Shown here: piece by piece, positions 1 through 55,470 of the stretch
Layout: every line of letters begins with the position of its first letter
How positions within the stretch are numbered: the stretch's first letter is position 1
NCBI GenBank assembly: GCA_964606525.1
Contig: CAZSHH010000003.1
Location: 8,006-63,475 of the forward strand
Length of the DNA: 55,470 nucleotides
DNA from: an uncultured Dehalococcoidales bacterium
Lineage (GTDB): Bacteria; Chloroflexota; Dehalococcoidia; Dehalococcoidales; UBA2162
Direction of reading: 5' to 3'
The notes under the pieces: model-generated
Database searches by the model: none
Seen by the model: only the letters and a program-made list of their open reading frames with translations
Told to the model about the DNA's origin: nothing
Translations under genes and position numbers: made by a program

Positions 1-183
1 GAAATCAAGTAAACCACAAGAGTAAGGCCTGACCGTACTTCGACAAAGCTCAGTATGTGTGGGCAGCCCTTACTCAGCTATTATCATTGTTCGCCAGGTT
101 CTCCGATAAAATACGGTTGGTTTTCTGACACCATCAGCAATTTCCGGGAGTGGCCGGTAGAGGCGAGAAATTCAAAATAATGC

Positions 184-1245
184 CTAATCCGTAACGATAT
201 CTCCAAACCCGGTGAGTGTGGATAAAGCATAACCAGCAGCCCAGCGGGGATGCCTGCCGGCGGCCAGCAAGACCAGGCGTCCCAGGAAATCGCTGTAAGT
301 ATAACCAGCATAGTTAGCGGCGGCGATGGTGGTGGTATCGGGGCAGATATCGGCATTAGGGTTAATATCGGTAATATAGAACAAGCCGTCTTTCATGCGG
401 ACATCGATACGGGCGTAGTCACGGCAACCGGCGAGGGTGAAGGCCGCCTGACAAGCCTGCTCAACATCATGTAGTTCGCCGGGGCTGAGGGAGGCAGGGA
501 GAATCGTATTGATCTTTTGATACTGCTCTGAGCCAGGGACAAATTTAGCCTCATAAGTACAGACCCAGTCGAGCTGGTCCCGGAAAGAAGAAAACTCCAT
601 TTCAGCCGGCGGGAGGATATCGATTTTACCATTGCCCCAGAGAGAGACGTGCAGTTCACGTCCGGCAATGAAGTCTTCCACCAGGGCGGGCTGTTGAAAT
701 CTTTTCACGATATAGCGAACCCGGTCCTTCAGGCCGGCGGGGGAAGTGACTACAGCATCACGGTTAATCCCTTCACTACAATGTCCCCGGGAAGGTTTCA
801 CGATAGCCGGAAAGCGAGCCCAACCGGAAGCGGCGGCGCTCGTACAGGTCACCCAGGGGGGGGTCAAGACGCCGGCATCATCAAGGAGTTTTTTGACACC
901 GGGTTTATCCAGGGACAAAGCCAGGGGGAGAGAACCGGCACCGGTAAATGTGAAGCCATTTTTTTCCAGATAATCAGCTACCATCCATTCGCTATGGGGG
1001 AGGCCGGGCAGGCTTTCACACCAGTTAAAAATAATAAATTCCGAGGGATCGTATTTGGATAAAACAGAATCGAGGTCACTGTTGGTTACCTGAATTGAGG
1101 ATACAGGAAATCCGCCAGTACGGAGGGCGTCACCGGCCTGGGAAGTCACATCCAGAACCTCCGCCTGTTCATGTGCCGACCATTTGGGGTCCATATTGTA
1201 CAGCAGCAAGACAGGTATTTCAGAATTAGTAATATCTATTGGCAT
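184..1245 (-). CDS. ATP-grasp ligase, D-alanine--D-alanine ligase-like
   Basis: 353-aa ORF with an ATP-grasp layout (FPAIVKPSRGHCSEGI ... ALVEDFIAGRELHVSLWG ... ARIDVRMKDGLFYITDINPNADI), as in Ddl-family ligases. It is divergent from the HExxH peptidase gene. Confidence 0.7.
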   Translation of the reverse strand: MPIDITNSEIPVLLLYNMDPKWSAHEQAEVLDVTSQAGDALRTGGFPVSSIQVTNSDLDSVLSKYDPSEFIIFNWCESLPGLPHSEWMVADYLEKNGFTFTGAGSLPLALSLDKPGVKKLLDDAGVLTPPWVTCTSAAASGWARFPAIVKPSRGHCSEGINRDAVVTSPAGLKDRVRYIVKRFQQPALVEDFIAGRELHVSLWGNGKIDILPPAEMEFSSFRDQLDWVCTYEAKFVPGSEQYQKINTILPASLSPGELHDVEQACQAAFTLAGCRDYARIDVRMKDGLFYITDINPNADICPDTTTIAAANYAGYTYSDFLGRLVLLAAGRHPRWAAGYALSTLTGFGDIVTD

Positions 1246-1791
1246 TGCAGGATTCCCAGTTCCATTACTCTCCCTCTTAAAGTCAAGCCGGCTATAAAAA
1301 CAAACCGGCCGGACAGATTTTTTCTAATCTACAGGCAACCAAGAGCAGCCTTAACCTAAATTTACCGCCGGGCAGGCAAAAAACAATATAAAATTATTAT
1401 ATCCTCAGTATAACCATTCTTCTTACGTTATTTCAATATTTTTGGACCAAATTATCAGAAATCCATAAAAACAGCAGAACACCAGCCAATCCGGGGTCTA
1501 ACAGGATATGATATAATAAGCCAAATCGATGTTTTCCAGAGAAATTCTAGTCTGAGGCGTCTTCGCAGGAGTTAACCAGTCTTGTCATGAGGCAAGGCTT
1601 TACAGATACACCACTCTGTTATCCCCCGGTAATCTGCCGGACGATGAGGCACGTGGCTTTCAGTATGACCACAACAGGCGCCGCACGCCGGGTTTTACCG
1701 CTGAATTTGACAACTAACCTTCTATGACAATGTATCTGCAAGCCGAACCAGCTCCCGGAAGATATACGATGAGGAGCAATATAGTAATTCT

Positions 1792-2556
1792 ATGAAGTCA
1801 ACTACAGTTTACATATATAACCCTAAACAAACCCTATTATCGCAGAAGATCAACGAAATCCCGCTCCATATACAGGCGACACATTTACAGGAGCTGATCT
1901 TCCAACTCTATAAAGAGCTGCAGGCGGCCGGCATCTTGTTTAAACCAAAGACTTACCTTTCCGACGGTTGGGGCTGTCCCGACCGGGTACCGGTAATCGG
2001 GATTCCCTTTTACCTGGCCGATGCGGCTTTAAGCAAGCTGCAGGCGCAGATGACGGGGGGGAAAAGCGATGATGATGCCGAAATTATGAGACTGCTGCGG
2101 CATGAGGCCGGGCATACCTTCAACTATGCTTACCGCCTGTACGAAAAGCGGAGCTGGCGGAAAGTATTCGGACCTTTCGATCTGCCGTACCTGGAGGATT
2201 ACAGGGATAGGGTTGATCCCTTCAGCAACCGGTTCGTACATCATATCGGCGGGTATTATGCGCAGAAGCATCCCGACGATGATTTTGCGGAGACTTTCGC
2301 AGTATGGTTGACACCTGGTTCAAACTGGCAGGAACTATATGCCGGGATGCCGGCGCTGAAGAAGCTGCAGTATATAGACCAGGCGGCTGCAAAATGTGGA
2401 AAAAAGTCACCCCTGGTGACGGGAGGCCGGCGGGACATGCCGCTGGCCGAGATGGAGATGACTCTCGAAGAATGGTACCGGATGGTATACCAGAAAAATC
2501 ACAAGAAAGCAGCCCGGCCAAAAACAGACCTGTTAAAAAATAGAAAACAGGAATAG
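1792..2556 (+). CDS. putative zinc metallopeptidase (HExxH)
   Basis: 254-aa ORF. LLRHEAGHTF contains HExxH, and there is a downstream acidic block DDDFAETFAVW. The only SD-like GAGGAG lies about 18 nt upstream, so the start is uncertain. Confidence 0.55.
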   Translation: MKSTTVYIYNPKQTLLSQKINEIPLHIQATHLQELIFQLYKELQAAGILFKPKTYLSDGWGCPDRVPVIGIPFYLADAALSKLQAQMTGGKSDDDAEIMRLLRHEAGHTFNYAYRLYEKRSWRKVFGPFDLPYLEDYRDRVDPFSNRFVHHIGGYYAQKHPDDDFAETFAVWLTPGSNWQELYAGMPALKKLQYIDQAAAKCGKKSPLVTGGRRDMPLAEMEMTLEEWYRMVYQKNHKKAARPKTDLLKNRKQE

Positions 2557-2658
2557 TAAGTGAGGGGGCGATCTCCCGCCCTTTAATAGTAATTACCTGC
2601 ATAAGTCACGACCTGACTGACAATCCTTCAACCGTTTAAAAATACTCTGGAGAGAACG

Positions 2659-3354
2659 ATGGAAGGCAGAGAGACGAAAGTTAATTGTGCGAAATGCCCG
2701 CATCCGGTATGCAACAGCTTGGTACCGGACAAGGGGCCGGACAACTGTCCCCGGAAAATAATGCCGGAGGTTATCCGTAAAGCAACCGAAAAATGTTACA
2801 GCCCGGAATTCCGGGAATTTGCGCTTCAGGCTTCCAGGCAGGAAGGTGCCGGATACTTGAGACTACCCCATGCCCCCAATACCCCGTCGCCGGTAAAGAG
2901 CAGGCTGGAAGAAATCATGGAATTTACCGGCCGGATGGGATATATAAAACTGGGGGTAGCCTACTGCGGCGGGGTACAATACGAGGCCAGCCTGCTGGTG
3001 CCTATCCTGGAAAACCGGGGATTCGAGGTCATTTCGGTACAATGCAAGTGCGGTTCTATATCCAAAGAAGAATTAGGCCTAAATGACGGGGAAAAAGTAT
3101 CACCGGGGGATTTCGAAGCAATGTGTCATCCTATTGCCCAAGCTGAGATACTGAATGCGTATCAGACGGACCTGAATATCCTGGTCTGCCTGTGCGTAGG
3201 CCACGATTCCCTGTTCTTAAAAAACAGCAAGGCTCCCTGTACGGTGCTGGCGGCCAAGGATAGACTTTACGGACATGCCCCCTTAAATGCAGTATACCAG
3301 GCAAAATCATATCACCGAAGAATACTGGCAAAGGATAACAAAAGCAACCACTGA
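2659..3354 (+). CDS. Cys-rich metal-binding protein (DUF1847-like, from memory)
   Basis: 231-aa ORF with SD GGAGAG 4-5 nt upstream. Has an N-terminal CAKCPHPVC, later CKCG and LVCLCVGHDSLF cysteine clusters. Confidence 0.45.
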   Translation: MEGRETKVNCAKCPHPVCNSLVPDKGPDNCPRKIMPEVIRKATEKCYSPEFREFALQASRQEGAGYLRLPHAPNTPSPVKSRLEEIMEFTGRMGYIKLGVAYCGGVQYEASLLVPILENRGFEVISVQCKCGSISKEELGLNDGEKVSPGDFEAMCHPIAQAEILNAYQTDLNILVCLCVGHDSLFLKNSKAPCTVLAAKDRLYGHAPLNAVYQAKSYHRRILAKDNKSNH

Positions 3355-3411
3355 CAGAAGTGCAAACACTGCAGCGGATGGTAAGAATACCGGTAGCAGG
3401 GGGAGGAGCAC

Positions 3412-3774
3412 ATGGTTGAGCCTGGAGATAATCAGGAAAAGAAATCCGCTTCCCTGTTACCTGGGAAAGCCGAAGTCCTGCCAAGGACAAAGTTCGGGTG
3501 GGGTGCACTAATAATGGCCGCTGTGGGGATGGGGGCATGGGTCATCCTACCTTTGATCACAACGATCTTCCATGAGAAGTATCCCATAACCGACACCTGG
3601 GTAATGCCAGCAATCGGAACTGTAATCATCGATATCGCCGCGGTATTAAACCTGATATGTATCTGGCCACGACGGGAGCGTTCGATTCTTAATGTCGTTG
3701 CTGCCGTGTTGGTAATTGCCAACGCTGTATTTATTACTTTCATCGTTGTCGGAGAAATCCTCGGCGGAGCATAA
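3412..3774 (+). CDS. small integral membrane protein
   Basis: 120-aa ORF preceded by GGGGGAGGAG. Has a polar N-terminus followed by about three hydrophobic helices (GALIMAAVGMGAWVILPLI, AIGTVIIDIAAVLNLICIW, VVAAVLVIANAVFITFIVV). Confidence 0.45.
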   Translation: MVEPGDNQEKKSASLLPGKAEVLPRTKFGWGALIMAAVGMGAWVILPLITTIFHEKYPITDTWVMPAIGTVIIDIAAVLNLICIWPRRERSILNVVAAVLVIANAVFITFIVVGEILGGA

Positions 3775-3885
3775 TGCATATCCAAGGGAAAATCCCGAGG
3801 TAGGAAAACGATCATGCCCCTGACCAACACGGGTATGTACTATTATTGACCAAGATTTGATACCGTCTGCAGCGTCTAAAAAACA

Positions 3886-3908
3886 GAAGCCCGGATATTC
3901 CGGGCTTC
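3886..3908. terminator. GC-rich hairpin, possible terminator
   Basis: 9-bp stem GAAGCCCGG/CCGGGCTTC with loop ATATT. There is an A-run on the 5' side and only a weak T-run on the 3' side, so strand and function are uncertain. Confidence 0.3.
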
Positions 3909-4223
3909 TTGAAAAGGAGGAACAACAACACAATTTCTGCGACAGACAACCAAGGTTAAATTATTAACGCACCGTAGCATCCATATCAGTGTATATATGT
4001 TAATAATTACTTACATCATAAACAACCTTGAAGCAATAGTCAATATCATGAATCAGATAACAAGAGTAACCTGGATATCCGGGACGGAATTTTTTTGAAG
4101 TAAAGAGGCCCTAATAGTAAAATCAATAAAGTATTCCAGGCATATCAAGAAAAACGTAATAGTTAAAGCAAAACTATTGATATCAGTACACTTTTCAAGA
4201 TTGCCGATAACAAGGAAAATACA

Positions 4224-4910
4224 GTGACAACAGTACAGAAGCATAAAAATACCCGGGTAAGGCAGAAGCAAATCATCGACGCTGCCAGGAAATTGATCAT
4301 CCGGCGCGGCAGTGAACATATCAGGATCAAAGAGATCGCCGAAGCGGTGGGCTTAACCGAGGGCGCCATCTACCGTCATTTTAAAAGCAAAAAGGATATC
4401 CTGTCACTATTGATAGAAGCAATCGAAGATGACCTGGTGGGAGACATGAAAGCAGCAGCGATCAACGGTGGACCGGTTATCGATGTATTAGAAGGGGTAC
4501 TTAAAAGCCACCTTTCTGCGATCGAGCAAAGGAGGGGGATCTCCTTCCTGGTGATCGCAGAAATCATCAGCCTGGGGGATAAGAAATTGAACCAGAAGAT
4601 CTCCGGGGTGATCGCCGAATATACTGCCAATTTGAAGGAACTCCTGGCTAAAGGAAGAGAAGGCGGAGAATTTCCGGCGGATCTCGACCTGGAAGCGGCG
4701 GCGAGCCTTTTCTTCGGCATGGTACAGGGTTTGGTTAATACCTGGGCACTAAACGGGTATGACTTTAGACTTGAAGAGAAATATGAACCGCTGTGGCAGA
4801 TATACCGCCGGGCAATCTTAAATCCCGGATCGGTAAATCAAGCAAAGAGCCGGAGACGATTAGTAATAAGTAGAGTCCCGCCTGATAAAAACCGAGCGGC
4901 GACCAGGTAA
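4224..4910 (+). CDS. TetR/AcrR family transcriptional regulator
   Basis: 228-aa ORF with a GTG start. Has the N-terminal HTH typical of TetR (IIDAARKLIIRRGSEHIRIKEIAEAVGLTEGAIYRHFKSKKDIL). Confidence 0.85.
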   Translation: MTTVQKHKNTRVRQKQIIDAARKLIIRRGSEHIRIKEIAEAVGLTEGAIYRHFKSKKDILSLLIEAIEDDLVGDMKAAAINGGPVIDVLEGVLKSHLSAIEQRRGISFLVIAEIISLGDKKLNQKISGVIAEYTANLKELLAKGREGGEFPADLDLEAAASLFFGMVQGLVNTWALNGYDFRLEEKYEPLWQIYRRAILNPGSVNQAKSRRRLVISRVPPDKNRAATR

Positions 4911-4981
4911 AGATAATTACCACTACAGGTTAGTTGAAGGAGAGATGATCCGACTCATCCTGGTATAGGGAGACAGCCAGG

Positions 4982-5455
4982 CTACTTAAAAAGCCGCAGA
5001 TAGACCACAGCGTCGGTATCCCGGTCATAGTATGCAGTCCGGATGCAGTCTTCCCGATAACCGAGCCCAACATAAAACTCACGGCCCAACGTATTATTTA
5101 CAGGGGTATCGACATGGAGTCCTCTGGCTCGCTTCCGCTTCATATATTGTTCGATGCCTGCGACCAAGCGGGTGGCGATACCTTTTCTCTGCCAGTTACG
5201 ATCTACGATCAAGCCCTGGATCTGCCCCAGCCGGTTCCACTCAAAAAACTCAGCCGAGATGTAACCCAGCAGGGCGTCCCCAGCGACAGCAACCAGTACC
5301 ACACCATTTTTATCAAGCAAGATCCGGTGGATTGCCGACAACTGGCCCCGCAGCTGCCGGGTATTCCAACCGGCAGCTTTGATCAGCCGGCGGATACCGG
5401 CATCATCAGCAGCATACCGCCGGATGGTAATCGCTTCCATGTCAATTCGTGCCAC
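4982..5455 (-). CDS. GNAT family N-acetyltransferase
   Basis: 157-aa ORF with the acetyl-CoA binding block LIVDRNWQRKGIATRLV (Q/RxxGxA-type). The start may be the internal ATG (MEAITIRRY). Confidence 0.8.
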   Translation of the reverse strand: MARIDMEAITIRRYAADDAGIRRLIKAAGWNTRQLRGQLSAIHRILLDKNGVVLVAVAGDALLGYISAEFFEWNRLGQIQGLIVDRNWQRKGIATRLVAGIEQYMKRKRARGLHVDTPVNNTLGREFYVGLGYREDCIRTAYYDRDTDAVVYLRLFK

Positions 5456-5532
5456 TTTCTTATTTTATCAAAAGACAAGAACCAACAAGATTTCTGCGAT
5501 ACACATTATAAAAAATATGGTATAAAAAATAT

Positions 5533-5754
5533 ATGAGCCAAAACATACCACCAACCATTAAGGTAACATGCGAAGCTTTTGTCCGAAATCCTGATGGGAC
5601 ATGGACGGCCGTCAAGATCAGTGATGTCCAGACTTCCGACCGGTCGATCCGGATCAACACCGGAATTACTTTTATTAAAGGCCGGCCGATCTGGGGCATT
5701 GATGTCGCCAACCTGTTGGAAGAACAATGCCAGAAGCCAGGCCGCGCCGGGTAA
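5533..5754 (+). CDS. hypothetical small protein
   Basis: 73-aa ORF with protein-like composition. It has no clear SD and no recognisable motif. Confidence 0.3.
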   Translation: MSQNIPPTIKVTCEAFVRNPDGTWTAVKISDVQTSDRSIRINTGITFIKGRPIWGIDVANLLEEQCQKPGRAG

Positions 5755-5783
5755 ATACCACTCACGGAAAAAACCAGCAGCGG

Positions 5784-6404
5784 CTATAAGGTGATCTCCA
5801 GGCCAGGGTCTTTCTCCCGTAAGCGGCGGCAGGCGGCGGCGGTAATATCGCGGCCGTATTCGCAGGTTAAGCGGACGGACATGATAGTATCATCACCGGT
5901 AAAAATAATAGGGTAGACCTGGCAAACTACGGGCCGGGGGCGATAAGCCTGACAGGCACTGTGTTCCTGGCTGTAGAAGGGACACGGGAGGGGCAGCCAG
6001 CGGGTGAAACCCAAATCCTTAATCTGAAAAGCCAGGGAAGTCATACTCCCAGGATTTGTTTTTCTTTTAATGTCCTCATAATTCCATTGCAGCGCTACGG
6101 CCATGGCCTTAATCTCATCTTCGAAGGCTTCGATGCCCGGACTGCCCGGATTTGAGGGATTGGGGCGGCAGCATTTACCGCAGCGGCGGCAGGTCGACAG
6201 GGCCAGCAGTTGTTTAACATTTTCTTCGGTGCAGGGTATGGGGAGGTTGAGGGATATTTCATCTTCACCCAGGGCGATAAGGAGGCGGTCCAATTCCTCC
6301 GGAGCCAGGGACAGGATATTCCTGCCTTCCAACTCCTCCAACCCGTACTTGTAGAGATTCAGCTTGTATATTTCTTCGCCGTATTTTTTATCATTATTTT
6401 CCAT
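5784..6404 (-). CDS. YkgJ-type cysteine-cluster (Zn/Fe-chelating) protein
   Basis: 206-aa ORF with CRRCGKCCRP (CxxCxxCC) plus distal Cys residues (PCPFY, ACQAY, VCQVYP), typical of the UPF0153/YkgJ family. Confidence 0.65.
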   Translation of the reverse strand: MENNDKKYGEEIYKLNLYKYGLEELEGRNILSLAPEELDRLLIALGEDEISLNLPIPCTEENVKQLLALSTCRRCGKCCRPNPSNPGSPGIEAFEDEIKAMAVALQWNYEDIKRKTNPGSMTSLAFQIKDLGFTRWLPLPCPFYSQEHSACQAYRPRPVVCQVYPIIFTGDDTIMSVRLTCEYGRDITAAACRRLREKDPGLEITL

Positions 6405-6562
6405 ACCGCCATTCTACCATTTCCAGCTTCCTGATAGTTAGCAGCGCAGACAGCAGCGCAGACTGCGGCGCCGGTTGACACTACCGCCGGTTTTGCCTAC
6501 ACTGAGAACACGCCCCGGACTGCTAACTCCAATTCAAATATCAGTTAAAGGCGGTTTCAGCC

Positions 6563-7993
6563 ATGACAAATGATACAAATAGAGATACCCGCGTAAAAAT
6601 CACTGACACCACCCTGCGTGACGGTCATCAGTCATTAATCGCCACCCGGATGCGGACCTCCGACATGGTGAAAATAGCATCAGAGATGGACCAGGCAGGC
6701 TTTTATTCAGCGGAAGTGTGGGGCGGTGCCACTTTCGATGTTTCCATCCGCTACCTCAATGAAGACCCCTGGCAGCGCTTGAGCATGTTAAAAAAGTTAA
6801 TGCCGCATACTCCCCTGCAAATGTTGGTGCGGGGACAAAGCCTGGTGGGCTACCGGCAGTACCCCGATGACGTGGTGGAAGCATTCATCGAACATACAGC
6901 AGAAAAGGGTATCGATATCTTCCGTGTATTTGACGCCTTGAACGATGAACGCAACATGGAAACCTGCTTTAAAGCGATCAAAAAAGCCGGCAAGCACGCC
7001 CAATTGACCATCTGTTATTCGCTGACACAGCGAAAAATGGGGGGCTCAATATACAACCTCGATTATTTCCTGGATAAAGCCCGCACCCTCCAGGTCATGG
7101 GTGCCGACAGCATCTGCATCAAGGACATGGCAGGTTTACTGGCCCCCGATGATGCCTTCAGACTGATCGATGCTTTGAAAAAAGAACTCCGGGTCCCGGT
7201 ACAGCTTCATGCCCACTATACGGCAGGCCTGGCCTCGATGAGCTACCTGAAAGCGGTGGAGGCCGGGGTAGACGCCATCGATACTGCCCTGGCACCCTTT
7301 GCCCTGCGTTCCGGACAACCGGCGGTGGAACCGTTGGTCGTCGCCCTGGAAGGGACGCCGCGGGATACCGGATTAGACTTGATCCGGCTGCTCAAGCTGG
7401 ACGAATATTTTGAAACGGTAGCCGGGAGCCACCGTACCCAGTTGAACCAGACCAAAATATCGATGATAGACACGACGGTACTGGAACACCAGGTACCCGG
7501 GGGTATGATATCCAACCTGGTAGCCCAATTGAAGCAAATCGGGGCGCTCGACCGGCTGCCTGAAGTCTACGAAGAGATACCCCGGGTCCGCCGGGAACTC
7601 GGTTACCCGCCGCTAGTAACACCGACCAGCCAGATCGTGGGGGTACAGGCCGTCCAGAACGTCATCACCGGCCGTTACAAACTCATCCCCACCCAGGTCA
7701 TGGACTACTGCTACGGTCTATACGGACGGCCGCCGGCACCGATCGATCCGGAAGTCCTGAAAGTGGTGCTCAAACACTACAAAAAAGGAAAAACACCGGT
7801 TACCGGCCGACCGGCGGATTTCCTGGCACCGGAGATGGCAGTCGCCCGCGATTCGGTGAAGGCATATTCCAATGATATCGGCGATGTTCTCACGGCGGCG
7901 TTATACCGGATCGACGGGACGCGCTTCGTGCGGGCGAAATATTCAGCCGGCGGGCTGCCCAATCCGGAAATAGAACCTATTCTGGACCAATAA
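6563..7993 (+). CDS. carboxyltransferase of the oxaloacetate decarboxylase-alpha / pyruvate carboxylase-B / transcarboxylase-5S type, no biotinyl domain
   Basis: 476-aa ORF with SD AAAGGCGG. Carries carboxyltransferase TIM-barrel signatures ITDTTLRDGHQSL, ICIKDMAGLL and LHAHYTAGLA. The C-terminus ends without an AMKM biotin-attachment domain. Confidence 0.85.
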   Translation: MTNDTNRDTRVKITDTTLRDGHQSLIATRMRTSDMVKIASEMDQAGFYSAEVWGGATFDVSIRYLNEDPWQRLSMLKKLMPHTPLQMLVRGQSLVGYRQYPDDVVEAFIEHTAEKGIDIFRVFDALNDERNMETCFKAIKKAGKHAQLTICYSLTQRKMGGSIYNLDYFLDKARTLQVMGADSICIKDMAGLLAPDDAFRLIDALKKELRVPVQLHAHYTAGLASMSYLKAVEAGVDAIDTALAPFALRSGQPAVEPLVVALEGTPRDTGLDLIRLLKLDEYFETVAGSHRTQLNQTKISMIDTTVLEHQVPGGMISNLVAQLKQIGALDRLPEVYEEIPRVRRELGYPPLVTPTSQIVGVQAVQNVITGRYKLIPTQVMDYCYGLYGRPPAPIDPEVLKVVLKHYKKGKTPVTGRPADFLAPEMAVARDSVKAYSNDIGDVLTAALYRIDGTRFVRAKYSAGGLPNPEIEPILDQ

Positions 7994-8004
7994 AAGCAAA
8001 TGGT

Positions 8005-8904
8005 TTAAGAGTTACCGTTGAATAATTTCGTAGACAGGTATTTCTCCCCGCGGTCCGGGAAGATAACGACGATCGTCCCGGAATCAATGCGGCGGGCGGT
8101 TTCCATGGCCGCATACATGGCCGCGCCGGAACTCATACCGACGAAGATGCCTTCCTGTTTGACGATCTGGCGGGCGGTCTGATAAGCAATTTCAGTCTCC
8201 ACCATGATGGTGATATCGATCTGGGAGGGATCATATATAGCAGGGACAATTGCTTCTTCCATGTTTTTCAAGCCCTGGATGTAGTGGCCCTTCACCGGGT
8301 GGGCACACACGATCTTGATGTTGGGATTATGTTCTTTTAAAGCCATACCAACACCCATGATCGTCCCCGAGGTACCGATCGAGGAGACGAAATAACCGAT
8401 CTTACCCCGGGTTTCCTTCCAGATTTCTTCGCCGGTAGTCTTATAGTGCGCCATCTTGTTGTACTCATTAGAGAACTGGTCGGGCATAAAATATTTGTCG
8501 GGGTTTTCCCGGACCAATTCGCGGGCCCGCCGGATAGCGCCATCAGTACCCAGTGTCCCTTCCGTCAGGGTCACTTTGGCGCCAAAAGCGCGGATCATCT
8601 GCATCCGCTCGATAGACACGGCATCACTCATGACGATCTCAACATCGTATCCCTTGGCAACGCCGATCATAGCCAACGCCACCCCGGTATTACCGGAGGT
8701 AGGTTCGATAATGGTCTGCCCTTTATGCAGCGTCCCCTGCATTTCCGCCTGTTCGATCATGCTGAGGGCAATGCGGTCCTTGATACTACCCGTGGGATTG
8801 AAGCCTTCCACCTTGGCCAATATTTTGGTATTCCGGTTAGGGTTAAGCCGGTTGATACGGACGAGCGGCGTATCGCCGATAGTGCTCAAAATATCATCAT
8901 GCAT
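8005..8904 (-). CDS. cysK: cysteine synthase (O-acetylserine sulfhydrylase family, PLP-dependent)
   Basis: 299-aa ORF with the PLP-lysine motif NPTGSIKDRIALSMI, the substrate loop EPTSGNTGVALA and a Gly-rich loop SSIGTSGTIMGVG. Confidence 0.85.
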   Translation of the reverse strand: MHDDILSTIGDTPLVRINRLNPNRNTKILAKVEGFNPTGSIKDRIALSMIEQAEMQGTLHKGQTIIEPTSGNTGVALAMIGVAKGYDVEIVMSDAVSIERMQMIRAFGAKVTLTEGTLGTDGAIRRARELVRENPDKYFMPDQFSNEYNKMAHYKTTGEEIWKETRGKIGYFVSSIGTSGTIMGVGMALKEHNPNIKIVCAHPVKGHYIQGLKNMEEAIVPAIYDPSQIDITIMVETEIAYQTARQIVKQEGIFVGMSSGAAMYAAMETARRIDSGTIVVIFPDRGEKYLSTKLFNGNS

Positions 8905-8931
8905 CTTTTTCCAACTCCCTGTAAGGGTAAT

Positions 8932-9954
8932 TTAAACGCCCTTAAGATAACCAGGAGGTAGAGGGTATTTACGGGGCCGGGGTTCGGTATACGTCCGGTA
9001 CCCGGTAATACGGTCGATCTCTTTCATCTCAGCGACGGATAGTTTCCATTCAGCGGCGACCACGTTAGCGGTGACCTGGGCGGGGCGAGTTACACCGGCA
9101 ATGACGGTACTGACCCAGGGATGAGACGTCAGCCAGGCAACGGCCAACTCAGCCACGGTACGGCCGTGTGCTGCCGCAAAATCATGTAAATTATCCAGCA
9201 TACTAAAATTTTCTTCCGTGAGAAGCCAGGCATAAAAGTCAGGGTTGCTGCCAAAGCGGGTACCGGCGGGGAGGGGGGTTCCGCGGCGGTATTTACCGGT
9301 GAGAAAACCCCCGGCCAGGGGATACCAGGGGATGACGCCGATACCGTAATTCTGGCAGCAGGGGACCAGTTCTTCCTCACAGTGCCGGTCAAGGAGATTG
9401 TATCGTGGTTGGACGGTAACGAAAGAGCTCAAGCCGGCAGATTTAGATATCCAGAGTGCTTCACACAATTCCCAGGCCGGGAGGTTAGAACCACCGATAA
9501 AACGGACCTTACCGGTTTTGACAAGGTCATCCATTGCCCGCAGCGTCTCCTCGATGGGAGTGGCGGGGTCGGGCTGGTGGAACTGGTATAGGTCGATATA
9601 GTCGGTATTCAGACGCTTCAAGCTGGCCTCAACAGCTTTCATGATATATGACCGGGAGCCCAGGCCGTCTTTATTAGCGAACTGCTGCGAACCCTCGCCG
9701 ACAGCAACGCCGAACTTGGAAGCGATAATAACACGGTCCCGCTTCCCTTTGACAGCTTTACCGATATATTCCTCCGACCGCCCCCCACCACGCCCGTACA
9801 CATCAGCAGTATCGATGTAGTTAATACCAAGATCGAGGGCATGAGCGATGACCGCCAGGGTATCTTGCTCATCAATATCACGGCCGAAGGTATCTCCACC
9901 CAGGCTGACGGCAGAGACCTTAAGACCAGAACTGCCAAGATCACGGTACTCCAT
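8932..9954 (-). CDS. aldo/keto reductase
   Basis: AKR motifs MEYRDLGSSGLKVS, LGINYIDTADVYG, IIASKFG and RFIGGSN. SD AAGGAG abuts the first ATG (9960), so the second ATG at 9954, with a 6-nt spacer, is preferred. Confidence 0.85.
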   Translation of the reverse strand: MEYRDLGSSGLKVSAVSLGGDTFGRDIDEQDTLAVIAHALDLGINYIDTADVYGRGGGRSEEYIGKAVKGKRDRVIIASKFGVAVGEGSQQFANKDGLGSRSYIMKAVEASLKRLNTDYIDLYQFHQPDPATPIEETLRAMDDLVKTGKVRFIGGSNLPAWELCEALWISKSAGLSSFVTVQPRYNLLDRHCEEELVPCCQNYGIGVIPWYPLAGGFLTGKYRRGTPLPAGTRFGSNPDFYAWLLTEENFSMLDNLHDFAAAHGRTVAELAVAWLTSHPWVSTVIAGVTRPAQVTANVVAAEWKLSVAEMKEIDRITGYRTYTEPRPRKYPLPPGYLKGV

Positions 9955-10185
9955 AACCATCTCCTTATGAAAAGAAAATAATCAAATATCCCAGGAGTAA
10001 AGGCATATCCAGACAATTGCTATCTTCGGGCATATGAGTATTATTATCATATTAGTATATATCAAATATGCCAGAGAGAAAAATCGACAGGATTGTTCAT
10101 TTATCAGCAACATGATGTTATGTAAAAAAAACATTGACAATGAACCGGGTTTTTTTGCATACTATAAGATTGAAGGAGTGTTATC

Positions 10186-10626
10186 ATGAGAAAAATAATC
10201 TCGACAATTTTAGCAACAGTATTACTTATAAGTACATTAGTGTTGGCCGTATCTTGCGGCGGTGGCGGAGATAAAACGCCCAAACCAGGCATCATCAATG
10301 GTGGTGTTACATGGGTCGATCCAAATGGTGCAGTCGGAACTGCCGGGAATATCCCATTAGGTGGAGTAAATATCGCAGTGTGGGATGCCAGCGACCAGAA
10401 AGTATATACGGCAGTTTCCAAAGCCGACGGCATTTTTAATATCCAGGGCGTAGTACCAGGCACATACACGGTAACGGGCTGCGCTCCGGCAAGCGACCAG
10501 GATGCCAGTGAAAAAAGATGGATCACCAAGAATGTGGAAATCAAGTCGGAAAAGGTATCAAATGTAAATTTTGATTACCAGAACTCGGTGGGTGACCAAC
10601 TTCCGGCTAAGTATGTAACCGACTAA
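10186..10626 (+). CDS. lipoprotein with carboxypeptidase-regulatory-like beta-sandwich domain
   Basis: 146-aa ORF with SD GAAGGAG. Has a signal peptide with lipobox LAVSC and a GIFNIQGVVPGTYTVT motif typical of CarboxypepD_reg-like domains. Confidence 0.6.
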   Translation: MRKIISTILATVLLISTLVLAVSCGGGGDKTPKPGIINGGVTWVDPNGAVGTAGNIPLGGVNIAVWDASDQKVYTAVSKADGIFNIQGVVPGTYTVTGCAPASDQDASEKRWITKNVEIKSEKVSNVNFDYQNSVGDQLPAKYVTD

Positions 10627-10900
10627 GTATCGGCAATATACAGCTAACAAAAAATATATAGTCACTATATACAGTTGATCAATCCGGGCAGCCGCTTAAA
10701 TATATGTCATAAGCTCTGCCCGGATTTTTATTCTACCGAAGCAACCGGTGCCCTTCACAGCTTATGCTCAACCGCAGATATTTCGTTTTATACCAACACC
10801 TGTTAAGTCAAATTCAAGTAGAGCGTTTTCACAGCCGTTTTAAACTCACTTTTCCAAATTATTACCCCGGAATTACATTACATATGCGTAATGTAAAATG

Positions 10901-10940
10901 AAAAAAGAGAACCCGCCGTTATACGGCGGGTTCTCTTTTT
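10901..10940. terminator. bidirectional rho-independent terminator
   Basis: 12-bp perfect stem GAGAACCCGCCG / CGGCGGGTTCTC (10907..10918 and 10924..10935) with loop TTATA. It is flanked by an A-run 5' and a T-run 3', and sits between convergent genes. Confidence 0.75.
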
Positions 10941-10960
10941 CAACTTAATATACTAATTGA

Positions 10961-12805
10961 TTATTTATAACCAGATTTAGATTTTAGAGCCTTGTCAATC
11001 CAGACGTACTTGGCCCAACCACCGGCACTGTTGAGGATACCACAAGCAGATTCGCCATGGTAGTTCTTGAGCCAGGGCTGCCACATCATATACCCGTTCT
11101 GGGCCGGAGTGCTGATGATATAGCACTCTTCATAGATGATTGCCATGAGGTCTTTGTGGATCTGGGCGCATCCAGCGTCATCACCGGCATTGAAGGCCTT
11201 CAGCATATCGTCCTTGCCACTTTCCAGGCGGCTGTCGACGATGTAGCTGATGTTGTAACCACCACCGGAACCCTGGGTGGAGACCATGGTGCGGAAGGTA
11301 CCCGGGCTGGCGAAGCCGGCAAAGAACATATCTTCGTAATCACGGGAATACCAACGGTTGTTGTAAACACCGAGTTCCAGAGGGATGATTTCGATATCGA
11401 CGTTAATCTTGGTCCACATATCTGCAATGATGGAGAGGTAGTCGACGTTGGCTTCATTATTCTGGGTATAAATCGTGGCGCTGAAGCCATCCGGATAACC
11501 GGCTTCGGCTAACATTTCCTTGGCTTTGGTAGGATCATATTTATAGAGGTCCTGAATCTCAGCCGAGGCATCTTTAAGCTGCAGGTAGTTGTCCTTAAGG
11601 TCAGGTAGGGGTGAGATGGGGGCAGTGGGATACAGGGCTTGCCCTTCATATAAGTCATTGACGATAGTCTCGTAGTCGACAGCCTTGGTGAGAGCCTGGC
11701 GTACCAGTTTCTTGCTGTAAGGCGAATCGGCTTTATCGGTCCGCATATGGATATGACCGGGAGCCGTGGAAGCTTCGATCACGAAAGACTGCATGTCTTT
11801 TCTGGTATTAAGGATAGTCTTAGAATCATCGATACCCTGAGTCCAGGCCAAGGTATCGACCTTGCCGGTGCGCAGGGCAGCTAAATACGTGGAACTGTCA
11901 GTGATGATGAAATACTTGACACCATCAGTGTAAGGCAGTTTATCACCTTTACCGGGACCGATGGGGTTGGTGTCCCAGTAATTGTCATTCTTGACGAAGG
12001 TCATGGTGCTGCCGGAAACGAAGTCTTTCAGGATGTAGGCACCAGTGCCATGGGCATGCCGCCAATCCTTCATATCGCCCCATTTGTCGATGACTTCTTT
12101 AGCGATTACACCGTTCCAGTCGACACCGATCTGGGCGAATTGGTAGATGGAATCAGCATCATCGGGGACAACAAAGTCGACGGTGTATTTGTCGGTAGCT
12201 TTAATAGTGAGGTTCTTGGTGAAATAGGGATGGGCATAATAGATGTAGGATTCGGGGGTGGTACAAAGACGATTGTAGCTGTAGGCGATGTCTTCGGCGG
12301 TCACTTCACGGCCACCGACTAATGTACTGGCTTCATTGGTAGTATCGACCCAGAAATTTACGCCTTTGCGTACTTTTAAGACCATGTGATTAGGGGCGAC
12401 GAATTCCCAGCTCTCGCAAAGTTGACCTGCTTTGGAGCTCCAGTTGTAAATACCGTCGAGAGTCCAGGTCCACTGTTTGGAACCGTAGCCGCCGGCCCAA
12501 CCCTGGGTCCAGTCACCGCTGAGCATTTCGTCTTCGGTGAGATGGCAAGGCCAGCACCACCAGGGAGCAGAATAGCCTTCGTCGAAGCTATTAGGATCCC
12601 CGTTTGCCCACAGATTAAGAATGCCACCATACTGTGGTTTATCGGATACCGGATCGGTCGTAGTCGGCTTGGTGGTAGCCGTAGTGGTTCCTGTGGATGG
12701 CTTGGTGGTCGTTGTGGTTTCACCATTCCCGCCACAGGATGTTACCAGTAAAGCTAATAACATAGCAATAGCCATTACCGGCAACATGCGCTTGAAACCG
12801 TGCAT
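10961..12805 (-). CDS. ABC transporter substrate-binding lipoprotein, family 5 (peptide/nickel type)
   Basis: 614-aa ORF with SD AAAGGAGG. Has lipobox LLVTSCGG, a Thr-rich linker and the family-5 style core PQYGGILNLW...DPNSFDEGY. It is a close paralog of 13139..14968. Confidence 0.85.
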   Translation of the reverse strand: MHGFKRMLPVMAIAMLLALLVTSCGGNGETTTTTKPSTGTTTATTKPTTTDPVSDKPQYGGILNLWANGDPNSFDEGYSAPWWCWPCHLTEDEMLSGDWTQGWAGGYGSKQWTWTLDGIYNWSSKAGQLCESWEFVAPNHMVLKVRKGVNFWVDTTNEASTLVGGREVTAEDIAYSYNRLCTTPESYIYYAHPYFTKNLTIKATDKYTVDFVVPDDADSIYQFAQIGVDWNGVIAKEVIDKWGDMKDWRHAHGTGAYILKDFVSGSTMTFVKNDNYWDTNPIGPGKGDKLPYTDGVKYFIITDSSTYLAALRTGKVDTLAWTQGIDDSKTILNTRKDMQSFVIEASTAPGHIHMRTDKADSPYSKKLVRQALTKAVDYETIVNDLYEGQALYPTAPISPLPDLKDNYLQLKDASAEIQDLYKYDPTKAKEMLAEAGYPDGFSATIYTQNNEANVDYLSIIADMWTKINVDIEIIPLELGVYNNRWYSRDYEDMFFAGFASPGTFRTMVSTQGSGGGYNISYIVDSRLESGKDDMLKAFNAGDDAGCAQIHKDLMAIIYEECYIISTPAQNGYMMWQPWLKNYHGESACGILNSAGGWAKYVWIDKALKSKSGYK

Positions 12806-13081
12806 AAGAAATTGCCTCCTTTCTTTTTTTCCCCTGCTAAGCCGGATTATTCAAGTTAATGATTAAATAGCCCGGCTGTTAAGCACCAGCTTAATCTTAA
12901 GCATCAGCTTAAGAATTTGACCGCAATAATCGCTGTTAATTTCTTTCGAATATTAACAGTGCGCTTGTTATTACGATCAACGGCAAAATAACTTCACAGG
13001 ACGCCCAAACAGGTCGCCCCAGATTGACGATACTACCACTAAAAAACGGGGATGTCAATCCATATACATATATGACTTAAT

Positions 13082-13120
13082 AAAAAAGAGCCCGCCATTT
13101 ACCCGGCGGGCTCTTTTTTT
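13082..13120 (-). terminator. rho-independent terminator
   Basis: 9-bp stem GAGCCCGCC / GGCGGGCTC (13088..13096 and 13105..13113). A- and T-runs lie on both sides, directly downstream of the stop of the SBP gene. Confidence 0.7.
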
Positions 13121-13138
13121 ACTAAGAAGAAATATCCT

Positions 13139-14968
13139 TTATTTGCCTTTGGAAGCTTTCAGATCCTGATCGATCCAGACCCATTTGGACCAACCGTAGT
13201 TGTTCAGGATACCGACGGCGGTTTCGCCATGATAGTTCTTGAGCCACGGCTGCCATAGATAGCTGCCGGTCTGGCCCGGGGTATGGATCACATAGGCATC
13301 CTCATAGATATAACCACAGAGTTCCCGGTGGATAGCATCGCAGCCAGCTTCATCGCCGCTAGCGAAAGCTTCCAGCATGCGGGACTTGCCATCTTCCAGG
13401 CGGCTGTCGATGATATAACTGATGTTATAGCCACCGCCGCTACCCTGGCTGGAAACCATAGAACGGTAGGTACCGGCACTAGCGGCACCAGCGAAGAACA
13501 TATCCTCGTAGTCACGGGAATACCACCGGTTATTATAGACACCGATTTCGAGAGGGACTATCTCCAGGTTAACATTTATCTGGGACCACATATCGGCAAT
13601 GATGGCCAGATAATCAACGTTAGCTTCATTATTCTGGGTGTAGATAGTGGCATTGAAGCCATCGGGATAACCTGCTTCAGCTAACATCTGTTTGGCTTTA
13701 GCGGTATCGAATACGTACAGGTCCTTAGTGGCCGCAGAAGCTTCGTCCAAAGAAAGATACGCATTCTTTAAGTCGGGTAGTGGAGCGATGGGGAAGCTGG
13801 GATATACCGCTTTCCCTTCGTAAAGATCGTTAACAATAGCGTCATAGTCGATAGCCCTGGTAAGAGCCTGGCGTACCATTTTCTTGCCCCAGGGTTGATC
13901 GGTTTTGTCAGTCCGCATAAAGATATGGCCGTTGATCAAGGCACCCGGGATTTCCAATTTCTGGATATCTTTTACGGTGCTGGTAATGGTCTTGGTATCG
14001 TCGATACCCAGCGGCCAGGCTTCGGTATCGATCTTGCCGGTGCGCAAAGCGGACAAGGCAGTGGAACTATCGGCGATGATGTAGACCTTGACACCATCGA
14101 CATAAGGAAGTTGATCGCCTTTACCGGGGCCGATGGGATTGGTATCCCAGTAATTGGGGTTGCGGTCGAAGGACAGGGTACTGCCGGAGACATAGTCTTT
14201 CAACAGAAAGGCACCGGTACCATGGGCATGCTTCCAGTCTTTCATATCGCCATACTGGTCGATAACTTCCTGGGCGATAACGCCGTTCCAGTCAACCACG
14301 ATCTGGGCCATCTGATAGATGGAGTCGGCATCATCCGGAACTACCACATCAATCGTATATTTATCCGTAGCTTTAAAAGTGAGGTTCTTGGTGAAGTAAG
14401 GATGGGCATAATAGATATAGGATTCCGGGGTCGTGCACAGACGGTTGTAGCTGTAGGAAATATCTTCAGCCGTCATTTCACGGCCGTTGACCAACCGGCT
14501 GGCCTCATTGTCAGTATCCACGCTGAAGTGAACGCCCTGACGAACCTTAAAAATATAGTGATTGGGAGTGACAACTTCCCAACTCTCACACAACGAACCT
14601 TTTTTAGAAACCCAATTATATACACCGTCCAGGGTCCAGGTCCAGGCATTAGTGCCATAACCCCCCGCATAACCCTGTGTCCAGTCACCGTTCAACATTT
14701 CATCTTCGGTGAGATGGCAAGGCCAGGTCCACCAGGGTGCGGAATACCCCTCATCGAAGCTATTGGGATCATTGCTGGCATAGAGATTAAGAATCCCGCC
14801 ATATTGAGGTTTTTCACTGGATACCGTGGTGGTAGCCGCCGGCGTAGTCGAGCCAGCGGGTTTAGTAGTATTGGTAGTGGTCGTGGTCTCTGATTGACCG
14901 CACGCGGCCAACAGAATGACCATAATCGTCCCGATTAGTACTAACGAGACACGCTTAATACCGATCAA
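13139..14968 (-). CDS. ABC transporter substrate-binding lipoprotein, family 5 (paralog 2)
   Basis: 609-aa ORF with a TTG start 5 nt after TAGGAGGT. Has lipobox LLAACGQ and a Thr-rich linker. Long identical runs are shared with 10961..12805 (e.g. RLCTTPESYIYYAHPYFTKNLT). Confidence 0.85.
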   Translation of the reverse strand: MIGIKRVSLVLIGTIMVILLAACGQSETTTTTNTTKPAGSTTPAATTTVSSEKPQYGGILNLYASNDPNSFDEGYSAPWWTWPCHLTEDEMLNGDWTQGYAGGYGTNAWTWTLDGVYNWVSKKGSLCESWEVVTPNHYIFKVRQGVHFSVDTDNEASRLVNGREMTAEDISYSYNRLCTTPESYIYYAHPYFTKNLTFKATDKYTIDVVVPDDADSIYQMAQIVVDWNGVIAQEVIDQYGDMKDWKHAHGTGAFLLKDYVSGSTLSFDRNPNYWDTNPIGPGKGDQLPYVDGVKVYIIADSSTALSALRTGKIDTEAWPLGIDDTKTITSTVKDIQKLEIPGALINGHIFMRTDKTDQPWGKKMVRQALTRAIDYDAIVNDLYEGKAVYPSFPIAPLPDLKNAYLSLDEASAATKDLYVFDTAKAKQMLAEAGYPDGFNATIYTQNNEANVDYLAIIADMWSQINVNLEIVPLEIGVYNNRWYSRDYEDMFFAGAASAGTYRSMVSSQGSGGGYNISYIIDSRLEDGKSRMLEAFASGDEAGCDAIHRELCGYIYEDAYVIHTPGQTGSYLWQPWLKNYHGETAVGILNNYGWSKWVWIDQDLKASKGK

Positions 14969-15328
14969 TTGTTACCTCCTATATATTCCACTAAGCCCAA
15001 CGCGCAGGCACGGTTTCAAGTACTGCGCGTTGGACGTAGCTACAAAGAGAAAAGTGGACAGCAACAGGGAACAAACAAGCATCCAGCTTATCATCCCGCG
15101 TCCTTGGAACTGATTCGAGGAGACGTGATACCATTCTCAATCAACACAACATCCAGACAAGATAACACATTATATATCTAATATGATGTCTACTACGATA
15201 TCTTATATGATATCGATAATGATATTTTAGCACCAGTTACGGGAAAAAAGCAAGCGGGAAAAATAAACTGCAGCATGGTAAAAAGGTGGACAGGATAATG
15301 TTATGAAAGAAGGCGCAGTCCGTTTTTA

Positions 15329-16573
15329 TCAGGGATGATACTGCCGTACAATTTCAGCGACGGCACGAACATTTTCAATCCTGGCCTCATCGGGAATACC
15401 GACATCACCGTTGATTATCAAACCACCACCCTTCCCTACCACATCGATCAGCTTCCGGCAGTAAGCTCTAACCTGGTCAGGCCTGCCGCCGATCATCATC
15501 GAGGAAGGAACGCCCCCTTCGATACAAACTGTATCACCCAGGACCGCTTTCGCTTTAAAGAGATCGGTACGCTCAAACCAATAAACGGCTTTACCGCGGG
15601 GAATATCCTTAATGATTTCCAGGCGGGAAGTACAATCGCCTTCAAAAAGGGGATTGGGTGTGAAACCAGCCTCGATACAGGCCAGCATAAGTTTCTTAAG
15701 TGAAGGCCAGTAGAAGGTCATAAACTGCTTGGGCGACATAAAGCCATCGAGCCCTTTATGGAGCGGGATAAACACCCGGTTGGCTCCTGTAGTTTTACTG
15801 ACCGAGATGGCCTGGTCGATCAAGGCCGGTAAGGCTTTATCGACAGCGGCCAGCAACTTATCCGGATTGCGGTACATATCGAGCATGATGCCATGGGTAC
15901 CGCGAAAAAAATCACCGATATAGTCGAACGGGGCATAGGTTGAGGAAACAAACTGGCGGGGGAAGCCCCGGTGCTCCATTGCCCGGGTCAAATCACCCGC
16001 AGCAGCAATCATTTTCTGGGCTTCCTGGCCGGCTTTTATCAAAGATGCCAAAGCACCGGCGACCTCCGGGCGGCCGAAGACGGAGACATAAGAAGGCATC
16101 CGGGTATACCAGGCCCAACTCAGCGGTCGCAGCCGCTGCAGCGGCTGGAGGGCGCCCCAGGCACGGCCGGAAAAGCGGCGGAGGAGAAAGTCTGAAGGAT
16201 CATCGAGGAAGGCATCATATTCCTCAACCTTCATATATTCACCCTCGACAAACTGGTAAGTGACCTCAGGTTTGCCACCGTGGCCGGGCCAGACCAGCTG
16301 TTTATAATCAAGTATCTCTAAAGTTGGCGCCCAGGCAAGGAGACGGAAAGTATCGGGAAAATTATCCGGCTGGAAATCATTCATGAATTTAATCATGGCA
16401 GCGGACAATTTGGCATAATCGTGCATTGCTTCGGCAAAGCCAAGTCCGGCATATATTACCGGGAAATAGGTCACAAAAGGAGCGAAAGCAACCCGTGCGG
16501 ACGGCCGCAAGGCGACCGCGTCCTGGATCCTCTTCACACGTTCCTGAAACAGTTCTTCCGGACGTTCGTCCAT
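15329..16573 (-). CDS. uroporphyrinogen-decarboxylase (URO-D) fold family protein, function unknown
   Basis: 414-aa ORF with SD AGGAGGT. The C-terminal block GKGGGLIINGDVGIPDEARIENVRAVAEIV resembles the URO-D / MtaA-type TIM-barrel end. It is a paralog of 39778..41109. Confidence 0.65.
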   Translation of the reverse strand: MDERPEELFQERVKRIQDAVALRPSARVAFAPFVTYFPVIYAGLGFAEAMHDYAKLSAAMIKFMNDFQPDNFPDTFRLLAWAPTLEILDYKQLVWPGHGGKPEVTYQFVEGEYMKVEEYDAFLDDPSDFLLRRFSGRAWGALQPLQRLRPLSWAWYTRMPSYVSVFGRPEVAGALASLIKAGQEAQKMIAAAGDLTRAMEHRGFPRQFVSSTYAPFDYIGDFFRGTHGIMLDMYRNPDKLLAAVDKALPALIDQAISVSKTTGANRVFIPLHKGLDGFMSPKQFMTFYWPSLKKLMLACIEAGFTPNPLFEGDCTSRLEIIKDIPRGKAVYWFERTDLFKAKAVLGDTVCIEGGVPSSMMIGGRPDQVRAYCRKLIDVVGKGGGLIINGDVGIPDEARIENVRAVAEIVRQYHP

Positions 16574-16743
16574 GGGGATACCTCCTGGTTACATGGAAGG
16601 TTATTCTGCCGGCCGTAGTGTTGCCGGTTCATCATTCAAATGCAGTATTATTCAGGCGTAATAATGAATTCTATCATACACGAGGGTAATATTGAACCGT
16701 CCGAAACTAAATTGTAACCTCCGGGAAATGAATCAGACAACAA

Positions 16744-16787
16744 TAAAAAACCGGGACCGAGGCGGCCGTTTTCCGCCTCGGTCCCGG
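16744..16787 (-). terminator. rho-independent terminator
   Basis: 15-bp perfect stem CCGGGACCGAGGCGG / CCGCCTCGGTCCCGG (16751..16765 and 16773..16787), followed on the minus strand by TTTTTTATT. Confidence 0.75.
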
Positions 16788-16848
16788 ACAGGCATTGCCC
16801 ATATTTTCCTGTTTCCGCCCTGGCCTTCCGGGGCGGATTGATTATGAA

Positions 16849-18666
16849 CTAGCGGCCCATGGACTTCTTCAACGCCTGGTCGATCCAGACATAGCGGACC
16901 CAGGAATCGCCGGAGAAGTAACCGACACTGAGTTCACCGGAATAATTCTTAAGCCACGGCCACCACATCACGGTCTGGGGGTAGCGGGGGGCGGGGAGGC
17001 AGTAAGCCTGGTCAAGCAAGTATTTCATCAGTTCCCGGGTAATCTTCATCGCACCATTAAAATCAGATACCGCTGCAGCCTGGGATTCAGCTACCTTCTC
17101 CTCGATATAGGGATCGTTTACCTTGGCAGCATTCACCCAGTTATTGATATTAGAATAGTTCGCCTGTTCCGGCCAGGTGGAGGGCGGGGCATAGAAGAGG
17201 GCGAACAACTGCTCATAGCTGGCAGCGAAAGCGATAGGGATAATGGAACCGCTTTCTTTCGGTTCCAGCGTTAAATCGATACCTGCCTGTGCCCACTGCC
17301 CTTTGATAATGGAATAATAATCAACCTCTTTTTCAGTATTGGTGAGGATGATAGAGGTTTTCAAGCCATTGGGATAACCGGCTTCAGCCAGCAGGGCTTT
17401 TGCTTTTTCCGGATTATAAGTAAAGAGCTCCTTGATGGTATCCGGACAATCCGGGTCGTTCAAGCCAAGATAGATATCGTGATAGGCGACAGTATCCCAG
17501 GTAGGCCAACTCAGTATTTGTCCAAGGCCTCGATACAGGCTATCATTGATTGCTTCAAAATCAGTAGCCATAAACAGGGCGCGGCGGACTTTAATATCGG
17601 TGAAAGGCTCCTTGTCGACCCGGATATAGGCCGGGCTGACGCTCCAGGTGGCGGCCGGGGCACTCTTTAATTCGGCAGCACTCTTCAACATCTGTTCGGC
17701 ATCTTCCGGATCGAAACCACCACGCATATCGAGTTTGGCAGTACGTAAAGCAGCTTCCTGAGTCGACAAATCCACCAGGATAAAATACTTAACATTATCG
17801 ATATACGGCAGTTGACTACCTTTCCCCGGCCCGATGGGGTCTTTCATCCAGTACTTGTCATTTTTTTTCAGGGAGACCATGCTGCCGGAAACATAGTCGG
17901 TAATGATGTATGGGCCGGTACCGACATCGTTCTTGGGATCATTCATGGCCGCCCCATATTTATCATAGACTTCTTTGGGATAAATGATAGTCAGGCCGAG
18001 GACACGCATCGAGGCTGCCAGATGATCCTTAAAGGGGAGTGTCATTTGAAGTTCCCAGGGGCCGGTCTTTTCAACATAGAGGCCTCTTGTCGTCGGGAAC
18101 AGCTTATAGTTCATCGAATCGGGATTATTATGAAATTCATCCATGCAGAATTTCACGTCGTCGGCAGTCACTTCACGGCCGGCGACGAGGCGGCTGGCAG
18201 CGTTATCCGGGTCAAGGGCAAAATTAATACCCTGGCGGACTTTAATGGTAGTAACGACTTCCTGCTTTTCCGCGTTCACGACCCAGGAAATGTCTTCGGC
18301 AACAATACCCACGTTAAGGTCAGGAATATTGGTGCTTTCCGACCAGGTAAATTCCTTCGTCCCATACCCCCCGGCATTACCCCGGGTCCAGTCGCCATCC
18401 CAGAGATATTCGTGACTCTGCAGGTGAGGCCAGGCTTTACCAAGCTGCAGCAGATCGAAAGTTGGTTCGGCACCCAACAGCAGGGAAATTGAGCCACCAT
18501 ACTGGGGTTGGGTTTTATCAGGAACGGTAGTGACCGGTTTCGTAGTGGGCACGGTCGTAACCGGTTTCGTAGTCGTAGTTTCTGCCGGTTCACTAGTGCA
18601 ACCAGCCATCAGGAGTAATACGACAACCAGGAAACAGGCAAAGAAAAATAGTGTCTTCTTTATCAT
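16849..18666 (-). CDS. ABC transporter substrate-binding lipoprotein, family 5 (paralog 3, divergent)
   Basis: 605-aa ORF with SD AAGGAGGG. Has lipobox LMAGCTS, a linker with a tandem 9-aa repeat TTKPVTTVP x2 (27-nt period near 18533..18586) and a PQYGGSISLL core. Confidence 0.85.
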   Translation of the reverse strand: MIKKTLFFFACFLVVVLLLMAGCTSEPAETTTTKPVTTVPTTKPVTTVPDKTQPQYGGSISLLLGAEPTFDLLQLGKAWPHLQSHEYLWDGDWTRGNAGGYGTKEFTWSESTNIPDLNVGIVAEDISWVVNAEKQEVVTTIKVRQGINFALDPDNAASRLVAGREVTADDVKFCMDEFHNNPDSMNYKLFPTTRGLYVEKTGPWELQMTLPFKDHLAASMRVLGLTIIYPKEVYDKYGAAMNDPKNDVGTGPYIITDYVSGSMVSLKKNDKYWMKDPIGPGKGSQLPYIDNVKYFILVDLSTQEAALRTAKLDMRGGFDPEDAEQMLKSAAELKSAPAATWSVSPAYIRVDKEPFTDIKVRRALFMATDFEAINDSLYRGLGQILSWPTWDTVAYHDIYLGLNDPDCPDTIKELFTYNPEKAKALLAEAGYPNGLKTSIILTNTEKEVDYYSIIKGQWAQAGIDLTLEPKESGSIIPIAFAASYEQLFALFYAPPSTWPEQANYSNINNWVNAAKVNDPYIEEKVAESQAAAVSDFNGAMKITRELMKYLLDQAYCLPAPRYPQTVMWWPWLKNYSGELSVGYFSGDSWVRYVWIDQALKKSMGR

Positions 18667-18903
18667 TAATTCCCTCCTTAACCAACCGGTCTACTATATT
18701 AACATAACTTTCCCGACCGGCAGTCCAATAATCCGTCGTTACGGACCAAAGCAGCAAACAGAAACAAGTAATATAGGACACGGAAAGTATATCTGAGGTG
18801 GAGTAAAAATCACGAAAAGGTAAATATAAGGTGTTGATGAACCTGAAATATCACCTCCTTTTTCAACTTTAAAATGATGTAAATCACATCCTTCGTATCA
18901 AAG

Positions 18904-19614
18904 CTAGGCCACGGGAGACTCGATTTCCGGGGCGATGTATATTTTGTTCAAGCGATAACCGAAGCCGCGCTCATTCACAATAAAACGGCCTTCCGTACCG
19001 TGTTCCAGTTTCTTACGCAAACGGTAGATATAAGTCTTAAGTAGATTGGAATCGCCACGGTACTCAGCACCCCAGACATGTTCCAGCAGGTCATCCTGAT
19101 TTACCAGGTGTCCTTCATCACGGGCCAGTTTCGCAAGGAGTTCATATTCAATGGGGGTAAGTTTGACCCGCTCCCCGAATAGAAAGACTTCGCGGGTATC
19201 CAGGTATATTTTCAAGCCATTAAAGACTGCAATGTGGCCTTCCATATTGGAGTTCATCCGCCGTAATACCGCCCCACACCGGGCAAGGAACTCGATCAGG
19301 TTATAAGGCCGGATAATATACTCATCAGCCCCGGCTTCGAGCCCAAAAGCCCGTTCCTCACCACTTTCGTTCTCACCCAGGACGAGCAGGGGAATCTGGA
19401 AATACCGCCGAAGCGATTTAATCAACTCAACGGCGTCTTTTCCAGAAGAGTTGGAATGCAGGACGATCATATCAGGCCGGTATTGCCTGACCCCTTCGGG
19501 AATCTGAATACTGCAGCCACGGCGAGTAATAACCGCCCCGGGATACCTGATACGCAAAGACATGGAGATTTCGTCGGCAGTTTTCTCGTTATCCCCAATC
19601 AAGAGAACTTCCAT
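18904..19614 (-). CDS. OmpR-family winged-helix regulator with degenerate (pseudo-)receiver domain
   Basis: The C-terminal wHTH (LTPIEYELLAKLARDEGHLVNQDDLLEHVWG ... YIYRLRKKLE ... GFGYRL) is canonical. The receiver lacks the phospho-acceptor Asp (see finding). SD CAGGAGG abuts the TTG at 19620, so the ATG at 19614 is preferred. Confidence 0.8.
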   Translation of the reverse strand: MEVLLIGDNEKTADEISMSLRIRYPGAVITRRGCSIQIPEGVRQYRPDMIVLHSNSSGKDAVELIKSLRRYFQIPLLVLGENESGEERAFGLEAGADEYIIRPYNLIEFLARCGAVLRRMNSNMEGHIAVFNGLKIYLDTREVFLFGERVKLTPIEYELLAKLARDEGHLVNQDDLLEHVWGAEYRGDSNLLKTYIYRLRKKLEHGTEGRFIVNERGFGYRLNKIYIAPEIESPVA

Positions 19615-19702
19615 CAGCAACCTCCTGGCCAGGAGTATCCGTAGTACCTACTTAATGATACATAATAAAATGCCTTTCGTTCAGGTTACTTAATATTTCC
19701 TA

Positions 19703-20626
19703 CTACCCGATCTGTTGAAGCAAACGCTGGGCAGTGATACCGGCAGCTACCCCGTCACCCACAGCAGCAGCGATCTGCCGGGGAGAACCACGCCGGATAT
19801 CTCCGGCGGCAAGAACAAAGGGGATTTCGGTTTCCATATCCGAATTAACGATAACCTGGCCGTCATTATCGAGGGGCACGATGCCGTCAAGATACCCTGT
19901 ATTCGGCACCACCCCGATATGAACCAGCACACCACTCACAGGCAGATCTACTTCAGTGCTATCTACATTATTGCGGACCCGAACCCGCTCCACCCGGACA
20001 CCACCCGCAACTGCAGTCACCACTGAATCCGGGACAAACTCTATTTTAGGTTCGGAAGCCAGACGATCCTGCAAGACCGGGGCTGCCCGGAGTTCACCGC
20101 GGCGGTGAATGAGAAAAACCTGGGAAGCCAGCCGGGCCATATAAATGGCTTCCGAAACAGCGGCATCACCCCCACCGCAAACAGCCACCGCTTGCCCGGT
20201 GAAACGGCTGCCGTCACATAAGGCACAAGTAAAGACTCCTTTATCCTGAAACGCATCCTCACCGGGGACATTTAATTTTTTCATGCGGGAGCCGCCGGCG
20301 AGAATAACGACCGCCGTGGTATAACCGCGTCCGCCGGTAAAACCTACCCACCGGCAGTTATCAAAGAGTTCGAGGCTGTTGACTTCAGCTTGTTTGTACT
20401 GCAGGCCAAATGCGGCTGCTTGAGCCACCATGGCGGAAGCCAATTCAGCCCCGGCGATCCCTTCCGGAAAACCGGGGTAGTTCTCGATCAGAGCAACGTT
20501 TTTCGGGTATCCGCCGAAGCTGTCCTTTTCCAGCAACAGGGTCCGGTATTTCGCCCGGGCTAAATACAGCCCAGCCGTCAAACCAGCCGGGCCGCCGCCG
20601 ACAATGACTGCATCCCAGTCAAACAT
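19703..20626 (-). CDS. thioredoxin-disulfide reductase-like flavoprotein (low-Mr TrxR type)
   Basis: 307-aa ORF with the FAD motif VIVGGGPAGLTAG, the redox dithiol CALCDG (TrxB has CATCDG) and the NADPH motifs GGGDAAVSEA and IHRRGELRA. It starts 29 nt after the stop of the selenoprotein gene. Confidence 0.8.
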   Translation of the reverse strand: MFDWDAVIVGGGPAGLTAGLYLARAKYRTLLLEKDSFGGYPKNVALIENYPGFPEGIAGAELASAMVAQAAAFGLQYKQAEVNSLELFDNCRWVGFTGGRGYTTAVVILAGGSRMKKLNVPGEDAFQDKGVFTCALCDGSRFTGQAVAVCGGGDAAVSEAIYMARLASQVFLIHRRGELRAAPVLQDRLASEPKIEFVPDSVVTAVAGGVRVERVRVRNNVDSTEVDLPVSGVLVHIGVVPNTGYLDGIVPLDNDGQVIVNSDMETEIPFVLAAGDIRRGSPRQIAAAVGDGVAAGITAQRLLQQIG

Positions 20627-20655
20627 ACAAGCGACCTCAAAGCACTAAACGTCAA

Positions 20656-22257
20656 TTAATACCGGAAATAAACCGGAACCAGGTTTTTATATTTTGCCAC
20701 AAGACGGGACCAGTTTTGGGGCAACTCGATCTTCCTGGTAACGAAAGTATTATTAAAACCACCGGCACTGCGCAGCAAGGCCATAAAAGCGCCGGGGCCG
20801 CCAGCGACGATCAACATGACGTCCTCAGGACTTAAGGGCGGGCGCGGTGGTGTGGCAGCGGACCTGGTATTGACGGCAATATACTCGAGCACACGGGTCC
20901 TGGTCCAACCAGCCCGGGATAATATTTTCGCCCAGGTAGGATTGATGATGAAACAAGAAAGCGCCACAGCGCCCATATTGGCCAGAGCCTGTAAGATGCC
21001 ATCAGCACTCGTTTCAATAGGGATGGCCTGCATAAAGGAATTGGGGAAAAAGACCGTGACGGTGCTGTCTGTATTCTGATAACCACGTTCAACATGGAGC
21101 GGCGGCCAGGGAGACTCTTCTTCATTTTCGCCAATCACCAGGGTGTATTTACCAGGATTACCGATAACCCCCATATCTTCGACTGCCTTACGTGCACCGC
21201 CGATATTTTTTACGATCAGGCCGACCGCCCGGCCGATGGCGGCATTGGCGATATTCCCCGGGCTGAGTGAACCCGAAGAAGAATTGATAAGGATATCATG
21301 ATGGACCGGGCCGTTAACCGCCCAGAAAGGAGCCCAGGAACCGGTACTTACTTCGAAAGTATCGAACCGTGACTTCGGATCCATCAAGGCCTGGACGGCG
21401 GCAATAAGCACCGGCAGATAAGTAGGCAAACAACCAGCCATAACCGCATTGACGGCGATTTTCTCCACCGTGGCTTTACCCAGGCGGGGGATAACCTTAG
21501 TCACCACGTAATCTGCCGGTAAGTCAGTTCCGGCCAGCATTTCTGCGACAGCCTCTTCGGTCGGCGGAATGATGGGGAGACCGTCCGTCCAGCCCCGGCG
21601 GTAAAAGAAACGGTTAACCTCGGACAGACTGCCTTTAAAAACCAAACGGGAAAGGTTTTCCGTTTCTTTTTGGGGTGAAGCCTCACCGGGTGTAAGCGGC
21701 CGAGTCAGGCCGGCAATGATATCATCCATCACGGAGGAAATACCCGAGGCGATATCTTCAGCGATGTTGGACTCACATAAAACCGGTTCCGGCACGATGC
21801 GTACTGAAGGCAAACCTTTCCCGGAAGCAGCCGAATGCGCATCATTCACAAAACCGGTATTGATCAAGACGACAACCGGGGTCCCCAATTTTTCAATAGC
21901 CACGCCGTTGTACACAACGAACTTGGTGCAGGACCCTCAGTCACCGACGGCAGCAACGACTGCATCCACGCCTTTCACCCAATCCGTAAAGGCCGCCCGG
22001 TTTTCCGTCACCGACTCGTCTACGTTGGGCGCCCGGGAATCATAAAGACTGGTCTCGATACCAGGAAACCTGGCTTTCAGATTTTTCTCCACCTCGGCCA
22101 GCATAGGTTTCGCCGCCCGTTTGAAATTTGCGAACAAGCCGATCTTCTTCCCTGCCAGCGAATCCAGGCGGGGAGAAATCCCCTGTAACGGGACAGGGTC
22201 TACTTCTGCCCAAGGATTAAGGACTTCATAACTACCGGCTGTTTTTGGCACATCCAT
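20656..22257 (-). CDS. two-domain selenoprotein, U-G-S-C motif (in-frame TGA at 21937..21939 read as Sec107); 533 aa
   Basis: Track ORFs 21937..22257 and 20656..21915 are in the same frame and are separated only by one TGA: ...VVAAVGD-U-GSC-TKFVVYNGVAIEKLG... SD AAGGGGTG lies only before the ATG at 22257, and there is no SD in the 21 nt after the TGA. The paralog at 47746..49446 has its TGA at the aligned position. Confidence 0.7.
21905..21920 (-). promoter_or_regulatory. weak candidate SECIS-like hairpin
   Basis: On the mRNA, UC-GUUG-UGUA-CAAC-GG forms a 6-bp stem (including one G.U pair) with a 4-nt loop containing G-U. It starts about 16 nt after the UGA. GGGUCC just after the UGA can also pair with GGACCC about 50 nt downstream. 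Confidence 0.3.
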
Positions 22258-22507
22258 CGCAACACCCCTTCTTCTTTTGGAATACCTGCTATACCTGCCA
22301 TGGGTTTGAGAAACCGGAGCGGAAATCCCGGCGACGGTAATGACCGGGTATTATCCCAGCTTGACCAAATCCCAGGGATTCGAGCCAAAGTGGTATAAGA
22401 AAAATTCTGGTTGATTATACACCCGGCCAGTCCGGTTACTGTCAAATAATTGTCATTGATGAAGATGATGATTGCCGGCCGCGCTGTATACAGATATAAT
22501 AGGGGGC

Positions 22508-23116
22508 ATGCTGTGTCCGAATGAAGGCTTAGAAATGCACCCGGTCACGATACACTCCCACTACGGGCAACCTATTACCGTCGACCAGTGTGAGAAATGC
22601 GGCGGCATCTGGTTCGACGAAGCGGAATTATTCCAAGCCGGACAGGGCGAAGCGGAAAAGATAGAATCTCTGAATACGGATTTGTTGCTGACACCAACCC
22701 CGATGGAGAACCTGATACTGGATTGTCCCAGGGACCATGTCCAGCTATTCCGCTTTACGGACCAGAAATTCCCGGAAAGCATAGTTTTAACGAGATGCCC
22801 AGCCTGCCACGGCATCTGGTTAAACCGGGGCGACTTCACCAAATACCAGCAGGCACGGTGGGCGTCTTTGCACGCTAAAGACAAGAAAGCGGAAAACAAG
22901 AAATTGTTGGCCAATATCGAAGAACTGGCGGCACTGCATAAGGCGGGGAATTCGACAGTCACCCTGGGTAAACTGGGTCAATTTCTCTCCACCGATATGG
23001 ACGTCAACAGTGCTCTCCCGGCAGGCGCGGCGGAGAAATCTAGCCAGGCGGAAGAGACGGCCAATATTGCCGTCGGCTTATTACTGACCGTACTGAGAGT
23101 GATCTTCCGCATCTAG
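22508..23116 (+). CDS. protein with two zf-TFIIB-like zinc-ribbon repeats and a C-terminal hydrophobic tail
   Basis: Has repeated blocks ...CEKCGGIWFDEAEL... and ...CPACHGIWLNRGDF..., and a C-terminal helix IAVGLLLTVLRVIFRI. The start is uncertain: TTG at 22472, ATG at 22508 after AGGGGG, or ATG at 22532. Confidence 0.55.
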   Translation: MLCPNEGLEMHPVTIHSHYGQPITVDQCEKCGGIWFDEAELFQAGQGEAEKIESLNTDLLLTPTPMENLILDCPRDHVQLFRFTDQKFPESIVLTRCPACHGIWLNRGDFTKYQQARWASLHAKDKKAENKKLLANIEELAALHKAGNSTVTLGKLGQFLSTDMDVNSALPAGAAEKSSQAEETANIAVGLLLTVLRVIFRI

Positions 23117-23180
23117 TTTCAACCGGCGCTGCCATTCAAGTTAGCACGGTTGGCCCGGAAAACCCTCAAACAAATATCAT

Positions 23181-23209
23181 TTGACAAGATACAGTCTTGT
23201 TGGTAGGAT
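23181..23209 (+). promoter_or_regulatory. sigma70-like promoter candidate
   Basis: TTGACA (23181..23186), a 17-nt spacer ending in TGg (extended -10), then TAGGAT (23204..23209). Confidence 0.35.
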
Positions 23210-23364
23210 AGCGTCATAAAATAACTCTTCGATCGTTGACGGCTAAAGCCAAGGCTATGCCGACAGCGGCCAGAAGTCCTGAAAAGCTTCGAGGGTATCA
23301 AAAGGAAACTTTTATACCTCCCGTGTTAGGAAAGGAGAGTTGCCTCAGAGTGTGTGTGTTTCTG

Positions 23365-23392
23365 GGCGCCTCCTTAAAGAGGCGCCTGTTTT
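23365..23392 (+). terminator. rho-independent terminator candidate
   Basis: 8-bp stem GGCGCCTC / GAGGCGCC with loop CTTAAA, followed by TGTTTTATT. Confidence 0.55.
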
Positions 23393-23670
23393 ATTATTAG
23401 CATCAAAAAGAAAGACCTCCGAGCTTTATACCTCAACCCTGTAATGGGGTATGGTATTCAGCCGGTGTCCCGATAGAATCGAGACTGAGAGTATTGCAGG
23501 AAACGGCAATGCCTCCCGGATGCGGAAAGGAGATATCCCATAACTGGGACTGGTTAAGGGACAGGTGTCGTCAAGAGAAGAAACCGGTTGCTTCCGACAG
23601 CAGATAAGCGCCGATGCCATCAATACGCCTCCGGGTCCTGCATAAAGGTAAAAATATGGGAGGGTTAAAA

Positions 23671-25146
23671 ATGTCAGACTACAAGATGCTTATCGGTGGG
23701 GAATTGTTGGAAGCGGAATCGGGGAAACCCTTCCCCGTGATGAACCCGGCAAATGGAGAACAATTCGCCACAATCCCACTGGGGGACGTAAAGGACGTCG
23801 CCAAGGCAGTAAGCGCCGCCAAGAAGGGTTTCCCCGGTTGGGCACAGGTACCCACACAGGCACGGGCAGAGGCACTGCGCCAGATAGCAGCAGGACTGCG
23901 CGCCCGGATGGAAGAAATCATCAAGCTGGAAATCCAGAACCATGGAACGCTGGCGCCAATGGCCCGCGGCATGATGATGGGGGTCCCGGCTACGCTGGAA
24001 AAAGCGGCCGCGACCAGCCAGTTCCTCTGGGAAGAGTCCAGCAGTGACATAATGAGCAACCGGGGCAGTATCGCCTATATACACCGGGAACCCATCGGCA
24101 TCTGTGCCCTGATCACACCTTGGAACGTACCGTTGATGCAGGCAGTATCCAAGCTGGCACCGGCCATGGTGATGGGAAATACCTGCATCATTAAGCCGCC
24201 CAGCATCGATTCAGCGACGACACTGATACTGGGGGAAATCATTGCCAAACTGAGTAAAATCATCCCACCGGGAGTGGTCAATATCATCACCGGGCCGGGC
24301 GGGGTTACCGGCAACGCCCTGGCGGCACATCCGGACATCGCCCGGATAGATTTTACCGGGAGTTCCGAGACAGCGAAAGCCATCATGGCCGCGGCGGCCG
24401 GTACGCTAAAGCGGCTCAGCCTGGAAGCCGGGGGTAAAAACCCCTTCATCGTAATGGAAGATGCCGACATCGAACACGCCGCCATGACAGCGGTGATGGG
24501 CCAGACAGCCAATTCCGGACAAATCTGCATCTCACCCGGGCGCTACCTGGTCCATGAGAAAGTACATGACGAATTCGTGGAAAAATGGGCGGCGGCGGCC
24601 AAGACGATAACCGTAGGCGACCCAATGGATCCGGCAGCAAGGATGGGACCACTGGTCAGCGCCGAACACCGGGACCGTGTTGAAAGCTATATCAAATCTG
24701 CGGTCAACGAAGGGGCGACCATGGTTACCGGCCATTCCGGCCCGCTGCCGGAGCCACTAAACAAAGGATATTATGTTTTGCCCACGCTTTTCACCGGAGT
24801 TACACCGCAAATGAAAGTCTACCGCGAAGAAATCTTCGGGCCAGTAGCCTGCATCACCAAATATTCCGGGAAGGACAACGTGGTGGACATGGCTAACGAT
24901 AACAACCTGGGTCTTTCCGCTTCGATATGGACAAGGGATTTAGCCAAAGGGATCCGGACCGCCCACCAGGTGCAGGCCGGCACCATATACGTAAACGACA
25001 ACATGGTCATGGGGGCGCTGCATTTCGGCGGAGTCAAGGAGAGCGGGTTGGGAAAAGAAGGGGGACAACGGGGTTTCGATGAATACTGTGAGATGAAAGC
25101 CGTGTACGTGAATATTGGTGAAGGCGGAAAACCAGGCCGCATGTAA
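23671..25146 (+). CDS. NAD(P)-dependent aldehyde dehydrogenase (paralog 1)
   Basis: The ATG at 23671 follows GGGAGGG, giving N-terminus MSDYKMLIGGE. The catalytic Cys lies in NSGQICISPGRY, the Glu motif is LEAGGKNPF, and the cofactor motif is FTGSSETAKAI. The track start at 23614 is probably an upstream extension. Confidence 0.9.
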   Translation: MSDYKMLIGGELLEAESGKPFPVMNPANGEQFATIPLGDVKDVAKAVSAAKKGFPGWAQVPTQARAEALRQIAAGLRARMEEIIKLEIQNHGTLAPMARGMMMGVPATLEKAAATSQFLWEESSSDIMSNRGSIAYIHREPIGICALITPWNVPLMQAVSKLAPAMVMGNTCIIKPPSIDSATTLILGEIIAKLSKIIPPGVVNIITGPGGVTGNALAAHPDIARIDFTGSSETAKAIMAAAAGTLKRLSLEAGGKNPFIVMEDADIEHAAMTAVMGQTANSGQICISPGRYLVHEKVHDEFVEKWAAAAKTITVGDPMDPAARMGPLVSAEHRDRVESYIKSAVNEGATMVTGHSGPLPEPLNKGYYVLPTLFTGVTPQMKVYREEIFGPVACITKYSGKDNVVDMANDNNLGLSASIWTRDLAKGIRTAHQVQAGTIYVNDNMVMGALHFGGVKESGLGKEGGQRGFDEYCEMKAVYVNIGEGGKPGRM

Positions 25147-25202
25147 TTAAGAGGACGGATAATCGAAAAAGAGAAAATATCTGTAGTTGGGAGGAACTAT
25201 AA

Positions 25203-26660
25203 GTGTCGGATTATAAGATGTTGATAAACGGAGAACTGGTGGAAGGGGCAGCGGGGAAGACTTTCCCGGTAACCAATCCGGCGACGGGACAGCAATTTGC
25301 CACGATCGCCCTGGGTGGACAGGAAGAAGTAAATAAAGCAGTAGCAGCTGCCCAAAAAGCATTTCCGGTATGGTCGAAGATGCCGGTACAAGCAAGAGGA
25401 GAAGTACTACGCCGAATCGGGGCGGGGATACGGGAAAGGGCGGAGGAAATCGCCAAACTGGACAGCATGAACCACGGCTCGCCGATTTCAGTCACCCGCA
25501 ACCGGGTGATGGGTGCATCATTCGGGTTGGAAGGGGCGGGCATGGCCATGCAGCGGATCCAAGACCAGAGTGTCGACCTGGGCAACCAGGAACTGGCCTA
25601 CGTACGCCATTACCCCATTGGGATATGTGCCCTGATCACACCCTGGAACGTACCGCTGCTGATGTCGGTGAGTAAAATGGGGCCGGCTTTGATCGCCGGC
25701 AATACCTGCGTGATGAAACCACCCAGCACCAATTCGGCGACCACGCTGATCCTGGGGGAAATCATCACAAAACTAGGGAACATGGTTCCGCCGGGAGCAA
25801 TCAATATCATCACGGGGCCCGGGGGGACGACGGGTAATGCCCTGTGTTCCCATCCCGACGTGGGGATGATCGGGTTCACCGGGAGCTGCGAAGCAGGCAA
25901 AGCGATCATGGCCGCGGCCAGCGGGACAATCAAAAAACTCAGCCTGGAGCTGGGTGGTAAAAATCCGTTCATCGTGTTGGAAGACGCCGACCTCGACCTC
26001 ACGGCGGAGTGGGCGGCGGCCTGCCAGACCTCCAATTCCGGCCAGATCTGTGCCTCTCCGGGACGCTACCTAGTACATGAGAAAGTACATGACGAATTCG
26101 TCGCCAAATTCATCGCTGCAGCGAAGAAAGTCAAGGTGGGCGATCCCCTGGACCCGGCGACACAAATGGGCCCGCTGGTCAGTGAAGAACACCTGCGGAA
26201 AGTGGAGGGCTACATTCGAGGTGCGATCGCCGAGGGGGCGACACTGGCGCTAGGACAACCCGGCCCACTACCCCCTCCGTTAGACAAGGGTTTCTACGTC
26301 CTCCCGACTGTTCTGACGGGGGTAACGCCGAAGATGAAAGTGTACCGGGAGGAGATATTCGGCCCGGTAGCGTGCATCACCAAATACACCGATAAAGATG
26401 ATGTCATCGCCATGGCTAACGATAATACCTACGGACTGACGGCTTCCGTCTGGTCGAAAGACGTCAATAAAGCCATCCGCACGGGACATCAAATTGAAGC
26501 CGGTACTATATATGTTAACGACCACATGATCATGGGCGGACTGCCTTTCGGCGGTGTCAAGGAAAGCGGTTTTGGCAACGGCAACATTGAAGAATATACA
26601 GACGTCCGGTCGATCTATGTCCGCATCGGCGAGGGGAAGGTCAACCGGGTATTGATATAA
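25203..26660 (+). CDS. NAD(P)-dependent aldehyde dehydrogenase (paralog 2)
   Basis: GTG start 8 nt after GGGAGGA, giving MSDYKMLINGE. Carries LELGGKNPF, NSGQICASPGRY and FTGSCEAGKAI. Confidence 0.9.
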   Translation: MSDYKMLINGELVEGAAGKTFPVTNPATGQQFATIALGGQEEVNKAVAAAQKAFPVWSKMPVQARGEVLRRIGAGIRERAEEIAKLDSMNHGSPISVTRNRVMGASFGLEGAGMAMQRIQDQSVDLGNQELAYVRHYPIGICALITPWNVPLLMSVSKMGPALIAGNTCVMKPPSTNSATTLILGEIITKLGNMVPPGAINIITGPGGTTGNALCSHPDVGMIGFTGSCEAGKAIMAAASGTIKKLSLELGGKNPFIVLEDADLDLTAEWAAACQTSNSGQICASPGRYLVHEKVHDEFVAKFIAAAKKVKVGDPLDPATQMGPLVSEEHLRKVEGYIRGAIAEGATLALGQPGPLPPPLDKGFYVLPTVLTGVTPKMKVYREEIFGPVACITKYTDKDDVIAMANDNTYGLTASVWSKDVNKAIRTGHQIEAGTIYVNDHMIMGGLPFGGVKESGFGNGNIEEYTDVRSIYVRIGEGKVNRVLI

Positions 26661-26693
26661 AAATAAATAAAGGGATCGATTAAGGAGGGGGTC

Positions 26694-28151
26694 ATGACAG
26701 ACAACAAGTTTTGGATCGGTGGCAAGTGGATAAGCCCTGCATCAGGGAAAACATTTCCCACGTTTAATCCGGCTACCGGAGAAGAATTGGCCCAATTACC
26801 CCTGGCCAGCCAGGAAGACGTGGACCTGGCAGTAGCGGCGGCAAGGAAGGCATTTCCGGCCTGGTCACAGAAAATGCAGGTAGAACGCTCACAGATGATG
26901 ATGAAGATCGCGGCAGTGATCCGCAAGCGGGCGGCGGAAGTCACCCGGCTGGAAATAACGGAGCACGGCTCGGTCTTGGAGCAAGCCAACCACATTCCGA
27001 TGGGGGCGGCAGGGGAATACGAGACCTCAGCGGTGATATCAAGGTCACTCATTGATGATTTTGTACCTTCGATGCCGAACCTGCTGACATATATCAAGCG
27101 GGAACCGATCGGGGTAGCCGGCATTATCACCCCCTGGAACCATGCCATCATGATGATGGCGGTAAAAACAGCGCAAGCCCTCTCGGTCGGAAACACCGTC
27201 GTGCTAAAACCACCCAGTGTCAACTCCCTGATGGGCTTGAAGCTGGCGGAGATCTTTGAAGAAGCGGAATTACCACCGGGGGTAGCCAATGTCATCACCG
27301 GGCCAGGAGCAAGCACCGGGAACATCATGGCCAACCATCCCGGGATAGATGTTATCGGTTTTACGGGCAGCAGCGCTACGGGAAAAGAAATCATGGCAGC
27401 GGCCAGCAAGACCCTGAAACGGCTGACCATGGAACTGGGCGGGAAGAACCCCTTTATCATACTGAAAGACGCCAACCTCGAGGAGATCGTCCCCCAGTTC
27501 GCGCGCCAGAAATGCGACAATGTAGGCCAACACTGTTCGGGAGCCGGCCGTTACTATGTGCACAAGGACCTTTATGACAAGTTTGTAAACATGTATGTCA
27601 GCGAGATGAAGAAGATCGTGGTCGGCGACCCGGCGGACAAGCAAACCATGATGGGCCCCATGGCCAGTCAGGAAAACCGGGACCGCATCGAAGAATATAT
27701 CAAGCTCGGTGTAAAAGTAGGAGCCCGGCTGCTGCTCGGCGGCGAACGGCCAACTGCACCACCCTTGAATAAGGGGTGGTTCATCATGCCGGCGGTACTG
27801 GCCGATGTCAAGCAGAACATGAGGGTTGCCCGGGAAGAGATTTTCGGTCCCGTGGCGGTGATCATGGAACCATTCACCTCAGAAGAAGAGGTGATCGAAC
27901 TGGCTAACGACAACTCCTACGGGCTGGTGGCTTCAGTATGGACCAACGACGTCGCCCGGGGGATGACCTTCATCAACCGGCTGCATGCAGGGACGGTGCA
28001 GGTCAACAACTCGATGCTGGGACCGGGAATGCCGTGGGGGGGCTTCAAGGAAAGCGGCATCGGCAAGGAAAGCGGCCTGGAAGGCACGCGCTGCTATACC
28101 CAGCTAAAAGCCGTGGCGATTAAATACGGCGAGATCAAGTTTCCCAGGTAA
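26694..28151 (+). CDS. NAD(P)-dependent aldehyde dehydrogenase (paralog 3, divergent)
   Basis: SD AAGGAGGGGG. Carries MELGGKNPF, VGQHCSGAGRYYV and FTGSSATGKEI. Confidence 0.9.
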   Translation: MTDNKFWIGGKWISPASGKTFPTFNPATGEELAQLPLASQEDVDLAVAAARKAFPAWSQKMQVERSQMMMKIAAVIRKRAAEVTRLEITEHGSVLEQANHIPMGAAGEYETSAVISRSLIDDFVPSMPNLLTYIKREPIGVAGIITPWNHAIMMMAVKTAQALSVGNTVVLKPPSVNSLMGLKLAEIFEEAELPPGVANVITGPGASTGNIMANHPGIDVIGFTGSSATGKEIMAAASKTLKRLTMELGGKNPFIILKDANLEEIVPQFARQKCDNVGQHCSGAGRYYVHKDLYDKFVNMYVSEMKKIVVGDPADKQTMMGPMASQENRDRIEEYIKLGVKVGARLLLGGERPTAPPLNKGWFIMPAVLADVKQNMRVAREEIFGPVAVIMEPFTSEEEVIELANDNSYGLVASVWTNDVARGMTFINRLHAGTVQVNNSMLGPGMPWGGFKESGIGKESGLEGTRCYTQLKAVAIKYGEIKFPR

Positions 28152-28182
28152 ATAACGGGTAGAGAATACCGGGATAAAAAAG

Positions 28183-28210
28183 GGCTCCTCATTGAGAGGA
28201 GTCTTTTTTT
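28183..28210 (+). terminator. rho-independent terminator
   Basis: The CTCCTC / GAGGAG core stem extends to 28183..28203 and is followed by a T7 run (28204..28210), 30 nt after the ALDH3 stop. Confidence 0.7.
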
Positions 28211-29008
28211 AGGTTATATAAGATGCGCTGAACAATACGCAGGATAATAATTATTCGGAATAGCAGACCACACAGATCTTTTGATAATTTTTTGACTTTA
28301 TTCAGTGATTATTGACCATTTGTTAAGCATATTTGTGTTATTTTGTTACAAAGATCGCGGGACTATTAATCATCGCCAGGTTTTAAGACCCAAGAACCGA
28401 CTGTCAGCCTCAGTTAATCCGGAATTACCCTGGCTGGAGCAGCTGTTCTAATTGGATTCGTTAAATCCTGATGCCTCTTTTTTGATAGGTAAGATACCAA
28501 GGATATAACCAAATGCCTATGAAGCAACTATAATAGAAAAGTAGCAAGCTTCATCAATTAACAAATTTAACAGAAATCCTCACAATACCGGCGGTTGGTC
28601 TTAATGCCGGTGATATCATCTTGAACTCGTAATTTTTAATCTCGTTTGATCATACGGATTTCTTGATGGGGCTTTATTATCAAGAATCCCTTGTGTCAAT
28701 CAAAATAATTCTTCTTTTCTTTACTGTTAACCTGAACAGGAGTAGTACGGCGTTTTCGGCGCCCATAGATGGCTTGATCCGGCGGAATCAGTTAAGACGA
28801 AACCCGGTAATCTTTTAAAAACTAGAGAGGAAGTTAAGTAATATACTAAAGAACCTGGTACAGGTTCTGCAATAGGCACACAGATCGATGCTGATTAAAG
28901 GAGGTGCTAAATCAAGAATACTAAATGAACAATGATTTACCGCTTTTCGAAGAAGAGCTATCAGTGTCCTATAAGTAATATTTCTCGATGATAAGGAGGT
29001 AACCCTGA

Positions 29009-29962
29009 ATGGATTGGAAAGGTATATTTTTTGAGCCCTTACAAGGTTTTTTCTCATCTATCATGGAATACTTGCCATACGTTATAGGAGCACTCGTATT
29101 ACTACTGGTGGCGTGGATTCTCGCCAAAATACTCCGGTCGCTCGCCCGGAAGCTGGTAAAAGCTACCGGCATCGATAAAAGATTTGGGAAAGATAAAGCA
29201 TTAAGTGATAAGAGCGAATATCCAATCGCCGAGGGCACGGGGACCGTCGTGTTCTGGCTGGTATGGATATTTTTCATACTGGCGATACTTCAAGTTCTTG
29301 GTTTACACGGAGCGCTGGATTCTGTGGTCTTATTATTCGAAAGGATATTTGCTGCTCTGCCGAGTATCCTGGCGGCAGTTATCGTCCTGGTTATTTTCTA
29401 TCTTGTAGCCCGCTTCGTAGCGAACCTGATCACCAAATTACTAACGAAAATTCGTTTCGATGAGATACCGGTCAAGCTGGGATTAGCCCAAAAACCGATG
29501 ACAGGCGGGGGGTCCCCTTCACACCTGGTAGGCTATTTGGCAATGGTATTCATTTTACTCTTCGCCATCATGATGGCAGCCGAGCTACTAGGCTTCACCC
29601 AGGTGAATAATTTAGTCGCTAGCTTTACTGAATTTTTAGCTTTGGTTTTATTAGGCCTGATCATCATCGGCATTGGTATCTTCGTGGCAAATATGGTGGT
29701 CAACATATTAAAAGCCGGCGGAAGGTCAACCTCAGCGATATCGTTGGTAAGGATTTTCATTATTGTTCTCAGTATCGCTATCGGCCTACGGGCGATGGGT
29801 TTTGCCAACGACATAATTTTACTGGTGTTTGGATTATTGCTGGGAGCAATCGCCGTAGCAGCAGCGATCGCCTTTGGATTAGGCGGACGCAAAACTGCCG
29901 AAAAACTGCTGGAACGATGGACCAGTAGCGGTGGAGAGAAAACCGATACGGATACACATTAA
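29009..29962 (+). CDS. membrane protein with conserved TM-helix repeats (MscS-N-terminal-like)
   Basis: 317-aa ORF with SD TAAGGAGGT. Has repeated helices of the type EYLPYVIGALVLLLVAWILAKILRSLARKLV and ALPSILAAVIVLVIFYLVARFVANLITKLL. Confidence 0.6.
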   Translation: MDWKGIFFEPLQGFFSSIMEYLPYVIGALVLLLVAWILAKILRSLARKLVKATGIDKRFGKDKALSDKSEYPIAEGTGTVVFWLVWIFFILAILQVLGLHGALDSVVLLFERIFAALPSILAAVIVLVIFYLVARFVANLITKLLTKIRFDEIPVKLGLAQKPMTGGGSPSHLVGYLAMVFILLFAIMMAAELLGFTQVNNLVASFTEFLALVLLGLIIIGIGIFVANMVVNILKAGGRSTSAISLVRIFIIVLSIAIGLRAMGFANDIILLVFGLLLGAIAVAAAIAFGLGGRKTAEKLLERWTSSGGEKTDTDTH

Positions 29963-30024
29963 CCTGATGCCGATACCGTGAAGTCAAAATAATACTGAAT
30001 GTAACCGTTGATAAAGTTTGGGAA

Positions 30025-30053
30025 GGCTGGGGGTATCTCTTGTACCCCCAGCC
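30025..30053 (+). terminator. 11-bp hairpin downstream of the membrane-protein gene (no U-tract)
   Basis: Perfect stem GGCTGGGGGTA / TACCCCCAGCC with loop TCTCTTG, and no flanking T-run. Confidence 0.35.
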
Positions 30054-30403
30054 GATATTCAGGTGGATTACTACATTTCCGGTGTGATATTTCACTTTGT
30101 CATTACATTTTTGTGACATTTCTTTCCCATAATGCCTGCCAGGAAAACGAGTATATTGACAATCGATTTGCAGGTATGTAATCATTTACTTACCTCCTGG
30201 TTCGCGTCTTGATAGAGCCTCCAAAACACGGGACACAATTCCAAAAAATAATCCCCAACATACGAGTCTATTTACAATTCATCCCTCGATACACCCTGTA
30301 TATGAAATAAAAACGAGATGGTTTTTCTAATTCCTGATCAAACAGCCAGCTTAATGTTTTGGGTTATTTAACTGTGGACCACAGAAAAACAAGGAGGGGA
30401 GGG

Positions 30404-31132
30404 ATGGTTACAAAAAAGGTTACACGTGGCGTAATCCTGGCGGCCGGGGATGGTGGACGCATGGGACAACTCACCCGCCGATTACCCAAAGTACTCCTTC
30501 ACGTGAAAGACAAACCACTCATTTTTTATGCGATCGAATCAATGCTGAACGCGGGCATTAACGAGATAGCGATAGTTGTTGGCTACTTGAGAAAACAAAT
30601 GGAGACCCTATTACAGGGAAACGGATTAAGACATCATATCAGTTTTATCTATAACCCTGACTATCTTGGTGGTAATGCACTTTCAGTCAACGTTGCGGGG
30701 AGATGGGCACAAGGAGAACCTTTTGTATTATGCATGGGCGATCATATGGTCGATACTCAATTTATCCGTAGTTTTCTCGAAGGGCTAAATACCAGCGAAA
30801 AACTCGGAGTTGATTACTATCCCGGCAGCCATCATGTGATAGACGAAGCAACCAAGGTAGCCGTAACCCAGGACGGGAAGATCCAACAAATCGGCAAGGG
30901 AATAGAAAAATGGAACGCTCTTGATACCGGGGTTTTTATCCTCAGTGCGAACTTTCTGAAAACAATACAGGAACTAATCCCGTACATGGGGAATAACATC
31001 GAAATCAGTGATGTCATTCGTTCCATGATCTTGAAGCGACAGCCCTTTTTTACCCAGGATATGTCCGGTTTATTCTGGGCAGATGTGGATACCCCCGAGG
31101 ACCTGGTCATGGTCTCCGGAGGTATCTTATGA
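30404..31132 (+). CDS. nucleotidyl(cytidylyl)transferase, IPCT/LicC-like
   Basis: The ATG at 30404 follows GGAGGGGAGGG. Has the N-terminal loop GVILAAGDGGRMG...LPKVLL, the sequence ALDTGVFIL and C-terminal FWADVDTPEDL. Its stop overlaps the next gene's start (ATGA). Confidence 0.75.
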   Translation: MVTKKVTRGVILAAGDGGRMGQLTRRLPKVLLHVKDKPLIFYAIESMLNAGINEIAIVVGYLRKQMETLLQGNGLRHHISFIYNPDYLGGNALSVNVAGRWAQGEPFVLCMGDHMVDTQFIRSFLEGLNTSEKLGVDYYPGSHHVIDEATKVAVTQDGKIQQIGKGIEKWNALDTGVFILSANFLKTIQELIPYMGNNIEISDVIRSMILKRQPFFTQDMSGLFWADVDTPEDLVMVSGGIL

Positions 31133-31788
31133 GTATCATCTATGACGGCTTTATTTCGAAACACTTGAACCGCAAGATATCGGAACCGATTGCCCGGGTA
31201 TTGGCGCATACACCCCTCACGCCAAATATGGCTACGATAGGCTCTTTTTCCATTGCGATCATCAGCTTTGTCGCTTTCTTGACAGGGCAAAATATCCTGG
31301 GGGGCATTCTGGCTCAGATTTCATCTATTGCCGACGGAATCGATGGAGGATTAGCCCGGCAGAAACAAATGACATCTGCTTTCGGTAGTTTTTTTGATGC
31401 GCTGCTCGACCGTTATTCCGATAGTTTGATAATACTCGGAATAACTATTTGGGCGGCAGCGAATGAAACGTATGCCGGTGTCTGGTTAATCGGCTTTGCA
31501 GCGGTGACCGGCACGTTGGCCGTCAGTTACAGCCGCGCACGGGTTGAACCTCAATACCGGGCCGTCTTCGACAGGGGATTAACCTCGCTGGCATCACGTG
31601 ATGTCCGGCTTTTTCTCATTATGATCGGGAGTATCGCAGGCCAGTTATTTATCACCCTCTCGTTAATAGCCTTGCTGACAAATATGGTGGTCATCCTGCG
31701 CCTGTTTACTGTTTACCGTTTGTATTCAACGAAAACAACGTTTGGAAATACACTTAAAGCTCTTGATAAGGACACAATCAAGACATAA
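31129..31788 (+). CDS. CDP-alcohol phosphatidyltransferase family membrane protein
   Basis: Full signature D-G-x2-A-R-x8-G-x3-D-x3-D in ADGIDGGLARQKQMTSAFGSFFDALLDRYSD. Has multiple TM helices and an N-terminal FISKHLNRKISEPIARVLAHTPLTPN, as in DIPP-synthase-type enzymes. Confidence 0.8.
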   Translation: MSIIYDGFISKHLNRKISEPIARVLAHTPLTPNMATIGSFSIAIISFVAFLTGQNILGGILAQISSIADGIDGGLARQKQMTSAFGSFFDALLDRYSDSLIILGITIWAAANETYAGVWLIGFAAVTGTLAVSYSRARVEPQYRAVFDRGLTSLASRDVRLFLIMIGSIAGQLFITLSLIALLTNMVVILRLFTVYRLYSTKTTFGNTLKALDKDTIKT

Positions 31789-32044
31789 GCATCACAGGGT
31801 GATACAGTGAGGTCTGGATAGAACAATGACAACCACTGTATCAGATTTGTGGAGAACAGCAGGCGTCATTTTACTTGATACTGCTGTATTGTAGTGCTAT
31901 TTCAGGCCAATTACCCTTCCCTGATGTTAAGAGAGTACTATTTCCCTATGTATTATGGTCGTTTAAGTGACTTATAATCAGGATTATTGATGTTATCGTT
32001 AAGGTGATGGGAGTGAGACATATCGGAATCACGAGGAAAGGTTA

Positions 32045-32671
32045 TTGGTAGGTTACTCTTCACGGCAGACATTTAAGGCGATGGAATATGCGCGGGGCAT
32101 GGTGCATACTGCCCTCGGGTTGGTCCTGGTGGCTATTTTGCACCTATTCCCCTGGTTATTCGCCGTGTTTATAATTTCCATCGGTACCGCCTTCGTACTG
32201 GTTATCGAGTACCTGAGATTCAAAAATCCCCGTTTACAGCAATGGCTCCGCCGCTGGCTCGCCGTATTTATGCGGGAAGAAGAAGACCGCGGTCTAACCG
32301 GAGCCAGTTATTATCTGATCGGGGCACTGATCACGACCCTGTTATTCCCGGTAGACATCGCCTCGCTGGCCATCCTCTACCTGGCCTGCGGCGATCCCTC
32401 GGCGGCGGCGATGGGCCGGTGGCGGGGTTACACCAGGCCATGGAATAAACACATCGAAGGCAACCTGGCATTCCTCTTTGTCAGCCTCGCAGTAGGGATC
32501 ATCGCCATGCGTATTTTCAAGACACCTGATATCATCGTGGTAGCAGCAGGGGCTTTCTCTGCCGCCCTGATCCATGCTTTACCCTTCCCACGGCGTTTTA
32601 ATGACAATGTGACGATCCCCATCGGCAGTGCCCTGGCTATGACCATTACGTGTCTATTACGGCCATTCTAG
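32045..32671 (+). CDS. polyprenol/phytol/dolichol-kinase - CTP-transferase superfamily membrane protein
   Basis: Polytopic 208-aa ORF. The block LACGDPSAAAMGRWRG...NKHIEGNLAFLF resembles CTP-dependent lipid kinases. The start is uncertain (TTG at 32045, or an internal ATG giving MEYARG). Confidence 0.45.
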   Translation: MVGYSSRQTFKAMEYARGMVHTALGLVLVAILHLFPWLFAVFIISIGTAFVLVIEYLRFKNPRLQQWLRRWLAVFMREEEDRGLTGASYYLIGALITTLLFPVDIASLAILYLACGDPSAAAMGRWRGYTRPWNKHIEGNLAFLFVSLAVGIIAMRIFKTPDIIVVAAGAFSAALIHALPFPRRFNDNVTIPIGSALAMTITCLLRPF

Positions 32672-32742
32672 TTACCAGGGAATTTCAGCCTTTAACACCA
32701 ACACCTGAAAAAAGACATCGCATCCGGTTCTCCGAGTTAACA

Positions 32743-32919
32743 TTACTCCCCTTTTTTATCAGAGAAAATAGCCGCGGTGCCGACAAATGCAAGTATGATG
32801 CCGACTCCCAGGAGCATTATTGGGAAAAAACCACTTCCGCTATCCTTACTGGATAAATAGGCCAGAACAAAAAGCACTGCACTCACAGCAAATGGTGCGA
32901 TTATTTTCGCTGCCTTCAT
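32743..32919 (-). CDS. 58-aa two-helix membrane peptide (below the track cutoff)
   Basis: Read manually as MKAAKIIAPFAVSAVLFVLAYLSSKDSGSGFFPIMLLGVGIILAFVGTAAIFSDKKGE. SD GGAG lies 6 nt upstream of the ATG. Confidence 0.35.
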   Translation of the reverse strand: MKAAKIIAPFAVSAVLFVLAYLSSKDSGSGFFPIMLLGVGIILAFVGTAAIFSDKKGE

Positions 32920-33273
32920 TACTCACTCCAGTTCTGTATTTAAAACATCTGTCACGAATAAATATTAACCGAATAACCAGCTATTATTGTAACCAGATGA
33001 CGAAGCTGAGTTAGTAAACGAACATGAGCTCCAGATAATAGCAAGCCGCAGCCCGGTTATCACCGGAAGATTTCACAGCAGCATGGATGCGGTTACTTAA
33101 CGGCGGTGGGCCACTGCTTATCGCTGCCGGGGAAAGCGCGGCGTCCTTGTCCAGGAATCTCCAGATACCGGAAAGTTCCATGTGGATGTGAGATAATCTG
33201 CGCGGAATCAAACGGCAACCACCTGAAATCTGAATCGTTACGATTGCCGAAAGACCGAAAATAACCCCCTTTG

Positions 33274-34245
33274 TTATATCAACTCAGTCTTTTCATCCTC
33301 GGTCAACCTCCAGCCGGCAGCTGCAACGTTTGCCGATACCTGTTCTGAACTGGTAGCTCCAGCAATCACCGAACTAAGCCACGGATGAGAGAGTAACCAT
33401 GATATCGCCAGTTCGCCCAAGCTCCGATTCCGTTCAGAAGCAAATGTCTGCAATTTCTCGATTTTATCGTAATTAATGTCCGATATTATTGGAGCAAACA
33501 TGGCGGGATTGGCTGTCATTCCGGGGAGAGACCGACGTGGCGGAGGAGCTGCTGATGAAGAGTTTAAACGGGTGCCCTGCGGTAACGGTTTCCCACGCTG
33601 GTATTTACCCGTTAAAAACCCTTCGGCTAAAGGTGACCATGGAATTACGCCTACTCCAAACTTTTCGCAACAGGGAACCAGTTCTGTCTCGATACTCCGG
33701 TTCAGTAAGTTATATCTTGTTTGTACTGCTGCGAACGACTCCAGGTTGTTGACTTTAGAGATCCACAATGCATCACAAAGCTGCCAGGCATTCAAGTTCG
33801 AACAAGCTGCGTAACGGATTTTCCCGGAATGTATAAGAATACCAAGTGTCCGCAGGGTTTCTTCAATCGGTGCGGTCGGATCAGGCCAGTGAAGATAATA
33901 AACATCCACATAATCTGTTGCCAGACGTTTTAAACTATTATTAATAGCCTCTATGATATGAGCCCGTGAACCACCGTAATCATTAGGAGACTCTCCAGTG
34001 GCAATACCGAACTTAGTGGCTATGATAACCCTGGAACGTTTGCCCTTTATAGCTCTACCTACATACTCTTCGGCACGACCATCGTTATATACATCTGCAG
34101 TATCGATAAAATTTATTCCCATATCCAGGGCATGGTCCATAATGGATATGGATTCCTTCTCACTTAACCTGCGGCCGAATTCCAGGGTGCCCAGTCCAAC
34201 TTCCGAGACTTTCAATCCAGACCTGCCAAGATTACGGTATTTCAT
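33274..34245 (-). CDS. aldo/keto reductase (second paralog)
   Basis: 323-aa ORF with SD AAAGGAGAA. Carries MKYRNLGRSGLKVSEVGLGT, MGINFIDTADVY and IIATKFG. Confidence 0.85.
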   Translation of the reverse strand: MKYRNLGRSGLKVSEVGLGTLEFGRRLSEKESISIMDHALDMGINFIDTADVYNDGRAEEYVGRAIKGKRSRVIIATKFGIATGESPNDYGGSRAHIIEAINNSLKRLATDYVDVYYLHWPDPTAPIEETLRTLGILIHSGKIRYAACSNLNAWQLCDALWISKVNNLESFAAVQTRYNLLNRSIETELVPCCEKFGVGVIPWSPLAEGFLTGKYQRGKPLPQGTRLNSSSAAPPPRRSLPGMTANPAMFAPIISDINYDKIEKLQTFASERNRSLGELAISWLLSHPWLSSVIAGATSSEQVSANVAAAGWRLTEDEKTELI

Positions 34246-34508
34246 ACTTTTCTCCTTTACAGGATGATTATGTTAGCTCTTCGAAATGGCGATGTGTGAC
34301 GACAATTCTCTCCGTGACTGGAGGAGTATTGATTACTATTATTGGTCTCAGATGAAGTTGTCGTCATTAAGAGTATCCGATAAACACACAATTATAGGCG
34401 ATGCCTTTAGTATCTCCTTGTGTCTTAACGCCCTTTCCTGGCTGGGCTGCATCTTCATCTCCGGAACGTTTTGATGGCGAAGCGAGATGTTCCAGGGCGT
34501 CCTTCTTT

Positions 34509-34868
34509 TTATCCGGATAATGTTCTATCGGAGATCGTACCCACCATCATCCCCACCTGGGTCAGTCTTGATCTATCGATTGATACTGCTAAGCTGAAAT
34601 CATTAACTTTTGCCATACCATCGGCACTGAGTATGACATTACCTGGTTTGATGTCCCGGTGGATGATGCCTTGGGCATGAGCAAACTCCAGGCCTTTACA
34701 GACGGACCTGGCGATTTCGATGGTCTTATCGATGGGCAGCTTATGGTCCTGGGCTTTATCGACATAATGATAATTTAGGCATACCAGTTCTATCTGAATG
34801 GGCTATCCACAATTTTTACAAAACCCGGTGTTGTCCCTGACGTCATCCTGGCAATGCGGGCATTTCAT
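34509..34868 (-). pseudogene. remnant of a zinc-ribbon Ser/Thr protein kinase
   Basis: SD GGGAGGG then MKCPHCQDDVRDNTGFCKNCG, an in-frame TAG (34803..34805), then kinase subdomains V-VII only (...FAHAQGIIHRDIKPGNVILSADGMAKVNDFSLA...), ending GTISDRTLSG*. There is no Gly-loop or VAIK N-lobe and no APE or C-lobe. Confidence 0.6.
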
Positions 34869-35346
34869 AATGAATGCCCTCCCACACACCTTAAAGTCTA
34901 TTCCAGAAGGATGACATAAGTCAAGAAATATGTGGTCTCTAAGAAAGGGAATTCGAATTCAATCTTGAAGCTGGTTTTTAGCCTGTGGAAGGAATCACGC
35001 CAGTTTCTGAGGTTAAATAAGGATTGGTAAAATCACGGTAACAATGAATTGCATTGGTGGTATTGCTTTGCGAACTAATGATGCTTATCATCAGTTACTC
35101 CAGCTTTCAAAATAAGTAATTTCCAATCAACCGCGATGTTGCCATCATGATAGATAAGGCAGCTCCAAGTCAGTCTTGCACAAACCGATATTGCTAAGCT
35201 AGTTATCATTTAGGTATACTTATAAGAATACTTATAGGAAATCACATATAGCAACCCAACGTTACTTTGTAAATCAAATCGGCAGACTAGTCAACGGCTA
35301 GAAGGATATATCCCGAGTAACTAGACTGTAACGAGGTAGGAAGCTA

Positions 35347-35625
35347 ATGGACGCGATTAGTCTGGATACGGGCAGGATTTCCGGGATAGAAGCAACTGAA
35401 AAAGGCCAGAAAATCCGTATCTTCATAGGTCTGGTTTCATAGCGGAGGTCTCAGGTGACGCATTTCGCCAGGACGGGTAATCCCAGCGTAAAAGGGCTTA
35501 TCGAGTGGCCTGCGTGGGAAAGTCAAAACGACCAATATCTGCTAATCACAGATCCCCTGCAAATAAAGCGGGGATTTTCCGAACTGACAAAGATAGTACT
35601 GGACAGGTCACAACAGGTGATATAG
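35347..35625 (+). pseudogene. deletion remnant of a type-B carboxylesterase
   Basis: N-terminal about 30 aa (MDAISLDTGRISGIEATEKGQKIRIFIGL, compare the intact paralog's ENGTVRGIQGTDARITVFKGIP), an in-frame TAG (35440..35442), then only the extreme C-terminus (HFARTGNPSVKGLIEWPAWESQNDQYLLITDP). The catalytic core with GxSxG is missing. Confidence 0.55.
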
Positions 35626-35689
35626 GAAGGGCACAGGGTACAACAAAAACAGCCGGTAACCTGTTCCGGATGGTGAATTGGAGGTTGAA

Positions 35690-38092
35690 ATGGAAAGAAT
35701 GTTAGCCAGAATCAAACGGGGAGGATTTCCTCTTTGTATCGAAAAAGCCCGCCTGATTACAGAAGCGGTTAAACAAACAGAAGGGGAAACCGGAGTTATA
35801 AGGTATGCCAAAGTTTACTCGCATATGCTGCAAAATATGCCTGTTTTAATCGATAAAGATGAGCTTTTCGTAGGCGAAGGGGCCAGCAAGCCATGGGGGG
35901 CTGAGATCGATCCCTTCCTGGGCGTATGGAAAGAGGAAGAAATCAGAGGAGCGGTTGAGGACGGGATTGTTTCGACTGAGGATATGGATTGGCCGATGTT
36001 GAGAGAATTGGGCAAATACTGGGAGACCAGGTGCTCGGAGTACATTCAAGCGAAAAGTATCAATGATAACATGTTCAAGTACCTGCAAGTTGGCATTACT
36101 CTGCCGCCGATGAAACAGAAAGATGAATTCAGAGGAGCATATGCCGGCAGCGGCCTTTGCCTGTCCTTCAATTTTACCGACTGCCATATGGACTTCGCCA
36201 GGTGGCTTGGTGGACTGAATCTGATCATTCGTGAAGCTGAAGAGGAAATCGAGAGAACAGGGTCACTCTCGCGAGATGATACTGAAAAGAAAGCCTTCCT
36301 TGAAGCATCAATCACGGTACTCAAATCAATCATTGCATTTGCCAACAGATATGCAGATGCAGCCGGGAAAATGGCTGAAAGGGAAAAGAACCCTCTGCGA
36401 AAAACAGAACTTGAGCGAATTGCCGAAGCCTGCCGATGGGTGCCAGCAAATTCACCCAGGAACTTCTTTCAGGCAATGCAATCTTTATGGTTCAACCAGA
36501 TATTATCGACACCAACTTCGACTCATAATCTCGGCAGATTCGATCAATATATGTATCCTTTCTATAAAAAGGACCGTGATGAAGGACGGATTTCCAACGA
36601 CGAAGTCCTGGCTCTGCTGTTTGAATTGCGTATCAAGTGCATGAAGCCTGAGAATATCAAGCTTTCAAGAGCCAAACGTTCCCAGCACGCCGGATACGCC
36701 AAATGGCGTAACATGACCATTGGCGGCGTTAACCCCGAGGGAGAAGACGCTACGAATGAATTGACCTATCTAGTATTAGAGGCAGCCAATAACCTCAGGA
36801 CACCTCATCACACTATTACCCTAAGAGTCCATGATGGGATCCCGGAGGACCTGCTGATCAAGGCATTGGAGGTCGTGAAGACCGGTATCGGAATGCCGGC
36901 GTTAGCCATTGACAAATCGTTTATTGACTATATGACCTCCGGAGGCATCCCTATCCAGGATGCACGCAATTACCACCTGGCCGGTTGTGTTGACCCGGCT
37001 ATTCCGGGAAAAACCAGCTTCCTGGCCGGTTTATTCTTTGTGGTTCCCAAGGTACTGGAGATTTTCTTGAATGACGGGTTAGACCCCCGCACCGGGTTGG
37101 AACTCGGGCCTTTCAAACCGAAGGTTGAAAACTACACGACATTTGATGAGTTTTACGATGCATTCCTGCAATTTCTTGCCTCTTTCATCAGAATATGGCA
37201 TGAGCACAGTTTTGTCACTCAGGGACGTTCTACAGAAATCCAGGGTTACCGCGATGTTGTAGATATACTGGAAACGGCTTTGATGCATAACGGAATGAAG
37301 GTGGGCAAACCATTGATGAGAAGGGTGCCGGAATTTCCTTTTGACTTCAGGGCGGTGATGGTACCCGTAGGCGGGATCAATGTAGCAGACTCACTGGCAG
37401 CGATCAAGAAACTGGTTTTCGACGAAAAAAAGATTACCATGACGCAACTTAAACAAGCGCTGGCTGCCAACTGGGAAGGTTATGAGAATATCAGAAAGAT
37501 ATGCCTTCAGGCTCCAAAATATGGGAATGATATCGATTATGTTGACTCGATCGCGAGAGAGTTATACAAATTCATCATCGACGAGGAGGCGAAACCTCTA
37601 TCGCCTGACCGTCCCACACGCGGAAGAATAAGAGGCATTGGCGGAGCATCCATATCATCGATGTTTGCCGGTGGGACAATAATCGGAGCAACGCCGGACG
37701 GAAGGTTAGCCGGCACTACTCTGTCCGACGGAACAGTGTCCCCTGCCCAGGGACAGGATACCCACGGTCCCACAGCAGTGCTCAGAAGCGCAGCCAAGAT
37801 CGACCAGTCCTTGTGTTCGTCTACACTGCTCAATATGAAGCTTCATCCATCATCACTGACAACCCGGGAAGATATAAAGAAACTGGGCAGTCTGATCATG
37901 GCATACGCTGACATGGGAGGGAAATGGATCCAGTTCAACGTTGTTGGAAACGAGCAGCTGCGGGAAGCTCAGAAATCTCCTGAGAATTATCGCGACTTGA
38001 TCGTGCGAGTAGCCGGCTATAGTGCCTATTTCGTAGACCTTGGCAAAGGGGTTCAGGACGACATTATCAGGCGCATGGAGGTGAGTGTCTAG
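35690..38092 (+). CDS. glycyl radical enzyme, PFL2/glycerol-dehydratase-like class, substrate unknown
   Basis: The ATG at 35690 lies 5 nt after TGGAGG; 800 aa. The C-terminal glycyl radical motif is LIVRVAGYSAYFVDL (Gly776, GGC at 38015..38017). The Cys loop is HLAGCVDPAIPG (Cys433, TGT at 36986..36988). The N-terminus IEKARLITEAVKQTEG...IDKDELFVGE is typical of this class. Confidence 0.9.
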   Translation: MERMLARIKRGGFPLCIEKARLITEAVKQTEGETGVIRYAKVYSHMLQNMPVLIDKDELFVGEGASKPWGAEIDPFLGVWKEEEIRGAVEDGIVSTEDMDWPMLRELGKYWETRCSEYIQAKSINDNMFKYLQVGITLPPMKQKDEFRGAYAGSGLCLSFNFTDCHMDFARWLGGLNLIIREAEEEIERTGSLSRDDTEKKAFLEASITVLKSIIAFANRYADAAGKMAEREKNPLRKTELERIAEACRWVPANSPRNFFQAMQSLWFNQILSTPTSTHNLGRFDQYMYPFYKKDRDEGRISNDEVLALLFELRIKCMKPENIKLSRAKRSQHAGYAKWRNMTIGGVNPEGEDATNELTYLVLEAANNLRTPHHTITLRVHDGIPEDLLIKALEVVKTGIGMPALAIDKSFIDYMTSGGIPIQDARNYHLAGCVDPAIPGKTSFLAGLFFVVPKVLEIFLNDGLDPRTGLELGPFKPKVENYTTFDEFYDAFLQFLASFIRIWHEHSFVTQGRSTEIQGYRDVVDILETALMHNGMKVGKPLMRRVPEFPFDFRAVMVPVGGINVADSLAAIKKLVFDEKKITMTQLKQALAANWEGYENIRKICLQAPKYGNDIDYVDSIARELYKFIIDEEAKPLSPDRPTRGRIRGIGGASISSMFAGGTIIGATPDGRLAGTTLSDGTVSPAQGQDTHGPTAVLRSAAKIDQSLCSSTLLNMKLHPSSLTTREDIKKLGSLIMAYADMGGKWIQFNVVGNEQLREAQKSPENYRDLIVRVAGYSAYFVDLGKGVQDDIIRRMEVSV

Positions 38093-38181
38093 ATAGCCGT
38101 GGTCTTCTCCAGGAAACTGGAAATATACGCGCAAGACCAGTCGAAACTCGATGTGCCGCATCCTGATATTGGGAGATGGTG

Positions 38182-39093
38182 ATGGTACAAGGAACAATTT
38201 TCGACATCCAGACCTATTCTCTGCATGATGGACCTGGCATCAGGACAACCGTCTTCCTTAAAGGCTGTCCCCTGAGTTGCGTCTGGTGTCAGAATCCGGA
38301 ATCTCAGCGTCGTCAGCCTGAATTACTATTCTATTGGGAGAGATGCACCGGCTGCGGCCAATGTGTGCCGGTGTGCCCCAGACAGGCTATCTCGGTGTCA
38401 GATGGAAGATCGCATACCAAGAGAAACCTCTGCGAAGGCTGCGGAAAATGCGCCGATACGTGTCTGAATACCGCCCGCATACTAAGCGGCAGAGTTTGGT
38501 CAGCAACCGACGTTTTTACCGAAGTTAAGAAAGATGACGCTTTCTACAGAAGAAGTGGCGGTGGAATTACCCTCTCCGGAGGAGAACCATTGACTCAGCC
38601 TGAATTCTCGACAGCTATCCTGTCGTTGTGCAAACGAGCCGGCCTGCACACTGCCATCGAGACAACAGGCATGGCCAAGTGGGAAACTCTTGAACAGGTA
38701 CTCGAATACGTCGACCTGGTATTGTATGACCTGAAACATATGGATTCCAGGTCTCATCAAAGGTGTACCGGCATAGGCAACGACCTTATTCTTGAGAACA
38801 TAAAGCAAATTCGAAGGAACTATACTATCCCGATAATAGCCCGAATACCGGTTATCCCAGGCTACAATGCAGACATGCAGAACATTAAAGCTACAGCAAG
38901 ATTCATTGTAAATGAAATAGGGCAAGATACAAAAGTGAACATTCTGGCTTATCACCGATTAGGAGAAAGTAAATACGACCGCCTCGAAAGAGATCAAAGT
39001 GGAGTGAACATCACTCCACCCACTGCAGGACAGATGGCAGCAATTCAGAAGACTATTGAAGCTCTGGGCCTGACAGTTACTATTGGCGTGTGA
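38182..39093 (+). CDS. glycyl-radical enzyme activating protein (radical SAM)
   Basis: GTIFDIQTYSLHDGPGIRTTVFLKGCPLSCVWCQNPE (CxxxCxxC), plus two ferredoxin-like clusters CTGCGQCVPVCP and CEGCGKCADTC. SD GGGAG abuts the first ATG (38176), so the ATG at 38182 is preferred. Confidence 0.9.
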   Translation: MVQGTIFDIQTYSLHDGPGIRTTVFLKGCPLSCVWCQNPESQRRQPELLFYWERCTGCGQCVPVCPRQAISVSDGRSHTKRNLCEGCGKCADTCLNTARILSGRVWSATDVFTEVKKDDAFYRRSGGGITLSGGEPLTQPEFSTAILSLCKRAGLHTAIETTGMAKWETLEQVLEYVDLVLYDLKHMDSRSHQRCTGIGNDLILENIKQIRRNYTIPIIARIPVIPGYNADMQNIKATARFIVNEIGQDTKVNILAYHRLGESKYDRLERDQSGVNITPPTAGQMAAIQKTIEALGLTVTIGV

Positions 39094-39208
39094 GAGACTG
39101 CCGGGAGGTGCCGAATACTGAATAATCCCATCTAAGAGTTCTGCCGGATGAAGAGGCAATTAAGCCTTGATGGGGCACCGAGATACAATTAAATTTGGGA
39201 GGTAGTAA

Positions 39209-39712
39209 ATGGCTGACAAATATGGACGGTTCTTCAAGGGTTACCAGGCGACACCGGAGGAAATTGAAAGAGGACGTACCGGCATCGCACGGGTAGATTA
39301 CAATACTTTCAAAGGCTGTAACTTCTACTGGGTGCACTGGAATTTACCTAACGCTCCCGGTCATTCCTCTCCCGATATGATCAGCGTAGGACACCCTCCT
39401 CACACCCACAAAGATGCGGAAATCCTGATGCTCATTGGGACCAACCCGGATGACCCTACAGACCTGGGTGCGGAAGTGGAACTACAGATGGGTGCCGAGC
39501 GGGAAAAACACATCATGACGAAGTCCACTGTGGTCTTTATTCCGGCGAATGTAATACATTGTCCCTATATTATCAGGAGGACAGACAGGCCGTGGATCTT
39601 TATAGAAATAAACCAGGGGCCGGTGCATACCGAAAAACTCTATCCGCAAATACTCACCGAAGAAGAAAGAAAACTGGTTGATTGGTCCCGATGGAAAGAA
39701 GAGGGTTATTAG
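39209..39712 (+). CDS. cupin-fold protein
   Basis: 167-aa ORF with SD GGGAGGT. Cupin motif 1 is GHPPHTHKDAEILMLIG (HxHxxxE) and motif 2 is VFIPANVIHCP. Confidence 0.55.
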   Translation: MADKYGRFFKGYQATPEEIERGRTGIARVDYNTFKGCNFYWVHWNLPNAPGHSSPDMISVGHPPHTHKDAEILMLIGTNPDDPTDLGAEVELQMGAEREKHIMTKSTVVFIPANVIHCPYIIRRTDRPWIFIEINQGPVHTEKLYPQILTEEERKLVDWSRWKEEGY

Positions 39713-39777
39713 CAAGTTTAGAGACATGACATTTCTAGTAGTCATAATTTAGTGTTGGCAAACGAAAAGGAGTTTAG

Positions 39778-41109
39778 ATGGCAAAGCAGAAATCAAGGGA
39801 AGAAATGCTGGTAGATGACCGGAAATTAAGGGATGAGATCCAGAAGAAACACGGTAAATCGGTTGAGGAGCTTTACCACGAGCGGGAAAAGAGACTGTAT
39901 GATGCCATTACGCTTAAAGTACCGGACAGAGTCCCGGTTCTCTTTTGCGGAACCTACCCGGCATGCAAATACAGCGGGGTACCGTTCTCGAGTGTTTATT
40001 ATGATGCTCCTGTCTGGAAAAGTGCGCTAAAAAGAATGCTGGTTGATTTTGCGCCCGATGGTTGGGGAAACCTGACATATGGACCAGGTACCGCCCTTGA
40101 TATTCTTGATTCCAATTACGAATGGCATCCCGGTGGTAGACTCCCCCCTGATGTACCCCACCAGATAAACGAACAGGAGTATATGAAAGAGGACGAGTAT
40201 GACCTCTTCCTTCTTGACCCTTCCGACTATATAATCCGGTACTGGATGCCGCGGGTAAATAACTCAATGAAGCCGCTGGCTAAACTCCCGCCCCTGAGAG
40301 AACTGGGCACAAACCCGTTATCTTTCGTTACACTCTTCGATGCACCGGAATTCGAGCAGTTTGCCGGGTTAATGAAAAAGGCCGCACAGGGAAAAAAGAA
40401 ATGGGACAAGGCCGTGGGAAATATTGAACAAGAGATGGCATCGATAGGTTTTCCGCCGGACCCATTCTGGCAGATGGGAGGGGGAGTCAACCCACCCTTC
40501 TCCGGTTTTTCCAACAGCTTCCGCGGCTTCAGGGGCGTGGGTATCGACATGTTCCGAAGGCCGGACAAGCTGAAAGCCGCTCTCAAGAAGTTCCTGGATT
40601 TCCGGATTTCCCAGGCAAAACCGGCAGTTCATCGGGATGGTAAGCCGGCAGTTGGCTCAGCTGGAGAATCGCATAGAGTGTCCGATGAATTTCTGTCAAC
40701 AAAGCAATTTGAGGAATTTGTCTGGCCCAACTGGAAGCGGGCTATTCAAACCACTTTCGATCTTGGATACGATGTTATCCGCATGTTTTTCGAGGGCAAG
40801 CGGGACAACCAGTTGGAGTATTTTACCGATTTTCCCAAAGGTACTTTCTATATCCGCCTTCAAGACACAAATATGGTTCGAGCCAAAGAAATTCTTGGTG
40901 ACGTGGCCTGCCTGTGCGGCAATGTACCTGTTTCATTACTCTGCACCGGATCACCCTCGGAGGTGGATGAATATTGTAAAAAACTGATACAGGCTTGCGG
41001 GAAGAACGGCGGCTTTATCCTGACCTCTTCAACGACCGGTTATGGGGAAACCAAACCGGAAAATGTAAAAGCGATGATAGATTCGGTTGAAAAATACGGC
41101 CGATACTAA
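39778..41109 (+). CDS. URO-D fold family protein (paralog of 15329..16573)
   Basis: 443-aa ORF with SD AAAGGAG. Shares blocks with the other paralog (EYMKxxEYDxFLxDPSD, MxRxPDKLxAA, STKQFxxFxWP). The C-terminus GKNGGFILTSSTTGYGETKPENVKAMIDSVEKYG is URO-D-like. Confidence 0.65.
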   Translation: MAKQKSREEMLVDDRKLRDEIQKKHGKSVEELYHEREKRLYDAITLKVPDRVPVLFCGTYPACKYSGVPFSSVYYDAPVWKSALKRMLVDFAPDGWGNLTYGPGTALDILDSNYEWHPGGRLPPDVPHQINEQEYMKEDEYDLFLLDPSDYIIRYWMPRVNNSMKPLAKLPPLRELGTNPLSFVTLFDAPEFEQFAGLMKKAAQGKKKWDKAVGNIEQEMASIGFPPDPFWQMGGGVNPPFSGFSNSFRGFRGVGIDMFRRPDKLKAALKKFLDFRISQAKPAVHRDGKPAVGSAGESHRVSDEFLSTKQFEEFVWPNWKRAIQTTFDLGYDVIRMFFEGKRDNQLEYFTDFPKGTFYIRLQDTNMVRAKEILGDVACLCGNVPVSLLCTGSPSEVDEYCKKLIQACGKNGGFILTSSTTGYGETKPENVKAMIDSVEKYGRY

Positions 41110-41280
41110 GCGTGACTTTGCTATCTTGATAAAGTTGAAAATCTGCTGAAATCCTGAAACGGTTTTACAGGATAAGAAAATATTTAAGATAGAGAAAAGT
41201 TCTGCCAGGTTAACCCGGTAATAACCGGGGTTAGCGGCAGGACCAGCTCTCATTTTTACTTGGAACAGGAGGTAGTTCAG

Positions 41281-42816
41281 ATGCTTCGCATCACCAAGAC
41301 GGAAAACGGAACGGTTCGGGGGATTCAAGGCACTGACGCCAGGATCACGGTCTTCAAAGGAATACCCTTCGCGGCTCCGCCTGTGGGAGATCTGCGCTGG
41401 AGGGCTCCCAAACCGGCCGCTGACTGGACAGGCGTCCGCACCTGTCTGGAGTTCATGCCCATAGCCATGCAGCGCGCTCCGGGCTCAAACTTGAATACCG
41501 GGGCTTTCTATGCCAAAGAATGGCACGTCGACCCGGATGTGCCGATGGATGAAGACTGCCTGTATCTGAACGTCTGGACCAATTCCATGACGGGCAAGGA
41601 AAAGATGCCCGTCATGATCTGGATCTATGGTGGAGGCCTGATGGAGGGCTATCCGTGGGAAATGGAGTTCGACGGTGAGCGCATTGCCAGCCGCAGCGTC
41701 ATCCTGGTCTCCATCAACTACCGTCTGAACGTCTTCGGGTTTTTGACTCATCCGGAAATAATCAAGACTGCTCCTGATGGCTTCGTGGCGAACTTTGGCT
41801 ACCTGGACCAGAAGGCCGGCATCGATTGGGTCCACCGCAACATTGCCAATTTCGGCGGCGACCCGAATAATATCACCATTTTCGGGCAATCGGCGGGGGG
41901 CGGCAGCGTAATGTCCCATTTAAATTCGCCTCTGGCCAAAGGAGCCTTCCAAAAAGCCATTGTGCAGTCCGGCGGCGGCGTGCGCATCAGGGAACCGTCG
42001 CTCCGGATGATGATGATGGGCTCCAGTCTTCAAGCCCTGGCGAAACAGGGCGAGGCTTTCTTCGACTTTGTCGGAGCGAAGAACCTCGCCGCGGCCAAGG
42101 CCATCGATGCCAAGAGACTGTTGGCCAAACATCTTGAATTCAACAAATACTGGAGCGCCACAGTAGACGGTAAATATGTAGTTGAAGAAGCAGCAGCCAG
42201 TGTGCTGGCGGGCCGTCAACACGATATTCCAGTCATGATAGGCTCGACCATAAATGAATTCCTGATGACTCCGCCCGATGACCACATTGACGCCTGGGCG
42301 AAGGAGAACATTTCGGGGATTGCCACCGAATTCTGCAAACTGGCCCGGGATAGGGCTGCGGCTGAAGGCATCAGTCTCAAGCAGGCGGCTGCAGTCAACA
42401 CTACTGAGCTTACCGCCAAACTGTTCTGCAAAACGGTGGCCGCGCAGGGTAAACAGCCGGTTTTCAGCTATTCTTTCGGTCCGCAAATACCGGGGGATAA
42501 TGCCGGCGCTTTTCACTCCTCCGATCTCTGGTTCGAGTTTGAAACGCTGATGAGGTGTTGGCGGCCGTTCGTTGGTAAACACTTCGACCTGGCGCGCCAG
42601 ATGTGCAACTATTGGACGAACTTCGCCAAGAATGGCGACCCCAACGGGCTTGATGCCGACGGCACACCCATGCCGAGATGGACGCCGTATACCGTTAAAT
42701 CCCCGCTGGCAATGCAATTCTTCGAAAAGCCGGCCATGGAGAAAAAGCAGAACAAAATGACGAAGTTGTTGCTTGACTACAATAAAAAGCTGATAAAGGG
42801 GGAGACTTCACGATAA
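41281..42816 (+). CDS. type-B carboxylesterase (para-nitrobenzyl esterase-like)
   Basis: The ATG at 41281 follows AGGAGG. Carries GTVRGIQG...FKGIPFAAPPVGDLRW, EDCLYLNVW, the nucleophile elbow IFGQSAGG and C-terminal NYWTNFAKNGDPN. Confidence 0.85.
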   Translation: MLRITKTENGTVRGIQGTDARITVFKGIPFAAPPVGDLRWRAPKPAADWTGVRTCLEFMPIAMQRAPGSNLNTGAFYAKEWHVDPDVPMDEDCLYLNVWTNSMTGKEKMPVMIWIYGGGLMEGYPWEMEFDGERIASRSVILVSINYRLNVFGFLTHPEIIKTAPDGFVANFGYLDQKAGIDWVHRNIANFGGDPNNITIFGQSAGGGSVMSHLNSPLAKGAFQKAIVQSGGGVRIREPSLRMMMMGSSLQALAKQGEAFFDFVGAKNLAAAKAIDAKRLLAKHLEFNKYWSATVDGKYVVEEAAASVLAGRQHDIPVMIGSTINEFLMTPPDDHIDAWAKENISGIATEFCKLARDRAAAEGISLKQAAAVNTTELTAKLFCKTVAAQGKQPVFSYSFGPQIPGDNAGAFHSSDLWFEFETLMRCWRPFVGKHFDLARQMCNYWTNFAKNGDPNGLDADGTPMPRWTPYTVKSPLAMQFFEKPAMEKKQNKMTKLLLDYNKKLIKGETSR

Positions 42817-42874
42817 CACCACCCCGATATAACAAGAACACTATCAGCAACCCATTATTCAGTAGTAAATAATA

Positions 42875-43660
42875 TTACGAGTGATCTTCGAGCCATTTCG
42901 CAAGATCACTAAATACCTGAGGTCTCTCCGGTTCATTAAAAATTTCGTGACGCAACCCTTCGTATAATTTGAGCGTCTTGTCTTTCGACCCCAAAGCCTC
43001 GAATAAGACTTGACTTCGCGCACCATCAGTAACGCCATTTCCCGCCATTATAAGTACCGGCAGCCGGATTAGCGGAACCGCGTCGGTGACTCCTCCCATC
43101 ATTCCACTCAGTCTTGGCGGAATCGGACCGTGATATACAAGAGGATCATTTACGTAAGCTTCGATTACTGCCGGATCCCGGCTTAAAAAGGCAGTAGGCA
43201 GCGGCTGCCCCTCAGGTTGCCGGGGTGCAGGCGGTTCATTACCACGACTAATACCTCCGCCTGAAGTAATCAAGCCGGCCAGTTCTTTTTGGTATTTCGC
43301 GGTATAAAGTAGTGCAATGGCGGAACCCATACTGTGTCCGACTAAAAATATCAGTTTCCCGGGATTATCTTTGCGGATAATATCGAAAAATATTTTTAAG
43401 TCATCGACATAATCAGAAAACTTTTCAACGTAAACACGTTCGCCGTCGGATTTACCATGTCCACGGTGATCCATGGCATATACCGCATAGTCTTGGGAAA
43501 CAAAATATTCAGCCACGTGGTTATAACGCCCGCTGTGCTCGGCAAATCCGTGTGCAATCAGTATTATTGCCTTTGGTCCGTCTGAAGGCAGCCAGTATTG
43601 ATAGTAAATATTTATGTTTCCCGGATTTTTAAAAAAACCCTCTTTGTGCATCGCATCCAT
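42875..43660 (-). CDS. alpha/beta hydrolase (lysophospholipase / monoacylglycerol-lipase-like)
   Basis: 261-aa ORF with SD CGGAGGG. Carries HGFAEHSGRY, the nucleophile elbow LVGHSMGS and a C-terminal H in GLRHEIFNE. Confidence 0.8.
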   Translation of the reverse strand: MDAMHKEGFFKNPGNINIYYQYWLPSDGPKAIILIAHGFAEHSGRYNHVAEYFVSQDYAVYAMDHRGHGKSDGERVYVEKFSDYVDDLKIFFDIIRKDNPGKLIFLVGHSMGSAIALLYTAKYQKELAGLITSGGGISRGNEPPAPRQPEGQPLPTAFLSRDPAVIEAYVNDPLVYHGPIPPRLSGMMGGVTDAVPLIRLPVLIMAGNGVTDGARSQVLFEALGSKDKTLKLYEGLRHEIFNEPERPQVFSDLAKWLEDHS

Positions 43661-43807
43661 TATGTTTAGCCCTCCGGTTCTTCAATGAATATGGTTATCT
43701 CCTAATGCTCGAATAACTATGGTATGTTTTTTGACATTTTTCAAGTGCAGTCTGAAACAACCGGGGGGACGAATGCATGTCCCGTAACGATTGAATACTC
43801 GCTGCTT

Positions 43808-44221
43808 TCACGAAAGATTTTCCTTAATTACTTCGACAATTCCCTTGGTGGCGTCCATCTTTACAAAGTCCCCTGTCGTGATTATTTCAAGCGGGTTGCC
43901 ATCAAGTTTATGCACCATCGGAATGTCATTCATAATCGCTACCATTGCCATCACCGGTTCCACTTCAAGACAAATCATACCTATCGGGGCATTGCCCAGT
44001 TGTTTGGCTTGATATGCAACATTCGGTCCAACCGTAGAACCTTTTCCTGTTGAGAAGACGAATATTTTACCAGCGATACTCTGGCCTTCAATATCGTGTC
44101 CTTTGGGGATAACCTTGCCGGTATTTACATCCAGATCCCCCAGGAATGAAAAGGGTCTTTGTGAGACTATTGCTACGCCTTCCACCTTTCCTTTCTTGAC
44201 TGTTTTCCCCTTTAGTATCAT
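43808..44221 (-). CDS. aconitase X swivel-domain subunit (DUF126)
   Basis: 137-aa ORF. GKVEGVAIVSQRPFSFLGDLDVNTGKVI...GQSIAGKIFVFSTGKGSTVG matches the AcnX small subunit pattern. Its SD lies within the end of the upstream gene. Confidence 0.75.
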   Translation of the reverse strand: MILKGKTVKKGKVEGVAIVSQRPFSFLGDLDVNTGKVIPKGHDIEGQSIAGKIFVFSTGKGSTVGPNVAYQAKQLGNAPIGMICLEVEPVMAMVAIMNDIPMVHKLDGNPLEIITTGDFVKMDATKGIVEVIKENLS

Positions 44222-44225
44222 ATTC

Positions 44226-45461
44226 TTACCCTCTCCATTTACCGGTTAAAGCCGCATTGATACAGTCTGTAGTACTTCCGTATTGAATACCGATCCCGCG
44301 CCTGGACTGGTAAGAGGCAGCTCTTGCTGAATTAGTTGCTGCAGTAGAAACCGGCCATGCCAGTTGCTCGTATGGAAAACTCTGGATACATATTCCTGTA
44401 GCGACGACTCCGCCGGCACTTTCGATGATATCTATATATCCGGTAGTTTTAGCCAGAGTGTATGTCTGCTCTGAGGTTGCGGTAAATAGCCGAACATTAT
44501 CAGCGATTCTTTTTCCCTCAAGTAACTGTGCTAATTCTTTTAACTCCCGGATACTCAGATGGGGACAGCCGAAAAAGACCAGTTCGATGTCATCCCTTCT
44601 GGCAGTGTGAAGGCTTTGCCAGGCTTCTTTAATTTCGTGCATCCCGACCTTGATCATCATTTCAGGTTTTTTATTGCCAACTGCTTGTTCCAGGGTCGGG
44701 GCTTCGGGGGTAACCCCAATGATATGACATATGGCGACCGCCCCTGAGACTGGTTGAGGAGAAAGGAAAAACTTCAAGTGGTCGAAAGAGATGTTACCCG
44801 GGATCCCATCAACCACTACGTTCTTTGTCTCGGCCATCCCGCCGATGTAGTAACCAACCGCTCCGTAATCGGCTTCGGAAAAAATTTCCATATCAAGGCC
44901 TTCCATTTCAACCACAATTTGCCCGTATCGGTTCTCGTTTTTCAACAGCAGCATCTCGGGCGTCACTCCGGTAATCGCACTAGCCATGGAAGCCGGCATC
45001 GAATCACGATTGCCTTTTGCACCAAATACTGAGTTGCCGATGATGATACCCGAAGATCCCGGCCACGAAAAAACCCGCCCCGGAATTGGTACATTGCCTA
45101 CCAGATAAGGAGTACAAGTCATCGCCGGTAAAAATCCTTTTGGAATACAAAAACCCATGGTTTCCGCTTGGATCCTGGTTTGATTCTCACAATAGTCTGC
45201 TTTTAACCCCATTGCCCTGGCTGCTTTACAGGCACCGGTCATTCCGGCATGAGTAGTTGTGAACGTTCGTAATTGACCCACACCGTCCAATATCTGGTGC
45301 AGCCATTCTCCCGCCATAAGCCCGGTATGGGCATTATGCACCCTGACCATCTTCGGTGCATCGAATGCCTCACCGTATTCTACAAGCATGGTCATGGCTT
45401 TTTGAACACCTGGGCCATATTCACCCTGGTACATTCGCTTCTCGTCATCGGTCAAAAACAT
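44226..45461 (-). CDS. aconitase X catalytic subunit (DUF521)
   Basis: 411-aa ORF with SD CGGAGGG. The N-terminus MFLTDDEKRMYQGEYGPGVQKAMTMLVEYGEAFDAPKMVRVHNAHTG is typical of the DUF521/AcnX large subunit. Confidence 0.75.
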   Translation of the reverse strand: MFLTDDEKRMYQGEYGPGVQKAMTMLVEYGEAFDAPKMVRVHNAHTGLMAGEWLHQILDGVGQLRTFTTTHAGMTGACKAARAMGLKADYCENQTRIQAETMGFCIPKGFLPAMTCTPYLVGNVPIPGRVFSWPGSSGIIIGNSVFGAKGNRDSMPASMASAITGVTPEMLLLKNENRYGQIVVEMEGLDMEIFSEADYGAVGYYIGGMAETKNVVVDGIPGNISFDHLKFFLSPQPVSGAVAICHIIGVTPEAPTLEQAVGNKKPEMMIKVGMHEIKEAWQSLHTARRDDIELVFFGCPHLSIRELKELAQLLEGKRIADNVRLFTATSEQTYTLAKTTGYIDIIESAGGVVATGICIQSFPYEQLAWPVSTAATNSARAASYQSRRGIGIQYGSTTDCINAALTGKWRG

Positions 45462-45912
45462 TGAGACCCTCCGGTATTTGTGGCAATTTGCACTAACAAA
45501 CTTTAACTATCGATCAAAGCAGGAAACAACCAAATCAATCTGAAAGTCGGCTATGTGGATGCCGAAAAGAAATCATTGCTGTCCCGTACTACCATCGGTA
45601 TCACCCGAGTTCAATTTATTCTTATCATGGATGATTGTCAATTATGAACAAACACTGTGTAGTTCGCCTAATAGTAAGAAGGGGGCATCTCCAATGTCGG
45701 TGGTACTAACTTAACAAGTGGTACAACTATCGGGGGCAGGTCACTATGTCATCATCAGGAACTTCCCATGCGTATCTAGGTGCTCCAAGCATGATTTTTT
45801 CATCACTTGTCGAATACGTACCACAAAAACAATCACTTAAGAATAGATACTCCTTCATGACTTTACGCAACGAATCCGGGGTTGCTTCGATGGATATCGC
45901 TCGCCGTTGTAT

Positions 45913-46719
45913 TTATTGATCGCCCTGGCGAGGTAAGCCCATAGGTAGTCCAAATATGATATTTTGCCCACTCATGTGGTCGGAAGCTGATGATACCAAG
46001 AACAAAACCGCCTCCGCGAGTTCTTCGGGCATCGCCATACCCGTCATGTCGACCGGCACATTACCCCCTTCTTGGCGTACTTTTTCCATTGCCGCCTGTC
46101 TCCCTTCGCTCCAGGTAGCGCTGGGGGTGACGCAGTTAGCCTGTATCCCAAAGGGCGCGACCTCTCTGGCGAGAGCCTTGACGAAGCCGATTACCCCGGC
46201 CTTGGCGGCGGTGTAGTCGGAATTGCCCGCTAACCCGTCTATGGCAGCGATTGAAGACAAGAGTACGATCTTGCCTGTTCGCCTTTCTATCATGTGGTTA
46301 ATAACAGCCCGAACGCAATGCCGCGGCCCGTTCAGGTTCATATCCATCATCCAGTCCCAGAGTTCTTTAGTCTGCTCGGCAACTGGAGCTCCTCTGACCG
46401 GCAGTCCCCCGGTGAGATTGGTCGGTAGCAACGTCCCCACGATGCCGCCGGCGGCGTTGACCAGTATATCTATCTGGCGGTATTTCTGTAGAGTAGTTTT
46501 GACCATCTCGTTGACCTGGTCTTCATACCTGAAATCTACTTTTACTGCGTATGCTTCGTCCCCGGTAGCCTTGATGGCATCAGCAACTTTGTTGGCATTG
46601 GCGATGACCACGTCGGCTATCACTACTTTAGCTCCTTCCCGCGCCAGGAGTGTGGCCGATGCCCGGCCGACGCCGCTGGCGCCACCAACCACAATGGCAA
46701 CTTTGCCTTCGAGTTTCAT
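45913..46719 (-). CDS. SDR family oxidoreductase
   Basis: 268-aa ORF with SD AGAGAGGTGA. Carries GKVAIVVGGASGVGRA (TGxxxGxG type), NAAG and the catalytic YTAAKAG. Confidence 0.85.
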   Translation of the reverse strand: MKLEGKVAIVVGGASGVGRASATLLAREGAKVVIADVVIANANKVADAIKATGDEAYAVKVDFRYEDQVNEMVKTTLQKYRQIDILVNAAGGIVGTLLPTNLTGGLPVRGAPVAEQTKELWDWMMDMNLNGPRHCVRAVINHMIERRTGKIVLLSSIAAIDGLAGNSDYTAAKAGVIGFVKALAREVAPFGIQANCVTPSATWSEGRQAAMEKVRQEGGNVPVDMTGMAMPEELAEAVLFLVSSASDHMSGQNIIFGLPMGLPRQGDQ

Positions 46720-46759
46720 GAGGTCACCTCTCTTATAAGCGTTAACTAATGAAGACAGA

Positions 46760-47719
46760 CTATTGCCGGGCGATCGGCTTCAGCGGAATTTTCGGATCCG
46801 GGAAGCCCGAGCCCATAAGGGCGAACATCATGGTCAGTGCCCTGTCATCGATGCGCTGGAAGTCTTCCCGATGAACGGTCTCAGGTCTGGGGAAAGGCCA
46901 GTCCATTTGCAATAGCGCCTGCTGCACGGTCACCCCTGAGCCATGCAGTTCTCTGGCGCGCGTAATACAGTAAGCCAATGCCGCCCCGCCATCCTCCGGC
47001 GGGATCATGCCGTCATACCCGGGCATGCTATGCCAGGGTGCTGTCGGCTTTGGTTCCCCGGCAGGCCGCCTGCCGCTGAGAGGAAAACTGACACCGGCAG
47101 GTATAAAGCAGAAGACTGCCACGCCGGTATCATCGACGGTTCCTATTTCGTACGCCAGGGACATCATGATGGAAGTAGTGGCTGACTTGGCGGCACAATA
47201 ATTGGCCGGTCCCGGAGGGTCCATGAAAGCAGTGGCCGTGTAGGCGACCACTCCATGATGTCTATTCAGCATCGCGGGTACGAACAGTTGGATGCCGATA
47301 AGCGTACCGCGGGCTGATATTTCATACTGGCGGTCGAGTTGCTTGATCGTAGACTCGAGAATGGGCGCCCCCATGGACATATCCATGGCATTACTCACAT
47401 AGATATCTACCTTGCCAAAAGTATCAATCGCCCGGCGTGCCATCGATTTCATCGAGTCTTCGTCAGACACATCGGTCTCTATAAACAGCGCAGTGCCCGG
47501 CTGGTTCTCATTGTTGATGATTTCTGCGGCGGCTCTACCCCGGTCCGGTGAGAATTCAGCAATGATTAACTTCGCTCCTAACCAGGCCAGGCTCCTTGCC
47601 GTGCCAAGTCCAACATTCCCGCCGGCGCCAGTGACAACGGCGACCTCGCCTGCCAGCATACCCTTATTAAGCTTTGTCTTGTCCATCGCCAGCGGGCCCA
47701 CAGCAAGCTCTTTAACCAT
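46760..47719 (-). CDS. SDR family oxidoreductase (extended C-terminus)
   Basis: 319-aa ORF with SD AAAGGAGGA. Carries EVAVVTGAGGNVGLGTA, SNAM and the catalytic YCAAKSA. Confidence 0.75.
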   Translation of the reverse strand: MVKELAVGPLAMDKTKLNKGMLAGEVAVVTGAGGNVGLGTARSLAWLGAKLIIAEFSPDRGRAAAEIINNENQPGTALFIETDVSDEDSMKSMARRAIDTFGKVDIYVSNAMDMSMGAPILESTIKQLDRQYEISARGTLIGIQLFVPAMLNRHHGVVAYTATAFMDPPGPANYCAAKSATTSIMMSLAYEIGTVDDTGVAVFCFIPAGVSFPLSGRRPAGEPKPTAPWHSMPGYDGMIPPEDGGAALAYCITRARELHGSGVTVQQALLQMDWPFPRPETVHREDFQRIDDRALTMMFALMGSGFPDPKIPLKPIARQ

Positions 47720-47745
47720 CGTAGTCCTCCTTTAACAGCGCATGA

Positions 47746-49446
47746 TCACGGAAGAATATTCCCGGGTAGTCCACAGGTGCCATCGCGACAGTCCATCGGC
47801 GATGGCATTCGGAGAGGTCTGGCATCCTTCTTAACGCCGGCCTTCGGTATCCACGGGTCGATGGATAAGGTACGGACGTAGTGAAAGTCCGTCGTCATCC
47901 AGAACGGATTCCATTCGCCACCGACGACGATAAAGTTAAGGCCCTCAGCCGTCAGGGGGCGCATTCTTCTGGTGCCATCGTTCTTCCCATGCTCTGCCAG
48001 GTAAGAGGCCAGCTTCAATTTAGTGTCGAAACCCTCGTTCTTGAGATTCTTCGCCGCGAGCGGATCGACGATGAAGGTGGCCCCGCCCAGTCCGAGTGAT
48101 TTGATAATCTGGGCCATGCGGTCGGCATGTCCGTCGCCAAAGCCGATTACGGTCCAACCCATGAATAAGGAGACCGTGTTTTCGCTCGCCTTAAAACCAT
48201 GCTGGACGTGCAGCGGTTCCCAGACACTCAGTTCTTCATTCTCACCGCAGCACATGTTATTGTAGTTAACACCGTTGCCGGTGGTCGCAGTAAAATTCTC
48301 GCCAATCTTGGCGCCGGCAAGGTTAATGCTCATCAATGTCCACGTTCGGCCCAGGACCGAGTTGGCATAATTAAATGGACTGAGGGCACCCGAACTGCAA
48401 TTCATGCCGATCTCATTACGGATGGGCCCGTTAACGACCATCATGCTGATGAAAGAAGTCGTCGAGCTGGGCATTGACGCCTGTTTGGAAGCTGCCACAG
48501 CCAGCAGCACCGGCAGGTGTTCCGGCCGGCATCCTGCCATGACCGCATTGACGGCGACTTTCTCAACCGTATACTCGAACCGTTCCTCGTGAGTCGTGAC
48601 TGCCATCCGCCCCACCACCTCTTGCGGATCGTGGTCGGTACCAGTCAGCATCTCCGCCACACGCTCCTCGGTTGGCAGCACGATAGGCAGGCCATCCGTC
48701 CACGCATTCTCCAGGAAAAGCCGGTGCAGGTTGTCCTCGGTGTCCGGCGGCAGAAGCCGGTTGTGCTTCGGCCGTTTCACAATTATCGGGTTTCTCTCTT
48801 CTTCAGTGAGGGGCCGGGTCAGGGCATCGACGATCTCCTGCATAAGGGGACGGCCGGTAATCGGGTCCTCTTTATCGATGTAGCCGTGCAGCACATCCCG
48901 TGGTACGAAGGCCACCGGATGCGGTGGATAGCAGAAGCGCAACATCATACCGTGTGCCTGGCCGTTTAACATGATGAAGTCGGCGAATCGGGACGTGACC
49001 ATCGGAGCCGTCGGTACGCCGCGGTCCTCCAGATTGCGAGCGAATTCGGCGAGACTCGCCGAACAGCCGTCTCAACCACCAACCCCAAGGACGGCAACGG
49101 CACCTTTCGCTGCTATCTCGTCCCAAAGCGCGGGATCGTTGGTGAACATGCCACCCTGCTTACGCCGCAGTTCCGTTTTTAGAGAAGGCATGTTGCGGGA
49201 GAACCAGTCATGCACTTCCTGCATGAATTCCCAGGCGCCGGCGAAACCGGTCTCGACCAGATAGACGGTTTTCCCCTCAATGCTCCCGGAGCGGGGAGCC
49301 ATGTGGACAGGCCGGACTTCGCCTGTCGGCTGCGTGTACGGGTCCTGGATATTGAGACCTGACTCTGGCGTCAGACTCTGCCCGAACACTCCGCTCGGTT
49401 GCCCCCTGGGGTCTAACACGTTAAGTAAGGCCTTGCTGTTTTTCAT
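47746..49446 (-). CDS. two-domain selenoprotein, U-D-G-C motif (in-frame TGA at 49072..49074 read as Sec125); 566 aa; paralog of 20656..22257
   Basis: Track ORFs 49072..49446 and 47746..49002 are in the same frame: ...AVLGVGG-U-DGC-SASLAEFARNLEDRGVPTAPMVTSRFADF... The strong SD GAGGAGGAG lies only before the ATG at 49446. The C-terminal domain is homologous to the paralog (WTDGLPI, VEKxAVNAVMAGC, VNGP). Confidence 0.7.
49045..49063 (-). promoter_or_regulatory. candidate bacterial SECIS hairpin
   Basis: On the mRNA, 8 nt after the UGA, lies a perfect 19-nt palindrome UUCGGCGAG-U-CUCGCCGAA. It forms a 7-8 bp stem with apical loop (A)GUC(U). Confidence 0.45.
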
Positions 49447-49485
49447 TTCTCTCCTCCTCGTTCGGGTCTAACTATTCCTGCGACA

Positions 49486-49824
49486 TCACCGCCAATCATC
49501 GTTACTGAAGAGTCCCTGGGAGGAATAGGAACAGGGCCCACCGGTAATCTGCATATAGACTTCCTCATCAGAGCCACAGACAATGATACAGTTTTCGTCC
49601 GGTCGGTCTCCAGCGACGGATATCATATAGTCATCTGGCAGTTCCTTCCACGGCTTGCCCGATTGCCGGTCTATTCCGGTCCAACCGTTGGTGTGAAGAT
49701 CAACCCATGAGCGCTTGCGGTATTCGCTTAGCGGTTCAAGCCCTTTCTTCCAGATGTACTCGTAGACATCAGCTTTAGACTTGAAACCGAGTTTATATAG
49801 GTGCTGGGCCATTTCGTGAACCAT
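49486..49824 (-). CDS. hypothetical protein
   Basis: 112-aa ORF 39 nt upstream of the selenoprotein gene. It has no recognisable motif and weak SD. Its 5' end is ambiguous (see the frameshift finding). Confidence 0.4.
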   Translation of the reverse strand: MVHEMAQHLYKLGFKSKADVYEYIWKKGLEPLSEYRKRSWVDLHTNGWTGIDRQSGKPWKELPDDYMISVAGDRPDENCIIVCGSDEEVYMQITGGPCSYSSQGLFSNDDWR

Positions 49825-50209
49825 GATAGGTCTTCACTGGTACCTGCATACCAACAGGGTTAAGACACTTGTAAACTCGATCGTTTACCATCTCCTCTCC
49901 TTTTTGGGCGGTCATAATCGAATACAAGCTGTCGGTGCATATTAGTTTCCTCTCGAAATACACTGGAAAAAGATGCCTCATGTTAACATCGCGTCAGGAT
50001 CGGGTCAAATGAAAATCAACTACCTCGCCACGGGTTGGCACAGCCAGTCATAATGATCATGGAATTACGGAGACGAAAACCGTAGAATACCTCACAATAG
50101 TACAATGGCTTAAAATGTACCAATTTGAGTTGGAGGAGCAATAAAACCAGTTTACTTTTTTTGAACACTCTACCTGAGTACTACATTTCGCTAAGAAACA
50201 GACGCACTC

Positions 50210-50926
50210 TCAGATTTTGTCGTATATAAATCCCGGCATAATTTTGTACAACCAGGCAATAATCGTCCATCTTTTTGTGATATATGCCGACCTCTTTTTA
50301 CGTTGGATTGCCCGATAGATTTGTGTAGCCGCCTTATACGGTGTTGCGACCCAAATAAGACCTTCTCCTTTGGCCATGGCAGTATCGACCAGACCCGGCT
50401 GAATATCAGTTATCGTTATGGGGAGTTTTTCCTTTGCTACTTTATTTCGCAATCCTTCTAAATAATTAGATATGTAAGCTTTGGAAGCATTGTAAGAAGG
50501 GCAGACATTACTCCCTCTTATGCCTGCCACGGAAGATATTCCCACCAGGTGTCCTGATTTCTTTTGCATGAAATATCGAACGGCAACTCCAGCTACTGCT
50601 GTAAATCCAGAGATATTAGTATCTATGGTATCTTTTTCTTGTGACCAACTCAGTGAAGGATTAAGATATCCGGTTCCCGCAGAGATTATGATAACCTCAA
50701 TGTCACCCATGTCTTTAATTAACTTTTCAAGGAATTGCATCGCTGTATCGGGATGACTAATATCAATCGTGGCCACATAGGTTTTTGTTGGCATTTCGGA
50801 AGCTAGTTCATTCAATAACTCGGTTCGACGTGCCGCGATACCAACTTCGTAATCATTTGAGGCATATATTTTAGCAAGTTCTTTACCAATACCTGATGAA
50901 GCTCCGATAATAATGATTTTTTTCAT
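50210..50926 (-). CDS. SDR family oxidoreductase (AT-rich, compositionally atypical)
   Basis: 238-aa ORF carrying MKKIIIIGASSGIGKELA and the catalytic YNASKAY. Its codon usage is visibly AT-richer than neighbouring genes. Confidence 0.85.
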   Translation of the reverse strand: MKKIIIIGASSGIGKELAKIYASNDYEVGIAARRTELLNELASEMPTKTYVATIDISHPDTAMQFLEKLIKDMGDIEVIIISAGTGYLNPSLSWSQEKDTIDTNISGFTAVAGVAVRYFMQKKSGHLVGISSVAGIRGSNVCPSYNASKAYISNYLEGLRNKVAKEKLPITITDIQPGLVDTAMAKGEGLIWVATPYKAATQIYRAIQRKKRSAYITKRWTIIAWLYKIMPGFIYDKI

Positions 50927-51600
50927 ATATATTATTGGTAACCTCCGTCATATCAACCTCTTCATGGTGAATCATGAAACAGGTAATTCAGACTTATAAC
51001 ACTTACGGCACGGACTGAAGATGCCACTAGTTTTATTTCCTCTAAGTTGGCAGGTCTTGATATGTTTTCATCCTGTGCCGTCATCTCCCATACCAGCCGT
51101 GTTCTTTAATCATCTCCTCTTCTACAGTCATTGTGATCCTGATGTGAACCGGGAGTAACAGGCCAAATCCGGGGAGAAACGAGTTCTCTTCCCAATACAT
51201 ATAGTAGATGAGACGTACTCTCATCGACGGTAAGATCAGAGAAGTTGATGTGATAATAGACAGCATTGTAAGTTAAATTACTACAAATATACAGTAAAAC
51301 AGCTCATGTTTATAATGATGGCAGGATTGAGTTGGCGTTCAGAGAGTGATCATATTGCTATTGAAGACGAGTTAACAATTTAATAGAGGTCACAAAATAC
51401 TACTATGGACTGTTGTGCAGGTTGAAGGTAGTTGCACACGCCGGGGATCGAGCATTGTCGTCTGCCGTAATTGCCGGTCCCGCCACAAGCGCATCGCTGA
51501 CCTCTTCCCGGACTTCCGCAGCGATCTGTCCTTCCTTGACACCCAATTGGGCTTCAGATACTGTAAAGTACGGTTAACTTTAGCTGCCGAGGAGGAAACA

Positions 51601-52104
51601 GTGCACGTTGGGTTGTTGTCAGACAGTCACGTCCCGGATGTTGTGAATGAGCTCCCCATGCCAGAACTGAGGAGGGCGTTCGAAGGCGTCGAACTGGTTT
51701 TACACGCCGGTGATATTTACTTCACGAGCGTACTCGACGATCTTGCTACGATCGCACCTGTACTGGCGGCTCTGGGCGATGACGATTCTGTGGCCACGAT
51801 GGATCTGGACCACCGCATCCAATCGAAGCACGTCCTGACACTAGAGGGACATAAGCTGTGGCTGGTCCATCAGCGGCCGTACGGCCTCGGCCAACCGACC
51901 TTCTCGCCCGCCGTGAAAGCGGAGGAACTGCCGCACATCGTTGTCTTTGGCCACGAGCACCGGACGGCTGTCGAGCAGTCGCACGGCATTCTTTTCGTGA
52001 ACCCGGGCAGCCCAACATTTCTTAACTATCAGCAGGGCCTGGGTACGGTGGGTATTCTCGACGTTCATAATGGCCAGATGGACGTGAAGATCGTCCATCT
52101 CTAG
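51601..52104 (+). CDS. YfcE/MJ0936-type metallophosphoesterase
   Basis: The GTG at 51601 lies 5 nt after GAGGAGGAA; 167 aa. Carries VGLLSDSHVP, LHAGDI, VVFGHEHR and FVNPGSP. The track's upstream extension to 51415 lacks homology logic. Confidence 0.75.
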   Translation: MHVGLLSDSHVPDVVNELPMPELRRAFEGVELVLHAGDIYFTSVLDDLATIAPVLAALGDDDSVATMDLDHRIQSKHVLTLEGHKLWLVHQRPYGLGQPTFSPAVKAEELPHIVVFGHEHRTAVEQSHGILFVNPGSPTFLNYQQGLGTVGILDVHNGQMDVKIVHL

Positions 52105-52595
52105 GCTGTCCGTGAAGCCATTCCTGCTCCGGCTTAAACTCACAGCAATACCCGGCTGCTCCGGTCTCCCCGGATAGAGCTTGCACCTGGTCGGCCGTCA
52201 GCCTAGACCAGGGTAAGTCCATAGGGTGTCTTGTGCGGCACCAATCCGCCCATAAGTGTGTTGATAGAAATCTATCTCAAGGCGGGTATTAGTTATTTTT
52301 TTTATAACATAAGTTAAATAATAGTGTTACTTAACCAATTTTTAAAGTAATTTATTCAACTATGCTATAATATCGCTTTAGGAAAGCAGGATTATGAAAA
52401 GGTTGTTAGGTATCTTTGGGTTTAACCTCATATTCTCATTATGTCTGGTATTATTACAAACTGTACAATGTTCCCTTTATTGTTGACGCTGCCGATCACA
52501 TGATGATTGTCGCAAGGCAGAAGTAACCAATGCACCATTACCAAATCTGGACAATCGGTTCACAAGATGGATAGCATGGTTTCGGAGGAGTTTAC

Positions 52596-53390
52596 TTGAA
52601 CAATAACCGGATCCTGGAAATAGCATTGCACCAGTCGGCACTGGAAGCTAACTGCAGACCGGATGATTTCCTGTCAAAAGTGAACAAGGTCGTTTTCTCC
52701 GCATCCAACCCGAAAGCGAGGATATACCTCACACTTCCCCTCTACTGTAATTTGATTTCTTATGGTAATAACATCGTCGCCTCCGTAAATGGGGAAATTG
52801 CCGAAACCGTCAAAGAATATATCGACAGGTACCACAGCGAACACTGCTTCGAGACACCAAATATGCATATACTGAATGATGTACTTGAGAAAAAAGGAAA
52901 GAGAGTCAGCAATATGGCTGAGTATTTCCTGCCGGACACGACCATGCTGAAAGAACTTGATTGCGCCTGTAAAATCAGAGTTTTATCACCGCAGGATTTT
53001 GCCGGCTTTTATAGACCGGAATGGAGCAATGCCCTGGAAGAGAAGAGGAAAGAACATGATATCCTCGCAGTGGGTGCTTACGACGGAAACAGACTGACAG
53101 GATTAGCCGGGTGTTCGGCTGATTGTGAAACGATGTGGCAGATAGGCATCGACGTTCTTCCTTCATACAGGAGACAGGGAATAGCGTCGGCTTTGACAAG
53201 CCGTCTGGCTCTGGAGATCATCGACCGGGGTAAGGTTCCCTTTTACTGCACGGCATGGTCCAACCTTAATTCGGTGAGGAATGCCATAAAGAGCGGGTTC
53301 AGACCGGCCTGGGTAGAGATGACGGCGAAGACCATCGAAGAAATCGATAAAGCCAACTCCCGATATACAGGTCAACCCTCCACAATTTGA
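52596..53390 (+). CDS. GNAT family N-acetyltransferase (C-terminal GNAT domain)
   Basis: 264-aa ORF with a TTG start after GGAGGAG. Has the acetyl-CoA block VLPSYRRQGIASALTSRL and C-terminal NSVRNAIKSGFRP. Confidence 0.65.
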   Translation: MNNNRILEIALHQSALEANCRPDDFLSKVNKVVFSASNPKARIYLTLPLYCNLISYGNNIVASVNGEIAETVKEYIDRYHSEHCFETPNMHILNDVLEKKGKRVSNMAEYFLPDTTMLKELDCACKIRVLSPQDFAGFYRPEWSNALEEKRKEHDILAVGAYDGNRLTGLAGCSADCETMWQIGIDVLPSYRRQGIASALTSRLALEIIDRGKVPFYCTAWSNLNSVRNAIKSGFRPAWVEMTAKTIEEIDKANSRYTGQPSTI

Positions 53391-53579
53391 ACCGGTTTAT
53401 CAGCGATATCCTGAAATACTTTGTGCGTCCTCAACAATTCATGCGTTGATATATCCTTTGTCAATAACCTGGTCAAGGACAGGGATACCGCGGAACAAAC
53501 AAACTTATTACTATTTTATTACTTTTGAAGGAGTCCAGGTAATTTCCACATTGACTTAATCCAAGGCGTAGTTTAATAA

Positions 53580-54665
53580 TTGCCCATGCATAGCTGGAAA
53601 GACAAATTAAACGGAGACCCGGTTCCGTGGCTGTTGGAGAATGACCGGAGCCAACCGGCTATCCGTTATTATACTTTGATTGATATCCTCGGCCGAGATA
53701 AGAGTGATAGTGAAGTCAAAGCTGCCAAGGCCGCTATCATGGTCAGCGGTCCGGTACCGGTAATCCTGGCAGCGCAACATCCGAAGGGATACTGGGGAAC
53801 TCCGGGACCCAAGTTCACGGGAACGATGCCGGCTCTTGTTTTCCTGGCGCAGTTCGGTGCGGACGGAGCTGACCCACGTGTTTATCGTGGTTGTGAGATT
53901 TTACTCTCCAAATACATCGGCATCGATGGTAGTCCATACGACCACACTTATTGCACCACGGCCAGTATAGTGGCAGCTTTGATAGACTTCGGTTGGCTTA
54001 AAGACCCACGTTTGCAGACAGCAATAGAATGGCTGGCGCAGGCTATCACCGGGGTAAGAGTGGCTGAAGCTTTAAAAAGCGACGTAAACAAACATCACGA
54101 TAAGTCCGAGGCTCCTCCTCCATTCGTCTGTTTACAGCGCAATGCCAATTTACCATGTGCCTGGGGAGCGATCAAGGTGATGATTGCCTTGAATAAGGTT
54201 CCACTAGTGCAGCGGATGAAGAATATGCAGGAGGCCATCAAACGGGGTGTGGACTTTCTCCTGAGCCATGACCCGGCGGTCGCCGACTACCCCTTTGGCA
54301 GGGGGCATAAGCCCAGCTCAAATTGGTTCAAGTTCTATTTTCCCCTCATGAGTGAAGCCGACGTGCTTCAGAACCTGGAGGTACTGGTGGCGCAGGGGCA
54401 AGCCCAAAATCCCCGGTTAGCCACCGCGTTGAATCTGGTCATTAGTAAGCAAAACCAACAAGGACGCTGGCTGCTGGAACGCACCTACAAAGAATTGTCA
54501 GACACACAGGAGAAAAAAGTCTTTTATTGGTACCAGAACTCCCTGAGACTATATATTACCGGCAAGGAGTTGGCGGACATACAAGAAAAGAAAGGACAAC
54601 CAAGCAAATGGGTCACCCTGAGGGCTTTACGGGTATTGAAAGCTGCTTATCCTGAGACGGGGTGA
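53580..54665 (+). CDS. prenyltransferase/squalene-oxidase-repeat (QW-motif) protein
   Basis: 361-aa ORF with two QxxxGxW motifs (QHPKGYW and QNQQGRW), suggesting an alpha/alpha-toroid terpenoid-cyclase-like fold. The start may be the ATG at 53586. Confidence 0.5.
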   Translation: MPMHSWKDKLNGDPVPWLLENDRSQPAIRYYTLIDILGRDKSDSEVKAAKAAIMVSGPVPVILAAQHPKGYWGTPGPKFTGTMPALVFLAQFGADGADPRVYRGCEILLSKYIGIDGSPYDHTYCTTASIVAALIDFGWLKDPRLQTAIEWLAQAITGVRVAEALKSDVNKHHDKSEAPPPFVCLQRNANLPCAWGAIKVMIALNKVPLVQRMKNMQEAIKRGVDFLLSHDPAVADYPFGRGHKPSSNWFKFYFPLMSEADVLQNLEVLVAQGQAQNPRLATALNLVISKQNQQGRWLLERTYKELSDTQEKKVFYWYQNSLRLYITGKELADIQEKKGQPSKWVTLRALRVLKAAYPETG

Positions 54666-54961
54666 TTTCCGATATGCATTTTGGACGACGTCCGTTATTG
54701 ATAGACAAAAGTGGATTGAGGATACTCAGTTTTATCTTATTTTGATCTTCATTACTCCTGGAAATGATGTCCATTACTTCATCGTTAGTTACTCTTACAC
54801 TATAACCAGGTTATCTCCATGACCGGTTAATAGAAATCGACTTCTAATCGGTATCACCCAAGACGGTTGGATTCCTGCCTAGATATTTCATCCATCAAAT
54901 GATAGGGAGTGATCTGTGAACAAAAATAACAAGATTCAAATATCTGATATGATATCTTTCT

Positions 54962-55470
54962 ATGATATTTCCGAAACATAGTCTTGTTGCCTACAAGAAT
55001 CGTCCGGCATTGGTAATCGAAAACACGCCATATCTGCAGATTGAACTTGAAGGGGGCAGGACGCAAAAGGTTCGCGCCAAGGACATAATCTTGATTCATC
55101 CTGGCCCGTTACTCGATATTGCTCAACTTGAACCTCAATCGGGCGATATGGAGGTTGCATGGTCACTTCTGGCAGGGGAAGCTGTGACCTTGCCAGAACT
55201 TACCGAACTTGCTTTCGGAGTGTTCACACCATCCACAGCCTGGACGACATGGCAACAGATCTGCGACAACCTCTACTTTAAGGGGATGCCCGATCATATA
55301 ACAGCTTATTCCCGTGAAGAAGTCCTCCAAAAACAAGAAGCACGGCAGCTCAAGACATCTCAGAAGGCTGCATGGTCAGAATTTATAACTCGCCTGGTAA
55401 ACCGCCAGGTAACCCCAGAAGATGATCACTATCTAGCCGAGGTCGAAGCTATGGCTCTGGGCGAAGCTAC
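54962..55470 (+). CDS. partial CDS (5' part, runs off the window), possibly an RNase II/RNB-family exoribonuclease N-terminus
   Basis: The frame is open from the ATG at 54962 to the window end: MIFPKHSLVAYKNRPALVIENTPYLQIELEGGRTQKVRAKDIILIHPGP...DMEVAWSLLAGEAVTLPELTELAF... This pattern is remembered from RNase II-like N-terminal domains. It is not in the ORF track because it has no stop. There is no clear SD. Confidence 0.4.
   Translation, partial: MIFPKHSLVAYKNRPALVIENTPYLQIELEGGRTQKVRAKDIILIHPGPLLDIAQLEPQSGDMEVAWSLLAGEAVTLPELTELAFGVFTPSTAWTTWQQICDNLYFKGMPDHITAYSREEVLQKQEARQLKTSQKAAWSEFITRLVNRQVTPEDDHYLAEVEAMALGEA

What the first reader, a model, noticed from the sequence alone, without database searches (positions are those of the whole stretch)
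20656..22257. Two track ORFs are one gene joined by an in-frame TGA, giving a U-G-S-C selenoprotein
Reading the minus strand across the gap between ORFs 21937..22257 and 20656..21915 gives GTC GGT GAC TGA GGG TCC TGC ACC AAG TTC GTT GTG TAC AAC GGC, i.e. VGD-U-GSC-TKFVVYNG. Both ORFs share one frame and are interrupted by a single TGA (21937..21939). No SD or ATG lies in the 21 nt between the TGA and the GTG that the track uses as a start. The only SD (AAGGGGTG) precedes the ATG at 22257. U-x-x-C is a classic selenenylsulfide redox motif. The local context (GKKIGLF ... DAVVAAVGD-U-GSC ... LGTPVVVL) recalls the Sec region of GrdB/PrdB-type reductase selenoproteins, and I recall an NCBI family named for exactly this tetrapeptide. 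A second copy in this window (47746..49446) has its TGA at the aligned position, which argues against a random nonsense mutation. Standard gene callers would miss this or annotate it as two hypothetical proteins.
Basis: partly seen in the sequence, partly recalled or inferred. Interest (0 to 1): 0.8.

Follow-up and report, generated by a model that had tools for sequence, protein, structure and literature searches.

The report
Two mis-split UGSC-domain selenoprotein genes
Two genes in this window each carry an in-frame TGA that almost certainly encodes selenocysteine, so they are long fused members of the known but uncharacterised "UGSC" selenoprotein family, which gene callers routinely cut in two.

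Summary
On the minus strand, 22257..20656 is one reading frame with a single in-frame TGA (21939..21937, VGD-U-GSC). A 32%-identical paralogue (49446..47746) has its TGA at the aligned position (49074..49072, GVGG-U-DGC).

The selenocysteine reading is strongly supported:
- The same codon is TGA in 75 homologous genes from several phyla and in all 12 orthologues of copy 2. It is Cys in others.
- The Pfam UGSC domain runs straight across the TGA.
- The strongest synonymous-site constraint in the whole gene lies just 3' of the TGA, over a hairpin at SECIS distance.
- TGA is an ordinary stop elsewhere in the window.

The UGSC family has been known since 2007-2008 and has Pfam and NCBIfam models. 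These proteins, however, are 533 and 566 aa. They fuse a roughly 190-aa UGSC domain to a roughly 340-aa domain with no Pfam or NCBIfam model and no convincing solved structural relative. The two modules also occur as adjacent separate genes.

A thioredoxin-reductase-like gene follows copy 1, which suggests (inferred, not shown) a selenenylsulfide reductase recycled by that flavoprotein. The GrdB/PrdB resemblance was not supported.

Verdict: real, a new member of a known kind, of moderate interest.

The parts
20656..22257 (-). Copy 1: a single 533-codon selenoprotein gene (ATG 22257, stop TAA 20658..20656), with U107, C110 and C276.
   Evidence: A full-length Cys homologue, P0094 (561 aa, VGD-C-GAC), aligns end to end.
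21937..21939 (-). Copy 1: in-frame TGA, the selenocysteine codon (U107).
   Evidence: The aligned codon is TGA in 75 hits, ATG in 10, GCC/GCT in 3 and TGC in 1.
21900..21926 (-). Copy 1: candidate SECIS hairpin, CCA-A-GU-U-CGUUG [UGUA] CAACG-GC-G-UGG. The core UCGUUG-UGUA-CAACGG lies at 21920..21905, with the apical loop 25-28 nt after the U of UGA.
   Evidence: Fold. The core is invariant in the orthologues L001, L081, L103 and L104, while flanking synonymous sites vary. The lowest synonymous variation in the gene is here. The free energy is not better than shuffled sequence (z -0.1 to -0.9).
21703..22224 (-). Copy 1: UGSC domain (residues 12-185), which spans the TGA.
   Evidence: Pfam PF24696, 105.2 bits (gathering score 25), profile positions 2-171 of 172. 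NCBIfam NF041046, 78.2 bits, below the cut-off of 125.
20659..21669 (-). Copy 1: C-terminal domain of about 337 aa with no family model. Its motifs are WTDGLPIIPPTEE, EKIAVNAVMAGC (C276) and GENEEESPW.
   Evidence: No Pfam hit at E<=1. AlphaFold2 pLDDT 94.6. The best PDB match has TM 0.26-0.29.
22263..22270 (-). Shine-Dalgarno-like AAGGGGTG upstream of the copy 1 ATG.
   Evidence: Read directly.
19703..20626 (-). Thioredoxin-reductase-like flavoprotein gene (307 aa, redox motif C-A-L-C-D-G), 30 nt downstream of copy 1. It is the proposed reductant.
   Evidence: Pfam Pyr_redox_2, 135.7 bits. The same gene follows the fusion in L081 and L103. It lies in 9 of the 80 loci, immediately downstream in L006, L016, L018, L029 and L045.
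47746..49446 (-). Copy 2: a single 566-codon selenoprotein gene (ATG 49446, stop TGA 47748..47746), with U125, C128 and C306.
49072..49074 (-). Copy 2: in-frame TGA, the selenocysteine codon (U125).
   Evidence: TGA in all 12 orthologues at 59-97% identity that cover the site.
49044..49064 (-). Copy 2: candidate SECIS hairpin, GUUCGGCGA [GUC] UCGCCGAAU. It has 9 bp, starts 10 nt after the U of UGA, and has GU in the loop.
   Evidence: It is conserved in the orthologues. L087 changes U-A to C-G, using a synonymous Cys site and a synonymous Glu site. The codons UCG GCG AGU are invariant.
48892..49347 (-). Copy 2: UGSC domain (residues 34-185).
   Evidence: Pfam PF24696, 80 bits. NCBIfam, 55.2 bits against a cut-off of 125.
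47749..48801 (-). Copy 2: C-terminal domain of the same unnamed family.
   Evidence: It aligns with copy 1 and with family members.
46760..47719 (-). Short-chain dehydrogenase gene immediately downstream of copy 2. It is a conserved neighbour in copy 2 orthologues.
   Evidence: Pfam adh_short. It is present next to the orthologue in L085, L086, L087, L088, L090 and L100.

Best explanation
Both loci are single genes whose internal UGA is decoded as selenocysteine. Each protein has two modules.

The N-terminal module of about 190 aa is a UGSC-family domain. It is a parallel alpha/beta, flavodoxin-like fold. Sec sits at the end of a beta-strand and the start of a helix, and a nearly invariant Cys lies three residues later (U-x-x-C).

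The C-terminal module of about 340 aa belongs to a large family with no model and no known function. It is the likely substrate-binding or catalytic part and carries a frequently conserved Cys (AVMAG-C).

Shown here: the reading frame, conservation of the TGA, Cys in some homologues, an RNA-level constraint with a hairpin just 3' of the UGA, the two-module architecture, and its occurrence as separate adjacent genes.

Inferred mechanism (my probability about 0.5): Sec and Cys cycle between selenol/thiol and a selenenylsulfide while an imported small organic substrate is reduced on the C-terminal module. For copy 1, the oxidised centre is re-reduced by the adjacent thioredoxin-reductase-like flavoprotein using NAD(P)H. 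In outline this resembles the Sec-dependent substrate reductases of Stickland metabolism, without being homologous to them. The substrate is unknown.
For: Frame and codon:
- There is a single in-frame TGA in each gene.
- The aligned codon is TGA in 75 hits from Dehalococcoidia, Acidobacteriota, Desulfobacterota, Burkholderiales and Oscillospiraceae, and in 12 of 12 copy 2 orthologues.
- It is Cys in P0094 and in many 50%-identity cluster representatives.
- The second Cys is conserved in 71 of 72 sequences.
- The Pfam UGSC match is continuous across the TGA.
- No SD or ATG lies after the TGA.
- TGA terminates 9 of 40 genes in the window, so the genetic code is standard.

SECIS:
- Hairpins with GU-containing loops lie at the canonical distance in both copies.
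- In three independent orthologue groups, the 11-codon windows with the least synonymous variation in the whole gene start 0-5 codons after the TGA. The values are 0.20 against 0.52, 0.33 against 0.55, and 0.17 against 0.55.
- One orthologue (L087) changes a U-A pair of the copy 2 stem to C-G.
- The copy 1 hairpin core is invariant in 5 orthologues.

Architecture:
- AlphaFold2 models are confident, with pLDDT 93.8 and pTM 0.94 for the full-length homologue, and pLDDT 94.6 for the copy 1 C-domain.
- The two modules occur as separate adjacent genes in L074 and L102.
- The family has 5195 clusters at 50% identity.

Redox partner:
- A TrxR-like gene with a CxxC motif lies directly downstream in the window and in L081 and L103. 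It is present in 9 of the 80 loci, including an Oscillospiraceae operon and the contig binned as Bathyarchaeia.

Sec use in the lineage:
- Dehalococcoidia MAGs with 46-49 selenoproteins are listed in BSepDB (PMC13326102).
Against: - No selA, selB, selD or tRNA-Sec lies in the window or in 52 related loci. The rest of the source genome could not be searched.
- The hairpin free energies are not better than shuffled sequence, nor better than the same region of non-Sec homologues.
- The TrxR-like neighbour is present in only about 11% of loci and is absent next to copy 2, which has dehydrogenases instead.
- Some homologues have Met, Ala, Gly, Ser or Phe in place of Sec, and a few lack both redox residues. 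A U/C-x-x-C redox couple is therefore not universal in the family.
- No substrate, cofactor or catalytic residue has been identified.
Confidence: 0.85

Rival explanations
1. Translation really stops at the TGA. The locus would encode a 106-aa fragment plus a separate 419-aa protein started at GTG 21915, either as two genes or as a pseudogene from a nonsense mutation.
For: This is what standard gene callers output. In some genomes the UGSC and C-terminal modules really are separate genes.
Against: The genuine split forms break about 70-130 residues after the Sec codon, at the domain boundary, and still carry the in-frame TGA inside the UGSC gene. Here the TGA cuts the UGSC domain in the middle of a continuous Pfam match. 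No RBS precedes the GTG. The TGA and the frame are conserved in more than 85 genes across phyla, and Cys forms exist.
Confidence: 0.03
2. The TGA is a sequencing or assembly error, or a strain-specific mutation of a Cys codon (TGC/TGT).
For: It is a single-base difference from a Cys codon, and the window is probably from a metagenome-assembled genome.
Against: The same TGA occurs in two paralogues in this window and in independent assemblies from many studies.
Confidence: 0.01
3. The UGA is read through, but by a standard amino acid (Trp, Cys or Gly through near-cognate or suppressor decoding, or a reassigned code) rather than by Sec.
For: The Sec machinery was not seen in the sequence available.
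Against: TGA is a normal stop for 9 of 40 genes in the window. The site aligns with Cys in a U/C-x-x-C motif of a recognised selenoprotein family. A constrained hairpin lies immediately 3' of the UGA, as Sec insertion in bacteria requires. The class Dehalococcoidia contains selenoprotein-rich genomes.
Confidence: 0.03
4. It is a selenoprotein, but the U-x-x-C site is not a flavoprotein-recycled reductase centre. It could bind a metal or metalloid. It could carry sulfur or selenium as a persulfide/perselenide relay to the C-terminal domain. It could also only regulate that domain.
For: The TrxR-like neighbour is present in only about 11% of loci. Homologues with Met, Ala or Gly at the Sec position keep the second Cys and the Cys of AVMAG-C, which fits a single-Cys chemistry. 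The adjacent solute-binding proteins belong to SBP_bac_5, a family that includes nickel binders.
Against: U/C-x-x-C at a helix N-terminus is the typical redox-active arrangement. The dedicated TrxR-like gene recurs next to the fusion in Chloroflexota, in Oscillospiraceae and on the contig binned as Bathyarchaeia. No metal-handling genes are conserved nearby.
Confidence: 0.25

Closest known systems
UGSC-containing selenoprotein family (Zhang & Gladyshev 2007, PMC1976440; 2008, PMC2398784; NCBIfam NF041046; Pfam PF24696)
   Same: The N-terminal domain is homologous (Pfam 105 and 80 bits). It has the same U-x-x-C motif, exactly UGSC in copy 1, at the same profile position. The TGA is decoded as Sec. 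The function is unknown in both cases. The 2008 paper also mentions a 'UGSC/Unknown_1' domain fusion.
   Different: The described family and the NCBIfam model are proteins of about 147 aa. The window proteins are 533 and 566 aa and fall below the NCBIfam cut-off. Copy 2 reads UDGC. The 2008 authors proposed a thioredoxin-like fold. The AlphaFold2 model instead matches flavodoxin-like alpha/beta proteins, though weakly (TM 0.4-0.5 on the target). I could not check whether 'Unknown_1' is this C-terminal domain, because Figure S1A is held only as an image.
Selenoprotein B subunits of glycine/sarcosine/betaine reductase (GrdB) and D-proline reductase (PrdB), Pfam PF07355
   Same: Both have a U-x-x-C motif in a substrate-specific reductase component. 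In both, electrons ultimately come from a thioredoxin reductase system (established knowledge). They are often encoded with substrate transporters. The working model here is functionally analogous.
   Different: No sequence relationship was detected. There was no PF07355 hit at E<=1 for the domain or for any of 71 relatives, and no such structure appeared among the Foldseek hits. No GrdA-like, GrdC/D-like or pyruvoyl-subunit genes lie nearby.
Thioredoxin-fold U/CxxC selenoproteins (Trx-like, Prx-like, DsbA-like, SelW-like)
   Same: The redox motif sits at the N-terminus of a helix, with Sec/Cys interchange among homologues.
   Different: The fold is different: five parallel strands alternating with helices. 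It is also fused to a large domain of unknown function.

Membership tests
Bacterial selenoprotein gene | An in-frame UGA that aligns with Cys (or UGA) in homologues, with coding conservation on both sides. | tested here: met
   TGA in 75 hits plus 12 copy 2 orthologues. Cys in P0094 and many cluster representatives. The Pfam domain is continuous across the codon.
Bacterial selenoprotein gene | A SECIS stem-loop immediately 3' of the UGA, with the apical loop about 16-37 nt downstream and G/GU in the loop. | tested here: met
   Hairpins lie at the right distance in both copies. The strongest synonymous-site constraint in the gene lies exactly there in 3 orthologue groups. One orthologue of copy 2 changes a stem U-A pair to C-G. 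Caveat: the folding energy is not better than shuffles, and no dedicated bSECIS predictor was available.
Bacterial selenoprotein gene | The genome encodes selA, selB, selD and tRNA-Sec. | not testable with these tools
   None lies in the 55-kb window or in 52 related loci. The class Dehalococcoidia includes selenoprotein-rich genomes (PMC13326102).
UGSC family (Pfam PF24696) | A match above Pfam's gathering score. | tested here: met
   105.2 and 80 bits against a gathering score of 25, covering profile positions 2-171 and 3-154 of 172.
UGSC family (seleno)protein, NCBIfam NF041046 (equivalog) | A score at or above the curated cut-off of 125 bits, with a single-domain protein of about 147 aa. 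| tested here: not met
   78.2 and 55.2 bits. The proteins are 533 and 566 aa. They are homologous in the domain but are not equivalogs.
UGSC family | The tetrapeptide U/C-G-S-C. | tested here: met
   Copy 1 reads U-G-S-C. Copy 2 reads U-D-G-C, which keeps U-x-x-C only.
GrdB/PrdB selenoprotein B (Pfam PF07355) | Detectable homology to the GRDB family. | tested here: not met
   No hit at E<=1 for the copy 1 N-terminal domain or for any of 71 relatives.
Thioredoxin-fold oxidoreductases | A thioredoxin fold around the U/CxxC motif. | tested here: not met
   The AlphaFold2 model shows a beta-alpha repeat with parallel strands. The Foldseek hits are flavodoxin-like FMN reductases and other Rossmann-like proteins, and no thioredoxin-fold entry is in the top 50. 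All hits are weak.

The most novel reading that the evidence does not exclude
The UGSC module, the unnamed 340-aa module and a dedicated thioredoxin-reductase-like flavoprotein would together form a previously unrecognised class of selenocysteine-dependent substrate reductases. Their catalytic domain would have no solved structural relative. The class would be widespread and multiplied into paralogues in anaerobic Dehalococcoidia, Acidobacteriota and Desulfobacterota, acting on imported organic compounds as a non-homologous counterpart of the Stickland reductases. It would follow that the classic 150-aa 'UGSC-containing protein' is generally the redox subunit of this two-component enzyme.
Probability: 0.3. 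Interest if true: 0.7.

Novelty: new member of a known kind. Interest (0 to 1): 0.4.

Why it matters
Practical value: these genes, and thousands like them, are mis-annotated in public data as a short 'UGSC' ORF plus a truncated hypothetical protein. In one search, 119 of the best 120 database homologues cover only the part of the query 3' of the TGA. The window is a clean example for correcting that.

Biological value: UGSC has been one of the most abundant environmental selenoprotein families since 2008, yet it has no known function. This work shows three things. The UGSC domain is habitually fused to, or translationally coupled with, a large domain that has no family model. The pair sometimes sits with its own thioredoxin-reductase-like gene and solute transporters. 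Sec, Cys and non-redox variants all exist. Together these give a concrete, testable entry point to the family's function in subsurface anaerobes.

Tried and rejected
1. Thermodynamic test of the SECIS: the z-scores against dinucleotide shuffles were only -0.1 to -1.1. The mean hairpin energy of Sec forms was no lower than that of non-Sec homologues. I replaced this test with the synonymous-site analysis.
2. A single consensus SECIS for all clades: RNAalifold gave different structures in different clades. One was a 4-bp GUAC/GUAC hairpin and another a long-range CAAAGU.CCUCG/CGAGGACUUUG helix. I did not pursue a covariance model.
3. GrdB/PrdB homology: no support.
4. Naming the C-terminal domain: there was no hit in Pfam at E<=1, none in NCBIfam at E<=0.01, and none in PDB sequence profiles at E<=1 beyond N-terminal noise. 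Foldseek gave only weak matches to class I fumarate hydratase and Toblerone-fold amidohydrolases (TM below 0.3), which I do not accept as homology.
5. Finding the source contig by exact protein look-up: not on record.
6. Looking for tRNA-Sec in the window and in 52 related loci: none found.
7. Comparing with 'Unknown_1' of Zhang & Gladyshev 2008: the figure panel is an image and the dataset text is truncated.
8. A pyruvoyl-type self-processing role for the AVMAG-C cysteine: rejected, because Ala replaces it in 48 of the 117 sequences tabulated.
Full report
**Observation.** On the minus strand, 22257..20656 translates as one 533-codon frame. Its single internal stop is TGA at 21939..21937, in the context AVVAAVGD-TGA-GSCTKFVVYNG. 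AAGGGGTG (22270..22263) precedes the ATG at 22257. Nothing resembling a ribosome-binding site lies in the 21 nt between the TGA and the GTG that an ORF finder uses at 21915. A second gene, 49446..47746, has one internal TGA at 49074..49072, in the context LGVGG-TGA-DGCSAS. The two proteins are 32.5% identical over 492 residues, and their TGAs fall in the same alignment column. A six-frame scan for other ORF pairs joined by one TGA found no further credible case in the window. The only correction is that copy 2 reads U-D-G-C.

**Is the TGA a selenocysteine codon?**
- *Family.* With Cys substituted for the stop, residues 12-185 of copy 1 match Pfam PF24696 'UGSC family' at 105 bits, and residues 34-185 of copy 2 match at 80 bits (gathering score 25). 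The match is continuous across the TGA. NCBIfam NF041046 'UGSC family (seleno)protein' is also hit, but below its curated cut-off (78 and 55 bits against 125).
- *Conservation.* A scan of GTDB species-representative genomes returned 80 loci in which the whole 533-aa query aligns in one frame. The codon aligned to U107 is TGA in 75 tblastn hits. These come from Dehalococcoidia, Acidobacteriota, Desulfatiglans and other Desulfobacterota, Burkholderiales, Oscillospiraceae, and one contig binned as Bathyarchaeia. The codon is ATG in 10 hits, GCC/GCT in 3 and TGC in 1. A metagenome scan with copy 2 gave 12 orthologues at 59-97% identity that cover the site, and all have TGA.
- *Cys forms.* Full-length Cys forms exist. 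P0094 reads VGD-C-GAC, and many 50%-identity cluster representatives read CGSC. The Cys three residues downstream is conserved in 71 of 72 sequences.
- *Genetic code.* TGA is an ordinary terminator for 9 of 40 genes in the window, including copy 2 itself, so the code is standard.

**SECIS.** Both copies have a hairpin at the distance expected for a bacterial SECIS.
- Copy 1 has UCGUUG-UGUA-CAACGG (21920..21905), extendable to 21926..21900.
- Copy 2 has GUUCGGCGA-GUC-UCGCCGAAU (49064..49044).

Their free energies are not better than shuffled sequence, and not better than the same region of non-Sec homologues. Thermodynamics alone is therefore uninformative. The comparative signal is clear, however. 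I built codon alignments of three independent orthologue groups and measured synonymous variation at amino-acid-invariant columns. In each group, the 11-codon windows with the least synonymous variation in the entire gene start 0-5 codons after the TGA:

| Orthologue group | Variation just after the TGA | Variation elsewhere in the gene |
|---|---|---|
| Copy 2 | 0.20 | 0.52 |
| Copy 1 | 0.33 | 0.55 |
| More distant Dehalococcoidia | 0.17 | 0.55 |

In copy 2 orthologues the codons UCG GCG AGU are invariant. L087 changes a U-A stem pair to C-G, using a synonymous Cys site and a synonymous Glu site. The copy 1 hairpin core is identical in W1, L001, L081, L103 and L104, while neighbouring third positions vary. 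This RNA-level constraint sits exactly where a SECIS must be.

**Sec machinery.** None is present in the window or in 52 related loci. The source genome could not be reached. The closest relatives are Dehalococcoidales MAGs. Dehalococcoidia MAGs with 46-49 selenoproteins are listed in BSepDB (PMC13326102). This requirement is therefore plausible but untested.

**What the protein is.** The UGSC-containing protein is a known selenoprotein family of unknown function. It was first noted in Hyphomonas neptunium and in an Olavius symbiont (PMC1976440). [quoted passage not shown] A 'UGSC/Unknown_1' fusion was also mentioned there (PMC2398784). Reviews up to 2026 still list it as uncharacterised.

The window proteins are not the 147-aa form. 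After the UGSC domain comes a domain of about 340 aa with the motifs WTDGLPIxPPTEE, EKIAxNAVMAG(C/A) and GENEExSPW. This domain has no Pfam hit at E<=1 and no NCBIfam hit at E<=0.01. It has no PDB sequence-profile match.

An exhaustive HMMER search with the Cys homologue found 5195 clusters at 50% identity. They include full-length non-Sec forms, ORFs truncated at the TGA, and C-domain proteins of about 345 aa. In one search, 119 of the best 120 hits are ORFs that cover only the part of the query 3' of the TGA, and every source name shown is 'hypothetical protein'. Gene callers split the close relatives into 106-118 aa plus 418-427 aa.

**Structure.** AlphaFold2 gives confident models:
- Full-length P0094: pLDDT 93.8, pTM 0.94.
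- Copy 1 C-domain: pLDDT 94.6.

The N-terminal module is a beta-alpha-beta parallel-sheet domain. The Sec position lies between strand 102-108 and helix 111-126 (P0094 numbering). Its weak Foldseek matches are flavodoxin-like FMN reductases and other Rossmann-like proteins, not thioredoxin folds. The best matches of the C-domain are class I fumarate hydratase (E 6.5e-4, TM 0.26-0.29) and Toblerone-fold cyclic amide hydrolases (E about 1e-2, TM below 0.2). These are too weak to count as homology, so I treat the fold as having no solved close relative.

**Modularity and context.** The two modules also occur as separate genes.
- In L074 (Oscillospiraceae), a UGSC gene with its own in-frame TGA (3879..4421) is followed 10 nt later by a C-domain gene (4431..5513). 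Then come a fused copy with a TGA, a TrxR-like gene and an SBP_bac_5 gene.
- In L102 (soil), a stand-alone UGSC selenoprotein (NGVGD-U-GSC) overlaps the start of a stand-alone C-domain gene by ATGA.

The fusion is therefore the joined form of a two-component unit.

In the window, copy 1 is followed after 30 nt by a 307-aa thioredoxin-reductase-like flavoprotein (Pyr_redox_2, motif CALCDG). After that come a response regulator and SBP_bac_5/URO-D genes. This order is kept in L081 and L103. The flavoprotein is present in 9 of the 80 loci. Copy 2 is instead followed by a short-chain dehydrogenase that is conserved in its orthologues. Dehydrogenases of this type occur in 15-17 of the 80 loci. Otherwise the context is variable and catabolic: ABC transporters, a carboxylesterase and a glycyl-radical enzyme. 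Many loci carry tandem paralogues.

**Mechanism.** The following points are shown: two modules; Sec and Cys in U-x-x-C at a helix N-terminus; Sec/Cys interchange among homologues; and an occasional dedicated TrxR-like partner.

The following is inferred. The pair forms a selenenylsulfide during reduction of a substrate bound by the C-domain. It is then recycled by the flavoprotein with NAD(P)H. This is functionally analogous to GrdB/PrdB-type selenoprotein reductases but not homologous to them, since no PF07355 signal was found. I put about 0.5 on this mechanism and more than 0.9 on the selenoprotein status.

There are complications. Distant branches replace Sec with Met (gut Firmicutes/Bacteroidota), Ala (Actinobacteria), Gly, Ser or Phe, while usually keeping the second Cys. 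The Cys of AVMAG-C is kept in all 23 forms that lack the first redox residue but keep the second Cys. Ala at that position occurs 45 times out of 48 together with an intact U/C-x-x-C. This suggests, without proving, that Cys110 can pair either with Sec107 or with the C-domain Cys. The sequences are phylogenetically non-independent, and I could not measure distances in the model.

**Rivals.** True termination or a pseudogene, an assembly error, and non-Sec read-through are each unlikely (0.03 or less), for the reasons given above. A non-reductase role for the U-x-x-C site, such as metal or metalloid binding or sulfur/selenium transfer, remains a real mechanistic alternative (about 0.25).

**Novelty and score.** The family and its Sec codon are established knowledge and have Pfam and NCBIfam models. 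A UGSC fusion was already mentioned in 2008. I therefore class the finding as a new member of a known kind. Its value is twofold. It corrects an annotation error. It also exposes a very large C-terminal domain family with no model, which partners the UGSC module and sometimes has a dedicated reductase. Interest: 0.4.

Noticed in passing
window 23215-23353 and 23405-23548 (+): Two tandem Moco (molybdenum cofactor) riboswitch aptamers (75 and 60 bits, gathering score 36) lie directly upstream of three consecutive aldehyde-dehydrogenase-family genes (23614-25146, 25203-26660, 26694-28151). NAD-type Aldedh genes are an unusual regulon for this riboswitch, and the tandem arrangement is notable.
   Followed up: no
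L054, L055, L057, L059, L060, L063-L067, L069, L071 (codon coordinates): Homologues at 34-42% identity replace Sec with Met (DMGSC; 10 rumen and gut Firmicutes/Bacteroidota loci) or Ala (DAGSC; Actinobacteria), while keeping the downstream Cys. Sec or Cys replaced by Met or Ala is unusual for a redox selenoprotein family.
   Followed up: partly
alignment of 117 full-length family members; window codons 21430-21432 (C276) and 48529-48531 (C306): The Cys of the C-domain motif AVMAG-C is kept in all 23 forms that lack the first redox residue but keep the second Cys. Ala at this position occurs 45 times out of 48 together with an intact U/C-x-x-C. This hints at alternative redox partners for the invariant Cys, but the pattern is confounded by phylogeny.
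   Followed up: partly
L056 6292 (JAWBZV010000017, binned as Candidatus Bathyarchaeia): A contig binned as archaeal carries the fusion with an in-frame TGA, followed at once by a 10-bp hairpin (GAAGUUCCUG-GCA-UGGGAACUUU), which is a bacterial-style SECIS inside the coding region. A TrxR-like gene lies next to it. This could be mis-binning or horizontal transfer.
   Followed up: no
L005 3835, L014 1621, L051 3786, L068 3847; L089, L093, L095, L097: Further UGSC-like paralogue types with other in-frame TGA motifs lie within a few kb of the main copies: GH-U-SSC about 2.4 kb upstream in Desulfobacterota loci, and GVAG-U-PGC near copy 2 orthologues. Many loci also hold tandem copies, so the family is heavily multiplied within genomes.
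   Followed up: no
L102 3-1528; L074 3879-5513: Stand-alone UGSC selenoprotein genes are translationally coupled to stand-alone C-domain genes, by an ATGA overlap in L102 and a 10-nt gap in L074. The classic short UGSC protein may therefore generally be one subunit of a two-component enzyme.
   Followed up: partly
window 35678-39093 (+), 39778-41109 (+), 41260-42816 (+): A glycyl-radical enzyme (PFL-like plus Gly_radical) lies with its activase, a URO-D-like protein and a carboxylesterase. Related glycyl-radical enzyme genes occur in 4 of the related loci, for example L005 8527-10929, just downstream of the UGSC fusion.
   Followed up: no
window 10961-12805, 13139-14968, 16849-18666 (-), 15329-16573 (-): Three paralogous SBP_bac_5 lipoprotein-type solute-binding genes, with Thr/Pro-rich linkers, flank a URO-D-family gene just downstream of copy 1 and its flavoprotein. 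No permease or ATPase genes lie between them.
   Followed up: no
window 44226-45461 (-): An aconitase X (AcnX, PF04412, 327 bits) large-subunit-like gene lies about 2.3 kb downstream of copy 2, after the two short-chain dehydrogenase genes.
   Followed up: no

Follow-up and report, generated by a model that had tools for sequence, protein, structure and literature searches.

The closest described relatives of the glycyl radical enzyme (GRE) studied here are B12-independent glycerol dehydratase (GDH), PD, CutC, HypD, IslA/IseG and HpsG, which share its fold and length and are its best sequence matches (355–437 bits). The GRE 1,2-eliminases and this GRE have in common the glycyl loop RVAGYSA and one catalytic cysteine in a G-C-x-acid-P loop, and the eliminase activase carries two auxiliary clusters, as in this locus. 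A Cys-x-Glu (CXE) motif is kept by every reviewed GRE eliminase and isomerase (PMC13450708). The arylacetate decarboxylases HPAD, IAD, PAD and AAD are likewise PFL2-type enzymes, the last three functioning without small subunits; HPAD and IAD use the CXE glutamate, whereas the Cys-Val-Leu loop of AAD is also devoid of it.

The window, a 55,470-nucleotide stretch from an uncultured Dehalococcoidales bacterium, contains five plus-strand genes at 35690–42816 that encode a GRE, its activase, a 167-residue metal cupin, a URO-D-fold protein and a type-B carboxylesterase. They are separated by gaps of 65–150 bp, and the gene that follows is convergent. The cluster described in the initial annotation is therefore real, with its RVAGYSAYF motif and three-cluster activase. 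The reported absence of shell genes, small subunits and a transporter also held: no BMC shell gene, small GRE subunit or corrinoid protein turned up when 43 window ORFs were scanned against Pfam, a search of all six frames of the window for B12-binding motifs likewise gave no corrinoid protein, and no transporter gene lies within the cluster, three SBP_bac_5 genes being 17–25 kb upstream. Positions 34877–38153 were assembled independently, as they match a Logan contig of a bioreactor run with 100% identity.

The glycyl radical enzyme and its activase

The GRE open reading frame spans 35678–38092 and encodes 804 residues if started at TTG 35678. The likely start is ATG 35690, just after a GGAGG, which gives an 800-residue product (35690–38092, plus strand) matching the length of its homologues. 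Pfam (PFL-like, E = 2e-146; Gly_radical, E = 2e-29), NCBIfam, PDB sequence search, homologues and motif alignment all place the protein among PFL2-type GREs. In the 804-residue numbering, Cys437 and Asp439 lie in the cysteine loop GCVDP and Gly780 in RVAGYSAYF; Arg344 and Asp168 are clade-specific. The radical SAM activase (38176–39093, plus strand) has Radical_SAM and Fer4 domains and scores 364 bits against TIGR02494 (cut-off 174). Its translation contains CPLSCVWC (CX3CX2C) and the ferredoxin-like auxiliary motifs CTGCGQCVPVC and CEGCGKCADTC, and therefore has three clusters; the activase adjoins the GRE in 13 clade loci. At the sequence level, all the parts that glycyl-radical catalysis requires are shown to be present, namely the Gly780 loop, Cys437 and the neighbouring three-cluster activase.

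On the basis of sequence comparison, the GRE is a member of a large uncharacterised branch of the known GRE family, outside every characterised clade. Its own clade, distributed over Chloroflexota/Dehalococcoidia, Acidobacteriota, Desulfatiglans-like bacteria and Bathyarchaeia, is sharply set apart, members being at least 66% identical and the next relatives at most 59%. No NCBIfam equivalog cut-off is reached (368–516 bits versus 1000–1150), among solved structures GDH comes nearest (437 bits, 33.7% identity) and the active-site residues differ, which upholds the earlier view that the enzyme falls outside the characterised systems. In the PDB search GDH, CutC and PD (413–437 bits) ranked above XSS (275–301), HPAD (260) and PFL (80); judged by this similarity ranking, the GRE is nearer to the eliminases than to the other GRE classes.

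The eliminase CXE glutamate is replaced by aspartate. Cys-x-Asp is found in about 146 of the 148 sequences sharing 60% identity or more with the GRE and in most relatives at 40–60%. His164, Ser282, Glu435, Asp447 and Tyr640 of Clostridium butyricum GDH (PDB 1r8w) are all replaced, and the sulfonate-binding Arg and Gln of IseG align with Cys and Asn. Arg344 is clade-invariant and Asp168 near-invariant, and their segments align with substrate-contacting GDH residues; both assignments come from sequence alignment, in which aligners are two residues apart around His283 and also disagree over an insertion of six residues beside Asp168.

PFL-like genes with a single cysteine from sediment MAGs frequently receive a succinate-synthase-like annotation (for example, PMC8163825). 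By the criteria of that study, one catalytic cysteine plus an activase bearing two additional clusters, the present GRE would be an alkyl- or benzylsuccinate-synthase-like enzyme that adds hydrocarbons to fumarate. We consider this extremely improbable: the two features fit every PFL2-type GRE, XSS structures rank near the bottom of the matches (MasD, 301 bits; TutD, 275 bits; GDH, 437 bits), no small beta or gamma subunit ORF flanks the GRE and no succinyl-CoA-type beta-oxidation gene is conserved beside it.

A role in decarboxylating an aromatic or aliphatic carboxylic acid freed from esters, such as plant-wall hydroxycinnamate esters, follows the line of the initial annotation and would draw on other features of the active site. 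The clade positions aligned with GDH Tyr640, Asp447 and Ser448 are occupied by the small residues Ala657, Ala450 and Gly451, suggesting a pocket with more room, and a carboxylate could be bound by Arg344. AAD provides a precedent for a GRE decarboxylase without small subunit and without CXE, and the indoleacetate decarboxylase model is the third-best NCBIfam match (483 bits). However, the arylacetate decarboxylase cut-offs are missed widely (483 versus 1100 and 368 versus 1150), HPAD is among the weakest PDB matches (260 bits) and the C-V-D loop lacks the HPAD/IAD glutamate.

Esterase linkage and the variable downstream genes

An esterase-type gene was found within 3 kb of the GRE in 18 of 28 clade loci and in 7 of 55 other loci (Fisher p = 3e-6, a value that overstates the support because the loci are not phylogenetically independent). 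Esterase-type here comprises eight neighbour groups, which are alpha/beta hydrolases in every case with a Pfam assignment; Pfam placed five (COesterase, PF00756 esterase, PETase-like, CocE/NonD S15 and Hydrolase_4) and two more were called from sequence. Some of these neighbours carry signal peptides. The genomes concerned are esterase-rich. COesterases occur in 12 clade loci, PF00756 esterases in eight, and PETase-like and S15 hydrolases in several; 10 of the 28, including the Bathyarchaeia loci and some short contigs, have no esterase within 3 kb. The association extends across Chloroflexota, Acidobacteriota and Deltaproteobacteria, and esterases are the sole consistent gene neighbours of the clade across several phyla. 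The conserved partner, a carboxylesterase, lies immediately upstream of the GRE or activase, as seen for COesterases in L001, L007, L008, L018, L023, L026, L029 and L088–L090.

In the window, this partner survives only as a remnant (35341–35622, plus strand) with about 31 N-terminal and 55 C-terminal codons left and a deletion junction at 35430–35456. The upstream esterases of L001, L007, L026, L008, L018, L029 and L051 matched the window by tblastn only at 35341–35433 and 35458–35622, and L089, 96% identical in DNA, holds 1185 bp (its positions 3015–4199) that are absent from the window, a deletion of about 1.2 kb. Two independent studies yielded contigs that run across the junction and show no differences. 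Since the GRE is intact even though the window's own copy of the conserved esterase is dead, it may function independently of that partner. The esterase link that the initial annotation drew from the downstream gene is real and clade-specific, but the conserved partner is the upstream gene, deleted here.

The intact type-B carboxylesterase (41260–42816, plus strand) aligns end to end with PF00135 (E = 1e-94), contains the nucleophile motif GQSAG and has an additional BD-FAE match; among solved proteins it comes closest to fumonisin B1 esterase, pNB esterase and CES-type enzymes, each scoring about 200 bits. It is paralogous to the conserved upstream esterase, sharing only 29% identity with it (compared with that of L001), and was found with the GRE only in L089. 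Convergent with the cluster lies a Hydrolase_4 alpha/beta hydrolase assigned by Pfam (S33, monoacylglycerol-lipase-like; 42875–43660, minus strand). Its homologues at 56–58% identity lie 4–5 kb from a clade GRE in L012 and L028, and one at 67% adjoins a cupin in L094; it may belong to the same esterase theme.

The cupin (39209–39712, plus strand) is a small metal-binding protein of an unnamed family, with no Pfam or NCBIfam match and no signal peptide. His65, His67, Glu71 and His117 are invariant and form a putative metal site, and its AF2 model (pLDDT 86.7) retrieved small metal cupins in Foldseek with probability 1.0. The gene follows the activase in L001/L009, L007 and L088–L091, synteny being confined to relatives at least 90% identical. 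In five Desulfatiglans-type loci the gene immediately upstream of the GRE encodes a distant cupin homologue with a Tat signal.

The URO-D-fold protein (39778–41109, plus strand; 443 residues) is covered by PF01208 only at residues 240–440, its C-terminal half, and its AF2 model (pLDDT 90.6) matches MtaA and UroD structures over the full length. It belongs to a large Chloroflexota paralogue family. The sole PDB sequence match is CdmB (9rui, E = 2.4e-36), a chloromethane:corrinoid methyltransferase I (PMC13222342) of 429 residues, and both proteins are UroD-type TIM barrels with N-terminal extensions; the HemE model gives 18.6 bits against a cut-off of 303. By these matches the protein is closest to MTI-type corrinoid methyltransferases and not to HemE, which, together with the missing HPAD/IAD glutamate, weakens the analogy drawn earlier between URO-D enzymes and arylacetate decarboxylases. 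Unlike for CdmB, no corrinoid protein, MTII or reductive activase gene lies near the URO-D-fold gene; the same is true of three close homologues, which have no GRE nearby.

For the decarboxylase reading, the URO-D-fold protein would act on the same aromatic compounds, either as a methyltransferase of the O-demethylase type or as a decarboxylase, and its relation to CdmB, grouped with O-demethylase MTIs, agrees with this, as do the BD-FAE match of the window esterase, a GH51-like arabinofuranosidase adjoining two esterases in L013, and the OYE and FAD reductases after the GRE in L026 and L008. Against it, the window has no corrinoid protein or MTII gene, and URO-D linkage is sporadic (5 of 52 loci) with those three homologues far from any GRE. 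Taken with the scores above, we regard a decarboxylase as distinctly unlikely.

The neighbours could also be a chance set in a variable catabolic island, leaving the GRE–activase pair as the only functional unit, with a small, ester-unrelated substrate. About 15 kb from the cupin end (39712) to 54962 is missing from the 90%-identical L001, where an RNase II-like gene directly follows the cupin; the window carries a second URO-D gene, two UGSC-like genes and the three SBP_bac_5 genes far from the GRE; and the conserved esterase is deleted. Among cupin homologues below 92% identity, about 27 loci of 6 kb or more contain no GRE, and URO-D homologues at 77–83% sit in other contexts. Such a reading is nevertheless unlikely. 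A same-strand esterase adjoins the GRE or activase across three phyla, down to 68% GRE identity, all five URO-D genes of GRE loci lie less than 1 kb from the GRE though flanks extend to 10 kb, and two divergent cupin lineages both occur beside clade GREs. The five genes are not a conserved unit, since the URO-D gene and downstream esterase accompany the GRE only in relatives of 95% identity or more (L089, L090) and cupin and URO-D homologues are mostly far from any GRE; the original observation is confirmed and its interpretation partly supported.

Proposed function and comparison with known systems

We propose, with a probability of about 40%, that this member of an uncharacterised PFL2-type GRE clade works with its own activase and that the clade substrate comes from ester hydrolysis. 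An esterase would release a small polar compound, probably hydroxylated and with an anionic group for Arg344 to bind. The activated GRE would abstract a hydrogen atom via the Cys437 thiyl radical, and Asp439, in the place normally taken by glutamate, would serve as base in a 1,2-elimination or rearrangement. The resulting carbonyl product would pass to dehydrogenases or reductases. In this strain the ancestral upstream esterase is lost by deletion, whereas the other carboxylesterase, the cupin and the URO-D-fold gene are additions restricted to its lineage. The window encodes three tandem ALDHs, two SDRs and two aldo-keto reductases, one divergent from the cluster and the other 25 kb upstream; in L015 the gene immediately upstream of the GRE encodes an ALDH, and a FAD oxidoreductase and OYE lie downstream in L026 and L008. 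No aldehyde-processing gene is conserved as a clade neighbour. Loss of CXE alone does not point to eliminase chemistry, since the decarboxylase AAD also lacks the glutamate. The consistent esterase neighbours make this branch of oxygen-sensitive radical enzymes a good lead to a new anaerobic breakdown reaction.

The uncharacterised Cys-x-Asp GREs at 40–59% identity, from Anaerolineae, Acidobacteriota, Syntrophus and gut and rumen Firmicutes, share the W-x-N and GRFDQYMYPFY motifs with this GRE but lack Arg344, Asp168 and Ala657. They neighbour PGA_cap, MmgE/PrpD, family III CoA-transferase, 2-hydroxyacyl-CoA-dehydratase-like and TRAP transporter genes instead of esterases, and in L033, L035 and L059 a URO-D-fold gene is directly upstream of the GRE. 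Whereas eliminase neighbourhoods hold aldehyde dehydrogenase and BMC shell genes, the present locus has no microcompartment and the neighbourhood is marked by esterases.

The five-gene GRE cluster

Window positions 35690-42816 hold five co-directional genes with gaps of 65-150 bp, followed by one convergent gene. The initial annotation had named a GRE, an activase, a cupin, a URO-D-fold protein and a carboxylesterase here, and the domains, motifs, coordinates and common strand of the five genes bear this out. The GRE ORF (35678-38092, + strand) encodes 800 residues from a probable ATG at 35690 behind a GGAGG, a length matching its homologues. Pfam assigned it a PFL-like barrel (PF02901, E 2e-146) and a glycine-radical domain (PF01228, E 2e-29). 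Its translation carries RVAGYSAYF, the RVxG motif of the PFL2-type GRE superfamily; Cys437 aligns with Cys433 of glycerol dehydratase (GDH) as the catalytic cysteine of the Cys loop, and the cognate radical SAM activase adjoins the GRE. Residue numbers refer to the 804-aa ORF and fall by 4 when counted from the ATG. The activase (38176-39093, + strand) scored 364 bits against a TIGR02494 cut-off of 174 and contains one CX3CX2C and two CX2CX2CX3C motifs.

The third gene on this strand encodes a 167-aa protein with no match in named Pfam or NCBIfam families and none useful from a PDB sequence search. Its AF2 model (pLDDT 86.7) matched cupins in Foldseek at probability 1.0, among them the small metal cupins MarH, an iron epimerase/lyase, oxalate oxidase and quercetinase. 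The metal-site residues His65, His67, Glu71 and His117 form the two-motif His/His/Glu...His site on the beta-barrel and are invariant in 47 sequences. The last gene, also on the + strand, encodes a type-B carboxylesterase (PF00135 over residues 11-499, E 1e-94) with GQSAG as the GxSxG nucleophile motif.

The fourth gene (+ strand) encodes a 443-aa URO-D-fold protein in which PF01208 covers residues 240-440 only. Its AF2 model (pLDDT 90.6) aligned full-length with MtaA and UroD structures; the two score alike in the Foldseek search of the PDB, which therefore does not tell a decarboxylase from a methyltransferase, and the corrinoid methyltransferase CdmB (PDB 9rui) is absent among the 50 matches listed. 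By sequence, CdmB is the only solved relative (E 2.4e-36, mainly residues 213-443), and MtaA/CmuA models reached 32-34 bits against cut-offs of 235-244. In a chloromethane system that depends on a corrinoid protein, CdmB acts as methyltransferase I, and it groups with O-demethylase methyltransferases I in the UroD superfamily (PMC13222342). Among the window ORFs scanned there is no gene for a corrinoid protein or methyltransferase II, and three close homologues of the URO-D-fold protein have none next to them either. The protein fell short of the model for HemE, the uroporphyrinogen decarboxylase (TIGR01464, 18.6 versus 303 bits), with which it shares only the fold. With this miss and with CdmB as the sole solved relative, the proposed analogy to decarboxylation of acetate side chains gained no specific support. 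A second URO-D-fold gene (15329-16573, - strand) lies within 10961-18666 among three SBP_bac_5 lipoprotein genes.

None of the 43 window ORFs scanned against Pfam encodes a shell protein, a small subunit of the GRE or a corrinoid protein, in agreement with the annotated absence of the first two, and a motif scan of all six frames found no B12-binding motif. Promoter and terminator counts equalled those in shuffled sequence, so operon structure is read solely from strand and spacing; Rfam found no riboswitch. The locus was present in no RNA run, and a look-up with the GRE for an annotated contig returned just a 3.3-kb Logan contig.

A distinct GRE clade and its Cys loop

More than 120 database clusters (90% identity clustering) are 61-90% identical to the window GRE. 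Across 185,579 species genomes, matches fell into two groups, one at 68-90% identity and, beyond a gap, one at 59% and 39-49%. The former came from Chloroflexota (Dehalococcoidia), Acidobacteriota and Desulfatiglans- and Syntrophus-like Deltaproteobacteria. Members from Bathyarchaeia (66% identity) were found apart from the species-genome set, and near-identical DNA occurs in metagenomes of bioreactor, manure, wastewater, digester, wetland and soil. The window holds a complete GRE and activase pair of this distinct, widespread clade (relatives at least 66% identical). The lineages that carry the clade (Dehalococcoidia, Acidobacteriota, Desulfatiglans-like bacteria and Bathyarchaeia) are abundant and uncultured. 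GRE discovery has repeatedly exposed key anaerobic reactions, including those of choline, hydroxyproline, isethionate and hydrocarbons. According to a 2026 review, whole GRE clades, archaeal ones above all, are still without function (PMC13450708). Our literature search, which also covered GREs in these lineages and GREs with PrpD, CapA or URO-D, found no description of the clade, of a Cys-x-Asp GRE or of a GRE-esterase system.

The window GRE passed no curated NCBIfam equivalog model of a characterised GRE: HpsG (516 bits versus a cut-off of 1000), IAD (483 versus 1100), CutC (464 versus 1050), HypD (441 versus 1100), HpfG (403 versus 1000), HPAD (368 versus 1150) and PFL (TIGR01255, 95 versus 994) were all missed, as was the broad PFL2-3 subfamily model (528 versus 678). 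In a PDB sequence search the best solved relative was GDH (PDB 1r8w; 437 bits, 33.7% identity), ahead of other eliminases and, last, X-succinate synthases (275-301 bits), HPAD (260) and PFL (80). The earlier placement of this GRE outside the characterised systems therefore stands, all equivalog cut-offs being missed and the best solved relative being so distant. PFL was rejected on the TIGR01255 score and on the single Cys, there being no adjacent Cys-Cys pair.

An X-succinate-synthase-type label is common in sediment MAG studies, where the criteria used fit all PFL2-type GREs (e.g. PMC8163825). For the window GRE we consider an X-succinate synthase highly improbable and rejected it: MasD (301 bits) and TutD (275 bits) rank below all eliminases, and the beta/gamma small-subunit ORFs are absent. 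Routine database names for such genes, 'formate C-acetyltransferase' and 'alkylsuccinate synthase', call for caution.

The Cys loop of the window GRE reads GCVDP. The Asp is present in 100% of 145 aligned clade sequences, and of the 148 sequences that share 60% identity or more with the GRE, about 146 have GC[VLI]DP. The majority of relatives that are 40-59% identical likewise have Cys-x-Asp; among them are Firmicutes of gut and rumen, where the loop reads GCVDG. By comparison, Cys-x-Glu is kept in all six C-O eliminases, CutC, the C-S lyases and the three isomerases, its Glu bonding the substrate hydroxyl (PMC13450708). HPAD and IAD likewise use this glutamate. Of the solved proteins that resemble this segment most closely, AAD alone departs from it, with Cys-Val-Leu. 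By alignment, the clade differs from characterised GREs at the residue taken as catalytic, the predicted catalytic-base position. Among more distant loci (L031-L086, GREs 39-49% identical), those with the Cys-x-Asp loop include gut and rumen Lachnospiraceae, Oscillospiraceae and Blautia (GCVDG), and such GREs often occur as two or three tandem paralogues.

Other positions aligned with GDH change as well. GDH Asp447 and Tyr640 correspond to Ala450 and Ala657, and Tyr339 to Trp343, followed by a clade-invariant Arg344 where sister groups have His, Asn or Tyr. A clade-specific six-residue insertion precedes a near-invariant Asp168 (96% of clade sequences) close to the position of GDH His164. The pocket assignment is provisional, as the alignments from two programs are offset by two residues near His283 and near the insertion. 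We considered a CutC-like reading in which Asp168 would correspond to CutC Asp216 and a quaternary amine such as carnitine would be the substrate; it is kept as a lead only, because the HMMER alignment puts CutC Asp216 opposite a glycine.

Esterases and other neighbours of the clade

Among loci of relatives, ORFs were called in 28 non-redundant clade loci and 24 sister loci and then clustered, representatives were annotated and gene order was mapped. The clade-specific neighbours included eight groups of esterase-type genes. Five were placed by Pfam or direct scan, namely COesterase (12 loci), PF00756 esterase (8 loci), PETase-like, CocE/NonD S15 and Hydrolase_4, and two further groups were taken as alpha/beta hydrolases on sequence alone; several of these neighbours bear signal peptides. 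A COesterase gene lies directly upstream of the GRE or activase-GRE in L001, L007, L008, L018, L023, L026, L029 and L088-L090. An esterase-type gene was found within 3 kb of the GRE in 18 of 28 clade loci, versus 4/24 sister and 3/31 more distant loci (Fisher p = 3e-6 for clade versus other loci); the loci are not independent of one another. The genomic association with ester hydrolases is clade-specific. Adjacent esterases can generate candidate substrates and thereby provide a usable handle for finding the substrate of the GRE. One clade locus (L013) has a GH51-like alpha-L-arabinofuranosidase gene with a carbohydrate-binding module (4164-6197) beside two esterases upstream of the GRE, an arrangement that hints at ester-substituted plant hemicellulose as a substrate source.

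In the window the upstream carboxylesterase is reduced to a remnant at 35341-35622 (35341-35433 plus 35458-35622, + strand) retaining roughly the first 31 and last 55 codons; the downstream esterase is only 29% identical to this upstream type. Locus L089, with a GRE at least 95% identical, shares 96% DNA identity over window 33160-45684 and the same gene order, and has an intact upstream esterase, relative to which the window lost 1185 bp internally with a junction at 35430-35456. Contigs from two independent studies (a bioreactor run and a manure run) carry the same deletion allele and cross the junction without differences; the deletion is thus real and no assembly error. The otherwise non-coding 1.1 kb between an aldo-keto reductase gene and this remnant contains a fragment with the kinase catalytic-loop motif HRDIKPGN (34512-34760, - strand), 37% identical to a 987-aa protein of L022 and probably another gene remnant.

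Downstream of the cupin the locus has also changed. The GRE of L001 is 90% identical, and there the cupin is followed directly by an RNase II-like gene. The window counterpart of that gene lies at 54962-55470, so that window 39.7-54.9 kb is an insertion relative to L001. The roughly 15 kb at 39713-54961, missing from L001 (compared with L001 14026-14783), carry the URO-D gene, the esterase, a Hydrolase_4 gene, a two-subunit AcnX, two SDRs and a UGSC-like gene. This history speaks for a rival explanation, that the GRE has unrelated neighbours in a variable island, which we regard as unlikely in view of the clade-specific esterase association.

Co-occurrence of the cupin and URO-D genes with GREs held in part. 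The cupin sits behind the activase only in loci with a GRE identity of 90% or more (L001/L009, L007, L088-L091). In five Desulfatiglans-type loci the gene immediately upstream of the GRE encodes a homologue with a Tat signal (36% identity across 74 aligned residues). In the reverse direction, a cupin profile search gave 80 metagenome loci, and a GRE was present in 0 of the approximately 27 that span at least 6 kb with a cupin less than 92% identical; there the cupins are tandem and near CoA-transferase, SBP_bac_5, UGSC-like and URO-D-fold genes. URO-D-fold genes adjoin GREs in two clade loci (L022, L026) and three sister loci (L033, L035, L059), all five within 1 kb with flanks reaching 10 kb. 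The family comprises more than 2000 clusters, and homologues 77-83% identical sit elsewhere. The second window URO-D-fold gene is 48% identical to that of L059.

Two further neighbours are clade-specific, a secreted 312-aa protein of unknown family ('unk312', 11 loci) and a predicted selenoprotein of the UGSC family, its gene interrupted by an in-frame TGA (9-13 loci; for example L024, TGA at about 7775). Pfam, NCBIfam and PDB sequence searches yielded no informative match for either unk312 or the C-terminal domain of the UGSC protein. Two window genes of the UGSC family, 20656-22260 (- strand, TGA 21937-21939) and 47746-49446 (- strand, TGA 49072-49074), have the TGA at the position of a D-U-G-S-C or G-U-D-G-C motif. 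Both are predicted to encode selenoproteins, about 530-570 aa long, whose C-terminal domain is uncharacterised. Seven Desulfatiglans-type clade loci (L012, L019, L020, L021, L024, L028, L030) have no activase adjoining the GRE; all seven have the secreted 312-aa protein downstream, and L019, L020 and L030 carry upstream genes for an EFR1-type flavodoxin/ferredoxin fusion and for an MFS transporter. Sister-clade GREs (L005, L014, L031, L034, L036, L040, L043-L050) lie in recurrent blocks of PGA_cap (CapA-like), MmgE/PrpD, family III CoA-transferase, 2-hydroxyacyl-CoA-dehydratase-like, GntR regulator and TRAP transporter genes, a set that suggests organic-acid substrates.

Proposed reaction and relation to known GREs

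We propose, tentatively and with a probability of roughly 40%, that the neighbouring esterases release the substrate of the GRE, which is probably hydroxylated and carries an anionic group. The GRE would abstract a hydrogen from it by thiyl-radical attack, and an Asp439-assisted elimination or rearrangement would then yield a carbonyl compound. Three tandem aldehyde dehydrogenase genes (510, 485 and 485 aa) lie upstream of the GRE at a distance of 7.5 kb (23614-28151, + strand); aldehyde products could pass to their enzymes, though the genes are not kept next to the GRE elsewhere. It is also conceivable, if speculative, that Cys-x-Asp GREs, and this esterase-linked clade above all, perform a reaction class new to glycyl radical enzymes. 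A carboxylated alcohol, or an acid freed from ester-linked organic matter, might for example undergo radical cleavage at a C-O or C-C bond. If true, anaerobes in digesters, wetlands and sediments would have a pathway dedicated to ester-bound carbon.

The GRE might instead decarboxylate ester-derived acids, in keeping with the arylacetate-decarboxylase analogy drawn initially. We think this quite unlikely: the IAD and HPAD equivalog scores fall short, the small-subunit ORF of HPAD is absent beside the GRE, and the loop is Cys-x-Asp, lacking the HPAD/IAD glutamate. Unlike glycerol and propanediol dehydratases, the GRE has replaced the diol-binding residues His164, Ser282 and Asp447 (GDH numbering), the partner of His164 being ambiguous at the six-residue insertion. 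Unlike the 1,2-eliminases and isomerases (GD, PD, CutC, HypD, IslA, HpsG, HplG, YbiW and others), which share Cys-x-Glu, it has GCVDP. The enzyme family and the radical machinery are familiar; the motif, the clade and the gene partners are unfamiliar.

Follow-up and report, generated by a model that had tools for sequence, protein, structure and literature searches.

The minus-strand segment 47746..49446 of a 55,470-nucleotide stretch of DNA from an uncultured Dehalococcoidales bacterium (hereafter the window) is, with high likelihood, a single gene for a 566-residue selenoprotein, in which a SECIS-like hairpin directs the insertion of selenocysteine (Sec) at codon 125, and in which a putatively redox-active UGSC domain is followed by a large C-terminal domain. 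Public gene calls divide this gene, designated here P2, into products of 124 and 418 aa, both labeled 'hypothetical protein', but these two adjacent genes very probably encode a single protein of 566 residues, with selenocysteine inserted at the in-frame UGA. Sec recoding in P2 is well supported by comparative sequence evidence, from which we infer SelB binding and selenium incorporation. The features on which this reading is based are the following:

49451..49459, minus strand: Shine-Dalgarno-like GAGGAGGAG, with a GGAGG core 6 nt upstream of the ATG at 49446..49444 (direct sequence reading)
47746..49446, minus strand: P2, predicted complete selenoprotein gene, with Sec codon 125 and terminal TGA at 47748..47746
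48889..49347, minus strand: UGSC-family domain, residues 34-186, containing U125 and C128 (PF24696)
49072..49074, minus strand: in-frame TGA, proposed Sec codon U125, motif G-G-U-D-G-C (TGA conservation; inside the Pfam UGSC domain)
49044..49064, minus strand: SECIS-like hairpin, stem UCGGCGA/UCGCCGA, loop GUC, outer U-A and G-U pairs (folds, covariation)
49000..49002, minus strand: internal ATG, Met149, gene-caller start of the 418-aa open reading frame (ORF); start not conserved
47749..48879, minus strand: C-terminal domain, residues ~190-566 (conserved columns; no Pfam/NCBIfam match)
46760..47719, minus strand: short-chain dehydrogenase/reductase (SDR) gene (PF00106 / PF13561), starting 26 nt past the P2 stop
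20656..22257, minus strand: paralogue P1, 533 codons, motif G-D-U-G-S-C, TGA at 21939..21937 (alignment; PF24696, 109 bits)

Reading frame and conservation of the TGA

Translation of the P2 frame yields 566 sense codons, with the TGA at codon 125 as the sole interruption. Around this codon the minus strand reads GTT GGT GGT TGA GAC GGC TGT TCG GCG AGT CTC GCC GAA TTC, which translates as VGG-U-DGCSASLAEF (in its longer context, GAVAVLGVGG-U-DGCSASLAEFAR), and the frame runs on into the 418-aa ORF, as had been proposed in an earlier, sequence-only reading of this DNA. Orthologues of P2 were found at 78 loci, representing six phyla or more, in metagenome-assembled genomes (MAGs) of the Dehalococcoidales, Acidobacteriota, Bacillota, Desulfobacterota, Verrucomicrobiia, and Leptospirales, and their matches cover query residues ~1-560, running through the TGA. 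A close relative, CAVTJN01 (locus L002), shows 83-85% identity. Of the 78 sites, 77 carry TGA as the homologous codon, the flanks (...LGVGG-U-DGCSASxAEF...) are kept across all loci, and the 23 codons that separate the TGA from the ATG at 49002 are kept in frame as protein (DGCSASxAEFxRTxE..PTAP) in every orthologue. The one exception, a TGC in a Desulfobacteraceae MAG (locus L070, protein P0014), places the Cys form in a single 599-aa ORF. Many single-ORF homologues at a greater distance (530-620 aa) also carry C-x-x-C at the site (GHCSTC, GSCPGC, GDCGSC, GACGSC; P0257, P0260, P0269, P0303, P0321, P0368). P2 hence displays features typical of bacterial selenoprotein genes, namely conserved coding on both sides of the UGA and Cys homologues aligned at the UGA.

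Besides P2, the only TGA-interrupted gene in the window is its paralogue P1, which carries U-G-S-C where P2 carries U-D-G-C. The two proteins share 32.5% identity over 492 residues (E 5e-63), and the pairwise alignment agrees with the previous proposal that both TGAs fall in one column, with the flanking blocks quoted in its support aligning as described. The TGA of P1 is retained in 75 of its 77 metagenomic relatives. The hairpin of P1 itself folds weakly, and RNAalifold returned no consensus hairpin for P1-type sequences.

The hairpin downstream of the TGA

The sequence-only reading also reported a perfect hairpin eight nucleotides after the UGA of P2. The 19-nt palindrome in question, TTCGGCGAGTCTCGCCGAA, is indeed found at 49063..49045, 8 nt past the TGA, and minimum free energy folding yields a stem of 8-9 bp capped by a GUC loop. 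In the core stem, 49062..49056 pairs with 49052..49046, leaving GUC at 49055..49053 as the loop. A 48-nt piece containing the hairpin has a z-score of -2.7, with 3 of 200 shuffles folding equally well, and a 66-nt piece has a z-score of -0.84, which carries no significance by itself. Just six perfect hairpins (stem of at least 8 bp, loop of 3-5 nt) occur in the whole window, against ~2.7 in Markov resamples, so that the presence of one exactly behind the P2 TGA is unlikely to be due to chance (roughly 1e-3).

The sequence-only reading had allowed for a hairpin that is not conserved, yet folding of the individual orthologues recovers it in every sequence with a TGA. The consensus that follows the UGA, UCGGCGA-GUN-UCGCCGA, hardly varies in nucleotide sequence, synonymous sites included. 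Across the orthologue alignment, 94.4% of the cells of the stem are paired, compared to 27-46% in slid controls, with none of 500 shuffles performing as well, and RNAalifold independently yields the same helix. Pair counts across orthologues reveal double-sided changes at three to four stem pairs, with compensatory substitutions of G-C by A-U in six sequences, by C-G in one, and by U-A in another; the single change to C-G alters two amino acids too. Codon usage within the hairpin is likewise skewed, with Ser and Ala encoded by TCG (92%), GCG (99%), AGT (100%), and GCC (91%), whereas the same codons account for 16, 29, 15, and 46%, respectively, in the gene bodies. Unlike these frozen synonymous positions of the stem and loop, flanking codons vary freely. 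As judged from these sequence comparisons, the P2 hairpin is conserved beyond the requirements of the protein. In the Cys orthologue P0014 the hairpin has decayed, with loss of the GU loop and of two stem pairs, and paralogue classes with U-I-G-C and U-P-G-C motifs feature other stem sequences at an equal distance, with GUA or GGUC loops.

The P2 hairpin fits bacterial SECIS elements, as represented by fdhF of E. coli and by the bSECISearch model, in its position, size, and GU loop. As in elements of the E. coli fdhF/fdnG type and in the bSECISearch consensus, the hairpin is embedded in the coding sequence immediately 3' of the UGA, with 16 nt separating the UGA from the apical loop, exposes G and U in that loop, and shows conservation imposed on synonymous sites. 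It differs from them in being very short, with a perfect 8-9 bp stem and a loop of just 3 nt, in lacking a bulged U, and in showing a near-identical sequence across phyla, rather than conservation of structure alone. The comparison with SECIS covariance models that had been suggested on the basis of the sequence did not bear fruit, since Rfam scans yielded no SECIS family either at the gathering score or at E <= 10; the only match, to Betaproteobacteria-1 (E 3.3), is spurious. The diversity of bacterial SECIS elements is poorly covered by Rfam, and the lack of a match therefore carries little weight.

Alternative explanations and proposed mechanism

Gene callers consistently annotate this locus as two genes, namely a UGSC fragment of 124 aa that ends with the TGA and a separate protein of 418 aa starting at the ATG that does exist at 49002. 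Under this arrangement, the 23-codon interval that separates TGA and ATG would not be expected to persist in frame as protein in all orthologues, nor would the Pfam UGSC domain bridge the gap. Moreover, the codon aligned with Met149 encodes Ile (ATC, ATT, or ATA) in 50 of 78 orthologues, with Val in 10, Met in 9, and Leu in 5, so that the replacement of the TGA by a stop plus a separate start, also contemplated in the sequence-only reading, is not seen. Direct reading of the sequence ahead of this ATG finds no Shine-Dalgarno-like motif comparable to that of the upstream start. Together with the existence of single-ORF Cys forms, these observations make two separate genes highly improbable. A nonsense mutation of a former Cys codon, or a sequencing error to the same effect, would require a single substitution (TGC or TGT to TGA), but the same TGA is present in 77 independent assemblies of different phyla and in 75 relatives of P1, and the frame past the TGA is intact and conserved. 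Conservation already refutes this explanation, which can be given virtually no credence.

Read-through of the UGA without Sec, through near-cognate Trp or Cys insertion or through a lineage-specific reassignment, with the hairpin as a mere stimulator of read-through, is very unlikely. Homologues lacking the TGA have Cys, as this explanation would accommodate, and no Sec machinery turned up in the window, with none of selA, selB, selC, and selD present and no tRNA found at all; ARAGORN likewise detected no tRNA-Sec in the flanks of related loci. However, TGA is the ordinary stop of 7 of the 33 long ORFs in the window, P2 included, which indicates that the code has not been reassigned, and the same TGA and hairpin recur in phyla known to use Sec. 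The fit of the hairpin to bacterial SECIS elements in position, size, and GU loop also argues against simple read-through. Furthermore, the UGSC domain is a recognized Sec/Cys family (PMC2398784, PMC13188914). Dehalococcoidia MAGs, with 46-49 selenoprotein genes, stand near the top of bacteria in selenoprotein content (PMC13326102).

In the selenoprotein model, translation would start at the ATG at 49446, behind the GGAGG site, and meet the UGA at codon 125. The hairpin UUCGGCGA-GUC-UCGCCGAA, 8 nt downstream and with a G-U in its apical loop, would then act as a bacterial SECIS element and recruit SelB-GTP-Sec-tRNA(Sec), and selenocysteine would be inserted at the UGA, with the ribosome traversing the hairpin and terminating at 47746. 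Sec125 is predicted to lie in G-G-U-D-G-C, just past a beta-strand of the alpha/beta UGSC-family domain, and the U-x-x-C motif suggests that Sec125 and Cys128 most likely form a redox-active selenenylsulfide. The ~380-residue C-terminal domain is presumed to bind the substrate. As suggested by gene neighborhood, the P2 enzyme probably works with the downstream SDR, and P1 would be paired instead with a thioredoxin-reductase-like flavoprotein.

Domain architecture and gene neighborhood

In aquatic metagenomes, few predicted selenoprotein families are as abundant as UGSC. The N-terminal domain of P2 belongs to this already described family, a relationship that the sequence-only reading overlooked: Pfam PF24696 (UGSC) spans the P2 TGA with 80-83 bits (E 2.9e-22 / 3.7e-23) against a gathering cut-off of 25. 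UGSC is a known predicted Sec/Cys family, the 'UGSC-containing protein' of Zhang and Gladyshev (PMC2398784; PMC13188914). P2 places its Sec at the U position of the family, in a U-x-x-C preceded by a hydrophobic strand with a terminal G-x-G, and shares with it the coexistence of Sec and Cys forms and a presumed redox function. It departs from the family in its length (566 residues vs. ~150), in its motif (U-D-G-C vs. U-G-S-C), and in an extra C-terminal domain of ~380 aa that lacks a family model. The NCBIfam equivalog NF041046, a profile of 147 positions, scores P2, a 566-aa protein with U-D-G-C rather than U-G-S-C, at 55.2 bits, under its curated cut-off of 125, and NCBI's pipeline would hence not name P2. 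A search of PDB sequences with the N-terminal profile returned nothing meaningful.

The C-terminal domain features several conserved motifs (WTDGLPxxxPTEE, AVNAVMAG, VNGP, ANxxxGR, GENEE) and a C-x4-C tail (C553, C558) specific to the P2 clade. It has no match in Pfam or NCBIfam even at E <= 10, and its profile finds no match among PDB sequences. An AF2 model of the domain (pLDDT 76.7) retrieved nothing significant with Foldseek. The top 12 ranks, and the only recurring matches, correspond to Toblerone-fold cyclic amide hydrolases (AtzD, barbiturase, orotic acid hydrolase); with E of at least 0.027, TM-scores of ~0.2, and rmsd of 10-12 Å, Toblerone-fold identity was rejected as evidence, and the modeled resemblance may serve at most as a lead. 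The full-length AF2 model of the Cys orthologue P0014 (pLDDT 55) is too poor to show the orientation of Sec toward the C-terminal domain. The family comprises 5580 clusters at 50% identity, and the redox motif is missing in many single-ORF members (e.g., P0244, P0246, P0263, P0270), indicating that the C-terminal domain does not strictly depend on a U/C-x-x-C partner. A 'UGSC/Unknown_1 fusion' is mentioned in the 2008 GOS paper (PMC2398784), and Unknown_1 may correspond to this C-terminal domain, in which case the fusion is not new. The element that otherwise appears novel here is the fusion of a U-D-G-C variant of UGSC to a domain of ~380 aa for which Pfam, NCBIfam, and PDB give no match.

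The SDR gene at 46760..47719 is a probable operon partner of P2. In 32 cases, the P2 orthologue is followed on its own strand, within 300 nt, by an SDR of ~315 aa, and such an SDR is present in 44 of 79 loci. Synteny is conserved for this downstream SDR alone, and not for the other neighbors in the window (AcnX, a hydrolase, and other SDRs). The family is reminiscent of GrdB (glycine/betaine/sarcosine reductase) and PrdB (D-proline reductase), which also present a U-x-x-C in an alpha/beta protein of anaerobes and form multi-copy families, substrate-specific in appearance, with an adjacent thioredoxin-reductase gene, seen here at P1. Unlike GrdB and PrdB, P2 has no match to PF07355 (Gly_reductase) at E <= 10, its neighborhood lacks a GrdA/GrdC or pyruvoyl PrdA/GrdE partner, and its clade is paired with an SDR, so that the likeness should be regarded as no more than an analogy.

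On a more speculative note, P2 might represent an unrecognized and very large family of two-domain selenoenzymes, combining a UGSC redox module with a catalytic domain of new fold and with dedicated SDR or thioredoxin-reductase-like partners, that encompasses thousands of clusters and is multi-copy in the Dehalococcoidales, Acidobacteriota, and Desulfobacterota. If this doubtful but possible scenario were true, the P2 family would constitute a new selenium-dependent reductase system of anaerobes, with a logic comparable to that of glycine and proline reductases. On the selenoprotein reading of P2, thousands of database entries for its family would be truncated halves of one selenoprotein that NCBI's curated UGSC model does not capture. 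With the clade both split and missed by NF041046, the selenoproteomes of the Dehalococcoidales, Acidobacteriota, and their relatives may be undercounted, if homology-based pipelines miss it too. The near-invariant SECIS pattern, UGA-N9-UCGGCGAGUNUCGCCGA, would allow such genes to be found and corrected. Leads for UGSC biochemistry are provided by the large conserved fused domain, by the recurrent SDR partner, and by the thioredoxin-reductase-like partner of P1, a TrxB-like gene (19703..20626; TIGR01292, 303 bits) that follows P1 and is found near P1-type genes in 7 metagenome loci.

The reading frame of P2 and its internal TGA

Read from its ATG, the gene under study, P2, comprises 566 sense codons and ends in a TGA stop (47748..47746, minus strand), its frame being interrupted once only, by a TGA at codon 125 (49074..49072).

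49446..49444, minus strand: ATG start codon of P2, with GAGGAGGAG upstream, the GGAGG core lying 6 nt 5' of the ATG

The codons flanking the internal TGA translate as VGG-U-DGCSASLAEF, as the sequence-only reading had it, and the continuation in the same frame into a 418-aa open reading frame (ORF), which it had also claimed, is borne out. The feature is confirmed as real. A mechanical ORF listing splits P2 in two (49072..49446, 124 aa; 47746..49002, 418 aa), and the same two separate gene calls appear in a public assembly of identical DNA (Logan SRR8925802). TGA terminates seven of the 33 long ORFs in the window, P2 among them, and the genetic code is therefore standard. The comparative sequence evidence supports the interpretation originally put forward, in which P2 is one translation unit whose UGA at codon 125 is recoded as selenocysteine (Sec) with the help of a downstream hairpin.

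Conservation of the TGA among relatives

Searching protein databases with P2 translated through the TGA retrieved 6492 relatives, nearly all of them 'hypothetical proteins' of 417–435 aa with their N-terminus just past the TGA, while the N-terminal part used as query returned ~125-aa fragments, every one ending at the TGA. In a Desulfobacteraceae MAG, a relative encoded by one 599-aa ORF (P0014) covers 98% of the query and reads GVAG-C-DGCSASLAEF at the site. At the DNA level, 79 loci were sampled from species-representative genomes of the Dehalococcoidales, other Chloroflexota, Acidobacteriota (Acidiferrales, Terriglobia), Bacillota, Desulfobacterota, Verrucomicrobiia and Leptospirales. The homologous site was located in 78 of these, and all but one carry an in-frame TGA, the exception (L070, the locus of P0014) having TGC. 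The protein sequence on either side of the TGA is conserved across the 78 loci, and among orthologues in-frame conservation also holds for the 23 codons that separate the TGA from the downstream ORF's 'start'. The alternative named beforehand, a terminating TGA followed by a separate start, is at odds with the column of that supposed start, Met149, where only 9 of the 78 orthologues have Met, as against 50 with Ile, 10 with Val and 5 with Leu; in this alignment the start is not conserved.

The main argument of the sequence-only reading was that two independent TGAs fall in one alignment column, the other being that of the paralogue P1.

20656..22257, minus strand: P1, 533 codons, motif G-D-U-G-S-C, TGA at 21939..21937

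P1 and P2 are 32.5% identical over 492 residues and share the TGA column. Eighty metagenomic loci fetched with a P1-type profile gave 77 alignable sites, with TGA in 75 and GCG (Ala) in two; since the TGA is kept in these relatives, each TGA being conserved in its own clade, the argument holds. In one metagenome sub-clade (L145–L147, L150, L151, L153, L156) the motif reads G-H-U-G-S-S-T-P-W, Sec being kept and the usual resolving Cys at +3 being Ser.

Searching 1.84 billion cluster representatives with a profile yielded 5580 clusters (1216 at E <= 1e-30), many of them single ORFs of 530–620 aa with a two-domain layout like that of P2. Inspection of 16 single-ORF members showed C-x-x-C at the site in six (GHCSTC, GSCPGC, GDCGSC, GACGSC), Ser in one and no Cys in several others. 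These single-ORF forms and the varied residues at the site indicate that the two-domain protein is the ancestral unit of the family and that Sec/Cys exchange at the U125 column is recurrent. Many members of the single-ORF set (P0244, P0246, P0263, P0270, P0293, P0298, P0256, P0303) are without Cys or Sec at the site, and several single-ORF representatives begin with a signal peptide or a twin-arginine signal at the N-terminus, which suggests export and a non-redox nature for parts of the family.

The hairpin downstream of the UGA

49063..49045, minus strand: 19-nt palindrome UUCGGCGAGUCUCGCCGAA, eight nt after the UGA

This palindrome, found where it had been reported, folds into the proposed hairpin with a GUC loop, its stem being computed as 8–9 bp instead of 7–8 bp. 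A 48-nt piece containing it beats 197 of 200 dinucleotide shuffles in folding (z -2.7); the fold of a 66-nt piece is unremarkable (z -0.84). Perfect hairpins of comparable quality number only six in the 55-kb window, and the other five (stem of at least 8 bp, 3–5 nt loop; at 3887, 10911, 12895, 28850 and 38999) may be terminators.

Lack of conservation, the outcome that would have counted against the hairpin, was not observed: all TGA orthologues fold a hairpin of the same form at the same position. Across 79 sequences aligned without gaps, pairing holds in 94.4% of the cells for the nine proposed pairs; sliding the 3' arm by 1–3 columns lowers this to 27–46%. The observed values were matched by none of 500 shuffles, and RNAalifold returned the identical helix de novo. 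Four of the nine stem pairs show double-sided changes; compensatory exchanges are seen from G-C to A-U in six sequences (UCA...GCU), to C-G in L042, with an Ala-Ala to Pro-Gly change, and to U-A in L065. Codon freezing, measured against the share of each codon for its amino acid in the bodies of these genes, is stronger evidence than this covariation. The hairpin Ser is TCG in 69/75 (16% in gene bodies), the Ala GCG in 75/76 (29%), the next Ser AGT in 77/77 (15%) and the second Ala GCC in 69/76 (46%), each GCT at the latter being paired with TCA or as a wobble; the adjacent codons are unconstrained, Gly at +2 and Glu/Asp at +9 varying freely. Such patterns point to RNA-level selection on the hairpin, the loop of which is constant as G-U-N. 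In the single Cys orthologue, GCC, AGC and UUA stand in place of GCG, AGU and NUC, giving a wider loop without the GU, and the constraints are gone. P1-type genes have a more variable hairpin, which is weak in the copy found in the window. In adjacent paralogues with U-I-G-C or U-P-G-C, stem sequences are unrelated and the hairpin is kept, with a GUA or GGUC loop 17–18 nt past the UGA. These further classes lie a few kb from P2-type genes, each with its own strong hairpin:

L004, ~10093
L006, ~10081
L034, ~9897
L072, ~8106

Bacterial SECIS elements lie inside the ORF and carry a G/U in the loop that is contacted by SelB. The P2 hairpin is like them in its ORF-internal position, in the 16 nt from UGA to apical loop and in its loop G/U. 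The suggested comparison with covariance models failed to lend support, as Rfam models gave no match to the hairpin; we place little weight on this result, given the diversity of bacterial SECIS elements and Rfam's poor coverage of them.

Family, C-terminal domain and genomic context

Residues 34–186 of P2 (U replaced by C) match Pfam PF24696 'UGSC family' (E 3e-22, 80–83 bits; gathering score 25) across codon 125 without a break, whereas the curated NCBIfam equivalog NF041046 'UGSC family (seleno)protein' gives only 55 bits where its cut-off is 125. The 2008 paper on Global Ocean Sampling data places the 'UGSC-containing protein' among the most abundant predicted selenoprotein families (PMC2398784), and a 2026 review includes the UGSC family among predicted prokaryotic selenoproteins (PMC13188914). 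The find is therefore a member of an already described family: P2 is a selenoprotein gene that belongs to a predicted family already known, and its architecture is a variant one in which U-D-G-C is joined to a large uncharacterised domain. The 2008 paper also mentions a 'UGSC/Unknown_1 fusion' (PMC2398784), and a fusion as in P2 may therefore have been described before. Curated models and annotation pipelines now in use miss P2, which has annotation value and offers a lead towards the function of the UGSC family.

Neither Pfam nor NCBIfam gives a match to residues ~190–566, even at a threshold of E <= 10, and PDB sequences give none either. AlphaFold2 models the 418-aa part with moderate confidence (pLDDT 76.7), and Foldseek found nothing significant for this model in the PDB; Toblerone-fold amide hydrolases, at the top of the list, were rejected (E 0.027, TM 0.2). 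Conserved motifs (566-residue numbering) are W249-T-D-G-L-P...P-T-E-E, AVNAVMAG, VNGP, ANxxxGR and GENEE, with a clade-specific pair at the C-terminus, C553-x4-C558. The full-length model of the Cys orthologue is too poor to position Sec relative to this domain. The many family members without Cys at the site warn that the C-terminal domain can function without the redox motif.

Among the neighbours of P2-type genes only one recurs, a short-chain dehydrogenase/reductase (SDR) of ~315 aa, found in 44 of 79 loci and in 32 cases on the same strand no more than 300 nt downstream; other neighbours of P2 show no conservation at orthologous loci. A TrxB-like gene adjoins P1-type genes in seven metagenomic loci.

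46760..47719: SDR gene of the window, beginning 26 nt past the P2 stop
19703..20626: thioredoxin-reductase-like gene directly after P1 (TIGR01292, 303 bits)

In the proposed mechanism, the hairpin would bind SelB-GTP-Sec-tRNA(Sec), and Sec125 with Cys128 would form a redox-active selenenylsulfide at a strand-to-helix turn of the alpha/beta domain, the C-terminal domain supplying the substrate site; reducing equivalents may arrive via the SDR in the P2 clade and via the TrxB-like flavoprotein in the P1 clade. None of selA, selB, selC and selD lies within the 55-kb window. With 46–49 selenoprotein genes, certain Dehalococcoidia are among the known bacteria richest in selenoproteins (PMC13326102), which makes Sec use in the source lineage plausible without being proof for this organism.

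The family is multi-copy: the window holds two members, L004, L006, L027, L034, L041 and L072 have copies in tandem or close by, and several MAGs each have two separate family loci. Two genes downstream of P2 lie aconitase-X large and small subunits (43808..45461, minus strand), weakly cis-3-hydroxy-L-proline-dehydratase-like and not conserved beside P2 orthologues. Three paralogous family-5 solute-binding proteins and two URO-D-like (methyltransferase MtaA/CmuA-like) genes (10961..18666, minus strand; 39778..41109, plus strand) belong to types that recur near some P1-type loci. A glycyl-radical enzyme (PFL-like) beside its radical-SAM activase (35678..39093, plus strand) is the mark of a strict anaerobe; its best NCBIfam matches, all below cut-off, are of the dehydratase/lyase kind. 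Upstream of three NAD-type aldehyde dehydrogenase paralogues in tandem (PF00171, 23614..28151) lie two tandem Moco/tungsten-cofactor riboswitch aptamers (23215..23353 and 23405..23548, plus strand; 75 and 60 bits), an unusual regulon for such a riboswitch, since these dehydrogenases are not molybdenum enzymes.
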